From Lophium mytilinum (taxonomy: Eukaryota), in contig MU004182.1 in the NCBI GenBank assembly GCA_010093605.1, positions 2,589,195-2,653,194 on the forward strand: a stretch of 64,000 nucleotides of DNA, read 5' to 3'. Within the stretch, counting starts at the first letter, position 1. The number at the start of each line of letters is the position of its first letter. The notes beneath the pieces were generated by a model. That model ran no database searches. It worked only from the letters and a program-made list of their open reading frames with translations, and was not told the origin of the DNA. A program made the position numbers and the translations under genes. Positions 1-64,000 of the stretch are shown in pieces.

Positions 1-270
1 GTTAAAGTAAGTTGTTCTAGTTGCCTCGAGTAGCATCTCGCACCCGAAACCCATGAGCCATATAATAGCATACGATTATTATAGACAAACTAAGCTATTG
101 AGCGCGAGCTAAGTCCAGGCAGCAAACTTTATAATAACGTCAAGAGGTACAAGGTAAAATAGGCAGCAGTGGCTGTCAAGCCTACCAGAAAGCGTACGTC
201 CTTCCGTTTAATCGCAAGCGCTGCAGTCCCATGTCTAACGATTCTTCATTGCCGTAGTATATTCTCTATC

Positions 271-1366
271 CTAGAGATCAGCGTAACTAACTTTGACATC
301 TCTCACAAGGCCGATTGGGTCCTTCAAATCTACCCATCCACAGTAAGGGCTCGATACGGAGTATCCGATCATTCTTTGAATATTTTCCGGCATCTTCTTC
401 ACGTCCTCAATGGGGTTGGCTAGGAACTGATTCTCCTCCTGCAAATACTTATTAACATGATAGGCTCCCGAGTGTAGTGCAGTAAGAAATATACCTGGCG
501 GAGATAGCCACGACACATGAACGAGCCGAAAAGCATTCTCGTTTTATCGGTCGTATTAGCAGAGCCTTTAGCATACATGTCAGTACGAGTCAGGCAGTTC
601 GAAAAATTCAAGACGTCGAGACAAACCTCCATGGAAGCAGCTCGCCAGCATTAAAAACACATCTCCAGGCTGCATGACCGCGTACACAGCTTTGCTCTCA
701 TCCCCTGGCCCTTCCGACGAGTTATCCAGATGCGAGCCGGGGATGAATCTCGTCGCTCCATTGGCAACGGTGGTTTCGGTCGCAGCTAGGAAGATGCCCA
801 ATGCAGTGTCGCGATCCATGGTGTATTGATCAGCGCTAATCTTCGGAAGCCTCGTGTGATGCAAAGCGTCGTCGCGGTGGAGGCTCTGGGCTCGCGCGCC
901 CGGTCCGATTGCAAGGACCGTGGTCGAGTTTAGCTGCGGAACCGAGACGTAATGCTCCTCCTTGTCTCCAATCCAGGTGGTTGTTCTTGTGGTCAGGAAC
1001 TGGTTGCTGATTTCAACGAAGAGGGGGTGCGCGAGCACTTTCTCTGTGTACGAGGGCGATTTTGCTGGTAGTCCGTTGACTCCTGCATCTGCTGTTAATC
1101 ACTGTTTAACGTTATTCCACGTCGGCGAACCTACGACGCGTCTCTGGGGGGAAGAAGTCGCCTTCCCAGGGCACATCGGCGTCGAGGTATGGTTTTACCT
1201 CCTTTACCATTGTGTCGAGGCTCTCGCGATCTACCAGTCCTCGAATAAAGCAGCCGCCATTTCTAGCAATTGATCGCACGACTTTGTCTGCTGAAGCGGT
1301 GCTCGCGTCAAAGCTGTCGACTGTGAAGCCGTCGGTTGGCTTTGGGGTTTCAACGGCGGAAGGCAT
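271..1366 (-). CDS. PhyH-family Fe(II)/2-oxoglutarate dioxygenase (4 exons)
   Basis: ORF pieces join through GT-AG introns (first 1134-1083, giving PETR|RVNGLPAK; others near 626-566 and 494-439). Motifs: WEGDFFP, LHRDD (HxD), NGATRFIPGSH, CFHGGSAN (distal His), GYLRQEENQ. Confidence 0.9.
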
Positions 1367-1965
1367 TTCAGAAGGTGTAAATGATCAAGATTCCACAAAA
1401 TTAGATTGCAATGGTACTGAATGCGCTCGCGGGCCGTTGCTTGGGTATCTTACGAGTTAATTAGAATGAAGGAGTCTTATAAACGCTTTTCCCCTGCTGT
1501 AGTTACCCGGTTCTGGCTTGCATATCTATGCGATTGGTGCTCGTGGTCGCCTGCCCGATGGGGCGGAGGATGTGGCGATCTCTCTTTTGAGCCGATTTAC
1601 TTTATTTTAGCGTGAACCTGCACTCTGCAAGGTGCCTTTGGCAAGCAACAACGAGATGGCCTGAGCAACCATGATCTACGAAAGCTTCAACTGTGTGAGA
1701 TTGAGAGCGGTCTTTACGTAACTTCGCTCCTTACGGAAGAGCCAGACAAAAGTGGTGAACAAAGTCTGCCAAAAGGAGTTCGCCAGAGACATCCGTTTGT
1801 CATCATAGAATATGCTTGCTGGAAGTGTATTCTGCTCATGTTTTTATAATCTAAATACATTCTTGCCCTTTCATTCATTCATGTTAGAAGACCCCCGATA
1901 TTCGTTAACTTCTCCACACCATTCTTCAACTTGTTTCTCTAATTTTCTATCTTCAGAGTCAAGCC

Positions 1966-2883
1966 ATGAGAATCGCAATTGCCGGCGCCGGCGACCTGGC
2001 GCGTTATTTCGTCGAGGAGTTTCTGAACGACGGGCATGAGGTCGTGGTGCTATCACGCAGCCAGAAGCCCTGGTTCCAGCGCAAAGATATCACGTTCCGC
2101 ATCACAGACTACTCGATCCCATCCCTAACCAAATCAATCAACGACTGCGAGGGATTGGTATCCGCAATTTTAGACTACTCCATGGCCAGCGCCACAGTCC
2201 ATCTCGCATTGCTCGAAGCTTGCAAGAATTCCCCCGAATGCAAACGCTTTATTCCTTCCGAATATGCAGGAAACACAGACGAACACCCCGACCAACCCGT
2301 ATTCTACTACGCCAACCACGAGCCGGTCCGCAAAGCATTAATAAAGCAGAAAGAGGTCATGTGGACGCTTTTCAACTTTGGCTGGCTGACTGACTATCTC
2401 ATCTCTCCCGACCTTCGATATATCAAAGATATTGGCGATTTTCACCCTGTCCGTTTGGCCGACAAGGCGTTGGTGATACCAGGAACAGGCGAAGAGCTGA
2501 TTGGCTTCACGGCGGCGCGAGACGTAGCCAAGGCCGTCTCGAAGCTGTTTAATTGTGACAGCTGGGAGGCAATCATTTACGTGTGCGGTCAGACAACGAC
2601 CTGGAACGCTGTTGCGGAGATCCTTAGGAAGCGTGGTGTCTCATTGGAGGTTAGCCACCGGTCCGTGGAGGAGCTAGAGAAGCAGATCTCGGATGCCGAA
2701 TCAGAAGACAAAATCATTGCCGCTCAATATGACATCTGGTCAACTTCCGGAGCTGGGTTTCTGCCGCAGGAGAAATTGAAACGGCAAGCCGCGAAGTACT
2801 TTCAAGGCGTCAAGTTTAGAACTGTGGAGGACTTTCTTGATGATGCTGAGAAGTTGACAGGTTGCCAGAATGTTGCTGTGTAG
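1966..2883 (+). CDS. NmrA/isoflavone-reductase-like NAD(P)H oxidoreductase, SwnR-like
   Basis: Intronless 305 aa ORF. N-terminal IAIAGAGDL Rossmann motif, KRFIPSEY, and GWLTDY...YIKDIGDFHP...IPGTG...ARDV. The resemblance to SwnR is from memory. Confidence 0.85.
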   Translation: MRIAIAGAGDLARYFVEEFLNDGHEVVVLSRSQKPWFQRKDITFRITDYSIPSLTKSINDCEGLVSAILDYSMASATVHLALLEACKNSPECKRFIPSEYAGNTDEHPDQPVFYYANHEPVRKALIKQKEVMWTLFNFGWLTDYLISPDLRYIKDIGDFHPVRLADKALVIPGTGEELIGFTAARDVAKAVSKLFNCDSWEAIIYVCGQTTTWNAVAEILRKRGVSLEVSHRSVEELEKQISDAESEDKIIAAQYDIWSTSGAGFLPQEKLKRQAAKYFQGVKFRTVEDFLDDAEKLTGCQNVAV

Positions 2884-3001
2884 ATACGTCAACTCAGAGC
2901 TGGAAGCCGAATCAGACCTTCGCAGGGTTGATTTCTAGTCGGTTTGATCGGAGAGACCGAGTTAATGTTCCATGGTTGTGGTACTAGCACATGTGAATCT
3001 T

Positions 3002-4750
3002 TCATGTGAGAAGAATGTCAATTTTCAAGTCCTCTGCCACCTGTTGTTGCAAAACATCCTCTTCAGGGTTAAGGTCTCGACGATGCCATATCTCTAGAAT
3101 AAGGCCTTCCACGCATGAGGTTGCGCCAACACCTCTGTTGGCTTTCTTAGCAAAAACCTGCATGCATCGACGTCGTAGTTCATCATCCTCGGCTTCGCAA
3201 GCAGTCACATATAGTGGCCACATAAGGCCATCCATCGCAGAATTGTCGTGAAGGTCCTCGACCGCTTCTAGATGATATAGACATTGTTCCACTAGATGTT
3301 GGATTTCTCGCGGCGGCGAGCGGTGTAGAGACCGCTCGTAGTGTATCATGCAAGCATAATACCACGAGCAGGCATGGTGTCGTGTAACCTTCTCCAATGC
3401 TGGGTCGGGGGACGGGAATCGCGTGGTGCTGGGATTCGCCAAGAGCAGGGTGTTCCGCAGTACTACCAAATCCTCATCCGTGGGTCGATGGGCTGACATA
3501 GAAAGCCTGCTTACATCGAAAATGGCTCTCAATACAGGTTTAGTAATCCCAAAGAGCTTTTCTAGGCAGTAGTCATTGGCTGGGAAGCTCGACGTGGCAG
3601 ATGACATGATATCCATTTCCCAGTCGTCTTCAAAGAAGGAGGACGAGCTAGCTGCAAACTGGGTGTGCTGATCTTGCGAATATCCGATGATCTCCACGCA
3701 ATGGAAGAGCTGGCGCAAGATGAGTCCCCCTTGACTCTCGTTCCACTTCCCATGCAGAGAGTTAATCCAATCTCTCCCTCCACGGAGATGGATGCGCCAT
3801 TGGCATGAGCGAGCCGCGACAATATCGATTGAAGTCATCAATATCATAGAAGCGAGAATAGCCTCGTGTTGACCGTGCGAGTCTTCCATCATACTTTGAC
3901 GCAGATATCGAAGTCCGGCTTGGTGATGTTTCGCGGCTATGGCCTCATCGTGCTCATCAGGTGGGTCTTGCAATTGAGACCTGTTGAATGCAGCAAAAGC
4001 GTAGATAGAATGCAGCAAAGCACAATGTCCCGGAAGCCTATGGGCAGACGCTGCGGATTCTAGCACTAGAGGAATAACAACTTCGCGGAAAGGATTGTCG
4101 GGATGGTTGGTTGAGATCATCAGTCCACTGGCAGAAGTGACCCAGAATCGCAGCAGCTGGCGTTCTTCTGCAGACGACACGGAGAGAAATGGGAGTAAAT
4201 AGCGTGACCAAAGGTGCTTAGACGTGGGATAGCATGTTTCAGGGTCGAAAGGATCTCCAGGTGACGCCGAACAGCTGTCCTGTGCTGACGTTGAGTCTGC
4301 TTCAGAGGGCGAGGTGACATCAAGTTGGAGTCCAGGTTCATTATCCCCGACTGTGGGAGCGCATGCGAAGACGGTATAGGGACCCTCGACCAGCTCCATA
4401 CCGTCATCAACTTGGGGCGAGTCGAGTCGCTTGAGGATGGCGCTGAGATAGAGCTCGTCGAAGATGGGATTCCTCATGTCCGCATCATCCAGCATCAACC
4501 GCCGTTTCTGCTTTACATTCTGCAGTTCGCGTCCTGCACCGTCACCGTTGCCGGCCGCGTCGTCCCATACAAGCCGGATTTCGTAGCCCTCGCAGGGCCG
4601 ATCGAGTCTGGTGCACCGGTTGCAGGAAGGGCGCGTAGCATCGCATTTTACGCCACGTGAACGACAGGTCCAGCAGCCCACATATGTCTTGGTCCGCTTC
4701 ACAGCGGTACGAGCACGTGCATCTGGTCGGGATGCTTTAGCTCGAGGCAT
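3002..4750 (-). CDS. Zn(II)2Cys6 transcription factor with fungal_trans_2-type C-terminal domain
   Basis: GCWTCRSRGVKCDATRPSCNRCTRLDRPCEGY binuclear cluster, plus WRIHLRG and LMWPLYVTACEA motifs. Confidence 0.92.
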   Translation of the reverse strand: MPRAKASRPDARARTAVKRTKTYVGCWTCRSRGVKCDATRPSCNRCTRLDRPCEGYEIRLVWDDAAGNGDGAGRELQNVKQKRRLMLDDADMRNPIFDELYLSAILKRLDSPQVDDGMELVEGPYTVFACAPTVGDNEPGLQLDVTSPSEADSTSAQDSCSASPGDPFDPETCYPTSKHLWSRYLLPFLSVSSAEERQLLRFWVTSASGLMISTNHPDNPFREVVIPLVLESAASAHRLPGHCALLHSIYAFAAFNRSQLQDPPDEHDEAIAAKHHQAGLRYLRQSMMEDSHGQHEAILASMILMTSIDIVAARSCQWRIHLRGGRDWINSLHGKWNESQGGLILRQLFHCVEIIGYSQDQHTQFAASSSSFFEDDWEMDIMSSATSSFPANDYCLEKLFGITKPVLRAIFDVSRLSMSAHRPTDEDLVVLRNTLLLANPSTTRFPSPDPALEKVTRHHACSWYYACMIHYERSLHRSPPREIQHLVEQCLYHLEAVEDLHDNSAMDGLMWPLYVTACEAEDDELRRRCMQVFAKKANRGVGATSCVEGLILEIWHRRDLNPEEDVLQQQVAEDLKIDILLT

Positions 4751-5197
4751 GACGAGAGCTGATCATGAGTATCAGGCGGCGTCCGACGGAAAACCTTGAG
4801 AAGGGTTGCTCCCGATCCTATAGTAGCGAAGGTGACTACTACCGGTGAGCGCCTGATGGAGAGAAGAAAAGACACAAGGCATGTTCAGGGTAGAAGGTCG
4901 GGCGGCAGAGATGCAAGGAGAAAGTGTCCACGAGGCTGTCGTCATGGCCACCGGCTGGATGAGGAGGTCCAAATAGGCTTGCGTTAGAGCAATTCAGAGG
5001 CTCGCTGTCGCCTGCCGATTCTGTCCCCTGTCTGGCACTCGCTTCCAGTGCGATCATTCGGCCCGAGATAAGCTGAGAAAGTTACGGGCTCGTTGTCGCC
5101 TACCAATCCTGTGCTACATATCCCTCCTTGTCGAAGCCGGGCCGGGATACGATTCTCGGAATCGTCGTTACCTGCCGCTTCTGTCTCGCCCTTTTCT

Positions 5198-6630
5198 ATT
5201 TGTCGGGTGCAAAACAGCACGGAATCCTTGGCACAACTCTCTGCCACACCAAAATAATTCTTAGGAATACTAACTATAAGATTTATTAATAGAATTAACT
5301 CTAAAAACTAGGGGACTGATAATCCTACACCGGGTTTTTCCTCCATGTACACCCGTTTTCTCCTCCACATACACCCATTCACGTCTGATCTTCTAATTGG
5401 TCCGGAGAGATCCTCCAAGGCCTCCAATTTGCTCGCTTAGGCTTACCACTAATTCCAAATGCTCTCTCTAAGTGCGGCGTGGCCACAAGCAATCACAACC
5501 TTATCTTTAATCTCTGCCTTTATAATACACCTCTTACTATAGCCCTCCAGCCGCGCCCGCCACGGCTATACAACAGCCTAGAGGAAGCCGCAGCCTCCAG
5601 GGCTCGGAATCAATTAATTCAATTACACCTTCTGGTTAATCTCGGGCCAACAGTAGGGACGTGCCACCGTGCACGGTACTATATGGGGTTCGAGATCAAC
5701 TCAATCGCACCCTCTGGTTGATTGATTCCGAGCCCTGGCAGCCTCGGCCTCAGGCAGCGCCAGCGCTGCTTCCTGATAAGGAGCTCCAATATTAGAAGGT
5801 ATTGTACGAGCAGTATATAGAGGGGTGGATGGATTAGGATAGCTAGGGAGGCGCGGCGGCGATGTAGGGGGGCTAGATTTAATGCGGAGAGGCCGTAATA
5901 AGGTCAGGATTTAACTGTTTTAGTATACTTATAGGTATATAGGCATGTAGGTAGTAATACAACAGCCTATATACTCTATAGGAAACGGGAAGTATATATA
6001 GTAAAACAGGTATGCTATATAGCCCTGCTAAACTACGGCCTTACGTACGGCCTTAATAGGCTGCTAGAAATAGTAAGAATACACGATGGAATGGGAAGAC
6101 TATGCAACCTTACTATTTTAAGCGCCGGAGCTTCCTCCAAGGCCTCTGGACCAATTAGAAGATTAGACGTGAATGGGTGTATATAGAGGAGAAAACAGGT
6201 GTACGTGGAGGAAAAACCCGGTGTAGGATTATTAGTCCCTAAAAACTAATAGAGTATAGATATAAGCTACTAGAGTATATTACCTAGGCTTTCCCTTTTA
6301 TTAATTATTTTTAAGGGCGTAAATCTAGTTGTAGTAAGAAGATATAATAGGTGCCGCCCGCGGAAGATACCGCCCCCTGCTGCCCTATATTGCACCCCTG
6401 CTATACCCCTGCCGCCCGCCTTTTCTATACCTTTCTTTACCTAGAAATAACTTCTCTTTCTATAAATATTTAGAGCTTATACTTTTAAGATAAAGTAGGT
6501 AGTATATAAAGTAGCTTCTAGAGAAGTTTAAAGGTAATAACTCTATGTTTATACCTTTTAGTTGTCAGAAAACGTGTGGTGTGGCAGAGAGTTTTGCCAA
6601 GGATTCCGTGCTGTTTTGCACCCGACAAAT
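5198..6630. repeat. 54-bp inverted repeat pair (5198-5251 / 6577-6630) bracketing an AT-rich RIP-like segment
   Basis: atttgtcgggtgcaaaacagcacggaatccttggcacaactctctgccacacca matches the reverse complement of 6577-6630 with 1 mismatch. Confidence 0.9.
5311..6240. mobile_element. Non-autonomous TIR DNA transposon relic (Mutator-like), RIP-mutated
   Basis: ~95-bp TIRs (5311-~5405 / ~6147-6240, GGGGACTGATAATCCTACACCGGG...) differ mainly by transitions. Flanking direct repeat (t)aaaaacta at 5302/5303-5310 and 6240/6241-6248 is an 8-9 bp TSD. Interior is TpA-rich. Confidence 0.85.
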
Positions 6631-6908
6631 GGGGAACTCAATTCCCACCTGCAGCACAGCGCAATCCTACTCCACTTCACTTCAGTTCTGTTCCCCTATG
6701 CGACTGAGGACCCTGGATACCCCGGATGATAGCCGACCAGAACACATTAATTCCATTCGTTCCTACCCCACGTGTCATGGGTGGCAATGAATAGCACTGC
6801 GCCTTGCAATTGGTGGAAGAAACACGGGTGGATTTGCTAATGAATCAGATAACCCAGATGCTCCTCAATCCTCCTACCGCCTCGCGAGCGTTTCCTCATT
6901 TAGGAGTC

Positions 6909-7346
6909 TTAATTCGGCAGTACTGCGTAGGCTGTAATCTCGACTCTCGCCCCATCCGCTAGAGCCTCAACTCCAACGCCCGCCCACGCGAATCTGTTCT
7001 TTCCCAAGAACTTTTCAACCACCACTTCCAACGCCTTGTCCGCCGCCGCATCCAGCCCGACATGGTAGCTTGTCATCTGGTAAACTGAATTGAATCCATC
7101 CGTGACACCGGCCGCTGCTAAAGAGTCGACTACGTTTTGAAACGCCTGCAGATACTGCTCTGTCAGGTCTGTCGGCAGTTTCATGTCCGCCGTGTAGCCT
7201 GTTTGGCCTGCCGTTACTACCGTTCGCATGTTTGCTGGGAGGACCACGGCGCTGGAGATGTGATATGTATCGCTCAGCTTTTCCCCTAGACCGGGGACGT
7301 TGAAGCACTTGACGCCGTGCTTGTTGAGAGGACTTGAATACTCCAT
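6909..7346 (-). CDS. Rid/YjgF/YER057c family protein
   Basis: 145 aa with VVTAGQTG, QAFQNV..L.AAG and GVEALADGARVEI motifs. Confidence 0.85.
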   Translation of the reverse strand: MEYSSPLNKHGVKCFNVPGLGEKLSDTYHISSAVVLPANMRTVVTAGQTGYTADMKLPTDLTEQYLQAFQNVVDSLAAAGVTDGFNSVYQMTSYHVGLDAAADKALEVVVEKFLGKNRFAWAGVGVEALADGARVEITAYAVLPN

Positions 7347-7809
7347 GTCGATTGAGTGGGAAAGGTTTATTTGAAACGAGATAGCGTGAGGTGTTTATGG
7401 CGAAGGTCGAATAAGATGTTGGTAGTCAAATACAAGAGCATCGTGCATGGCAGTATATAAGCTGTAAATGGAAAGGAACTCCAACTAATGCCGCCAGGCA
7501 GTCGACAACGAGCACTGGAGTTCTCCACATCTCTCTCGATAACACCGTAGCTTATGCGATTGTACTTTCTCAAGGCGGTTTTGGATTGCAATTCCTAGCC
7601 GAAAGGCGATGACCAGAGTAGCTCATGTATCCGGCAACTGTCAACGAGCATCTTTTCGAGCCTTCGCATGTAACTCCTCCCACCCAACAGCCCTAAAAGG
7701 CACACATACGAATGTTCCAGAGAGTCCATTTCCATTATTTAGGAACGTCTGTCTCTCCATCTACATAGTTGCTAGCACTACCATCATCGACTAGACACAC
7801 AAAATAACC

Positions 7810-8845
7810 ATGTCTTCGACCAAACTCTTCGAGAACGATCTGAAAAGACCTCTGCCCAAGGTCGAAGTCTTCGACAGTGCATCTGTCAGCCCAGAACAAA
7901 TTGTGGCCGCCCTCACCAAAGCTGGTGGCTGTGTAATCAAGAATGCCGTATCTCCTAGCGACCTATCTCTTATCCAAAAAGATGTTCAGCCCTTCCTCGA
8001 TGCCGACAAACCATGGGAAGGCGACTTCTTTCCACGCGAAACACGCCGAGTCAATGGGCTAGCCGCCAAGTCCAAAGTCTTCATGGAGAAGATCGTCTGC
8101 TACGAGCCCTACCAATCTGTCTGTTCGAAACTTCTCTCGAGCACAACGAAAAACTACCTAGGCCAAGATCTTCAAGTCAGCACCAGTCAACCCCAGCTCA
8201 ACAACACTATCGTCTTCGCAATCGGGCCGGGAGCTAAGCCACAGCCGTTGCATCGCGACGACATGATACACCATCGAGTCTTGAAGCAGATGAATGCAGA
8301 GGATTATGTGATCGGGCAGGACACAGGCATTGGCTTTTTTGTGGGAGGCAGGAAGACAACCAAGGCGAATGGAGCGACCAGATTCATTCCCGGTTCGCAC
8401 CTCTGGGACCATGATACACCACCAAGTGAAGACCTCACCTTTTACGCGGAGCTTGATCCCGGTGACGCCTTCGTTATGCTGTCTTCTTGCTACCATGGAG
8501 GATCGGCGAACACGACTGAGGATGAGGTACGATTAGTGTACAGTTGTTTCATGACGAAAGGCTATCTCAGACAGGTACGTCTTAGCTTCCATATCGTATC
8601 CTACAGCAGGATAACGGCCAATGAAGCCTCTCCCCAGCTGAATGTCTGGCGCTAATCTGCAACTGTCCAAATAGGAGGAGAACCAGTACCTGAACAACGA
8701 CCCTGAAAAGCTAAAGGAACTCTACGATGATACTATGCTCAGACTCATCGGGTATAACCTTAGTGCACCGTTCCTAGGCTGGATCAAAGAGGGCCATCCT
8801 CTGGCCGCCCTGGGACGACAACAGCCACTGGGAGACATGTATTGA
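7810..8845 (+). CDS. PhyH-family Fe(II)/2-oxoglutarate dioxygenase (2 exons, intron 8575-8674)
   Basis: WEGDFFPRETRRVNGL, LHRDD, NGATRFIPGSH, CYHGGSAN. The GTACGT...GCTAAT...ATAG intron restores YLRQ|EENQYL; TGA at 8843-8845. Confidence 0.92.
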
Positions 8846-9827
8846 GAGACTGGGCGCACAAACCAACTGGTGGGAAATTCCACTCGTGTATATCTAAGGA
8901 GGCTAGAGATAGAGCAATGACTTGAAACGAGATTAATTTGTGTTTGCTGCGGTTGAAGCATCCCCGATCATGTTTTATGAATGATCTGTAAAAGAAGTAT
9001 CTCCACTAGTCTGTGAAACTTTCAGAGATTGTAGCATATTCGAACACAATACGACGCTTTGAATCGGAGATCGGCTGCCGCTTTTCGGAAGAGCGTGCTA
9101 AACGATCTCCTTGTCGACAGTAAAGATCAGAATACATGTGACTAGACCGCCATGTCGTTTTGCTATGTTTGTGATCTGGGGTACGATCTGATATACCACG
9201 GCTCTTGACTATCCTCTTGCAGGAAGTTTGAGATGAGCAAGCCCAACCCAAGAATGCCATGCACTTACTTTGATCCTTCGAGGGAAACGTACAGCGATGG
9301 TAGACTGATTGACAGAGTATTGAGATAAAAGACATGAAACGAGATTTCAGATGAAATGATCTAGACGAAGTGGGGGAGAAGTGCGGGGAGAGCTCGGGGG
9401 TCCGGATTCAGTAATCGACAGCGACTTTGGAGCTACTTTGTCTAGACTAGTCTACTGCAGCTTAGATTCTACAGGCGGGATAAACTAGATCGATTCTGAT
9501 AAACCATTCGTAATCTCGCTTCATCGGAAATGGGGTGCATGGACTGACAGAGCGACTAGAAGGGAAGGACTGTATATTTTTCTCTGAAGGAAGAGAGTAT
9601 TGGAAAGCTATAGCGAGCTTATCCGGGTTTCAATTCTCTCAATGTTCAAACGGTTTTTCTCTCTGCTAACAATCTATAGATAGAGGACTGCATCGCACAG
9701 ACTTTCCAGCTTCGCACTCCTCGACCTGTATCCTCTTGACTCTTTTTCTCGTCTACCATCCTGTCAGACCGGATATCATCCTGAACAATTCGGAAGCGTC
9801 ATATCCCAGACATCACCACTGCCCGCC

Positions 9828-10595
9828 ATGACGGTCAAAAACCTGCAAGGCCTCAGCGCCATCGTCACCGGAGGCTCCAGAGGCATAGGCGCCGGCATCG
9901 CGCAGGAGCTCGCAAGCCGTGGTGCCAACGTCCTCATCACCTACCAGAGCGCCTCATCTCAAGCCGAAGAAGTCGCCTCCAAGATCCGAGCCCTGGGCAG
10001 CGAAGCGCTGATCGTGCAGGCCGCTGGCACAGACAAGGAAGCACCCGCTCGGATCGTGCGTGCCGCAGTAGAGAAATGGTCTCACATCGACATCATCATC
10101 AACAATGCCGGCGCCGGCGACGACTGCCTGCTCAAAGATCTCACATACGACCTGTGGGACAAGATCCTCAACACGAACCTACGCATGGCGACCTTCCTGG
10201 TGAAGGAGAGCATGCCGCATCTTGGCAAGGCGCCGCGCATTGTGAATATCTCGTCCGTTATCGGGCGCATGGGTGGCTCGTGGGCAACAGCGTATTGCGC
10301 GTCGAAAGCGGCACTTGAAGGGGTCACGAAGGTGTGGGCTGCGGAGCTTGGACACAGTCACAACGCAACGGTGAATTGTGTGAATCCGGGGCCGGTGGGT
10401 ACGGATATGTGGTTGCGCGATACCGATGCCGCTGTGTTGGCGGAATGGGATACTAAGATGAAGGAGACGCCGGCCGCGCCGAGGATTGGCACTGTGGATG
10501 ATATTGCTCAAATTGTCGCATTTTTGGCTAGTGAGGAGAGTCGATGGAGTACGGGTAGCACTGTTAATGCTAACGGGGGCATGTGCTTTGTATGA
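9828..10595 (+). CDS. Short-chain dehydrogenase/reductase (classical SDR)
   Basis: TGGSRGIG, NNAG, NISS, YCASK catalytic motif and VNPGPVGT; intronless. Confidence 0.93.
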   Translation: MTVKNLQGLSAIVTGGSRGIGAGIAQELASRGANVLITYQSASSQAEEVASKIRALGSEALIVQAAGTDKEAPARIVRAAVEKWSHIDIIINNAGAGDDCLLKDLTYDLWDKILNTNLRMATFLVKESMPHLGKAPRIVNISSVIGRMGGSWATAYCASKAALEGVTKVWAAELGHSHNATVNCVNPGPVGTDMWLRDTDAAVLAEWDTKMKETPAAPRIGTVDDIAQIVAFLASEESRWSTGSTVNANGGMCFV

Positions 10596-11006
10596 GGTAA
10601 CTTGGTGATGGTGGATATTTCGTTACATAGAATAGACAAGCATTAGAATACCCCTTAAATCGCCTCAATGAAGTTAGCGTTAATCCTCCAAGCTCGGTTG
10701 GGCTTCGTTTCTGTCTGCTGGCTTACTCAGCAGCTCCATCTTCCCTCCTGTCGCTCAAGAGGTTTGTTCCTCATTCTCATTAAAAAAAAAACTTTTGGGC
10801 CCACGTTTCGTTTGAGTCGATTCCTGTGTGCCTGGCGCTCACTACAGATATAACGATGAGCAAGTAGCCGGCACTAAGAAGGATATCAGACGTGCAAATC
10901 ACGTTCAAATCGAACAGCCGATTGATCTGGTATTGCGTTTTCGTTCTATAAAACCGGGCGTCAAGTCATCGACACCCTCTTTGCAGATACTGGTATGTCA
11001 TAATAT

Positions 11007-12644
11007 CTAATGAGCCTTATGCCACACCTCCCCCGGAATCGCATCCTGATATTCCACGACTTCGTTCAGTGCTTCCCTGATAATCCGAACGCCCCTTTCC
11101 AACTGCTCATCCGTCATCACCATGGTCACTCCCATCCTCAGGCGCCCCCCCAACGGGTATAGTAGCAGTCCTTTACTCAAGCACAAGCCTCCGATCCTCC
11201 TAGCCGTCACCCTCCCTTCCGGGTTCTCTCGAATCGGAATGCTGAAATCTGCGCCTCGAGCTTGGATGTCAGCTACATATGGATGCTGCCTCAAATCGGT
11301 CGTCAACTCCAGGAACTTCTCGCCGAGCTGCCTTGCTCGTTCCGCCATGTTCTCCTCGTCCAGGACCTTCAGTGCCGCCTCAGCAGCTGCGATTGCCATA
11401 GGCGTGTGTGCGAACGTCGAGCCGCTCTCATACGGTCCCACAACATTCATCATTACGTCGTCTCCCAGGACGAACGAGGCCGGGTACGCGCCGCCGGTCA
11501 TGGATTTGCCGACGACGAGCAGATCAGGGCGGACGTCTGGGCCCAGATGGTTGAAAGAAAAGAACTTTCCGGTCTTGCAGGATCCCATTCGCACTTCGTC
11601 GGCGATGAAGGGGATGTTGTACTTCTTGCAAAGGTCATAAATCCCCCGGGCGAAGGAGACTTCTTCTTCATAAGTGCTAAGTACGGAAACTTGTTAGTGA
11701 TACACTATCGGAGGGATAGAGTAGGCGGTACGTACTTTCCCGTATTGCGTATGCATTCTAAAATGATGCCTCCCACGCGCGCATGGTGCTCTGCAAGACA
11801 GGCCTCCATGTCTTCCAGATGGCCATACCGTAGCAGCGTCTTCGTCGACGGATTGACGTTAGTATGTTGGGCGCTGTCGAGGCCATAAGCTGTGAGAGCT
11901 GTATCAGTTTCATTCCTAGCATGAGCACATCCAGGCTGAAGTACCTGTTCTGGCGGGGCTAGGGTCTTGTAGATTCCAGACCCCTGAAGACAGTCCGTGG
12001 TAGCTGTCCGAGACAGCTAGAATCAGTACCTCCTCCGCGGGAATGCCTCTGACCTCATAAGCATGACGCCTGGTGATCTTGCAAGCCAGATCAGCTGCCT
12101 CCGATCCGGTGACCATAGCGGAGATCTTGTCGTATTTGAACCTCTTGCACATCATTTCAGCAAAGACGGGCCAACGCGTGTTGTGCGTTGAAGTGTTTAT
12201 GAGGTAGGCTAGAGACCATGTCAGCCCTCATCTGTCAACGTATCTCACTGGATGCGGCCTACCTTTGTTGAGCTGCTCCACCATCGCTGCGACTATCTTC
12301 GGATGGCAGTGTCCTTGATTGCCGGCGCTGAACATGCAAATGAAATCGAGGTATTCTTTGCCATCCACATCCTATGTCACTTCAGTCCTGGATTCAACAG
12401 CTAAAGAGCTTTGGCGGCAATTTTCACGAACCCATAGTTGCGCACCCTTGCCTCTATCCATGAACCCAGGCAAGGGCGTAAAGCCACCAACGGTGTACTC
12501 CGCTTCAGTATCAAGCAGCTGCTGTGCTCTCCTTGACAGCACAATCTGCTTCCGTTGGACTGCAACAGGCGCCATATGACTGCTGTCCATTGGTGTGAGA
12601 TTCACGCCAGCGTGATCGACTTCTTCGACGGTGAGTGATGCCAT
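11007..12644 (-). CDS. Class-III PLP aminotransferase, divergent ornithine aminotransferase paralog (multi-exon)
   Basis: Spliced product contains [62 protein letters not shown] (PLP lysine) and ESGSTF. Confidence 0.9.
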
Positions 12645-13373
12645 TTTGCAGGTTGAAGTTGTATCGTGGTTAGGGATGAATCATAGAGATGAATGCTAAA
12701 GAAACGCAGATGCCTCGAGTATGAAATCCTATAGATATATATACTGTGGACTAAGATAGCTCGCTATCGAGACTTGCATCCTGGCGCTTTTTCGGTCGTG
12801 ATCCGTGCTCCGTTATGAGCATCGATGGAGCAGTGCCTGGGATGTGACAAAATGGTAAGTAACAGCGATGGCTTGGCGCGCTGTCGATTTCCCGAATCAG
12901 CGGGCTCAGCACATAATGGAATTAGCTGGGCTGGAATAACATGACCCAGTTAGCGAGGCACCGCTAGAAGCTAATAACAAAAAGCAGATAAAGGAGATTG
13001 CCTGAGTTCTGGGACCCCCGGAGATCATGACATGGCTATTATGATCACTGATTAGTAGATCTTGACCAGTTTAAAACGTCATATTAGCTTTCTGAGCTGC
13101 AGTCAGATCACAGATGTAGTTTGATAGCTACGGGCACATACATGTAGAACATTCAATTGAGCGTAATTTTGATCCTCTATATACTGAACCTACGCCACGC
13201 TGAAGCAAGCACCGCAATACATTCAATCCAAGACCATACCCTCTGATATTCGAGTCAACTAATAAAGACACTGTATATTTTAACAAGTCGTGAATCCGCT
13301 TCGTAACTTCACAGAAAGTACATAAACATCTAGGAGTAACGGTCCGATCTCCAACTTCCCACCGACTTCCCGC

Positions 13374-15031
13374 TTAGAAACTCTCCTGATTCATTGCCAC
13401 CGGCTCTGTGTATCTAGTCTTCGAATATGCGAACCAATTGACCACGGCGCAGAAGAACACACCGCCTGTGACAGCAGAGGCGTAGTTCATGGTCGACGCG
13501 GTCACTGGCACGTATGAGGGGAAACAAAGCCAGACGGTAATGAAAGGCATCCAAATAATCGATATGATGTTGAAGTAGATGCCGCTGCGACCTAGATTGA
13601 AGTTGCGCTTGGAAGGAAATGCATTCGCTCGGCCGGCATAGAGCAAGCTTCCGACGACCAGGATGTAAGATAAGTAGCACATGACGATGCCTGCGCCGAG
13701 AATCGCGTTTATTGCAGTGGTTGAGCCGAGAATGATAGCGCCTATGGCGACTATAAGTAAGACACCGGATGCAACCGCGTTGACGGGAAGCTCGTAATAT
13801 GTGTTGACTTTGGACACCCAGCCGGAGAGTGGCAATGCTCCCTGTCGTCCCACAGACCACAGAATCCGAGAAAAGCTGGTCAACAGACAGATGGCCGCAC
13901 ATAGCATGACGAGTATGTAGACCAGAATTGCGATGATGGTAAGGGCCTGGGAGTCCAAAGAATCCAGTAAAAGCTGAGCAATCGGCTGCCCTCCGATAGG
14001 GGCCAAGAGATTGGCCGGGCTGATAATGCAGAACATATAGACCAGAACCAGCGGCAATCCTGCGAGTGCGCTCATGAGAGCGCTTCCGAACATGACTCGG
14101 GGAATGTTCCTCTCTGGGTGTGGGATCTCATCAGCGAGATGAGCGGCGCCCTCGAAACCATTGACAGCAGTAGCACCAGGCAGCAGACCGAGGAAGAAAA
14201 CTACGCCGTCCGACTTCCATCCAGTCATGTTGACGAGATCGGCAAAAACGAACGATGCGGATTGTTTCGGGTGAGTGCGGACTAGGAGCACAATGAGCAC
14301 GAAGAGTGCGCCAGTGTTGATGAAGACTACCATGCTCTTGAGCATGAATGGATATAACTTGAAAAGTGGTACGTTGAGAGCGAAGGCGACGGCTGCCGAG
14401 CCAATGTAGAGGACATAGTATTCCCATGGTTGCGCAACGAATGTCGTTTTGATCACCGCTACTAATGCCCAGATGAGCTGAGAGGCGAGAAGGCAAGTCG
14501 CAGCTGTCAGGAAAAAGTATGCAGCGCTGACAATCCAAGCAGCTAGATAGCTGAGGCCGCGTGCGTATTTCTTGTGTGCCAGGACTGAAATCCAGTAGAT
14601 TTGACCTATAGTAGGAATTTGCGGTCAGTGATTGCCTCGCTCAGGGGTAACTTTCCGTTCTTGAAGTCTTTTAAAACAACTGGAATTGAGAGGATATTCG
14701 TACCTGACGAGTGAGGGTAGACAGCGGCAATCTCAGCCAGCGATAGGCAAACGCAGAGATTACAGCCCACCGCCAAAATATACCCATAGATGAAGACAGG
14801 ACTTCCGCCTACTCCAATGACACTTGTAAGGTATGCGCCAACAGCAAGCGGCGTCGAAGTCAATGAGTACTGGAGACCCAAACTGCTCCAGAGACTGAAG
14901 GACTCATTCAACACTTGCGGTGCTCCAACCTCGCGCGTAGCACCGACGTCTATATCCAATTGACGATGGGGTTCGGAAACATCTTTGCCGTCATACAACG
15001 GCATCTTGTGGTCCTTTGAGGTGGTAGACAT
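13374..15031 (-). CDS. APC-superfamily amino acid/choline/GABA permease (intron 14703-14606)
   Basis: SLAEIAAVYPHSS|GQIYW, GFEGAAHLADE and PVTASTMNYAS motifs, with many hydrophobic helices. Confidence 0.9.
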
Positions 15032-15830
15032 TTCGTATAGCAGGAGAATGATATTCAAGGTTGAAGGTTAAGCGGAGATGATATCTTAAGCAGGAGGCAA
15101 GACAAGACATTTGAGCAGCGTAAGTATATACTCACGGTCTATCATTGATACCACGCGATATGGAATGAGATCTTAGGAGATTGAATAGACCTAGCGTATC
15201 TTTGCTCGCCAGTCTTAGAATATGCCCGCTGTAATTCGTTGCACACATCCCGCGCTGGGAAGAGACATCGAAAAGGCAGGCGACAACGACGCGAAAAGCT
15301 TGAAAGCTCACCTTGAGAACTGCGACGCGAGTTTCAGCTAGCTCTATAGACGAAGCTTGATAGCGATAAGGAGACTAAGAAATAGGACTGTTCCGGCAGT
15401 CGTGAGCGAGAGGCGCGCGATAACACACGCCACTCCCAATGCGGGCCTCAGATGTGTGCAGGGCCTGGATGTGCCCTATTCACGATACTACTCGGGCCTT
15501 TCCAGCCCCCTGCGTAGTTCGTGTCCCGGATGGCGTCAAACGATAGGCGATAAGGACTTCAAAATCCTTCTTCTTCTTTAAGCAACAAGAGGCGACCAAC
15601 AAAACTGCCCTTGTAGAAACTCTGGGAAACTGACAGCGCGAGACTGGTGCGACGATGGGTTCTACAACCAGGGCAACGCGAATTCTTCAGCAGACTCCTA
15701 GACTATGCACCATTTGTCGTCCGTGCCTGGAAGACTCTTCGGCCATGACCATAGGCATATAACCCACGTCTCCGACTTTCAGATGCATTGATCGATCAGG
15801 ATTTTCATACTTGCGTACTCTCGTCCCAAA

Positions 15831-16917
15831 ATGTCGAACATGTTGAAGTAAGCATTGCCGTGAGCCCCAATTCGAAGCACAGTTCTCCAAGCTGATCAGT
15901 CGCAATTTTTAGTCTCCAAGGCCGGGTTGCCATCGTCACAGGCTCATCTTCTGGAGTTGGTCGTGCTATTGCACTCGCACTGGCAAGCGAAGGCGCGTCA
16001 GTCGTATGCAGCGATTTGACGCACGACTTGCGCCCGGGAGGATATGAGACCGTGACAACTTCGACACACGAGCTGATCGCGAAGACAGGCAAAGCTATCT
16101 TCAAGGAGACTGATGTTAGCTCGCCGCAAGATGTGGAAGCGCTGGTCGCATCCGCTGTTGCCGAGTTCGGCAGGCTAGATATGTACGTGTATCAACATCA
16201 GTTCTGTTCAAGTCGAACAGGCCGGGATGAGAGAGGTAGGATAGCTGATATTGCGAAGTTTGGTCAATAATGCAGGAGTCTTCTGTGGGCAAAACAAGAT
16301 TGCAGAAGAGCCCTTGGAAGCCTTTGAAAAGACCATGGTAGGGCAATTTGTAGGAATGGCGTGATGACAGAAGCGAAGTCTAATCGTTCGCAGGCCATCA
16401 ATACCCGAGGGACCTTTCTCGGGATGAAGTTCGCCATCGCACAGATGATGAAACAAGAACCACGATCTACCGGGGATCGTGGCTGGATTGTGAATATCTC
16501 CTCGATTGGCGGCCTGGTAGGCCTTTCAATGGAACGTAGGTTGGCCAATTTCATCTCTACTTATTTCCTGGCTTCTCTTCTCTTCCCTACCTTCATAAAA
16601 ACATTAGCTAACGCTCATAAGCATCCTATTGTGCGAGCAAAGGCGCTGTGACCAACCTAACCCGACAAGTAGCGCTGGACTATGCCCCTCATAAAATCCA
16701 TGTCAATGGTGTGTGCCCCGGCTTCTTGAAGACGGCAATGGTTCGATCTGCGCTCGAAGATGCAGCTCTCAACGAGGAGCTGCATGCTGCGTCACCATGG
16801 CCGCATTTAGGCTTGCCCGAAGATGTGGCGAAGGCGGTGCTGTACCTTTCTGGCGATGGTGCTAGTTGGGTGACAGGTGTAATGTTGAATGTGGACGGTG
16901 GGTACTGTACAAGGTAG
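15831..16917 (+). CDS. Short-chain dehydrogenase/reductase (5 exons)
   Basis: Spliced: MSNMLN|LQGRVAIVTGSSSGVG ... RLDI|LVNNAG ... NISS ... P|SYCASK ... VDGGY. Confidence 0.88.
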
Positions 16918-17234
16918 ACTAGTATGTGAAAAGGGGACTCATTTCTAAAGGGGTGGTAGCAGGTGAGCTTATGTGCCGTCTGAGATGCTTGATAGACGCA
17001 ATCAAGCTTAGGCACACTGCAGGAGAGTGGTCCACGTAGATTAGGCGCGGCGAAATTTCACTACTTCTCTGGTATGGTGTACATTAAACAACGTTTTAGC
17101 TGCTGAGAATAGAAAGCTTGAGATTTACTTTTACATCATGTACTTCTCCGCCAGCTTCTAGAAACACACTTGCAGAAGTCTAAACCACAAACCCACGGCC
17201 AATGTCCAATATATACAAGAACGCTTCATCACGC

Positions 17235-19170
17235 CTACAGCTTCATGCCAAGCGCCTTATGCACCCTCAACGCTTGCCTAATGCTCAAATCTAGCATGAT
17301 TTCCTCACTCCCACCCGGAATGGCATACGCCCTAACATCCCGATACAACCGCTCTACCTTCGCACCCTGTCCGCCGCGCGAGTAACTTAGGCCGCCGAAG
17401 ATCTGACTAGCCTCTCGTGCACAGAACTCGAATGTGGTAGTGCTCTGCGCCTTGAGCGAGGCAATAGCGCCGCCGAGCTTCAACATAGCCTCCATCTCGC
17501 CCATCTTCTGGCACTGGTAGATGAGATTCTCGAGCCAGTTGTAAGAAGCCTCGATTTGACGAGCCATGTGAGCGAGCTTGAGGCGGATGACGGGATGATC
17601 GATGAGCTTCTTGCCAAAAGTGCGGCGCTTGTGGGCGTACTTGATGGATTCTTCGTAGCAGACGCGGGAGAAGCGGAGACACTGTATGATTATGCCAATG
17701 CGTTCGTGATTGAAGTTTGTCATAATGACTGAAAAAGGTTAGAAGTGTGATCGTTCTGGTAGGCTTTGGGAGTAAGGAAAGGGGAAATGGGAGTGAGCAA
17801 AGTTGGCGACGCACCTTTGAAACCTTGGTTCTCCTTCCCGATGAGGTTCTCAACGGGAACCTTCACATCCTCAAAGGTAATGTATGTAGTACCACTGCTC
17901 CATACACCTTGGCAGTCCATCTTGCGGGTGGAGACACCGCCGAAACTGCGCTCAATGAGGAGTACGGAGACGCCGTTCATGCCCTCACCGCCCGTGCGGA
18001 CGGCAGTGGTGAAGTAATCGCACCAAATGCCGTTGGTGATCCATTTCTTCTCGCCATTGACGATATAGTGTTTTCCATCTTCAGAAAGCTTGGCTTCGCA
18101 TGTGAGATTGGCGACATCGCTTCCCGCGTCTGTCACATGTTAGTAATGCAAGAAGATACTAGGAAAGTCAGCAAAACTTACCAGGCTCCGTTATCGCGAG
18201 ACAGATGCGCTTGTTGCCATTAAGAATCTCAGGTACAACGCGCTTGACGACGTCCTTCTTTCCGAACTTGACAAGCGGTGGGCAGCCAATGCCAAAACCA
18301 CCGATGAGGTTCCATACGAGCCCGCCACTGCCCGCGCGCGAGATCTCGTCCGTGAGCAGCATCTCGTGGAAGAGATCCCACTTCTCCGGCGCGACGCTCT
18401 TTACGCGCTGCTCTGTCAAGTTTGTTGGATAGTGCACACCCATGAGACCGGCTAGATAACCCTTCTCGCCCATAGCTTTGTAGATGCTGTCAGGCACCTT
18501 ACGGCCCTCTTCCCACTCGGTCACGTTGGGCATTATGTCGTCCTCGACCCATTGGCGGACTTCGGCGCGGAGGTCGGCGTGGGACTGATTGAAGAAGGGC
18601 GAGTGGTACTACAGGTGGGTGTCACATGTCAGAGACTGTTTTACTTGTATAGGCAGAAATTGGAGAGGAAGGCGTTTGTAGAGAAATGCTCACAGATTGG
18701 TACCAAGAGGGGTCCGCATAGGGCACTAGGTCGCCGAAGGGATCCAATGCCTCCGCCTCCTCCTCCGCAGCGGCTGTAGGCATCGGGGCGACTGCGCCGG
18801 ACTCAGCGGATGGCTTTACAACATCCGGTTTCTTCTCCGCAGGCGGCGTAGTTGGGGGTGTTGGAGGCGCTGCCTTCGAGTCTAGAGAGCCGACCTGCAA
18901 CTTCTTCTGGTATTTCTTGAGGATGCTCTCGTTGTGGTACTTCCAGAACTGCTTGGAAGCGTCTTTTCCAGCAACACGCTGTAGGACTGGTTATATTTGT
19001 CAGGATTTGCAGCCAAAGTGTGTGGCATGAAGAGAGCACGTACTCTTCTTGCCGCCAGGGTGTTCGTCTTGGAACTTTGTCAGATCGTATACGTCCTCGT
19101 TGACGACGACCCAGAGGCTGTCGGTCTTGTTGTGGGAGGCCACATCGGCTGTAGAGAAGCGTTGCGACAT
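17235..19170 (-). CDS. Acyl-CoA dehydrogenase with N-terminal cytochrome b5 domain
   Basis: EHPGG heme motif in exon 1; CLAITEP|DAGSDVA, NGEKKWITNG, QIFGGL and AIPGGSEEI across exons. Confidence 0.93.
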
Positions 19171-20516
19171 GTTGGGTGCTTCTTAGGGGAAGAATGGGCG
19201 TTGTGGTGGCGGTATGAGAGGGAGAGTGTAGATGTCGAGAACAAGACAATGAATGGCAGCTGACAGGCTTAAAACCAGAGGAAGCAAAGCCTTTCACATG
19301 CTAGACATGGCACAACGCCAAACCCTTCTCCAGCCTCCACACCCCGAGATTCCTGCTAGAGCCGCCTGGGGTAGGCACGGGACCATGACGGGGATGATAT
19401 TGACGCAACCATTATTGGCTCGGACACTCGCGGCGAGTCCGGTGATGGGGGGCATCGAGGCTGTGAGAGTGCATCGTGTCCAACGTCATACAAAGGTACC
19501 GAGGCTCTCGCCGCTTTCGTCTAGTCTCTGATTTTGCGCCTCATTGGGGAGAATTTATGCTCCGTTCCAATTCACCCTCTAAATATTAGCTTGGTACCTA
19601 TGAAATTAGACTCCATGGTCTTTTTACCTGCTAGAAGCGCTTTCAAAGTTGAACACATCACGTCAAAGTCTACCATGATACAAAATTTTCTCGCGTATAT
19701 AAACAGTTATGCATAGTCTTCAAATCTTTGTGTAGAGATAGTTCGCTAGATCCACATGAGCAATTTTCACCGGGCACCGACGAACCCCCGTTGAAACATT
19801 GCTCCTTGTAACCGTCTGCGACGCATTCCCGTTTTCAGCCAGCCTACATTCCACATCAGCACGCCACGACGTGACATAGGGTACGTGCAAATGAATCATC
19901 ACGCTATTTCGCGTACAACTCTGGGGTTACGCGTGGTGTTTGTTGTAGCTTGACATCCGAAACTGTAAGCTAGCCGTTCTAGAGCACCGAGTACCGAGGC
20001 CTTTCACTATTTCGTGATTGGACACGCTTTCGAGACATCTTTTGGCAGTACTTGGCACGTGGCCCTCCCATCTTCACGAGCTGAAGCACTCAATCATTCC
20101 CATTTGCAGAGGAGGTCCCGCCGTGTTAGGCCGGCCGAGATCTCGAAATACTACGCCGAGTTCCGCGTGTTGATATCGAGATCGGACGTGTCACTTTTCT
20201 TGGCTAAAAACGCGTCCCCGCCTGCTTGCTCGCACCCCATTGATTACACCCTTCCTGCGCAATTGCACATGCTTCATCAATGCTTCGATCAGAAAGATCA
20301 CCAAAGGGTCCTCAGAGCAAAGTCGCGATGCGATCGTTTTCTGAAGCGATGGATACTCAGATCGTGCCTAGAGGCCGCGCGATGATGACATACTAACACA
20401 TAATGCTACTGACGGCACAACAACTCACAGAAGCCATCGCCAGCACCCCCAAGTCCATCGACCCTCGGCGCCTCACACACCAGCAACCTCCCTCTCGTAT
20501 ACCGATCAGTCCGACA

Positions 20517-21027
20517 ATGCCGGGAGAAGTACAGGTCAAGAAGGCCTCGGAGATCAATGCTCCAACTGGGGCTCAGACCGAGGGCATGATTCGTATGAAC
20601 GCTATCACGGACATGTCTGATCAAATTTGTGGTACCGGTGAGCATCTTCTACTTTCGAGAATGGCACCTTTCAGGCTGATGCAACTTCCCAGTAATGATA
20701 GCAAAACCCCACACGGCCTCAGCCATACACCACCATGGCGAAGAAGGTAGTTTCCTCGCACCTATAATGTCAACCTACGTCTCGACAACGAACCCCTCCT
20801 GATATATCTTAGATACTATCGTCTATGCTGCCAAAGGCCACGGAACCATTGTCAGCGGTCCCAACGGTTCTAAGAGGCAAGACCTCGGTCCTGGTGACTT
20901 TGCGCTTATACCAGCATACGCTCAACACCAAGAAGTCAACGATAGCGGTGAAGACATTGTATGGATCATAACACGCGGTGGTCGCAATCCGATTGTCGAA
21001 AACCTGGATGGATGGGGAGAGAGCTAG
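20517..21027 (+). CDS. Small cupin (RmlC-like) protein, 3 exons
   Basis: Spliced SAIHHHGEE|DTIVY...GDFALIPAYAQHQE cupin motifs; TAG at 21025-21027. Confidence 0.85.
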
Positions 21028-22873
21028 GCTGCGAATGAAAGGAGCCAGTAGAGGCAATACCGACATTATCTGGAGATTTTCTTTCGCAACTATCCAACTC
21101 GAAAGGAAGAGATAGAGATTACGTTGCTGTCGCTATCACCTCGTGAATCGAGACTCAAGGTCTTGCAAAACCTCATTTCACATGCTTGACCGACTCCGCA
21201 TGCCATCTTCGTGGAAAGGGATAGGTTGACGTTACTTCCATTCCAAACTTCCTTAGCCATCCTTAGAACTCATCACTCTCTGCTACTTTGCTCTCCCTCA
21301 GAGGGGATGAGAGTGAAAGAAGAGTGATATTAGCTAATCAATCTAAAAAGTACCTGGGAAGTGGTTGTTGTATCACACGCGGTGTTGGCGTGGCTGGCAG
21401 CTGGTCTAATCATGCGAAGATGAGAGTGAACACGAATCACCTACCAAACCTCATCAGACGGAAGCACATGCACTCGGTCGAAGTTCCCATGGAAGCGCCG
21501 GATAAGTCGGACTGCCCAAGTCGAATCTTCAGTCTTCGTGCTTCATCGCTATCGTCTGATTGGTCGCAAGTTGATGATCATCACTATCACAACTTCAGCA
21601 TTTACTCGCACCTTCCAAATGAAGTTTTCTAACAGCAAACACATAGGCGCACGCTATTTTGGACAGTCCTCAGCTTTCGAGTGTTCCTATATTATTGATG
21701 CATGGTCGTCGTCAATAGTAAGGCAGTGCAGGGCTAAATCGTGACGCGGCGGCTGTCCTGCCCACGCTGGCTTGCTACCCGTCTTGGCATGTACCTGGTT
21801 CGCCATGAGGCTCAAGAAACAAGCCCAGCATGGTAAGATTCGCGTAATCAGATCATAGCAAGCCTTTTGAAATACGGACTCAGCATGAAATCCAGATGCT
21901 GAATGGTGTAATGAAGATCTGCCAAGCATCATGAGATGGAGCTATGGTATTTTTAAAATTCTGCCAAGGGTATTCTACTTGGCTTCACCCTTCTCATGAT
22001 ATTTCCGGCGCAGTAAAACGTCCCACCTGGCCGATGTCTTCGAAGATGGATCGTACCGCCTACCTCGATCTAGAGAATGGCAGCTGGCGCCACAACGCTG
22101 TGCTCGCCGCGCTTTCCTTCTAGTCTTCCTCCTTGCAGCATTCCCAAGTCATAAGTTCCGGGTCTGCCCCATGATGTCTTCACACCAGATCTGCAAGCGT
22201 ACCTTGGGCAACGCCCATTGAACCATCGTTTATTTCCACACGTGTCAAGCTTTTCATTTCTAATCCCTGACAGGTTGTCACTCGTTTCCATTCATGTGAG
22301 TAACCTACTGCGTTTTCTTTTTCAGCCACCCCTCCTCCGTCCCAGTCATGCTGCGATCATTCGCACGTGGCCGTGCGTGCAGCCCACCCATCGTCTTCAT
22401 GTTAGCATGCACTTCGATTATTGGCAGACCGTTCCTCGACCTCTCTGTGAGGTGGTAGAATGACCCACTTTCGAGCATGCTTTCCATGGGTTCGACCTTT
22501 CGCCTTATTCAAATAATTTCGCTACCGGCGCATAAATATCACCAACGAAGAAAATAAAGCATCTCGTGTCCCCGAGAAACTTTCACTTCATGAAGAAGAG
22601 CAGAGCTGGATGCAACAAACCACTTCGCTAGTTGCGAGCTCCGTTAGCTGACACTTGCAGAAACATTAAGCAGGCGGTCGTGACGGAGCACTGGAGCACT
22701 GCTTTTACCATACAACCAACCATAGCAGGAACTCTGCATCAGAACGCACCAGAGACCTAAGCGACTATTAATACGAAATTCAATCGCTTCACTTCGAAGT
22801 CTGTATATTGGGCAGACCTTGCATTCGCTTCTACTAGACCTTCTGCTATCGGACCGAAATTCTCATTCTAAAC

Positions 22874-25332
22874 ATGGGTCGACTCTACTGGCCATTAATA
22901 ATTCTCGGGAACCTCTTCCCAGTAAAGTTCGCTCGCGCTGATACGGATTATGCCCAATATGTTAACGTCTTGTGAGAGCAACTCACCTGAAGAGGAAGAG
23001 CTTCTGCTGACTATGTCTCAGTACTGGAACTACTGGCGGTGGGAACATGTTTCCCGGAGTCGTAGCTGGTAAGCCTACCTGAGATCTTGCGAGCGAACTT
23101 AAAACATATATAATCTAATCACATGGCCAGCTCCATTCGCAATGGTGAAGCTTGGACCGGACGTCTCGAGTGGCACGAAGGACGCTTATTCCGGATACCT
23201 TGCGGACGGCTCATTTACTGGTTTCAGTATGATGCATGAGTCTGGCACGGGCGGTGCGCCGAAGTACGGGGTCATTTCCCAAATGCCAGTTGTGGGAAAC
23301 GTAGATAACCCACTCGCCGACCTGTCCACTGGTAGAGCCGCTGCGGACGAGGGATTTGTGGGATACTACAAAGCCTCCCTAGCAAGTGGGGTGACCGTCG
23401 AGCTTGCCGCTACAGAGCATGCCGGGCTTTACGAGTACTCTTTTCCGGAAGGCAACTCTTCCATCGTTATCGATGTATCGCACGTGCTACCCTCGTACAG
23501 AGGATCCGGGTGGAGCCAAGGGTATTCGAACGGAAGCTTTGCTATATTCGAAGACCATTTCCAAGGCTCCGGAACATACAACAACGGCTGGAACTTAGGT
23601 AGGTGCTGAACGATCACTACATTTACGATGTTAATATCAAGTAGCACCTGACTGGACCATATATTTCTGTGGTACATTTGATACTGATCCCGTCTCTGCG
23701 AAGACGTTTACTGGCACTGGAACGACACTAGACTCATACGACAGCGAGTTTGGAGTCTGGACTTCTGGGAGCTACAGGCAAGGTGGTGTCTTCACCTTCA
23801 ATGAGACAAGCGTAAAGTCAAGAGTTGGGATATCATTCATATCTTACCGAAAGGCCTGCCAGAACGTTCACAATGAAATCTCGGGAGATACCTCACTGCA
23901 AACACTCGTTGACAGCGCCACGAGCAAATGGAACAGGGAGATACTCGGCAAGATCACGACATCGTCTACCAACACGACCGACCTAGAACTCCTGTACACG
24001 AATCTATACGGCATGAATCTGATCCCGTCAAACAGAACCGGAGAAAATCCCGACTGGGACTCCGATGAGCCCTACTACGATGACATTTTCACGTTCTGGG
24101 ACCTGTTTCGCTGCTCGACTGCCCTGACACATATAATACAGCCAGTAGCCTACGAGGAACAAATCCGGTCAATCATCGATGTATGGAGGCACGAAGGCTA
24201 CCTTCCCGATGCCCGATCTTCAAATTTCAACGGTCGCACGCAAGGCGGCTCAAATGCGGACAATGTTCTAGCCGACGCGTACGTCAAGGGAGTTCGAGGA
24301 TCGATAGACTGGCAAGACGGGTACTCCGCGATGGTAAAAGACGCCGAGGAGGTGCCTGAAAACAACGACGACCCAACTTCCCCTGACTCATCGGACAAAG
24401 AGGGCCGAGGAGCCCTGCCAGACTGGCTCAAATACGGCTACATCACGCCTACATACAACCGCGCTGTTTCTCGAGCAGTGGAGTATTCGGTCAACGACTT
24501 CGCCCTCTACCAAGTTGCCAAAGGCCTAGGTGAAAAAGCAGACGCCTCGAAGTATCTCAAACGATCCCGCAACTGGCGGAACCATTGGAACCCCAACGCC
24601 ACCAGCCAGGGTCACAGCGGCTTCGTAGTACCCCGTCTCGCAAGCGGTTCTTTCGTAGAGCAAGACCCGCTTAGCTGTGGCGGCTGCTACTGGGGCGACG
24701 CATACTACCAGGGCCTTCCATGGGAGTACTCGATGAACGCCCACCACGACGTGGACACGCTCATCAAGTACGTCGGCGGCAATGACAGCTTCGTTGACCG
24801 GCTCGACCTCATGTTCCAACCCGGCCTCGTCAATACTGGAGGTGGGACCATATTCAACGCAGCCAACGAGCCCAGCTTCACAACCCCGTACCTCTACAAC
24901 TTCGTCGGCCGGCAGGACCTAGCCGTCAATCGCTCTCGCACGGTAGCAAAAACGTACTACAACACCGGCCCGAGCGGCATCCCGGGAAACAGCGATGCAG
25001 GCGCGATGCAGACCTGGATCCTGTGGAATATGATCGGGCTGTACCCGCTCACAGGCCAAACCACATTCCTCATCGGCTCACCGTGGTTCTCAGATATGGA
25101 GATTGACCTAGGCACGGGTAGAACCCTCAATATCACCTCTAGTGGCGGTAACAGCGACGACGCGTACTACGTGCAGAGCCTCAAGGTGAACGGCAAACGC
25201 TGGGACAAGGCGTGGGTCACTTGGGACGACGTCTTCGCCGACGGCGGCTCGCTGGAGTTTGAATTAGGTGAGGATCCAGTGCTGTGGGCGACTGGACCTG
25301 CGCCGCCCAGCCCCGGCTCCGAATCGCAATAG
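22874..25332 (+). CDS. Secreted glycoside hydrolase family 92 alpha-1,2-mannosidase
   Basis: Signal-peptide-like start MGRLYWPLIILGNLF; GGGNMFPG, HESGTGGAPKYG, GRTQGGSNAD, ANEPSF and PGNSDAGAM motifs; 3 introns at the 5' end. Confidence 0.92.
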
Positions 25333-26562
25333 GGTGAGGCACCTTCTTCGGCGTATCCAACGCCTAGCGTGGAACTGCCGACGACTGCGGCGGTTAGCCC
25401 GGGAGAGGCGTTGAGGCTGATGGGGGGAGATGATACGAAACGAAGGCAGAGAGTGATTGCGATTGTGGTAGGGGTGGTTGGCATTTTGACTGGCGTGGTG
25501 CTTGCGGGCGTTCTTGCGTGTAGGGGCGTAGGACGGGGCTCTATATATGGAGGAGGGAAACGGGAGGAACGAGAGGAGGAAGCGTGCCCAGGCTGTGTGA
25601 AGCTTGAGGCAGGTTCGGGTCCTGATGGCGAGATGGGAGGGACACATTTGAGCAGCGAGACAGAAAGGACAGACTCCAATTATGAGGAGGCTGAGGCGGC
25701 GTCTTCCGACGAAAGGACGCCGCAGGGGGTGCCTTAGTTGAGGTAGTCTACAGGTTAATGCGAATTCCACATCCGCTCTAAAAGCGGTTTCCACACTTTA
25801 TACTGTGAAAATGCATACGCTCTGTATGGAACAAGGCGAAGACTTGGAATTTTGGTGGCTGCATGCGCCCAAAATGTGCCAACTTCACCATTTCATGTTC
25901 TAGTAAAGCACTAAGGGTCTAGAATAGTCTACGTGCTAGCTATCAACAGCCTGCCTTCCAAACCATCTTTCCCTCAACTCCAACGTGACATGTTCAGACG
26001 ACGTGACCCCGATGCCTTGGCGTTTCGAGGGCTGTCTCCCAAGAATGGTGGTGGTGGGGCACGCTCACCCAAGATGGCGCTCTGCCGGCCCCATATTGTC
26101 CCCTCATTGGCAGGTGCAGGCGCCTCTTCGCTGCTCGGTCTGTGCTGTGCAGCAATGCCGGGTGTGCTTGGACGCCGGGACGCGGGTGGCGCGCAGGGTG
26201 TCAATAGCGAGCTGCGTTTCTGGGGCCCTTTGTTCGTCACATGGATGATGGATACGGGCCTGGGAAGATGCAGCAGCTCAACAGCCGGCGTGGCGGTGAA
26301 CAGCCAAGGGCTTCGCGCTCCACGGTAGGCTAGCAATAGTGTGAGAGCCCACTCACAACGTGCTCAGGGTCTTGTTCTGGGCCTCGCTCCGCGTTCTTCA
26401 ACCTGGGTGTCGGGTGCGATGCTGGGCTGACCGGGTGCCGCAGCCATCCTTCATGCACCAAGCCATGCAGATAAAGCTCATGACCCTCGAGCTGTCTCTC
26501 CACACCTGTTGCTTCTCCACTCCCTCTTTCCCCGGCCTCTGCGTTCCCAGCTTCTGCACGCC

Positions 26563-29500
26563 ATGGCCTCCTCCGCTGTCCAGGTCGTGACGGCCGTCGT
26601 GACAAAGACGGTTGCTGCCTCTGCTACCCCGAGTGCCGCCGCAAAGGTCCCTCCACAAGGCGGCATCCTCGAGGGCGGCAATCCCTCTGTCTATGACTCC
26701 AAGAACCCTATCATCATCTTCATCATTCAGGTACATACAATAATAGACACTTCCCCAGCTACCCGGCCCCCGCTAATATGCCTCTCTCCAGGCTGGCATC
26801 ATTATCATATTCTGTCGTGCCCTCCACTACCCTCTCTCCAAGCTGCGCCAGCCTCGTGTCATTGCTGAAGTCATTGGCGGTATCTTACTCGGGCCTTCAG
26901 TATGCGGCCACATCCCTGGTTTCACCGATGCCATCTTCCCCAAGGCTGCCATGCCAAACCTCTCGCTCGTCGCAAACCTAGGACTTGTGCTGTTTCTGTT
27001 CCTCGTAGGACTAGAAGTGGATTTGCGCTTCCTGGTCAGCAATTGGCGCGTCGCGCTGAGCGTGGGTCTGGCGGGCATGGCACTGCCGTTCGGACTGGGA
27101 TGCGCCATTGCCTGGGGACTGTATAATCAGTTCAAGGACGAGCCAGGAACAAAGCCAATTGACTTTGGCGTCTTCATGCTGTTCATCGGTGTTGCTATGG
27201 CTATTACGGTATGCTTTCTTCCTTTTTTCACCACTCTGCCGCCTTGTCGCGGCATTACGGACGCTGGTCACTATTTGTCCCACAAGTGGCAAGTGGCGTG
27301 GTTGCATCTACTGACATATGCTGACAAGCGTCCTAGGCTTTCCCTGTGCTCTGCCGCATTCTTACAGAGCTGAAATTGCTCATGACCCCTGTTGGTATCA
27401 TCGTGCTCTCCGCCGGCGTTGGAAACGACGTGGTTGGTGAGTGGATCGGCGAAACACCAAACGCGGGGCCCCCAACGCTAACTTCTTCCTACTAGGTTGG
27501 ATCTTGCTCGCCCTCTGTGTTGCCCTCGTCAATGCAGGCACCGGTATTACAGCATTATGGGTTCTGCTAACTTGCGTTGGCTATGTGCTCTTCCTCGTAT
27601 TCGCCGTCCGTCCTGCCTTCATGTGGATCTTGATCAGAACTCGCAGCTTGCAGGATGGCCCTAGCCAGGGCATCATTGCACTCACTCTGCTCATTTGCCT
27701 AACCTCAGCATTCTTCACAGGCGTCATTGGAGTGCATCCCATCTTCGGTGCCTTTATGGCTGGCTTGATCTGTCCTCATGAAGGCGGCTTTGCTATCAAG
27801 GTGACGGAGAAGGTCGAGGACCTTATTTCTACCATGTTCCTGCCCCTCTACTTTGCTCTGTCTGGTCTCGGCACCAATCTTGGTCTTCTGGATAGCGGCA
27901 TTGTATGGGGCTATGTCATTGGCGTCTGTGCCGTTGCTTTCTTCGCCAAGTTCATTGGTGCTTCGCTTGCGGCACGTGCTAATGGTTTGGTCTGGAGAGA
28001 GAGCTTTACCATTGGCTCGTTAATGAGTTGCAAGGGCTTGGTTGAGTTGATCGTGCTGGTAAGTATACGTCTTCTACAATAAAGATGGCATGCTAACACG
28101 AATCAGAACATTGGACTCCAAGCCAAGATTTTAAGCACAAGGACTTTTACTATCTTTGTCGTCATGGCGCTTGTCACGACTTTTGCTACTACCCCCCTAA
28201 CTTCCGCTCTGTACCCCCCGTGGTATCAGAAGAAGCTTGAGGCTTGGAAGCGTGGCGAGATCGACTGGGACACCGGCAAGCCCCTTGGCGAGCACGACGA
28301 TACTGTGGACTTCACATTCGATAAGATTCAGTCCCAAAAGATTCATCGCATTCTTGTATATCTCCGATTGGATAGCATGCCGACCCTTCTCGCATTTGTC
28401 TCAATGTTGGGTGGCAACCCTCCCAAAGTATCCGAGAAGACACATCCACTATTAGAAGGCACTTCGAGCTACACCAAAGAAACGGACGACTCAGGGGTGG
28501 CCGATGACAGGCCAAAGAGGCCTATCGAAGCGCACGGTATACGACTACTGGAGCTGACGGATCGTTCTTCGTCCGTCATGAAAGTCTCCGAAATCGATTC
28601 ATACACCGTTCACGACCCAGTCGTCAACACCTTCCGAACTTTCGGGCGCCTGCATAATCTCGCTGTCAGTGGCGAGGTCTCTGTACTCCCCGAGTCTTCA
28701 TTTGCGGATGCTATCGTCACGCGTGCTTCCGAAGCGAACTCCGACTTTGTCCTTCTACCGTGGAGCGAGACCGGCACCATGAGCGAGCAGGGCGTCATTG
28801 ACGACCACTCCGTCACTAACAAGCTCGCAACTTCTTCCTACACCTCTTTCGTCCGCTCAGCTCTCGACAACGCCAGATGCACCACCGCCGTCTTCGTCAA
28901 CAAGAACTTCGGCGGCTCCGTCTCTCGCCGTGAGAAAAACAAGCTCCACCGCGCATTCAGCGCCCACAGCATCCGCAGCAACAAAGACAAAGACGTCGCA
29001 GCCCCCATCGCAGACCGCAGCCACCACATCTTCTTCCCCTTCTTCGGCGGGCCCGACGACAAAGCCGCGCTCCGTCTTGTCCTCCAGCTCGCCGAGAACC
29101 CCGACGTCACTGCCACGCTTGTTCATTTTGAAATCTCTAACGATTATTTCGTCGCAGGCGACGCTGACATCGCGCCTATTTCGCCGATTGCGACTACCAG
29201 CGCCACGAAAGACGCGACTGTTGTTACTTCACATGTTACCCGCGACCACGACGCCGCGTTTTTCGCCGCGTTGCGAGCGTCCCTCCCCGCCGAACTTGCG
29301 AGCCGCGTTGTCTTCGAGTCAGTGAAGAGCACGAAACCAATCGACGACGTGCTGGCGCGTGCGGGTGCTGAATGCGGCCACAGCCCACGCAACGCAGGCG
29401 ATTTGGTGGTGCTGGGGCGCAACATCGCCAGTGGTGGGGGTGGGCTGGTGCTGCAGCGGAAGCGGACGGAGGACAACGATACTGCCGCGGGCGCGCTGGG

Positions 29501-29579
29501 CGTGCTGGCGCAGAAGGTGTGGGAGGGGAAGATTGGCGCGAGTGTTATGGTTGTTAAGGCTGCTTTTGGGGGGGAGTAG
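26563..29579 (+). CDS. KHA1: K+/H+ antiporter (CPA2, Kha1-like)
   Basis: [42 protein letters not shown] and [14 protein letters not shown] motifs, with a long C-terminal hydrophilic tail. Confidence 0.9.
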
Positions 29580-29712
29580 GATGGGTTTTGGCGATATGGG
29601 AGTTTGGGATGATATATGATAACGGCTTTTGGGTACATATGGAGTGAATGACTCTTTGGATGTAAGAGGATTTGCATGTTGGAGGCTTGTCCACAATCTT
29701 GTCTGAGGCTTA

Positions 29713-30712
29713 GGTATCGAGAGTGCTCCTGACGTCGCTAAGGGCTGGGAAATTATGACGGAAAACACGGTGCAAATCTGAAGCGTACGGACTTTGACAT
29801 CCTATCTTAGCTTTTTCACAAGCATCGAGAGCGCTCCTGACGTTGGCAAGTACCTAGGAACTTATAACGGAAAACAATGTGTGTACAGTCCTAGGCCACA
29901 AGTCTGGGCACACTCGGCTCTAACTCGCCCACTCAACACTACTGTCGGGGGTGGTCTGGCTGCTGAGCAGGCAGTGAGTTAAGAGGCAGTCTAAGCTGCA
30001 CTGTTTGAAGCCTGACATCGCCCTTAAGCCCTTGAAACCCTGTGGGGGTACCCTAAGTAGTGGTATACTAGTGTGCCTAGACTCGTGGCCTCTTACTATA
30101 ATATAATGATATAGATCTTAACATTCCTTGTTAGCTATTTATAAGTATTAAGAGCACTTCTAACATTAGTAAGTGCCTAGAAGATATAACTAGAAATACT
30201 ATGTATAACATAAAGGGCATAGACCTTAACATCCTATATTAGCTTTTTACAAGTATCGAGAGTACTGCTAACGTCGCTAAGTGCCTAGAAAACATAATAG
30301 AGAGCAATGTGCAAATTTAAAGCGTACGGATTTTAACATCGAATTCTAACTTTTCACAGGTATAGAGAGCACTCCTAACGTTGCTAAGTACCAGGAAAAC
30401 AGGACGGAAACCATTATGTATGATATAAGAGGTATAGATCTTAACATCCCATGTTAGTTTTTTATAAGCACCGAGAGCACTCCTAACGCTAACAAGTCCC
30501 AGGAGAACATACTGGAAAACACTGTGTGTGAATATAAAGGATAAAGATCTTGACATCCCTTATTAGCCTTTCACAAGTATCGAGAGCACTCCTGACGTCG
30601 GCAAGTACCCTGAAACCCTGACGGAAAGCATCGTGTGGGATATGGAGGGTACAGATCCTAGCATCTAATGTCGACCTTCTACAAGCTTATGGGGCACTCC
30701 TAACGGCGGCAG
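29713..30712. repeat. Degenerate ~108-bp tandem array (8 units), RIP-like decay, interrupted by a MITE
   Basis: The GAGAG(C/T)(A/G)CTCCT(G/A)ACG anchor recurs at 29719, 29827, 30150, 30258, 30365, 30473, 30582 and 30690. Confidence 0.9.
29886..30098. mobile_element. Tc1/mariner-type MITE (213 bp) with TA target-site duplication
   Basis: Imperfect 29-bp TIRs: cagtcctaggccacaagtctgggcacact versus the reverse complement of agtgtgcctagactcgtggcctcttacta. TA flanks both sides. Removing 215 bp restores the 108-bp period exactly (323-215). Confidence 0.85.
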
Positions 30713-31160
30713 CAGCGTGGGAATTGCACGTTTTAGTAGCAGTATCCAGTCTATAGAGTATTGTAAGAACATCTCCTAATACTCAAGCATTAATCTAGCA
30801 AAAACGTGGATGATATAGCACACTTCCGCACTAAATATAACCTAAACCCCGTTACAAATATACTAAATCCAACCCATATCCTGTTCTAATCATAAATCCT
30901 GAAACATGTGTTCTCGTGCCTGATCTTGCCCATTATGCGACCAATGACCTCCTCGGTGTGAGGGTCAGAGCTCTACTGGGAGCCATTCCGTCGTGCGGGC
31001 TGGAGCACGTGCTGTTGCTGTTGCTTCTGCTGTAGTTGCACATAAATGTAGAAAGAAATGACCCGTAGAAACCAATAAATGATCCCTCAAGCGTCGTGAC
31101 TCCCGTAGCTTTTGGTAGATGAAGTAGATAAAGCGCGCACACCTCTTGAAAAACCTGCCT

Positions 31161-32819
31161 CTACTTCTTGTAGAAAGCGAGGTAGGTGTGGCCCATGTCG
31201 TGGCTGTTGACATCCTCAAAAGCCGCTTCTGTCACCTCTGCGTCGTTGCAAAGGTACCATTGACCAGCAGGAGTCTTGACATAAGCGACGAAGTGGCCCT
31301 TATTCATCGTGAAGCCGTCGTGCTTGACCACAGCGACGAGCTCGCGGCGGGACGAAGCGTCGTCCTTGATGAAAGTGTAGTGGGAAGGAAGCTCCACTTC
31401 GTACGCGAGCTTGTACGCTCCGCCGTACTTGTTGAGGCGAGAGCGTGGGAACTGGACGATGGTTGTCTTTGCGAGACTTTGGATGCCCGCCCAGCCCAGC
31501 GTGATGCCGTGCTTTCCGCACTCTTCGCAGCGGAAGTCGTCGACGCAATCGGTGGTCGAAAGCTTCTTTTCCATCATTTCGCCCAACGAGGTGTGCTCCG
31601 TTGGGGCTTTCTTGTTGCGAGAGTTCGTGTCCGCGGTGAAGTCGGTTTCGAGCTCTAGGATCCAGCTCTTGGTGGAAGCAGCCAGGCTAACGTGGCCGCA
31701 GTTGTTGCAGGTCTTCCTGCCCGCGCTCTCGGTCTTGAAGTTGCTGTCAAGGAACGCGTTGTCCTTGAATTTGAGCTCTCCGTCGACCTCATCGCCGGAC
31801 AGTTGGTCGAGGAGTTTGCCGAGGAAGAGCGCGGCGTCTTCCTGGGTGCTGCCGTTGTAGACTTCGTCGGATTTGCCGAAGACTCGTTGGAAGACGAGGG
31901 GATTGACTGCTTCTTCCGACGAAGCCTGCATCTTTTTGATGAGGCGAAGGCACTCGGCCTTGATCGAGACTTCGTGCTTCTTCTTGTTTTTGACGGCCTT
32001 GAAGATCGCCGCTTTTTTCATCCCGCTGAGGCCTTGGAGTGGCCTCGGGGTCCGGCTCATGTTCCTCTTGAGGTCGCGAGCGTCGATGCAGCGGGATACG
32101 CCTTGCAGCACTGCGTTTGCGTAGCAGGACTGATGCGTAGGGTTATACAGCCCTGTGGGTGCAGCTGCTTCCTCGGAGGAATGAGAAGAGCTACTGAGGG
32201 TGCCGTAGCCACTGTCGCACTGGGTGCCCTGGCCCAACGGTTTCTTGTTGGAGTTGACGAGAAGTTGGTGGGCAATTTTGTCCACCTGGAGGGACTCCCG
32301 GTGTTGCTTGGGAGCCGTTATGTCGAGTCTAGCCACAGAAGCGGGCTTCTGCACCTTTTTGCGGGTGACGCCGTCATTAGAAGAGGTTTTCTTTACGAAA
32401 GGGACCTTGCTTCGTTTGATTGGGCGTGCCATATCATCATGCTCGGTGTCTGTAGTAGCACTGAGGCTACGCTTCTTGGTTGAAGTATGTTCAACCCGTC
32501 CCATAGTCTCGTCTGAAGAGGCGGAGGCCTGGGAAGAAGGAGAAGAAGCAGGGATGGCGACCGTCTGTGGAAGAGGGTTAGTAAGTTTATTAGAGCAGAA
32601 GATGCAACTAGCGTCATAGACGTGATGAGTACTTACAGAATGAGTCGACACGGGGCTAGTCGTATTGGCACATTGTTTGGCAGCTCGTGCAGCCCTTAAA
32701 CGCTCGAGGGCTATTTGTTGAGCTTTCTTCCCCTTGGCCTTCTTATCAACCTCCTTTTGGTAGTGCTCCTCACGAGCGACGGCCCAAGTGTATAGGGGGG
32801 ACATGCTGCTGGAGGACAT
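31161..32819 (-). CDS. Ubiquitin-specific protease (peptidase C19) with low-complexity N-terminus, intronless
   Basis: Cys box GLYNPTHQSCYANAVLQ, QEDAALFL, two CxxC pairs, His box HDG...GHFVAYVK...WYLCND. Confidence 0.85.
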   Translation of the reverse strand: MSSSSMSPLYTWAVAREEHYQKEVDKKAKGKKAQQIALERLRAARAAKQCANTTSPVSTHSVSTHHVYDASCIFCSNKLTNPLPQTVAIPASSPSSQASASSDETMGRVEHTSTKKRSLSATTDTEHDDMARPIKRSKVPFVKKTSSNDGVTRKKVQKPASVARLDITAPKQHRESLQVDKIAHQLLVNSNKKPLGQGTQCDSGYGTLSSSSHSSEEAAAPTGLYNPTHQSCYANAVLQGVSRCIDARDLKRNMSRTPRPLQGLSGMKKAAIFKAVKNKKKHEVSIKAECLRLIKKMQASSEEAVNPLVFQRVFGKSDEVYNGSTQEDAALFLGKLLDQLSGDEVDGELKFKDNAFLDSNFKTESAGRKTCNNCGHVSLAASTKSWILELETDFTADTNSRNKKAPTEHTSLGEMMEKKLSTTDCVDDFRCEECGKHGITLGWAGIQSLAKTTIVQFPRSRLNKYGGAYKLAYEVELPSHYTFIKDDASSRRELVAVVKHDGFTMNKGHFVAYVKTPAGQWYLCNDAEVTEAAFEDVNSHDMGHTYLAFYKK

Positions 32820-33049
32820 GCTGAGGGGAGAGACGGTGTGGTTGGAAGCTAGTGGTCGGGTGTTTGTGTATTCACTTGCAGGCTAGCAGTAGCAAGGAAG
32901 GAGAAGGGTGGCTTGTGAACAGGGAGGTAAAAGTGTAGTAAAGGAGGTGTTGTAGTCTGAAAGCTGTGAGTGGTAAAGAGTCTTTGTAACGTTCAGACTG
33001 TTAGCTGCTGCTGTTGAAGGAGTAAGTGGGAGTGGCTCAGAATTTATAC

Positions 33050-33159
33050 TGGGTGCGCTCTGATGTGTTGCGCTCTGATGTGTTGCGCTCTGATGTGTTG
33101 CGCTCTGATTTCTGCTTCCAATGGTTCAGGTCACATGACCCCGCATCAGAGCGCACCCA
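33050..33159. repeat. 15-bp tandem repeat (GCGCTCTGATGTGTT x~3.7) closed by a 16-bp perfect inverted repeat
   Basis: tgggtgcgctctgatg (33050-33065) is the reverse complement of catcagagcgcaccca (33144-33159). Confidence 0.9.
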
Positions 33160-34286
33160 CAGTGGACACAGAACAGTATTCGAGCGACCCACACCCCTCA
33201 TGGCTACGAATGGTATCACCCGATACAGAGAGATACACAGTGCTAACCTGCCGTAAGGCTATCGGCTTCCAGCAACGCCTTAAGTGGGCAAGCGGCTTTG
33301 GGTCGCGCCTGTCATCGATTGGGTCCATCATGTACGTTACAGCAGTCGCAGGTACCGTTTTGCGTACAGAACCCACAATACATGACAGCAACTAAGGCTG
33401 TTCGCAGTCATAGTTACACTCGATCTGAAAGACTTGAGCGTAAAGACCATGGTTTTAGAAACAGAAAAGGGGTAGAAATGCAGTGTGTGGACACGAATGC
33501 CTCTTTGCCGGGCTTTAGTTGTCCCGGATAGTATCTTAGTATAATGAACAAGAGTGCATGGGATATGATAACGCGAAAAAATGTATCGGTCGCCAGCCAA
33601 GATTACAGCGTGGTATTTCTTATTTCTTTTGGAAACTGGAAGACGTGGGCACAGGAAATGAAGCCTTTTTCCGTCATGACGCTTGCCAAAGTGATCACAA
33701 CTGCTGCAGCATGTGGTCACTTTCTCAAGGGCATTTCAGAGCGTCAAGAACTGGCCATATATTCAACTCTACTTGCCATTTACTAAGGAGCTCGAGGCTA
33801 CCCGAACATCTGTATCGAGGGCGAGTTATCTTGCCCCAATGTCGCTGTTATAAGAGAAGCAATGGAGAATTGCTAGCAATAGGAGTACTTATTATAGTAT
33901 TCGAGCCTAATGCTACAAAGCACCATGATTTTGTTCCAATTTTGCGGGACACATGAAGTGCCAGGCTGGCTTCTCCGCCACGAAAACCGCCCCCCGCGAT
34001 CTGCTTGTTCTTCTGGTTTCGAGGGCTCTCCCAAAGTCTCTCGTGAGTTAGATATAATTCAACTGCAGTCTGGTTTGCTCTGAGAAAAGGCATGTAACAC
34101 CATGAAGGACGTCATGACGTTGAAACAGGAAGCAAACTAGTGGCTGAAAGGCGCACGGCCACAAGCGCCAGCAGTAAGCTCGCGACTCAACACCATAACC
34201 GGTCTACATACAACAAGTCACCGCCAAATCCAATGTGAAGTAACAATCTCCAACGAGCAGATCCTTCGCTCGGCCACCAAGTCACC

Positions 34287-36144
34287 ATGTTGGGCTTTAC
34301 AGCCTCGCGCACCCAGATTGCGACCTACCTCTTCTGCATCGCGCTCTTCAGCATATCCTTCCTGGTCTTCCTCAATAGCTCCGTTTCCTTCGTCATCACC
34401 CAGCGCATAGGGCAACAAGACAAAGTCGGCGATGCGGTCGGCACTCTTGGTTTTGCGGATGAATTAGTCGCGTTGGTGGCATGCCCTATGTGGGGAGTAC
34501 TGAGCGACCGCGTAGGAGTCCGGACGGTGGCGGTAACGGGCTACGCGATTGTGGGCGTGAGCCTATGGGTGTTTGTGCAAGCAGGGAACGTCTATCCGCA
34601 ATTGCTGCTTGCGAGGATGTTCTTTAGCATCGGGGGCGCGGCGACGTGAGTACCACTTCGGTTTGGTCACATATCTACCGCATGAGATTGAACGCGTGCT
34701 AATGGTATACAGCGCGACGATGGTAACAGCTATCCTCCCTACTATGACACTCCACACGTCGTCATCTGATCCCCGATCTCCAGTGAGGGGTCGCAATGGC
34801 GCGTCACATACAATGGCCGCCTCTATATCCTCAGAGCTCACCATAACACCTGACCGCTTTCGCTCAGGCTCTCCCAATGCGGCTTCTCCTGTGAAGAGGT
34901 CTACGGCTGCATCAACCTCACAACTTGCAGGTCTTGTCGGCATGTTCACAGGACTAGGCGCATTGCTTGCGCTGGGCTTCTTTCTGCCTCTTCCTACGCG
35001 GTTCCAGAAATCCGGCGCTTCACCCTCCGCAGCAGTCGCTGATGCTTTCTACGTGGTCGGCGCAGTTGCCATTGCGATATCTGTCCTTTGTATATTCGGT
35101 CTGAGAAACCTTCCTGGGGAGGAAGAAAAAGGCTTCCGGAGGCTCCTAAGTCTCAAATCTCATAAACAAGCCGAGACGGCGAGCGCAGACCGCTCACACC
35201 TATCATACCCCCGTTTGCTCTGGAAGAGCATAATACTAGGATTCAAGAGCACGAATATAGGTCTCGGCTATCTGGGCGGCTTCGTTGCTCGGGCCTCATC
35301 AGTCGCGATATCGCTCTTCATACCACTTTTCACGAATGCGTATTTCCTACGCTCTGGCCTCTGCTCACCCGTGGACCCCACAGATCCGGCTGATATCAAA
35401 AACGCATGTCCACGCGCCTACATCCTCGCGGCTATACTGACCGGCACAAGCCAGTTGGTTGCCTTAATCTGCGCGCCCTTGTTCGGATACCTAGCTGGGA
35501 GATACCCGCGGTTCAACATTCCATTAATGGTTGCAGCAGCTGCAGGAATAGTAGGCTACGTATGGTTCGGTACGCTGCAAAGCCCAGACCCGAAAACGCA
35601 AGAAGGCTCTGGCGCTGTATTCCTCATCGTCGCACTTCTCGGTATCAGCCAAATCGGAAGCATTGTCTGCTCGCTCGCGCTCCTCGCACGCGGCATTCAG
35701 AACGATGGAAACGATGCTGGTAACAACAGCGGGAATGGCTTTGCTAACCTTGGCTCTGATCGTGCCACGTATCCTGAATCCGCAGTTCAGCCACGGTCAC
35801 TCTCTGCTGGCGCCACTCCTCTACCTAGTCCATCAATTGCGGATTCGCACGAAGAGGAGCCACTGCTCCCTGGTCATACGCCTAGCCACCTCCGCTTTCC
35901 AGTTTCGGCTTCGGACTCGAAGTCACATGCCTATCTCAAAGGGTCAATAGCTGGTACGTATAGTCTAGCTGGCGGTGCAGGAATCCTGCTCCTGACGAAA
36001 GCCGGTGGCGCCCTCTTCGATAGCGCGGGTCCTGGTAGCCCTTTCTTTATGATGGCCGGGTTTAATGCATTGCTACTCATCGTAGGAACGGCGGTGGGAC
36101 TTCGAGATGCTATCCGGGGTGGCTGGCGATCACAGCGGTCATGA
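34287..36144 (+). CDS. MFS-type membrane transporter (intron 34646-34712)
   Basis: WGVLSDRVGVR MFS motif A and multiple TM helices; GTGAGT...GCTAAT...ACAG intron joins the two ORFs. Confidence 0.85.
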
Positions 36145-36483
36145 TATAGAACCGAGCGCTTTTCAAGGTCACGGTGATTCAGCGATGTACGATGCGACGA
36201 AACAAAATCTCTTTTTCTTGGTAACGGGGGCGTCCTTACATGTTCCGGGGATCTAAGATGGCGTAGCTATGTTTTAAATACACACGATACCTGGGGTCAT
36301 TGAATTATTGCGGCGCCTTCTGGATTCTTTTACTCATCAACCAAACCGTACCACGGTACGATTTTGACCTCGATCCACCTCGAATCAGAGCATAAGTATA
36401 TCTGTCTATAGAAGACCATCTCCCACAGTCAACTTACTCAAACACTTGCTTTTCGATTCTCGCAGTCAAAAGTCTCTGCTACT

Positions 36484-37830
36484 ATGCGTTACTCCTTTGT
36501 CGCGGCAGGCATCTGCCTTCCCATCCTCGCCCTGGGAACACCTATCCACTACCCCAAGATCTCTTCGCTGGACCACCACATCCACCCGCTCACACGCAAC
36601 CACACGCCCGTCTCATCCAGTTTTGAGTTTGGCGCAGTCATCGAGCACTTAGCTACTAATTACTCAAAAGTTGTGTCAAACCCCACGCCACGTGGACACG
36701 GACCTCTGAAGAAGGAGATCGTCAACGACGGCCCCGTTCCTAAGTCCAATGCAACTAATGTCAATGCTGCGTCTTGCGATCATGGCGGCGCTATCAACGC
36801 CGGCTGCCCTGGCCATGAGAATGAGGATGGCAAGGTCGTCGCAGACGAGATCAAACCCCGCGGCGAGTATGACATGATCCCGAATTTCACTTCGAAGGCC
36901 TTTGCGAGGCTACTGGCTCATTGCTCTACTCGGGAGTCCTCTCCTAAGACTCCAGGATGTCCCCGCTACATGTACGACGACGGCCACGTTGCTGCGCACG
37001 GTGAGGGGGACGTCGAGGCTATCGTCCCGCACAAAGTCGACACCACGGAGCCCATCGTGCCGCACCATATCCCCACTATTGATCCCATTGTTCCACATGA
37101 GCTTAACACCACGGAGCCCATCGTGCCGCACCACCTCCCCACCATTGATCATCGCATTAACCCGCATGAGCTCAACACCACGGAGGAGCCTCCGAGTCGT
37201 ACGCCCGTCGACGTTACTAAGAGCTCCATGCCTGGCATATCTGGCCGGGTTTTACCTTCCGATGAACACACATGGGCGAAAATGCGACACGCTAAACGTG
37301 TCAAACACGTAAAAGCAGTGGCGGCAATGAAAAACATGACTTCGTCCGAGTGGTTGTATCTGTACTACTCCATCGGACAGCACAAGCCGGCCCAGAACCT
37401 GAGCGCCCACCTGTGGGACGATGTGAAGGAGATCATGGGCCCAATGACCGAAGCTGTGGCTACAAAACTCATACTCGAAAACCGCCCAGCTAGCGTTGAC
37501 AAGCCCTCTGATGGTCCCATATCCCACACCACCAAGGATCCCGCTTCCCGCAATCTCACCGCTCGGGGTGTCGCACCCGCTGCTGAACCGGAGACCAAGG
37601 ACACGGAGCAGCCGTTCATGGAGGAGGGAGATTCGACCATGCAGAAGATGCACGACTACACCTGGAAAGCTTGCAATCACCCTGGCGTTGTCAACAGCCA
37701 CTGCGCCGAGTACCCCATTCCGCCGTCGACGGGCGAAAAACCTCCAGCCAATAGCACTGCGCCCGGCATCGCTCCTACGAAAGCAGATCAGAAGCCCGTC
37801 GGGTACCCTTCACCTGAGCCAAAGAAATAA
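36484..37830 (+). CDS. Secreted His/Pro/Thr-rich repeat protein, unknown function
   Basis: Signal peptide MRYSFVAAGICLPILALG; 66-69 bp internal repeats (TTEPIVPHH.PTID); three Cys pairs. Confidence 0.75.
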   Translation: MRYSFVAAGICLPILALGTPIHYPKISSLDHHIHPLTRNHTPVSSSFEFGAVIEHLATNYSKVVSNPTPRGHGPLKKEIVNDGPVPKSNATNVNAASCDHGGAINAGCPGHENEDGKVVADEIKPRGEYDMIPNFTSKAFARLLAHCSTRESSPKTPGCPRYMYDDGHVAAHGEGDVEAIVPHKVDTTEPIVPHHIPTIDPIVPHELNTTEPIVPHHLPTIDHRINPHELNTTEEPPSRTPVDVTKSSMPGISGRVLPSDEHTWAKMRHAKRVKHVKAVAAMKNMTSSEWLYLYYSIGQHKPAQNLSAHLWDDVKEIMGPMTEAVATKLILENRPASVDKPSDGPISHTTKDPASRNLTARGVAPAAEPETKDTEQPFMEEGDSTMQKMHDYTWKACNHPGVVNSHCAEYPIPPSTGEKPPANSTAPGIAPTKADQKPVGYPSPEPKK

Positions 37831-38045
37831 GAACGGATTGCATTCTGTCTGATGTTTGGTTACGGTTGTGGCAAGTTGAGAGGGCCGGGCCATGTTTAAC
37901 ATCCTCTTTTGCGTTGAGGTGTAAGCGCCAACGGAGTCATTCAGGAAACAAGGGAGAGAATCAATTGAGAGGGGATCAAATTGGTTATTATGAGGCCTTC
38001 ATTCTGGTATATACGGAGTAAAGGCGCACAAAATTGGGAACTTTT

Positions 38046-40394
38046 TCACTTTTCGGTCGTAGTTGTTGGGGCATGGGTCGCACTCTGTTTGGTGGTAGTA
38101 TGCTCGAGGCGCTCGGAGTCGGCATGCGCCGCAGCGACTAGATTGTGGCCCTCGCTAGGATATGTTGTTAGCTAATTATTTCAATGGTGCTTTAAAGTTG
38201 TGCAAGACTTGCCGAAGGTATAGATCTGGGAGGAAGATTGCCATGCCCAGAATCAAGACTGACACGCCGAGGGCGACGTAGCTGATGTATCGTAGGACGT
38301 CGGAGTACTAACTCATCGCGTTAGTAGCTGTCTCCACAGTCTTTAAGCTCTCGAACTGAGGGAGAAGACGATACTTTAAAGAGCATCCAGAAACGTTAGT
38401 GAAAAAATAGATACTCACAGCCAAGCCAACCGCAACTCTCTCCACACTCCCCTCCGGCGGAATCCCATCCGTAATCGAGTTAAAAACAGCATCGATAACC
38501 GACTGACTCGCCCCACCCCCAAGCCTAGCCTTCAACCGATCCTTGAACGTCCCCGTATATATCCCGCCCGCAATCGCGGACCCAATGGAGCTACCTACGA
38601 ACTGGAACAGCAGCATCACCGCCGTCACCTGCGCCATCTCGGCATGCGGCACGACAATCTGCGCACCGACGATGATGACGATCACGATAAGACCGTCTCC
38701 GATGCCTTGAACTGACTGCACCACGAAGAGCTCGGCGATGGAGTTAGAGGCACCGCGCCAGCGAACCATGAGGCCGTATCCGATGAAACGGATGCATGCG
38801 CCCGCGACGACGAACCATTTGTATCGGCGGAACTTGCCAATTACGAGGCCTATGATCATGGCAACGAAGAATTGCCACACGCCGTTGGTGTACTGAAGAA
38901 AAGTCGCATCGCGTGGTCCGAAGTTGTGCACGATGGTGGACCAGGCGTACAGGTACGTGTGCGTGGCTGAGAAGGCCATGGTGTCGAACGCCCCGATAAG
39001 GCCGCACATGATGATGGTGCTGTTCTTGAAGTAGTGTGGGGGCAGGATTGGGTGTTTAGCGACGTATTTCTCATATGGGACCAGAGCGATGAGCGTGACG
39101 ACTCCAAGGGCGATCAAGACGTCGATGTAAGGGGTAGACCAGCGATTCGTAGTCGTCGCCGCTAGCGTAAAGGGCAGAAGAAACATGGCCAGGCCCGCGC
39201 AGAGCAGAAAGGACCCTCCGAGATCGATTAGGGAGCAGAAGTTGACCACGGACATCTTGCGGGTGAGAATGATGTGGCTTTTCTTCGCTTTACGCTGGAA
39301 GTAGAGGAGGGGGATGATGATGAAGCAGGCGCAAAAGGGCATCAGTATGGCGAACATGCCGATTCCCCATCGCCATCCTATTCCCTGTGGAGTGTTAGAA
39401 CAGTTTGGTCGGTTTTTGGATACAGAAGGGGGAAGAAAGGTCGGTCCCACACCCCAATAACTGCTTCCGTGATGAAAGCAGAGACCCAAGGAATAATCAA
39501 GAATGGAAAAAAGAGGAAACTGAGCGCAAAAGTTCTCCATTTCATCGATGTTATATCAGAAATGATGATGCTTGAACGAAGTTAGCATTAGTTGGCCAAT
39601 ACAGGAAAGAGGAAAGACGTACTCGTTCAAAAGGTTAGTCCCAGTCTGGCCAATGGTATAGAAGACCTGACCGCCCGCATACATCCCAAAAGACTTGCTG
39701 GAGGCACTGAGGATGTAACCGAGGACATAGAACGAAACAGTGAGGCAGTACGCCTCTCCGCGGCCAACGACATCGGAGAACTTGGCGACTGGCGGCTTCG
39801 CCACGGCGAACAGGATGGTGCACGCCGTGCCGACTGTCGAGATGGCCGAGACTTTGTTGTAGCTAGAAGCGGCGTAGTTGTTGTAGTTATATATGGTCGC
39901 GTTGTCCAGCTCACTGCCCCCGCATCAGCATCCTTCAACCCAGCTCAACAGCAAGACTTACTATATAATCATCATCATAGCAAGCCTACTCCAGTCAGCA
40001 AAGCTTGCACGCTATAAGAGTGTAGTCCCAGATCAACCTACCCAGCCCAAATAATCTTCTTCCCATGCTTCCCCCAAACCTTCATCAGCGCCTCCGCCCT
40101 CACCACACCCCCCGCCGTATCCTCTTCCTGCACAATCAGCCCCTCCCCCTTCACCGGACCATCCTCAAGCTCATGCTGCTCGTCCGTTCCCTCGATGTAG
40201 TCATCCACAGCCGGCGCACGCTGGAACGCGTTCTTCAGAACACCAGAAATGCCCATATCGATGTCGTCGACTTGCTCGAGTTCGATATCGTCGCTACCCA
40301 CAGGCGTATACTCGTATTCAGCTCTCCGTCCGTCTTCGACTCTGGCGGATGAGGAGCTCTTAAAGAGTCGTTGCATCTCACTCACGGCGCCCAT
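38046..40394 (-). CDS. Siderophore-iron transporter (SIT/ARN family MFS)
   Basis: AKPPVAKFSDVVGR, GIGWRWGIGMFAI, QIVVPHAEMAQVTA and GSAIAGGIY motifs. Several introns; the last is GC-AG (38212-38155). Start codon uncertain (40394 or 40376). Confidence 0.88.
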
Positions 40395-41015
40395 GACTCT
40401 CACTCGGAATTGATCTTATCGCGCATGGTTACAGCCGCGATTGGGCACTCGGTATCGCAGAGGTTACACATGGCCGCGTCTGCCGTCCGGCACACCGTTG
40501 AAGCTAGTCGGCGCAGGGATCGTCGTCGACATCACCACCGCACCAATAGCGCTTCATTGGCTCGCGATAAAGGTGTGAGATGCAGGGGACCGCATCCAGC
40601 ACCAGCGCGCTTCGGGAAAGTAATGCTCGCCATGCTTGTTCTTATCAGATCATGGAGAGCAAGGCTGGAGATAGCTACGAAAGTGCCGTCTTGGGGGACG
40701 GTTGCAAGGGGAGGAATCTGGGGTAGTTGTGCTTCTAGGCGTGAGGTTGTATCTACGCTATCCCGGTCTCTCCACACTAGGACGAGTCTCCGTTCTAGGT
40801 TAGGATTGGCGATACCCCACTTTTGAGCCTCAAGCTGTTGTACTTCTCTTTGGATGTACTTGTTATTGTGTAGTATTGTATATAAATGCACGACGAAAAA
40901 TAAATATTCGTGCTTGCTTGTCAATGCTGACGGATTAGTACGACTTCTCAAGCAGACTAGTGCAAGTTCGAGGAGCAATGAAGTAGATTAAGAGGCGCGG
41001 CTGGTATATGTACAA

Positions 41016-43079
41016 CTAGTCGTCCAAGTCTCGTGTCGAGTCCCCCGTCGCAAGAGTATCAGTGTCCGTCCCCTGGCTCGGCGGCCTGTCGTTCTCATCC
41101 GCCTTGGAGTCTGATGGTAGTGGCGCGGCCTGGACGCCCGCCGGAGGGTGAGCGTATCCGAAGCCCTCACTATCTTCAGCATCCAGCTGCATCAGGTATG
41201 TTTCCCATATCTCGATCAGCTATCATGAGTCAGTATCAAGGTGAGATTGAATGGTGACGAGGAAAGAAGATAACCGAGGCAAGAGGATTGACTCGTAACG
41301 TACCTCCTTCTGCGCTTCTACCGCGCTCTCTAGATATGTTTCCACGCCAGACTTGAAATCCTCGACTTTCTCCCTTTCAAACCTGTCTAACTCTGCTCGC
41401 ATTAATCGGCCCATGTCTTCGAACAGCAACCTCGCTTGGTGAACACGGCGTTCAGCATCCGCCACATCTGCGCTAAGTTGATTTAGTCGGTCTTGCTGTG
41501 ATCTGCCTTGCCTGAGAAGCTTGTCCTGGTTCGTCTTGCGTTTCTGTAACTCCGATTCCGCGTTGTGCCATGTGTGGTACGCTTTCTGTCGCTGCTGGAA
41601 TGCTGTCTTGACTGACCCAATGAGACGAATGTATTCGTCAATAACAATGCCTAGCGTCAAAACATCTTGCTGAGCTTGGCGTTCATACAGTTCGCGAATG
41701 CGAATTTGTATGTCCGACAGGCCATCAAGCGGCCCTGAAAGAGATGGCGAGAGCTCGACAGCCGCAAGAGAATGCAGTGATGCCGAGAAATCTCCACATG
41801 CCTCGGCGAGTCCTTTTCGTTGTGCGACTACAGTGTCTGTGGCTTTAAGGAGGGCCTTGAGCTGGTTCTCGAGAGCATCTAGGTAAACCTTTCGGTCGTG
41901 GAACCACTGGCACCGCATTAGCAATGAGGAGCTTACGAGAGACAGAAAAACTATACATCATCGTGCTCGATAAACTTTCCACCCCCACCAACTGATATTC
42001 CAATGGAGCCAAACATGCCCTTGCTCTCGCCCAGACCTGGGTCTTTGCGCTCCTTGTTCTTGACATCGACGTTGAAGGCGTCGCTTTCTAAGAAGAGCTT
42101 CAAGTCCCCATCATGCTGCAGTATGGGATGCGCCGTGGTTTTGTTCAGCATACGTTCTAGGGCAGATCTTCTCGACTCGACGAAGTCTGGATCGAACCTT
42201 CCTACTGCCTGCTTCTCTGGCGGCGGCGGAATGATGACGCCGGGGTTGTTATTATGGAGTTGGTTATATAGCCAGAGGAAGTCACGGAAGCGGCGCGACA
42301 CGGTGAACTCGGGATTGCGGTAGCCTTTCGAGGTAGTCTAGATTCAATGCTTTAGCAGACAGTCACAGAAGGAGTCAGGAGTCATACCTTTGTCGTGACA
42401 GTGTATTCCGTGTGCGAACTGGTGAGATCTCCCACCTTGTGGGGATCTCCCACCGTGATGTGGAAGGACGGCTTCGCTGCCTGCTCTATGCTGACGCTGG
42501 GCTGTACCTGCCGCTGAGGTGCGCTGTTGTTTGCTGGCTGCACCGGAGGCGGTATCCGCGGCCCTGTCGTAACGTTCTCCTCGTCGTCATCGTCGAGATT
42601 GACCGAGTCCATCATGCTCCGGACAGACGTTGTCGAAGACGTTGTCGGTTGCCTACGTGCAGATGCAATCTCCTTTTGCGGAGGCGCCGGGGGTTCATCA
42701 GCCTGTGAGGGCGGTGTTGGCGCTCCCAATGGCCCAAGAGGGTCATCTACAGCTTCGAGTCGAGTGGGTTGGGTGCCATACTGACGCCTGCGTCCACGAC
42801 CAGCGGGGGATCTCTGAGTAGCAGAGACATTGGGAACGGAGGCGGCGGTACTCTTGGGGGGTTCGAGGGGTTCTAGAGGGAAATTAGGAAACGCACTGCT
42901 AGCTGGAGGTTGTAGGCATACCTGAAGGCTTGGGGTGATCGTCATTCGACTTGGATAGGTTGTTGCTCGAGTTTGATCGCGACGGCACATCTGAAGCTTG
43001 TCAGCAATCTGATTAAAAGAAATGGAGTCAGGCGGCACGAACCTCCCCACGGAGAACTGCCTTCGTCGCCCAGATCCAT
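41016..43079 (-). CDS. VPS5: Retromer sorting nexin Vps5 (PX + BAR)
   Basis: ITVGDPHKVGDLTSSH, RRFRDFLWLY, PPPPEKQAVGRF and EDFKSGVETYLESAVEAQKE|LIEIWETYL; start MDLGDEGSSPWG. Confidence 0.93.
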
Positions 43080-43814
43080 TTTGGTGGGCGTGCTGAGGTC
43101 TGGTGTTGGTGCGCCGGCTGCGAATGGCATCGACTTGCAGGTGGAATCGAGCGTCGGGAAGGGTCACGTGATGTATTAGGCGGCACCACTGCCGGCGCGA
43201 ATGAAGAGCCTCGAGAGCTCCCTGTCGGTCCCTGGACTTTAGCATCAGGCTAATGCTCGAGGACAGGCCTAGATTGCTGCTGATTGCTTCCAGAAATACT
43301 ACAGCCTTGCTAATTGCACTCGAAAACACACCATTATCGTCTTCGCCCATATGCACATTTAAGCAATGGCCTGCGGGGTAGGTGTTTTTATCATGTGCCA
43401 CAGCCTTCTCTGTTGCCTCGCCCTTGGAGGTGAGGGTGAGGCCGGCCACTATTCTGGACCTACTTAAACGCCATCCTCCCCAGATGTCTCCCTTTCCGTC
43501 CGGTATGTAGCTGCTTTTGCTGTCTGATTTCGCACGGCTGTACTCTACCTACGTCTCCAATTGCGGAAGATGCTGCGCCATTGAGTCCCGAGCCATCAGC
43601 ACCCTTCAGGCGTCCTGCGCCCCTCCCGCACTCCAGCCTACCTCTTCGCGCACCCATCTGTGCTGCTCCAATTATCTGGAATCTAGGGGCTCTTTTCCTT
43701 GCAAGCACCCTTGAGGTGGTGGTGATTTTTCACCAATCTGTGTCTGACGCCTTTCACCACCATCAGGACATCCGGACATCACGACCGTCACACCACCCAC
43801 AGCCTTTGGACAAG

Positions 43815-46541
43815 ATGGCTCAAGACACGTCAGCTAGCTACACGTATCCCACTCCTCCTTTCATCAAGGCCGAGGACTCTCCGTCACCTCCGCCCGTAAC
43901 AGATACTGCCTCCGAACTCGAGCGGCCCCAATCGAACGGGACCACGGCGAACCCTCCTACTGCCTTCGCAGCTGCACAGATACCTTTCGACAACAAGGAC
44001 CCGGAAGGGTATTTGAGAAAATGTGCGGCATACAACAAGCGGACCGGGAAGAGATGTGAAAACGTGTTCGGCAAGGGAACAATGAACTCCCGCAACGGCA
44101 TTAATAGCAACCCAGAATACCTGGCAACATGCCATTCTCACAAGGGCCAGCTCTTCTTTGCTGGCCGGTGTCAGTACTCTGACCGTGCTGGAGAGCTTTG
44201 CGGGCGCCTTTTCAAATGGACCAAGCCCTACTTCCAACTTTGCAACGAGCACATGGGGCATCCAGACACGCCTTGCTACATTATGAAGCTTCCATTGGAG
44301 TTGAGACGCGAGATATATCGATATCTGATACCTAAAGGGCCCATTGGATCATCGACTGTCCCACAGCACGAGAATCCCCCTTTCGCTTTGCATTCCGCTG
44401 TACACGTTCCTCCCGTTCGCGCGACTCATCCAAGTTTCCTTCCACCTCCACCACCTCCACCACCTCCACCACCTGTTAATCCACATTTCGCTCCAGGGAA
44501 TATGAATGTCATGATACCCGCGACTCTGGGAGTACCCGCCCAAAACCGGTCATTCATGTCATTGTTGTTGATCAATAATCAAATTACTGCTGAGGTCTTA
44601 GATCTGCTGTACGGCACGATCCCCTTTACGATCGATATCCGCAAAGATGGAACTTTCATGTGCGGTAGGAGGCTTCTCGAAGCAAAGCCTGCTGAAGGAG
44701 GTCCCTTCGCGCCAGTATCAGCATCAGCAGACGAAAGCCTGGAGAAATTCCTCAAATCTTTCCAGTTCAGAGCTGTCAAAAATTACCACGTCGACATTTT
44801 AGTAGAAAATAGGCAGGAAACTGGTCCAGCCTTAGGAGGGCGACAACGCCGTCAACCTTGGTGGAGCGAAGAAGTAGAGCTGTACGACTTGAGAGACTAC
44901 GTCTCGGTGGCAGTGTCCGGAATACTTGCGAAGGCTACGAATCTCTCTCGCCTTATTGTGAGAGTCGGCGTTTCAGGGTTCAACTGGTCCGAAAGGGACC
45001 TCATTTCGAAGCTTCAGACAGTGGTAGAGCCATTCACCAGGCTCCGCAAAGTTGTGCAACCAAAACTACTTGGGGTCTATGACGGGCAGATCAACAATAA
45101 CTACTCCTGGATGATGCCCTTTGCTGGCCAAGCTAATGGCACTTTGTACTCAGTGCCAAGACTTCCTACGCAGAAACTCCTACTTGGAAATAGTAGCGCC
45201 GAATTAACACAAGAGTTTGAAGACTACAAGAAGACATGGGAGCGGACTATCTCGCGAAATACGCCGCCTCCTCCACGTCCTCCGATTCGTGCCATGTTCT
45301 CGGAGCTGAAAACCTTCTACACTAAACTCCACCAATTTATACCGGACATATATCGCTCTGCGCAACATAGTTTTCTTCACCGCGCGAGAGTCGCGCGAGA
45401 AAATGAAGATGTGATAGCATTCCGGGAAGTCCGTAATGAGCTCATTGGCTACTGGAATCAATACCTGGAAGAGGAAGAGCAGAAAAAGGAAGATATGAAC
45501 CAGAAAATGTGTCGGATGCTAGACGTGGATTCATATCCCTCGGAAGAGACTGAGGACGAGCCGACTAAGACCCCTGTAGAGCCTGGATCGCCTGATTACC
45601 TAGAGCTCCTAAAGGCGGCAGATGATGATCCGAATCTGCCAGCTCAGCGCTTCAATGTCAGACAGCTACAGCGCCAAGTTCTCATCCAACGACAGATGAT
45701 GTTCAGGATGCAATCGCAGGCACAGGCTCAGGCTGTAATGCAAACTCGGCAAGTACATTCGGCAGCTCAGCAGGCTTCAATGGCCTCCGGAACCTCCACA
45801 AATCAAACATCGCCGCAAGCAACAAACAACTCGAATAGTGGAGTGACTTCTGGATCGAGCTCTAGTTCTACAGCTAGCTCCTCGTCGAACACGGTGCAAT
45901 CAAGCTCTTCGTCCCAGCCCGCTGCGACAATGTGCAAACAAGTGGCTGGGCAAGTCGATATGCTTTCTCCCTTGGGAAACCCAGATGCTACCCTTCTCGA
46001 TCCGGCTTTGCCCATCATCGACGTTTACCAAAACCCACCTCGTCGTTCTGAGTATGCGGAACTCCAATGTTTTCCGTCCATTTACCCCTCGAGCACTGCG
46101 AGAGATCAAGGGCAAATGCAGATTCAAGATCAATATGTGCAGGCACAACAACGACTAGTTCAGGCCCAAGCACAACAACAACAACTAGCTCAAGCCCAAT
46201 CCCAGCAAATGACGCAAGCCCAAAGGCAACAGTTGGCACAGCACTTTCATCGACAACAAGCACAAGCACAAGCCCAAGCCCAAGCCCAAGCCCAAGCCAA
46301 CGCGCAAGCCGCACCTCACAGCGGCATGTCTCCTTTCATACATTCGATGGGACGCACCCTTCAGGCGCGCAAGCGCTCAATTGACGCCGCTGGTTTGGGG
46401 TCCGAAGGGGATGCCACCGATGTCGATCCTCCAATGAAGCGTTACCAAGGCATGTCGATGGCCGGGAGCGTGGGTGGTGGCGTTGTCATCGGCGACACGA
46501 AAGGGAAGGGCAAAGCCGTGTTCATTGAAATCGACGACTAA
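43815..46541 (+). CDS. Hypothetical protein with Cys/His zinc-binding N-region, F-box-like motif and Q/A-rich C-terminus
   Basis: Long uninterrupted ORF; CAAY..KRC..TCHSH and CQY..LCGR..LCNEH motifs; IMKLPLELRREIYRYL; poly-P and QA repeats. Confidence 0.8.
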   Translation: MAQDTSASYTYPTPPFIKAEDSPSPPPVTDTASELERPQSNGTTANPPTAFAAAQIPFDNKDPEGYLRKCAAYNKRTGKRCENVFGKGTMNSRNGINSNPEYLATCHSHKGQLFFAGRCQYSDRAGELCGRLFKWTKPYFQLCNEHMGHPDTPCYIMKLPLELRREIYRYLIPKGPIGSSTVPQHENPPFALHSAVHVPPVRATHPSFLPPPPPPPPPPPVNPHFAPGNMNVMIPATLGVPAQNRSFMSLLLINNQITAEVLDLLYGTIPFTIDIRKDGTFMCGRRLLEAKPAEGGPFAPVSASADESLEKFLKSFQFRAVKNYHVDILVENRQETGPALGGRQRRQPWWSEEVELYDLRDYVSVAVSGILAKATNLSRLIVRVGVSGFNWSERDLISKLQTVVEPFTRLRKVVQPKLLGVYDGQINNNYSWMMPFAGQANGTLYSVPRLPTQKLLLGNSSAELTQEFEDYKKTWERTISRNTPPPPRPPIRAMFSELKTFYTKLHQFIPDIYRSAQHSFLHRARVARENEDVIAFREVRNELIGYWNQYLEEEEQKKEDMNQKMCRMLDVDSYPSEETEDEPTKTPVEPGSPDYLELLKAADDDPNLPAQRFNVRQLQRQVLIQRQMMFRMQSQAQAQAVMQTRQVHSAAQQASMASGTSTNQTSPQATNNSNSGVTSGSSSSSTASSSSNTVQSSSSSQPAATMCKQVAGQVDMLSPLGNPDATLLDPALPIIDVYQNPPRRSEYAELQCFPSIYPSSTARDQGQMQIQDQYVQAQQRLVQAQAQQQQLAQAQSQQMTQAQRQQLAQHFHRQQAQAQAQAQAQAQANAQAAPHSGMSPFIHSMGRTLQARKRSIDAAGLGSEGDATDVDPPMKRYQGMSMAGSVGGGVVIGDTKGKGKAVFIEIDD

Positions 46542-47079
46542 TCGGAGGCTAGGAAGGGTTTGAATCCTTTTGGCGTTACGGGCAGGTCTGCTTTCTCATA
46601 TGTTTAGGTCGGAAAGTGGTACGATACCAGACTCCATGCGATGATCAGATCAGCACCCGTAGTGTCACGTGCATATAACGTGTTCTTGGCGTTCTGGACT
46701 GCATCTGTCGATCCCGGTTTTTCCCTTCCCTTGCACGCGAAAATCGGCATCGCATCAGAGTGGGAGCTTCTGGATATTGTTTCCTCACTTTTCATCGTAA
46801 TTCTCATACCCTTGGCCCAGCGTCTGCTACTGCATTTCTCTCTCACGATTATGTATTTTCGGCTTTTAGTCTAGTGGGATGGGTTTCTAGGTAGCGACGC
46901 ATTACGACTATCAAGATTCCATAGCATATGTATACGCCGCATCCAGTATGCGGTAATGAGAATGTTTTCACCATTACTACCTCTCCTGAAGCAATCCAAT
47001 TTCCAGCCCTCTCAGCCTTGCTTAAACTCCTTCCATTCTCGTTCCTCATTTTTTCTACATCCCGTAACCCGATGCCCAT

Positions 47080-48861
47080 TCAATCCGGCCCCGCCCTCAA
47101 CAACCTCTCCCTCAACGACGCGGCGCGCTCTCTCGCCCTCTGCCGTCCCCGCCCCTCACTCCTCCGCCGCTGCAAACACTCCAACGCCGGCTTCGCCCGC
47201 ACCCAATCCACCAACTCCTCCACATCCGACCCACACAGCGACTCACTTCCCGTGCCCGCATCGCTCGACTCGTGCCCATCGGCGCGTGGGCGCGAGATCC
47301 GCCGCAGCGTGCCCCCCTTCCGCCTCTCCGCACGCGGGAGCGGCTGCCGACGAATCGTGTTCTCCGAATCCGTATCCTCCTCCTCCTCTTCCCCAGAATC
47401 TGACCCCGAGTTCGATGTATTCGTATCCACGTCGCCGTCGCCGGCGTCCCGCTCCGCGTCCTCGTCGTCGAGATCCAGCTTGAACACGACGCTGACTTCG
47501 TCGTCGTCGAGGTCTGGGCTCGGCGCTTCGGGAGCCTCGTTCGCCGCCTGCTCGCCCGGCTGCAGCGTCTCGAGCTCGCGCGCGAGGTCCCAGAGCTTGG
47601 ATTTGAGGGCGTGGTAGAAGGCGTCCTGGGCGGGGTTGAGCGGGGGTGGCGGGTTGCTTGGGCGGCGGTGGGGGAGGGGGAGGAGGGCGGAGAGGTGGCC
47701 TTGGGGGTGGGCGTGTGGGTGAACTTCGATGCGGGTAGTGGGTTTTGGGGGGTTAGGGGGGAACTTGGGCGCGGGGAGGTTGTTGAAGCTTGTGAAGCGG
47801 CGGGCGGTGCGGCGAGTGGTGGTGGTCTGATGGTTCTCGTGGTCTGAGGCGGTGAGTTGATGCTCGGGGTGGGTGCGGAGGGGGTAGGTGCGCGCGCGGA
47901 CGTGGCGCTTTATGTTGCCGTCGAGGGGGTAGGAGGGGATGGTGGATTGGTCGAAGAGGAGGGGTTTGAGAGAGGGTTCGGGGGGGATGGAGGGGTATGA
48001 TTGGGGCGATTCTTCTGTGTTTCGTAAGGCGTAGATCTCGTGAGAGTCTCTATGCGGTTTGCGTACGAGATGGTAGTCTTCGTCCTCGGATTCCCAGTAG
48101 TCGCTCCCAGAGCAGCCTTCACTGGTGAGGTTGTCGAGGACGTCTTGGACGCCGGTTGTGATAACTTTGGCAGGGTGACATGGGTGGTCTGGTTGTTGGT
48201 GTTTGCGCGAAGGCCTTGGCTTCTTACGTTTGTGTCCACATGGCGAGCTCTCTGAGTCTGAGGGTTCGCTTCCAGAGCAGCCTGTTGGTGTGAGGTTGTC
48301 GAGGACATTTTGGACGCGGTTTGTCATGATGTTTCCAGAATGACAGGCTCCGTCTACTTGTGCAGATTCGCCTGATTTAGGGGTACGTTGTTTTGATCTG
48401 CCTCTCCTTACATATTCGCTAGTAGTCGACGCGTCTGTGCTGTCCGTACTCAGGCCGTTGAGGTTGATTTCGAGGTATGAATCGTCCTCATCGTTGCTGG
48501 CACTCCTATTCTGCCCCTTCTGCACGACAGCTTCGCTGAGTTGTTCGTAGTCATCGAGCTTGTCGGCATCAGACAAGGGTTGATGAGAGTCGTGTCGTAT
48601 GCTACGAGGCGTTTGGGAATGTTCTGCCCGCGTACTAGCGAGAACGTCGTGGAGCGTAGTGTAGGTGGTGGGGATATTGTAACGACTTAGTGCGAGGTCG
48701 CTTGGCACATCAGGAAGACTGGCTTTAATGATTTGCGAAGGATCTGAATAGAGACCATCCTAATCCCAGAGTCAGTCATACTTAGCTCAGACCGAGTAGT
48801 CATTCAGATAGTGCGTCTGGGGAGGCTGAATAGGAAGTCTTACTCCCACTTGCGACCCCAT
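47080..48861 (-). CDS. Hypothetical low-complexity protein (intron 48843-48760)
   Basis: 542-codon open frame extended by an ATG exon MGSQVG|GTAAGA...TTAG; internal duplicated VQxVLDNLTxxGCSGS motif. Confidence 0.65.
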
Positions 48862-50490
48862 GGTGCCTAGAACAGATACAACTCCTGCAGAATCTGATCT
48901 CCTTTCGATTTGGAGGTTGAAGGTGCGGTTAGGAGATTTCAGAGGTTGGCGTGAGGTGAAGACGTCGGTGCTTCGAGGTTACACAAAGCTGATTGCTTGC
49001 CGTATCAGCTGATTGGAAAGTCGACGTCCGGTGATAGGTATTAGGGGTGCAAAGGCTTCAAAAACATGCAGACAAACCCAGGTGCGCAGTATAGAATGTT
49101 GGGATAAGAAAAGATGCAGAAGAGCAACGGAGCGTATGGTGATTAGAGATATATGAGGTCGCGTGAACACAGCCGAGCGTATTTACCCACCCAGCAGCCA
49201 TGCAAAACTCAGAGCAGGCACGCATAACGCCAGATGACGATGCATGATGGCGCAGTTGCCGTTGGCAGGCCACGCAGCCTCCCGAGGTCCTCACCAGCCA
49301 AGGGTAGAGAACGTCGACAACTCCTCCCATGAAAGGCTTCTATTCGGCGACCACCCAGGGTACTAGACGGGCCGAGTCTGGCGTGCTAATGGCGGCATGC
49401 CGGTTGGCTAGCTCCCAACTTCGGCGTCCTCAGAATGTATGATGAATGCATGTTTTCTTTATCACTGGCGTCTTTCCGGTGGACTCGGCGTTCTCGGCCC
49501 TGCACTGGGGCATTTGTTATGGTCTCTCCACCATCGAGCACGGGCCAAACTATGGCGCTGCCGACTCCACTTTTGGCTTCGGCTGCCCCCGCACAACCTG
49601 TGCTACGGCCGGGAAACGGCACTACGGCCGCAATAGGCCGTAGTGCGCTGCCTTCGCCAGACCTCATCCCATCCAAGTTCAACACCAGGCATCGAACATA
49701 TATTTTGAGCATGGTTTACATCGCAAAGCTGCCATAGAGCCTTTCGGAGGACTACCACTCTCTTGTTTTCCGCGCGTACGTACTGCGAGACTGCGACCCC
49801 AAGGAGGCCAACAAGGATATTTTTCAGAATGGCGAATTCCGGAGTACAAAGGGCATGTCGGGACAATTCCCACATTTTGCCTAGGCTTTCTATGCTGCTT
49901 TAAGGGACCTCGACGGCATTTAAAACTCTTTAGTAGCATACAGCATTTTTCCACAACATTTCTACCGCTATCGTCAGTGTAACGAAGGACTCAAATAGGG
50001 TAGACCATCACGTGACGTAAATCGACTTTAGTGGCATGCCACCATGTGGATGCAATTATCTCAGTACTGAAAGAATTTGGGCCTGTTCCATTGGTTCATG
50101 CCTCTGAGGAAGGATCTCCAAAGTGTGAATGGATTCTCGTCTAAGCGTCAGAGTGAACCTTGAAATCCTCGAAAACCTTGACGACCTTTCTAGACTTTAC
50201 ACCCAATAGGCTTCGTTACCATGTTTTCATAGCATTGGCATAGGGCGAACCTGGAAAACGACAGCGCGACACACACATGAAGATTACACGGCTCTCTTAC
50301 ACCTCGATCGCTGTTCCATACTCTCAACGAAACTTATACAGCCCGGACTTCATGCCCTCGACGAAGATCTCGTAACACACAATCCGCGACTCGGAAGAGA
50401 ACTCCAACGCACAGTGCTGCTCTCGAACCGCACCGCAACTTCCCTCTCAAATACACACACACGTCTAAACTTCCGATACACTCCGCCACT

Positions 50491-51009
50491 ATGTCTACTC
50501 CATCAGGACGACACCACTGTACCTCCACCCAAACCCCCCTACGAGAAGAATGCACCAAGCTTACCTCCGCAACTGCTGTCTCCATCGAGCCCACCCTCGC
50601 AAGCGCCCGGCAGCTGCTAAGACGCGAAGCCGCGCAGACCATCGAACAGGACCGCTTGCCGAAGCGCACGCAGGAGATGCAGCACCGGGAGCACGAAAAG
50701 AAGGCGTATTACGAAGCTCGGTACCGCACGCTAAGTATGCGGAATTGGAATTATCGGAGGAACTATGATGTGGCGATGAGGGAGGCGAGGGAGGGGAAGA
50801 GGGTGGAAAAGAGGGTATTGATTGGGTTAGAGGCAATGGGAGATACGGGTGCTGTCAAGAAGAAGAAGAAGAAGGTGACAGTGGGGAAGTGCACGGTTAG
50901 GAGGTCTGAGAGGCTAAGGTTGAAACTGAAGGAGGAGACGGGAAGGGCTAGAGTGGAGAGGGGGGATTCGGGGCGGACGATGCGTCTGAGAGATGGGATT
51001 GGAGATTGA
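50491..51009 (+). CDS. Small basic hypothetical protein
   Basis: 172 aa ATG ORF, K/R-rich with a KKKKKK tract; no recognisable domain. Confidence 0.45.
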   Translation: MSTPSGRHHCTSTQTPLREECTKLTSATAVSIEPTLASARQLLRREAAQTIEQDRLPKRTQEMQHREHEKKAYYEARYRTLSMRNWNYRRNYDVAMREAREGKRVEKRVLIGLEAMGDTGAVKKKKKKVTVGKCTVRRSERLRLKLKEETGRARVERGDSGRTMRLRDGIGD

Positions 51010-51291
51010 GGGTATGCTGAGCCCAGCGGCAAAGATGATGGGGTTGGACGTTGGATTGAATGTTGTGAAGATGAATAGACTTGGTATATAAAGAATACGG
51101 TGTAGGATTCGCTGCTCAGACAGTGTCTACAGTATGCCAATACGCCGTACATGATCGAATTCGAAATGCGAGATTTTGAATCGTGTATGAAAAATGCTAT
51201 ATTTGCGCACTTGTTACCAGTGCCATGAGTCCACAAGTCCATTCCGCGGAACCTAGAAGTGATGCCAGTTCTACCGCTCCAAGACTAAAAC

Positions 51292-52576
51292 CTAGTCCTG
51301 AAAGACCATGACGCCTCTATCATAAAGGCCTGTGACCAACCCAATACCCCTAGTAGTGTCTCTCATCACCGTGCTAGCTGTCATAATGTCGACGCCGCGG
51401 TACAAAGTCTTCATACCACCCTCCTCGCTCCATTCGCCGAGCCAGCTCGGCGCTCGCACCTTGCAGACATCGGTACCCTGTCCCTCTGGAGAATTGCACC
51501 AGATTCTCGAAATAGCGACCTTCATCATACTCGGGACATGCATATGCGCAGCGATGAGAAGCTTCCCATTGCCATCAACCGAGAGATTGTCCGGAGATCC
51601 TTCTGGAACGGTGATAGACTTCAAAAACGCCAAGTCGCGGGACTCGGTCACGTTGTACAGCCTCACGCTTTCCGTAGAAGACGAAGATACAGCGAGGGTG
51701 GTCTCGTTAAGGAATTTGATGCCGTTCGCCATCGGAACCCGAGCGACCGTCCTGGTAATGTTCTTCGCGAGGTTGATGTGCACTACGCTTCCGCCAGGAA
51801 TGCCGACGTAGGTTTCCATTTTCGCTAGGACGGGGTTGAATCGCACTCTGAAGTGGTGGTCATTCGAGACGAAGATTTCGGCCTCGTTGATGGCGACGAT
51901 GGCGTTTGGTGTTGGCAGAAGTGGGTGCTTCAGAGTGCCGACGTGGGTCGCTATGGCATCCGAGATTGAGAGTTGGAATATCTCGACGGCGGAGCCGCTT
52001 CTGGCGTGATTGACAACGTAAAGGGTGGACGTTGGCGCGTAGTACTCGATGCCGAGAGGATGAAAGTCTGTCTCGCTGGATGGGAAATTGGAGAACGTTA
52101 TGCGCTTCAGCGCCTCGTCGTCGGAAAGATCCGTATTCGAGTAGTCGTAAAGGTAGAGTCCGCCGGAAACCCCGGCTTCTATATTGAAGTATCCCAAAAC
52201 TGTGTTCCAGCTATCCCTCCCAGCGTCGCAGCTCAGGATTGCCAATCCCATTGCCTCGTCCATGAGCCCATCCTCGCAGTTTCTTATACTATGGGTGAGC
52301 CTGCTCTCCTGCGACTTGAATGTTGAAAGCGGTGTTATCTTGTGGGGTGCATTGGTGATCATATGGGAGAGGGCTATTATGCGGCCGTAGAGCCATGGGG
52401 CGGCGATGGAAAGGAGTATGGTAGTCTACGTCTAGAGTTAGCTTTCGATGTATAAGAGTACGTTCAGTCCCCCTCCCTAGACTCTTCCTTGGAGGGCATG
52501 GACCCGCCTGGCCCTGGAGTCTTGAGGTGAGACGATAGCGAAATAGACTCACAATACCTGCTGTTTTGATGTACAT
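51292..52576 (-). CDS. Paraoxonase/arylesterase-like six-bladed beta-propeller hydrolase
   Basis: N-terminal anchor MYIKTAGI|TTILLSIAAPW after splicing; NCED, FHPLGI, PNAI, SNDH, ANGI and PDNLSVD Ca-binding motifs. Confidence 0.88.
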
Positions 52577-53961
52577 GTTGAAAGTTAGATGGATGACAGT
52601 CTCCAAGCTCAGGTAGAGGAAGAGACCGGAAGCTGGTTTCAAGGGGGTTCAAGGGCAGAATGATGTCTTGGAGAAGTTTTGATTGTGAAGTACATAATGT
52701 AAGGCTGACTGTATTGATAGCCGTCGCCTTGGTCAGCTTTGGGATTGCAATGCAATAATAACTACTGTTTGTGTTGTGTACCCCGCGGTTTTGAACGCTA
52801 TACGCCTCCACAGGGGGCATGAGAAAGGTGGCACTCTGTTCTACATGGGTGTGTGCCCTTGTATGCCATCACCGAGGGTGCTTAAAAGCATTTCGGAAAT
52901 CCAATATAGAGTAGAAGTTCGTCCCTCTAGGCCCTGGTGTCGCGCTGAGGTGTTTCAAACGACGGTAGAAAGGTGCACATAAGGGATCGCGTGAAGCGTG
53001 GCAGTTAGGTGTTAATAGAAAATGGCAGTAAAGTATCCACACACTATTTATATTTATATGCTTACTATGGTACCTAGGTACGCTCGTTTAGCGCCGCTTG
53101 AGGTCCCATAGCATGCTATTGTTGTGCATGAACTACCAGTTTTGGCAAGCCTGACAGCGCTCTGGGCCACCTCAAACGGTGCTGAACCGCTAGAGTGGGC
53201 CCTTTCCCCAACCTAGGTATGCAGTGTGTCGATATTTAGATGAGGCCAATGAGAGTTGGCCATTCTACCCGATCTTTTTCAGAACTATGTCTGCGCACCT
53301 TGTACATCCTACCAATCCATTTATAGCATCTTTAGCTATCCGTCATCGGCATGTCTACGATATAGATTCGCAAACAGCGATTGATGTCTTCTTCTCCTCT
53401 TGGTCTCCGCTAGTCTTTGAGGCAAGTGAGCTCGAAAAAGGCGGAAAGGGCGCATATGAGCGCATATCAGAGGCAGAGCCTTATCGGGCCACATAGCCTA
53501 TGTTTTGATATCTTTGTCCCTTATATAAGCACCAATTGCGAGGTTGCCTACGTAAAGTCTAGCCAATCACAAGGCATATTTATCAACGTCGTTGCCCCTA
53601 GTAGCGGCGCCATATAGACTTCCTCACCCCAACATCACTCCCACACTCATCTCAGCCCTTCCTAGGCGCACGAATAGACAACCATTATTGTTCACCGTAC
53701 CACGGGTGACTCTTCACTTAGAGGTAAGAGATGATGAGTCACGCAAGTCATTCTTTTCTAGCTGCGAGGTGCCGGCCGTTGTTGCCTGAAGTACACCGCT
53801 CTTCCTATATTTGCTTGCTATTTCCGCCTTCCAAAAGGCAAACACCAGTCCTTCATCGGCTGGCCCAATTTCACTTCACTCTAATCACATCAGTCTTTCC
53901 TTCAGTCATTTCCCTAGTCTCATTCGCTTCACTTCATCAACACGCTCACACCACACCCGTT

Positions 53962-56436
53962 ATGGCATCCAACGACACTGCCACGAACGCGAAAGCGACG
54001 AGCGACAATGACGACAAGAAGCCCACCCATTCTATCCTGAATTCTACGTTCCCGGTCTACCTGCCCCCGTGTGAGGCTCTATTCCTTCCAGAATATGAGT
54101 TTCAGGCGTACGTCAAGGCCCAACTAGCCACCCCCGGCGTTCCTGCTGCTCCCAGCGATGAGCTCCCCGACCGCACACGCGAGACAAAACCGACCGAGGA
54201 AGCACCTAAGGACACCCCCGCCGCTGCTATAGAGCCGGAGCCGAAGTCTGCGTTCATGGATGCGGTCCTCAACAGCTCTTCACGCCAATACTCTGAGGAG
54301 GAGCTAGAGAAGGACAACAAGAAGCTCACCGAGAATGCGGACGTAGCTCACATCTCCACTAAGTCTGCCCTAGTCGACCTCTTCTACGAGTTGGAGGAGT
54401 CTATCAGAGATAATCGACTTGTAGAAGTCTTGGATGCTGCGTGGGAGGAAGACCCGCTCTCTACGGTGAAAATCATCTTCAATGCTCGATCCATACACCT
54501 GGGCAAGAGCAGTCGCCTAGTCACTTATCGCGCTTTCGGTTGGCTGGCCGAGAAGCACCCGCAGACTCTGGTGGCCAACTTGCGGTGGTTGACTAGGCCC
54601 ATCATCCAGAAGAAGGTCAAGAAGGAAGAAGACAACTCCGCGGAGAAGAAGGCCTTGAAGGGTGAGGACGACGATATGGTCATGATCGAGGCTGGTGACA
54701 CTCAGGAGGGGTTCGAAGACGTTAAGAGCGAGTCAGTCCCCTCCGAAAAGAGCCATGATGTGAAGTATGGCGTCTCGCATGGATACTGGAAGGATTTGCT
54801 CAATCTTGTTGTGCTTGCTGCAAATGATCAGCTCAAAGCGAAGAGCAACCCGTCGTCCGTTCTTGACACCCACCCGGACCAGTCGAAGGGCGCCAAGAGG
54901 AAGCGAGTGTGGGACCCGAAGGCCGCCAAAGAGCTCAGGGAAAAGGCGAAGAAAGAGCAACATGACAGGATCTTGAAGAAGTTCGAAGAAGAACCCTTCT
55001 ATCGTGTGCTCCACGTGGCCGTCGCTCGCCTGTTTGCCACTCAGCTCAAGGAAGATAAGCAGTACCTGAGCTCGGATAAGAAAGCGGACCTCAAGAAGAT
55101 CTCACTGGCAGCGAAGTGGGCTCCAAGCTTCTCCGAGTTTCACGATAAGAATACCTTCATCGTCTCCTCTATCGCCGAGATACTATACCCAGACGCCTCT
55201 ATCATCTGCCCCGACGTGTCGAAGAATGACCGCGAGCTGTACCTCCGCCACGCACGAGAGCAATACCGCCGGATGACCGTCTCTCCTCTACGTAAGATCC
55301 TCGAAGTAGTCGAACGAGACATCGTGGCCGAGAAGTTCGCCAACATCAAGTACGAGCGTGTCCCTTCCCTCGCCATGCACCGCTACCAGACCCTCTTCGT
55401 GAAAAAGGACGAATCCCACTTCATGGAGTATCTTGATAAGGTCACAACCGGGTCTAAACAGATCTCAGGTGCAATTCTACTTCCATCTACGCTAGTCAGT
55501 AGTGTTGGCAACGGCTCTATCAATTTGGGCGGGCAGAAAGGTAACAAGAAGAACCCCCTCGCCGCCGCGCTGGCTGTCGCAAAATCAAAGGTCGCCGAAG
55601 GCCAGTGGAACACCCTCGTCCAGCGCATCCGCGACTCCGGCACGATCGAGTCCTCTATTGCCGTCTGCGATGTCAGCGGCTCAATGACTTATCCCAGGTT
55701 CAAGGACGGAACCACCCCCATGGATTCCGCCATTGGCCTCGCACTCTTGCTTGCCGAGATCGTCGAACCACCTTTCGGCGGCGCCTTCATCACCTTTTCT
55801 GCGAATCCCACCGTCGTCAAAGTCGGCGGCAAGAAGGACACGCGCTCTTTCGCGGAAAAGGTCGACGCTGTCCGCGCCGCCGAGTGGGGCATGAACACCG
55901 ATTTCGTCGCCGTCTTCGAGCGCCTCATCCTCCCGCTTGCTATCGAGAAGAAGCTCAAGCAGGAAGACATGGTCAAGCAGGTCTTCGTCTTTAGCGATAT
56001 GCAGTTCGATGCCGCGGAGACGGCTGCAGACCGCTGGACGACTAGCTTCGAGCGCGTCAAGGGCAAGTTCACGGAGGCAGGGTATGAGATGCCGAAGCTC
56101 ATCTTCTGGAACCTGGCTGGGGCTCAAAGCGAGTATAACGGGTACGAGTCTCCGGGTGAATCTGATGAAGTTGCACCGAAGCCGATTTTGGCGGAAGATG
56201 TGGGGGTTGCGCTGGTGAGTGGGTACAGCCAGGGGCAGATGAAGATGTTCCTTGAGAACGGCCAGTTTGAAGACGAGGAGGTGGAGGAGGAGGTCGTTAC
56301 CCAGGACATCAAGGGGGAGGATGCGGATGACGTGGTGGATGTGAAGAAGACGAAGAAGGTGAAGATGGACCCGTTGTTGATCGTGAAAAAGGCGATCAGC
56401 CACACGGCGTACTCCATGCTGAAGGTGGTTGACTAA
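53962..56436 (+). CDS. DUF2828-family protein (helical TROVE-like region + C-terminal vWA), intronless
   Basis: LVDLFYEL, IIFNARSIHLGK, HGYWKDLLN, SLAAKWAPS, YERVPSLAM; vWA MIDAS VCDVSGSM; WGMNTDF, FVFSDMQFD, LIFWNL. Confidence 0.88.
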   Translation: MASNDTATNAKATSDNDDKKPTHSILNSTFPVYLPPCEALFLPEYEFQAYVKAQLATPGVPAAPSDELPDRTRETKPTEEAPKDTPAAAIEPEPKSAFMDAVLNSSSRQYSEEELEKDNKKLTENADVAHISTKSALVDLFYELEESIRDNRLVEVLDAAWEEDPLSTVKIIFNARSIHLGKSSRLVTYRAFGWLAEKHPQTLVANLRWLTRPIIQKKVKKEEDNSAEKKALKGEDDDMVMIEAGDTQEGFEDVKSESVPSEKSHDVKYGVSHGYWKDLLNLVVLAANDQLKAKSNPSSVLDTHPDQSKGAKRKRVWDPKAAKELREKAKKEQHDRILKKFEEEPFYRVLHVAVARLFATQLKEDKQYLSSDKKADLKKISLAAKWAPSFSEFHDKNTFIVSSIAEILYPDASIICPDVSKNDRELYLRHAREQYRRMTVSPLRKILEVVERDIVAEKFANIKYERVPSLAMHRYQTLFVKKDESHFMEYLDKVTTGSKQISGAILLPSTLVSSVGNGSINLGGQKGNKKNPLAAALAVAKSKVAEGQWNTLVQRIRDSGTIESSIAVCDVSGSMTYPRFKDGTTPMDSAIGLALLLAEIVEPPFGGAFITFSANPTVVKVGGKKDTRSFAEKVDAVRAAEWGMNTDFVAVFERLILPLAIEKKLKQEDMVKQVFVFSDMQFDAAETAADRWTTSFERVKGKFTEAGYEMPKLIFWNLAGAQSEYNGYESPGESDEVAPKPILAEDVGVALVSGYSQGQMKMFLENGQFEDEEVEEEVVTQDIKGEDADDVVDVKKTKKVKMDPLLIVKKAISHTAYSMLKVVD

Positions 56437-56710
56437 TATGATGGTAAGTATGGGGGATTCTGGTGATTTGGGATAGTCCTAACGAGGTTTGGGCCACTCT
56501 TTGCGAAGATACAGGTACATTATTCACGGTTGTGGGGTTCTTTCTTTCATTATCATAGGCTGGTATCATATGATAAGTTGAGGTTCTTTTGACTATTGAG
56601 ACGAGCAGTTGCCTGTGCTGGTGCGTCTTGCGTTCACACTAAGTCGTGGGCAGGCCATAAGTTTGGGCACATCGATACTACTGCCTGAGCGCCGCTTTTG
56701 CAGGCTGGAT

Positions 56711-56837
56711 GCCACTGCCAGGAGCAGCCCCGTTGCGAGGATACCCGCTAGTCAAGAGGAAGCTGGGATTACGCTGTCTAGAAATTGACATGACACCTAC
56801 AATGTGGTCACCACACGGGGCCACCCCTAGCAGTGGC
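56711..56837 (-). ncRNA. Candidate structured RNA: 23-bp closing stem + three-hairpin (tRNA-like) junction
   Basis: On the minus strand 56837-56815 pairs with 56733-56711 at all 23 positions (4 G-U). Inner hairpins are TGAC(C)AC/GTGTCA, GTCAA/TTGAC and GCGGG/CTCGC. Expression is not shown. Confidence 0.4.
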
Positions 56838-57433
56838 AAAGGAGTGTGCACAGAGTTATGGCCTGTCACTGTAGGCCGGCATCCTGAACGAGTGTCAGCG
56901 TAGTCTTCTCCCGACAGGCATTGCAAAGCCTACTAGGAGGAGTTGGGGTTTCCATTGGGTGCCGTACTTCCTAAGACTTCTCCCAGCCGGCCCATCGGTG
57001 CAGCCGCTGAAGTTCTCGCTGCATGCGGGTGTCGTGGTCTCGAAGCCGCTGGAATTTTCGCTGCAGGCGGATGTCGTGGTCTTGCACATATACGAATATT
57101 CTTGCTGAAAGCGGATGTCGTGGTCGTGCGGAGGGGGGGTGGCCATGCACATGCTGCACATGCAACACACACACGAGATTGTGAGCGTTGACTTTGCTGG
57201 AGTTCTGCTCGACGGATTTGATGCGCTGGTTGAGGGAGTTGAAGGAGATTTGGATCATGATGCAGTATGCAATCAGAAGGAAGAAAGCTAGAAAAAGCAC
57301 AAGACCAGGAATTGAGCGAAGGAGTCGTCTAAGGGAGACGTTGTCGGCGAGATTATGACCGTGGTTTGCGGATTGGTGTCGTAGACATATGAGTGATAAA
57401 TAGGCACCTGTGAAGAGTCCATAAGGAAGGGTA

Positions 57434-57494
57434 AGATAGGATATAGAAGGATAGGATATGGAAGGGTAGGATATGAAGGGTAGGATATGCAAGG
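57434..57494. repeat. ~15-bp purine-rich minisatellite (G(A/G)TAGGATAT(A/G)GAAG)
   Basis: Four degenerate units visible directly. Confidence 0.8.
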
Positions 57495-57975
57495 TGGCTA
57501 GATACAGTTTTCGAGAAAGAAGATGGTTGCGAGATCCAGTGGCCGAAGCGACGAGCTCTCACTCGCTACGTCTAAATATCAGCACTGTACTGTTCAGCTC
57601 AATTGAATATAAAGTGGCAGTCCAATACCGTCAGAGGTACGATAGCCTGAAGAGCGATCAGCCGTGTCAATGTGTTCGTTTCACGGTGATTAAGAACGCG
57701 CTAGGGATCTCGAGCGGTGCTCAATAAGCAGAGAAATAAGATGTACATACCTCAAATCGATATCAGAAGCGCGCAACCGTAGACTGCCACTTTTTGTTCA
57801 AAGTAGCCTGACTGTGGATCCGCTTCGAATACAAACAGCTTTTCAGAAGACCATTCAATCAGGGGTCAGCAACAATTCAAATCGAATGTCAGCAGCCAAT
57901 ACGTATCCAGAAATATCAAACGCTATCATTCAATCGTGCAAAACATTAGGCCATTGCAAAGACAATACAGACCGG

Positions 57976-59979
57976 TCAAGGCCGCCCTTCTAACACCATC
58001 GCAATCCTCTCCATACGCCCATTGAAGCCCTTAACACGATCAAACAAACCACCCCCATGTGACCGAACGTCCACTGCTACTTTGTCTAGTAGCATATCAA
58101 TTGGCATATCTGGGCCCTCGCCCTCCCTGCCCTCTTTCTTAGCACGTTCCCTACCCCTTTGAATGGCCATGTCGATGTCAGACATTGCCGTATTGACCTC
58201 ATTCATTTCCTTCATTCGCCGTACTCTGTCCGCATGCACCGCCCGCGCTTCGTCCATCTTGAGGGCCAGCTCTTCTCTCTGTCTCCGAATCTCCAAGAAG
58301 TCGCCACGCAGCTTAATTTTCTCCTTTCCTGCGTCTTTTTGGCGGCTCCTAAGAGCAGACCCAGTGTCCAAAGCTTCCCGAAGACTAAGAAGCTGGTCAG
58401 AGAGAGCCGAGTTGAAGTTTTGAATGGCTCCGCGCTTGCGTTTCAACGTTGCACGTTCGTTACGCTGTGAATCTGGAATGTCGAGTGCTTTCTCATTTAG
58501 GTCCAAGATCCGGGAGTCAAGAAGCTCTTCAGTGATTTGAGCGAGGACGTCCCCGCAGCTGACACCCGGGATGCGAGTTGCTGCGTGCATCTGAGCTTCT
58601 TCCTCCTCTTTTTCTTGTTCCCGAAGCTGTTTGTAGGGATAGAAAACACGATAGACTTGAATAGTCACGCGCTTTCCGTCACCTTTTGGTGCTCTTTGGC
58701 GTCCTCCTTTGGATTTGTTCGCATTAGTTTTGGTCTTCGGGCGGCGCACCGGGATAGGTCCGGCCAAAGTTGATCTGGGACTCGAAGGGGATCTATGTTG
58801 GCGGGTTGACTGCGTTGTTGCTATGACACTAGGCTGGTTTCTAGGCCAGACAACCTCCTCTGCTTCCTCTTCTTGTTCCTCGTCCTCGGGCTCCTCTTGT
58901 ATGGCATCAGGGCGGTTCTTCGTCCTTGGCGCGGGGGTTTCTGTCTCCGAGCGGAGTCTATCGGCTCGAGACTGCTTGCGACCGAATTCCGGGGAGAGCT
59001 CGTCCATGCTCTCATTCTCATCGAGGCTGCCGTCATTGAGTCCTTGCTGCTCTTCCTCCTCTTCCCCATCATCCCTAGCTTCGTCCGCAATGAAATCCAT
59101 TGCCGTGGTATCTTCCTCCATTCTGTTAGGGGAGAGCTCATCCTCGCTATTGTCCTCTGCAATGGTAGGTTGTTGCGGTGTTATCGACGGTCCTTGCTTT
59201 CCTATTGACTTCCGTAGCGCTGGTCGCTGCACGGGTGTTTTCGCGCTCGCAGCGGCGGCTGATGCTTTTCCAGTACTTCGAATAGCTAGCGACTGCTTCC
59301 CACTTCTCGCAGGATTGTGCGCCGTGCCAGTGGTCCTGGGTACCGGGGTTTGTGAGGCAGATTTAGATAGCCGTTCGCGCCGATTCTTTTCCATGGATGC
59401 CTGGAGCTCCTCGCTTTCGAAAGACAGCTCATCCGGTAAATCATCGTCCTCGGGCGACCATTTTCCTGCTTCAGCAGCTGAGAGTGTCGCCTTCGCGGAG
59501 GGCTTCTTCCTTTGTGAGGACGCCAAGTACTGTTCATCGTCGGTCTGTAGCTCGTCTTCTCTCGAGATCTCCTCTGGGGGTATTGGCGCGGCTTGACCTC
59601 GTTTCCGCTTTCCAGACACTGTTGGTGTGACAAACAACGGAGGGCTCTTGGCGGATGGTGTTTTGGTAGGCTTTGGCTTGCTGGCGCCCGTAGTGGCACT
59701 GGATGGAACCGATGCGCTTCTTTGTCTGTTGGGCGCTTTTCCAGATCGCTTTGCGCCGGAACCGGCTGGTGTTTTGCGAGACGTAGATCGAGGTTGGAGG
59801 GCTTGAGGAGTTTCGCGGGAGGGGGGTCGCGCGGGTAGAGGTTGCGGCGTTCGGCGAGCGGATCGCTGTGGTGGTAGAGGAGGGACGCCGAACGTGAAGG
59901 CAATGTTCTTTTGCAATTGCGGCGCTCCAGCTCCTCGTTGTCGCATGCGCCGGCGCTCCTCCCGATCAGCTGGAGCCAT
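57976..59979 (-). CDS. Inner kinetochore subunit AME1/CENP-U-like protein
   Basis: N-terminus MAPADREERRRMRQRGAG; long disordered region with DEL(S) repeats; C-terminal DVLAQITEELL...KRKRGAI...LRGDFLEIRRQRE coiled coil typical of Pezizomycotina AME1-like proteins (from memory). Confidence 0.7.
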   Translation of the reverse strand: MAPADREERRRMRQRGAGAPQLQKNIAFTFGVPPLPPQRSARRTPQPLPARPPSRETPQALQPRSTSRKTPAGSGAKRSGKAPNRQRSASVPSSATTGASKPKPTKTPSAKSPPLFVTPTVSGKRKRGQAAPIPPEEISREDELQTDDEQYLASSQRKKPSAKATLSAAEAGKWSPEDDDLPDELSFESEELQASMEKNRRERLSKSASQTPVPRTTGTAHNPARSGKQSLAIRSTGKASAAAASAKTPVQRPALRKSIGKQGPSITPQQPTIAEDNSEDELSPNRMEEDTTAMDFIADEARDDGEEEEEQQGLNDGSLDENESMDELSPEFGRKQSRADRLRSETETPAPRTKNRPDAIQEEPEDEEQEEEAEEVVWPRNQPSVIATTQSTRQHRSPSSPRSTLAGPIPVRRPKTKTNANKSKGGRQRAPKGDGKRVTIQVYRVFYPYKQLREQEKEEEEAQMHAATRIPGVSCGDVLAQITEELLDSRILDLNEKALDIPDSQRNERATLKRKRGAIQNFNSALSDQLLSLREALDTGSALRSRQKDAGKEKIKLRGDFLEIRRQREELALKMDEARAVHADRVRRMKEMNEVNTAMSDIDMAIQRGRERAKKEGREGEGPDMPIDMLLDKVAVDVRSHGGGLFDRVKGFNGRMERIAMVLEGRP

Positions 59980-60170
59980 AATGATGGTTGGGTTCCGGGA
60001 CAAACGGTGGTGGTGGGTCTCGCGCGCGTCGCTTTGTTGACGCGGCGGGCGGAATACCTAGGTAGACCATAAATAGTCTAGCGTTCGGTGAATTTGATGT
60101 TCCATTAAATCACCACGACACCACGACATCGCAAAGCACACAGCTCCGCACTAACGATCACGTCTTCAAA

Positions 60171-61178
60171 ATGGGCTGGTGGGGGAGCAGTTCGAATGGG
60201 AATGATCCATCTCAGAATGATGCCATTGGCAAGCTAGATCCGAGCCTGCGCGAGTTCCTCGACCAGGAATCGACCGTAGAATACACACCCAAACCTCCAC
60301 CTCCACCGCCAACACCAACAGAACCTCTCCTCTCCAGACCTCCAGATCCAAAGCCTTCAGTGCCGAAAATTGAAGAAGCCAAACCCAAAGTCCCGCGCGA
60401 GTCCCTCTTCCCGGATGGCCGATACGCGCACCTGTGGAAGAACTACGAACCCCAATCCTCCGTCGAAGCGCGAGGAAAGTCCGATCAGGAGAGACTGAGT
60501 GATGTTGTCGAGGCATACAATGATCGAAGGGCCTCAGTCGGCCGCGTCGCCTCTGAGAACTGCGCTCTGGAGGTGCTCGCGGTGCAAGACTGCTACAAGA
60601 ATGGCTCCTACATGAAAAAAATGATGATGTGTAGAGACGAGAACCGGGCTCAGAATCGGTGTCTCGAGATGCAGGCCAAGTTCTTGAAAGCGCTGGGCTA
60701 CTTGAACATGAACGACCGGAGCCCGGCAGACGATGAGAAGATTCAAATGCATGCTGATAAGCTATATCTGCAGATGCTGGAGCAGGAGAAGATGATTGAG
60801 CAGGCGAAGAAGGAGGGTCTACCGATTCCGGAGTACCAGTCCGTGATATCGAAAGTAAATTTGTCTGCAGCTATGAAGGGCGACCCTCTAGAGTCAAAAC
60901 AGATATTTCCAGAAAGCCCCGACGCGGATATACCTGAGGATGCTTGGAAGGGTGTGCCCGCCGCGACTCGCAAAAACTACGAGAAGTCAATCGAGAAACT
61001 CTCGCCAGCGGAGAGGGAAATAGAGAGGAAGGCTTTGGAGGGCGAGGTTGCTGCTACTCGTGCCTACAGCAAGAACGTTAGGAACGCGTTTGTCGACGAG
61101 CGAATACACAGGCTAAAGAGGAAGGAAGAGGGCCAAGCCACTATAGGCGATATGATCAAAACTTGGTGGGGATGGTAA
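60171..61178 (+). CDS. Conserved fungal protein with twin CX9C motif (possible mitochondrial IMS protein)
   Basis: CALEVLAVQDC and CRDENRAQNRC; VPRESLFPDGRYAHLWK; ends TWWGW. Confidence 0.8.
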   Translation: MGWWGSSSNGNDPSQNDAIGKLDPSLREFLDQESTVEYTPKPPPPPPTPTEPLLSRPPDPKPSVPKIEEAKPKVPRESLFPDGRYAHLWKNYEPQSSVEARGKSDQERLSDVVEAYNDRRASVGRVASENCALEVLAVQDCYKNGSYMKKMMMCRDENRAQNRCLEMQAKFLKALGYLNMNDRSPADDEKIQMHADKLYLQMLEQEKMIEQAKKEGLPIPEYQSVISKVNLSAAMKGDPLESKQIFPESPDADIPEDAWKGVPAATRKNYEKSIEKLSPAEREIERKALEGEVAATRAYSKNVRNAFVDERIHRLKRKEEGQATIGDMIKTWWGW

Positions 61179-61440
61179 GGGCGGGGACGGTAAGCGTTCA
61201 TGTACAGTACATGTATTCGGAGCATGTGGGTAGGAGTTTGCAATTATCAAGTGTGAATCAGTTCTGATACTCCCCAATTGCCCATTGTATGTCTATGTAC
61301 GCCCTCTAGTATTGCCATAACTCCACGGCTTTCTTTTACAGCAAAGATCCCCGATCCTCAGTTTCGAAGTCCGGTTCCGTCTTCCCTGTTTTTTCCAGCT
61401 CTCGTTATGTCTTTGAGTCATAGCACACGCCAACCGAGCC

Positions 61441-62439
61441 TCAGCCAGATGGCGGACGTTCCTGTTTGACTTTGACCCAAGGCATCTCGTTGACGACGTG
61501 GGACGTCAAGAATCTCAGAAACATGTTCACGGCCAGCTTGAATTGCCGGACCTTTTCCTCCGAATCCAATTCCGGTAGCCCTCGGATGAAGTAGTCGACT
61601 TCCTCCAAAGCCTTGAGGAGTGCCTTTCGAATCTCATCCTCTGCATCCGTGAAAACCAGAAGACTTCCGTGCACCTTCATTAAGGCGACAGCAATCGTGG
61701 GTTCCAGCATGCTTCTAGACTTGGCAGGTAGTGTGCCTCTCGGTGGATTTATCTCGAAGAAGCACGTGAGAAGAGTTGAGAGTTCGGTGCACGCCTTCTC
61801 GACATCTATCACTCCGACCTTGATGATCCAAGGCACGACGACTGACCGGCACATCGGGCATCGGTCATTCCCGTCGACAATATTTGCGTCCCGAACCTTG
61901 TGTCGGTCCATCCACTCCTGGAACAGGTGCGGTGCAAGGTGGCCCTGTTGACACAATCTTTGTCAGCGTCTTTTCGCTATCCACACTACACAACGCACAC
62001 TTACCTGGGTATGCCAGTGGATGATATTGAAGTGCTTCTTCTCTTTACTTCCCCACAGACCTGGGGCTGGGGCTCCTTTCTCCTCTCGCTTCGCCTTGTG
62101 CTCCTTAAGAAGCCGGGAGTAGCTCTGGATCGAGACAGCCACGTCTTTCTTGCCTATATTGAGCCAATGCACGAGGCAAAACTGGCAAATCGCATGGCCG
62201 CAATTAGCTCGCACGGGGATCTTGTGGTAGGTCTCCTGGTCCAGCATCTCATTGCCAGTGATGTCTCTTAGGCAAACGCTGCAGATCCGGTCGTCTACCT
62301 TGATTGTATCGATTGGGGCGAGGCGGAGGTTCGAGAACAACCAGCTCTCGCGAAGCAGCATCGAGGTGTCTGGGGGGTCAGCGAGGATGTTGCTCGAAGC
62401 CTTGGGGAACTGATCAATTGGAATATCCTCGAACGGCAT
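61441..62439 (-). CDS. RING-type zinc finger protein (intron 62004-61945)
   Basis: CSVC...CGHAICQFC..W in exon 1 and CPMCR in exon 2; GTAAGT...GCTGAC...CAACAG intron. Confidence 0.75.
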
Positions 62440-63559
62440 TGTTGATTGAGACAAAGGCTGTGTAGAGTGTTTTTTGTATGGTGGGTAAGCTAGTGGAGGA
62501 AAGACGGAGCTGGTGGTGCGTTGTAGGGTTTGTGAGTTTCTGAGTTCTTGCAAGCCCAACTTATATTCCGGGGAAGAGGCTGATTCCCCTTTTCAGCAGA
62601 AGCTGATGCTTACCTGGGTTCATGGTGAATGTCCGAAACGGCGCGTTTCGAGTCCAGCACAAAGTCGGGGCGCCGGTCTAAAACATTCAATAGCGGCTTG
62701 CTTGAAGGCCTTTCGCAGCAGATGTTCCGCATCGAGGCTACCATGGCACTGATCAATGTCTTAGTCAGTGAACCGCGCCAAACGCCTCTCCGCCCCTCTA
62801 CCCTTACCCCCTCCTTTTCGTTTCGTAGCTATTTGCACTGTCTTTTCTATTCTCCCTCTCTCCGCGTCAGAACGAAGCCGCCGTCGACTCAATTGTGCTC
62901 CGCGGTCGAGATATGGGTAATCTCATCCGTCTCCCATATCCCTCCTCTCAAGAGTCCCGTCATGACCTTCCCGTCATGACCTCAGCCTATACGGTGGTCT
63001 AACCTCCCAAGCGGAGGTGTCGTGCTCCCAAGTGGCATACTCCGCCTCCAATGTTAGGGCCTGTCTTTGGTATTGAACCTGCCCATTCAAGAAGCCCATT
63101 CACCTGATTATGATCCGAACACTTCTAATACCGGTTTCGATTCGTGGCCTTTTCAGCTCTTAGAAAAAAATAGTCTGGGTACCACTCTAGAAAGACCCTG
63201 CACGCTGAGCCCATCCCTGCGATTCCTTAGGGGGAGATATGTCAGCATAGTGATCTTTTCCTCACAAGTATACTTTTCCATTCAGTCTAATTAATACACG
63301 AATCACACCTACAGTTGAGCGGGCACGATGTATACAGCAGGTGATATATCACCATTTATGGCTATCGATGTCACATAACATACACAAACATCGCAAAGAA
63401 TAGCGGAATAACTAAGGCGGTTTACCAACGCACAAAAGATACGACGCTACAATCTCCATGGCCCGAGATCAAAATTTCGTCTCTACAAACTCTACTAAAG
63501 TTCCCAGGCAAGTTTATCAACAAGACCATACGCGGACTCGAATGAAGACAATGATATCA

Positions 63560-64000
63560 CTACTCCCCCTCCATCTCTTTGCCCACCGCACCCCCATGCC
63601 GAGCCCGAAGCTCCCGCGCAACTTCCTGCTCAAAGTACACCTCAAAGATCTTCGGGCTCATCTCACGCACGGCGGGATACACCTCCTCCATCATCATCAC
63701 CTCAAGCCGTCGGACCTCGACGCCTGTTAGATTATTCGGATGCCGCTCCACTATCTCCTGGAGCACCTGTGCCCACGCTTGACGTGGTGTATTAGTGCGG
63801 ACTGCACGAGTTACCTCTTCTATCACCGCAAGCTTTAGACGCTGCGTGAGGACCTCTGGATCTGAATTGATCTCCCAGTCATTGTCCTCTAGTTCCGATA
63901 GGGTCAGGTCATCTATATCGGAATCGCAAGATGAAGGACCCGTCTCTGCATCATCCGTGTCTATGTCAGAGCTATCATTAGTTCCTTCGGTGGCATCCGA
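63560..64000 (-). CDS. 3' part of a hypothetical protein running in from beyond the window
   Basis: The frame of ORF 63560-63826 stays open to position 64000 (acidic D/E/S-rich stretch). Confidence 0.6.
   Translation of the reverse strand, partial: SDATEGTNDSSDIDTDDAETGPSSCDSDIDDLTLSELEDNDWEINSDPEVLTQRLKLAVIEEVTRAVRTNTPRQAWAQVLQEIVERHPNNLTGVEVRRLEVMMMEEVYPAVREMSPKIFEVYFEQEVARELRARHGGAVGKEMEGE

Follow-up and report, generated by a model that had tools for sequence, protein, structure and literature searches.

A run of nine genes at one end of a 64-kb window of the Lophium mytilinum genome (the window being the whole stretch of 64,000 nucleotides analysed) raises the question of what a fungal gene cluster does when it encodes no enzyme for building a scaffold. 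Scaffold-less fungal clusters evade the usual genome-mining tools, and their products and substrates are therefore largely unknown. An earlier note on this DNA likened the genes to the swainsonine (SWN) cluster and proposed that they make or degrade hydroxylated piperidine or pyrrolidine compounds. In our reading, the nine genes form a true metabolic cluster, with no scaffold synthase among the ORFs scanned in the window, and its most likely role, to which we assign a probability of about 40%, is the import and modification of a small amine.

Gene content of the cluster

The run extends from the stop codon of PhyH1 (position 271) to that of SDR2 (position 16917) and comprises the following features.

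271..1366, minus strand: PhyH1, Fe(II)/2-oxoglutarate dioxygenase, 308 aa; exons 1366-1135, 1082-627, 565-495 and 438-271
1966..2883, plus strand: NmrA-like NAD(P)H-binding protein, 305 aa, single exon; Pfam NAD_binding_10/NmrA
3002..4750, minus strand: Zn2Cys6 transcription factor, 582 aa, single exon; Fungal_trans_2 and Zn_clus
5198..6630, no strand: repeat element with inverted ends, between the transcription factor and Rid genes
6909..7346, minus strand: Rid-family protein, Trp type (Rid7/Rid4-like), 145 aa; Ribonuc_L-PSP
7810..8845, plus strand: PhyH2, Fe(II)/2-oxoglutarate dioxygenase, 311 aa; exons 7810-8574 and 8675-8845
9828..10595, plus strand: SDR1, classical short-chain dehydrogenase/reductase, 255 aa, single exon; adh_short_C2
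11007..12644, minus strand: class-III aminotransferase, 469 aa; exons 12644-12432, 12371-12263, 12208-11945, 11889-11736 and 11676-11007
13374..15031, minus strand: APC-superfamily permease, choline/GABA-type, probably TIGR00907 subfamily, 519 aa; exons 15031-14704 and 14605-13374
15831..16917, plus strand: SDR2, short-chain dehydrogenase/reductase, 267 aa; exons 15831-15847, 15913-16182, 16259-16337, 16394-16535 and 16622-16917

Pfam was run on all 94 stop-to-stop ORFs of at least 70 aa starting before 20 kb, and the exon models of the nine genes were assembled by eye; no translated model contains an internal stop. The nine Pfam families are those named in the earlier note, whose description of nine contiguous genes at 271..16917 with three divergent pairs (PhyH1/NmrA, Rid/PhyH2 and APC/SDR2) is borne out by these searches and models. 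The sole gap in the run lies between the transcription factor and Rid genes and contains the repeat element of about 1.43 kb. Spliced contigs in X4 and X5, two runs from a related organism, cover parts of all nine genes, which does not imply a level of expression. Neither a shared promoter motif nor a conserved footprint was found in the region.

In the rest of the window, Pfam was run on 87 of 166 ORFs of at least 85 aa, the longer ones being picked by eye and the 79 omitted being shorter or nested. These ORFs gave GH92, a Na/H exchanger, UCH, MFS transporters, Vps5, DUF2828, CENPU and others. Among the ORFs scanned across the 64 kb (the 94 and the 87 of 166), Pfam detected no PKS, NRPS, terpene synthase or prenyltransferase domain, in line with the earlier note as regards PKS and NRPS, and no swnK-type KS, AT, A, C or thioester-reductase domain. 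No phosphatase domain was detected among the 94 ORFs starting before 20 kb.

Two putative NvfE/SwnH-type dioxygenases

In PhyH-family dioxygenases, the HxD...H motif forms the iron triad and an arginine binds 2-oxoglutarate. PhyH1 and PhyH2, which are 46% identical, both match this family (4.3e-17 for the PhyH1 ORF at 583-1098, minus strand; 3.5e-22 for the PhyH2 ORF at 7795-8652, plus strand) and have the triad and the arginine: H148, D150, H229 and R241 do not vary across 24 PhyH2-family sequences, and LHRDD and CFHG are retained in PhyH1. Among solved structures, exon 2 of PhyH1 best matches NvfE (9.8e-31; SwnH1, 9.7e-15), and PhyH2 likewise matches NvfE (1.3e-54) ahead of SwnH1 (2.2e-46) and SwnH2 (3.7e-31). 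Judged by sequence, both enzymes are members of the NvfE/SwnH1/SwnH2 subfamily. NvfE, the novofumigatonin endoperoxide isomerase, aligns over its full length and has the stretch LRQEENQYL in common; however, it acts on a large meroterpenoid within a terpenoid cluster, whereas no terpene or polyketide gene was found among the ORFs scanned here. The PhyH1 intron 566-626 is removed by splicing in X4 and X5 contigs, and exon 1 of PhyH2 (255 of 311 aa) is 100% identical to a database protein, P0001, that is likewise 311 aa long.

Besides its own protein, PhyH2 has 119 relatives among the matches listed, 55-87% identical, the named ones being from Exophiala, Capronia, Talaromyces, Penicillium, Aspergillus, Podospora, Fusarium, Lachnellula, Hyaloscypha, Zasmidium and others. 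With listed relatives this close, the window dioxygenases are therefore not SwnH orthologues. In our judgement, so wide a spread is more usual for nutrient pathways than for rare toxins.

Reductases, regulator and Rid protein

The NmrA-like ORF (1909-2880, plus strand) matches NAD_binding_10 (1.4e-7) and NmrA (2.6e-6). Its AlphaFold model (pLDDT 97.5) is most similar in Foldseek to pinoresinol/lariciresinol reductases, eugenol synthase and isoflavone reductase (7csa, 1qyc, 2qx7, 2gas and others; TM 0.67-0.77, identity 14-21%, E down to 2.7e-16). The protein is thus predicted to have the fold of the plant PIP-family NADPH reductases, together with the NADPH-binding N-terminal domain typical of them. 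Of seven long NmrA relatives examined, four are gene models fused to a transporter or transcription factor. SDR1 (ORF 9684-10592, plus strand; adh_short_C2, 5.4e-51) has FabG-type reductases as its best solved matches (3.5e-46). SDR2, 33% identical to SDR1, matches adh_short or adh_short_C2 across three ORFs at 15896-16914 (plus strand), and X3 contigs show GT..AG joints at its introns 15848-15912, 16338-16393 and 16536-16621. The transcription factor ORF (3005-4762, minus strand) contains Fungal_trans_2 (1.6e-45) and Zn_clus (5.5e-9), and a single X3 contig spans 1865-5158 without a break.

We know of no activity for the Trp-type Rid subfamily, in which the Rid protein falls. Its ORF (6912-7394, minus strand) matches Ribonuc_L-PSP (5.7e-14), and its best solved match is E. 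coli YjgH. At the site of the catalytic Arg of RidA (Arg105 in E. coli TdcF, Arg107 in the human protein) it has Trp, as do YjgH and the R-to-W chain 8qom, so that the catalytic residue of RidA-type deaminases is missing. Rid4 and Rid7 also have Trp at this position, and Salmonella Rid7 does not hydrolyse imines (PMC4433059). The suggestion that the Rid protein marks an imine pathway is weakened, because the protein lacks the Arg needed for imine hydrolysis.

Aminotransferase and permease

The aminotransferase ORF (11010-11693, minus strand) matches Aminotran_3 (9.8e-39), and the gene model is identical to the deposited protein P0121 save for 23 extra N-terminal residues. Acetylornithine and ornithine aminotransferases are its best solved matches; against TIGR01885 (ornithine aminotransferase) it scores 148.7 bits for a cut-off of 378.4, with the last exon only (222 of 469 aa) scored. 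Its clade is marked by YHG[LTV] and DEVRMG and lacks the QGE motif throughout, changes that we take to replace R180, Q266 and E235 of ornithine aminotransferase (human numbering). The enzyme thus appears to belong to an ornithine-aminotransferase-like clade that is confined to fungi and has an altered active site, and no clade member with the signature motif was found in any prokaryote genome searched. Close orthologues occur in only two other species, Xylariales sp. AK1849 (82%) and Capronia epimyces (75%), and in the latter the orthologue and the PhyH2 relatives lie on different contigs.

The permease ORF (13377-14624, minus strand) matches AA_permease_2 (2.7e-37) and TIGR00907 (3.3e-74; 250.5 bits for a cut-off of 598.3, with exon 2 only, 409 of 519 aa, scored). 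Its relatives are named choline or nitrogen mustard permease, or HNM1, by their sources. These relatives are 64-91% identical to it, whereas permeases linked to PhyH2 elsewhere are 50-58% identical and may be a different paralogue. The contigs of X3, X4 and X5 all stop at 14603, next to the permease intron. The direction of the pathway cannot be read from the permease, because SwnT, which is broadly of this type, belongs to a biosynthetic cluster.

Conservation in other fungi

Part of the run recurs on a 15.2-kb metagenomic fungal contig (L001), which encodes an EasH-type PhyH protein, NmrA (69%), the transcription factor (50-54%), an APC permease (58%), Rid (63-64%, with the Trp retained) and PhyH2 (73%). 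The genes for NmrA, the transcription factor, the permease, Rid and PhyH2 have the order and strands seen in the window, and because five genes recur in this way on an unrelated fungal contig, their grouping goes beyond chance. No scaffold gene is present on the contig, and the 3 kb rightward contain no aminotransferase or SDR, only a DDE transposase. On a second contig (L002), an SDR1 orthologue (72%) is divergent to an adjoining PhyH gene (51% identity). Additionally, five PhyH2 relatives and five APC relatives match in the size of their longest contig (12265, 47332, 146479, 422726 and 1063191). Aminotransferase-like and permease relatives match in contig size in Xylariales sp. AK1849 (2719902) and Oidiodendron maius (57942) and lie ten locus tags apart in one Pseudogymnoascus. 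The co-conservation proposed as a check in the earlier note therefore holds for the five genes on L001 and for SDR1 with PhyH on L002; it is weakened for the aminotransferase, one of whose two close orthologues is unlinked, and for the permease, whose type may differ.

The region would thus combine a core cluster that is conserved but uncharacterised with an extension specific to the lineage. From the sequence comparisons, the core appears to consist of one or two SwnH/NvfE-type PhyH enzymes, a PIP-type NmrA-like protein, a Trp-type Rid protein, a permease of the choline/GABA type and a Zn2Cys6 regulator, and to be conserved as a unit across Pezizomycotina. In the Lophium lineage this core adjoins, and probably works with, SDR1, the ornithine-aminotransferase-like enzyme, a permease of a second type and SDR2. 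The core recurs across several ascomycete classes, and to our knowledge no member has been studied or has a tested function. The enzymes that hydroxylate and epimerise swainsonine, a livestock toxin, have their nearest relatives in the dioxygenases of this region; identifying the compound would assign functions to four groups of uncharacterised proteins in one step and show the origin of the swainsonine tailoring enzymes.

Comparison with known systems

The SWN cluster of Metarhizium, Alternaria sect. Undifilum, Slafractonia and others is described as having two dioxygenases, an NmrA-like reductase, an aminotransferase and an optional choline-transporter-like permease, SwnT (PMC5473758). The region resembles it in its two related PhyH dioxygenases of the same subfamily and, by family description, in its NmrA-like protein (likened to SwnN/SwnR), and it too has an aminotransferase and a choline-type permease; no sequence or structure of SwnN or SwnR came up in the searches. 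However, swnK is absent among the ORFs scanned, the dioxygenases are closer to NvfE than to SwnH1 or SwnH2, and the region further encodes a Zn2Cys6 regulator of its own along with a Rid protein and two SDRs. Its aminotransferase is of class III (Aminotran_3) and not of the SwnA type, which has been described both as aromatic-type and as a lysine 2-aminotransferase (PMC5473758; 10.1101/2024.09.26.615303). The likeness to SWN is partial and comprises shared enzyme families, two SwnH-type dioxygenases among them.

Omega-amino-acid utilisation in fungi, as by the yeast UGA genes, combines a GABA permease, a GABA transaminase and a Zn2Cys6 activator. The region likewise has a choline/GABA-type APC permease, a class-III aminotransferase and a Zn2Cys6 regulator; beyond these it encodes two dioxygenases, three NAD(P)H enzymes and the Rid protein, and its aminotransferase is of the ornithine-aminotransferase-like clade rather than a GABA transaminase. 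The fungal nectrisine genes necA-C are a scaffold-less route to a cyclic imine or amine that opens with an aminotransferase and alcohol oxidation. The bacterial three-gene azasugar clusters of GabT1, Yktc1 and GutB1 are described as opening in the same way (PMC9092360, PMC11844564, PMC8382821), with SGNxFRxxxFPN...PxPYCxRC given as their aminotransferase consensus (PMC8382821). Such clusters also contain a phosphatase and a dehydrogenase. The consensus occurs in none of 29 sequences (our model and 28 homologues), and a phosphatase is likewise missing from the 94 ORFs, while SDRs are present. No result points to a piperidine, pyrrolidine or iminosugar as the substrate.

Proposed function and alternatives

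In the uptake and breakdown pathway that we infer, the permease would import a small exogenous nitrogen compound, which the two dioxygenases would hydroxylate or desaturate at a C-N bond. The NmrA-like protein, SDR1 and SDR2 would then carry out reductions or oxidations on the carbonyl or iminium groups so formed, and the aminotransferase would pass the amino group to a keto acid, freeing nitrogen for assimilation; the regulator would turn the genes on in the presence of the compound. The choline/GABA-uptake type of the permease and the wide spread of PhyH2 relatives favour such a pathway, whereas the narrow spread of the aminotransferase, the permease mismatch, the lack of an aminotransferase or SDR on L001 and the lack of a shared promoter motif speak against it.

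The main rival, which is possible but somewhat doubtful, is the biosynthetic option raised in the earlier note, with a hydroxylated cyclic amine or an iminosugar-like compound, small and polar, as the product and with no PKS or NRPS involved. An amino-carbonyl formed by the aminotransferase or an SDR would cyclise to an imine, the NmrA-like protein would reduce this imine, the dioxygenases would hydroxylate or epimerise as SwnH2, SwnH1 and SwnN do, and the permease would export the product. The subfamily of PhyH1 and PhyH2 fits this view, as does the patchy spread of the aminotransferase, which resembles that of a specialised-metabolism gene. Moreover, SwnH2, SwnH1 and an imine reductase are described as a team acting on an indolizidine (10.1101/2024.09.26.615303), SwnT can occur in SWN clusters (PMC5473758), and known iminosugar routes are reported to open with an aminotransferase and oxidation (PMC9092360, PMC11844564). 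The missing azasugar consensus and phosphatase, the Rid protein without catalytic Arg and the very wide conservation of the core all argue against it.

It is unlikely that the genes serve more than one pathway, with PhyH1, NmrA, the transcription factor, Rid and PhyH2 (perhaps with SDR1) as a unit and the aminotransferase, permease and SDR2 as a separate module or mere neighbours. The unlinked Capronia epimyces orthologue, the L001 contig without aminotransferase or SDRs (in the 3 kb checked), the differing permease types, the pairing of aminotransferase-like and permease relatives in Xylariales sp. AK1849, Oidiodendron maius and one Pseudogymnoascus, and the lack of a shared promoter motif would be explained. 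Tight gene packing with short intergenic regions, the third divergent pair and the contigs from all nine genes in the same runs (X4 and X5; no expression level implied) point the other way, and an amine-handling enzyme next to an amine-type permease and oxidoreductases is chemically sensible.

More speculative still is that the core is a widespread SwnK-independent pathway for hydroxylated cyclic amines from which SWN recruited its tailoring enzymes and transporter; the Lophium ornithine-aminotransferase-like enzyme, with its remodelled active site, would feed or drain it, and the Trp-type Rid protein would act on a carboxylate-free imine. If so, this would be the first role assigned to a Trp-type Rid protein.

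That the run is the tailoring portion of a bigger, classical biosynthetic cluster, with its scaffold gene left of position 1, is improbable: only 270 bases separate the window start from the PhyH1 stop codon and a DNA-run contig extends 4169 bases further left (as known from alignment coordinates alone), but the related cluster on the 15.2-kb contig L001 has no scaffold gene there, and the main text of a 2022 survey of swnK holders contains no occurrence of Lophium or Mytilinidiales (PMC9030584).

The element at 5198..6630 is an inserted repeat and no pathway gene, with no Pfam match among its ORFs of at least 70 aa. It has outer inverted repeats of 54 bp (5198-5251/6577-6630, 98%) and inner ones of 96 bp (5312-5407/6144-6239, 93%), and DNA-run contigs fragment there, with many alternative joints.

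Gene content of the cluster

The region is read as a genuine and widespread cluster of fungal metabolic genes that lacks a scaffold enzyme within the window and contains three functionally uncharacterised protein groups. The DNA of the window is fungal, with short introns bearing GT..AG ends. All nine families named in an earlier note were recovered in their places by a Pfam search of the 94 ORFs of at least 70 aa that start within the first 20 kb, and the exon models, derived from the sequence, translate cleanly in nine of nine cases. The three divergent pairs described earlier (PhyH1/NmrA, Rid/PhyH2 and APC/SDR2) are also present.

Genes of the cluster (Pfam matches and exon models)
271-1366, minus strand, PhyH1
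1966-2883, plus strand, NmrA-like
3002-4750, minus strand, Zn2Cys6 regulator
6909-7346, minus strand, Rid
7810-8845, plus strand, PhyH2
9828-10595, plus strand, SDR1
11007-12644, minus strand, class-III aminotransferase
13374-15031, minus strand, APC permease
15831-16917, plus strand, SDR2

A deposited protein named Lophium mytilinum has the length of the PhyH2 model (311 aa) and matches its exon 1, 255 aa, at 100% identity. Between the aminotransferase model and another deposited protein of this species, the only difference is 23 additional N-terminal residues. Three of the four SDR2 introns appear as GT..AG joints in contigs of the sequencing run X3, with no other letters in the pieces listed. 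Runs X4 and X5 come from a related organism; their contigs, 90-99% alike, cover each of the nine genes in part, and in them the PhyH1 intron at 566-626 is spliced out. Run X3, which is RNA by guess, gives no cover at 7338-9338 (PhyH2), and its contigs over PhyH1 and the aminotransferase are unspliced; no reading of expression is based on this run.

The dioxygenases

Among solved structures, those nearest to PhyH2 are NvfE (1.3e-54), SwnH1 (2.2e-46) and SwnH2 (3.7e-31), all of which align with it over the full length and have the stretch LRxEENQ[YF]L in common with it. TlxJ, PrhA, AsqJ and others form a much weaker second group (3e-17 or worse with PhyH2 exon 1). PhyH1, which is 46% identical to PhyH2, gives a similar pattern (NvfE at 9.8e-31 on one exon). 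Since none of 24 family members departs from the iron triad or the Arg, both proteins should, judging from sequence, be active 2-oxoglutarate dioxygenases.

The neighbourhoods of bacterial PhyH relatives (30-36% identity) are mixed and without a common theme among 41 ORFs at five metagenome loci: they include an SDR with a hydrolase; acyl-CoA genes with an aminotransferase, a kinase and SDRs; and permeases with an aminotransferase and a P450. On the bacterial contig L011 (9935-15147), a PhyH relative directly precedes a class-III aminotransferase, a kinase of the choline-kinase/APH type and a pair of SDRs, an operon that resembles the enzyme mix of the window and might point to related chemistry.

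The aminotransferase

The aminotransferase most resembles acetylornithine and ornithine aminotransferases. In the model and in each of the 28 homologues identified, YHG[LTV] and DEVRMG stand where class-III enzymes usually have other motifs, and the QGE motif is missing; we take these changes to replace R180, Q266 and E235 of human ornithine aminotransferase. The only close orthologues among the 28 matches are those of Xylariales sp. AK1849 (82%) and Capronia epimyces (75%), the next being at most 51% identical. In a scan of 185,579 prokaryote species genomes, the motif [FY]I[AS]DE[VI]RMG occurred in none of the 80 loci kept, and 82 of the 133 matching stretches are relatives at just 20-28% identity. 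The clade of these homologues (P0121-P0148) is found in Aspergillus, Penicillium, Nectriaceae and others; one Aspergillus lentulus model (820 aa) is fused to a low-complexity C-terminal part without a Pfam hit.

The NmrA-like protein, Rid, SDRs and permease

The best folds for the predicted structure of the NmrA-like protein (pLDDT 97.5) are plant PIP-family NADPH reductases (TM 0.67-0.77), and by sequence it weakly matches A622 isoflavone-reductase-like proteins (2.3e-6). Its relatives repeatedly lie next to transporters or regulators: of seven long relatives examined, four are gene models fused to a transporter or a transcription factor. The ESM Atlas returned generic names alone for this protein and the aminotransferase, and NCBIfam an equivalog for none of the eight protein pieces tested. 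The two SDRs are both unremarkable members of the classical type, with 33% mutual identity, and the permease is most like the choline/GABA transporter subfamily.

Rid has its best match in E. coli YjgH and carries Trp at the position of the RidA catalytic Arg, a replacement also kept in the Rid orthologue of the metagenome contig L001. According to Niehaus et al. 2015 (PMC4433059), Rid4 and Rid7 have Trp at this site, and imine hydrolysis was not found for Salmonella Rid7. Imine chemistry therefore does not follow from the presence of a Rid protein. In prokaryote genomes, 35 pattern matches for Rid included no relatives.

A probable conserved core and its variable surroundings

Co-conservation was tested indirectly, through metagenome contigs and through contigs shared by relatives of the proteins. 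A scan of metagenomes with the PhyH2 alignment gave 80 loci, only four of which reach at least 42% identity; the others (29-36%) look bacterial. L001 (15.2 kb) carries, in order, a PhyH of the EasH/PrhA type, NmrA (69%), the regulator (50-54%), a permease (58%), Rid (63%), PhyH2 (73%) and a DDE transposase, and the order and strands of NmrA, regulator, Rid and PhyH2 equal those of the window. A second contig, L002, has a D-amino-acid oxidase, an EasH/PrhA-type PhyH and an AT-rich stretch, followed by a divergent pair of SDR1 (72%) and a PhyH (51%). On a third, L009, a 44% PhyH adjoins an MFS transporter, and no other cluster gene is found there. The third kind of PhyH (EasH/PrhA/AusE type; 677-1597 on L001 and 2479-3339 on L002; 5.3e-66 to EasH) is 65% identical between its two copies. 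The window lacks this type and has PhyH1 at the spot adjoining NmrA.

The place of the L001 permease gene is occupied exactly by an element of about 1.43 kb with inverted ends (5198-6630), which lies in the 2.1-kb gap between regulator and Rid. Its inverted repeats measure 54 bp (98%) and 96 bp (93%), and the assembly of a DNA run is fragmented there into short contigs that can be joined in many ways. The element is probably a non-autonomous DNA transposon present in multiple copies. Across six promoter regions, a search for shared 7-9-mers and CGG/CCG pairs found nothing beyond five 7-mers, each in four regions, and the Rid/PhyH2 intergenic region aligns with its L001 counterpart without a conserved block.

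In five cases, a PhyH2 relative and a permease relative have equal longest-contig sizes (12265, 47332, 146479, 422726 and 1063191, the last in Grosmannia clavigera) and presumably share a contig; closeness is implied only by the contigs of 12265 and 47332. Elsewhere, the permeases that accompany PhyH2 share just 50-58% identity with that of the window. Nearer permease relatives (64-91%) are found in Mytilinidion, Setomelanomma, Ilyonectria, Lachnellula and Xylariales. Aminotransferase-like and permease relatives have equal longest-contig sizes in Xylariales sp. AK1849 and Oidiodendron maius, and in one Pseudogymnoascus the two are separated by ten locus tags. In Capronia epimyces, the aminotransferase (A1O3_06068, contig 2519779) and the PhyH2 relatives (A1O3_07796 and A1O3_07798, contig 1638037) are on different contigs. 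Metagenome synteny and shared contigs, together with the unlinked aminotransferase and the divergent permease, thus suggest a core that is conserved and additions that vary. The unlinked aminotransferase and the divergent permease speak against a nine-gene unit. Identity within the core is 55-87% across many genera.

Relation to the swainsonine (SWN) cluster

Identity with the SWN cluster is ruled out by the lack of swnK in the window, an aminotransferase of another class and extra genes. What survives of the likeness proposed earlier is the use of the same dioxygenase subfamily and of a reductase, and the dioxygenases of the window are paralogous, not orthologous, to SwnH1/H2. No publication on this gene set was found in main texts, nor do the locus tags of four PhyH2 relatives occur there. 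Further carriers of SWN genes may be listed in Table S1 of PMC5473758 and in the tables of PMC9030584. For 12 of the 22 publications naming Lophium mytilinum, the titles and opening lines of abstracts point to none on the cluster.

Proposed role and cluster edges

The logic common to the variants comprises repeated oxidations of the Fe/2-oxoglutarate kind, redox steps with NAD(P)H, removal or addition of nitrogen, a permease of the amine type and a dedicated regulator. In the window, the aminotransferase would supply the nitrogen step; L002 has a D-amino-acid oxidase in the vicinity. With a probability of roughly 0.4, the cluster would import an exogenous small amine and modify it stepwise, for nitrogen assimilation or detoxification. 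This reading is favoured because the core is conserved at 55-87% in many genera, the permease is of a kind used for uptake and NmrA relatives lie beside transporters and regulators.

That the cluster instead makes its compound is the main alternative, somewhat less probable. SwnH2, SwnH1 and SwnN illustrate how a set of this kind can hydroxylate and epimerise a cyclic amine via an iminium (10.1101/2024.09.26.615303), and SWN clusters can include a similar permease; however, the bacterial azasugar signature is not seen here, since its aminotransferase consensus is absent and no phosphatase domain occurs among the 94 ORFs. The part made up of the aminotransferase, the permease and SDR2 is restricted to this lineage and may plausibly be linked to the core; less likely than either reading is that two unrelated modules, rather than one pathway, stand side by side. 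A scaffold gene left of position 1, where the window starts 270 bases beyond PhyH1, is the least likely.

To the right, 87 of the 166 ORFs of at least 85 aa were scanned, the longer ones being chosen, and they bore out the earlier statement that no scaffold synthase is present, with ordinary genes only. The next gene, convergent to SDR2, encodes an acyl-CoA dehydrogenase that carries a cytochrome b5 domain at its N-terminus (17235-19100, minus strand); four introns appear as joints in run X3, and it looks like a housekeeping neighbour, not a cluster member. About 6 kb right of SDR2 lies a GH92 glycoside hydrolase (23103-25329, plus strand; catalytic domain 4.5e-143). Known here as a neighbour only, it is mentioned solely since GH92 enzymes are alpha-mannosidases and swainsonine-type compounds inhibit mannosidases.
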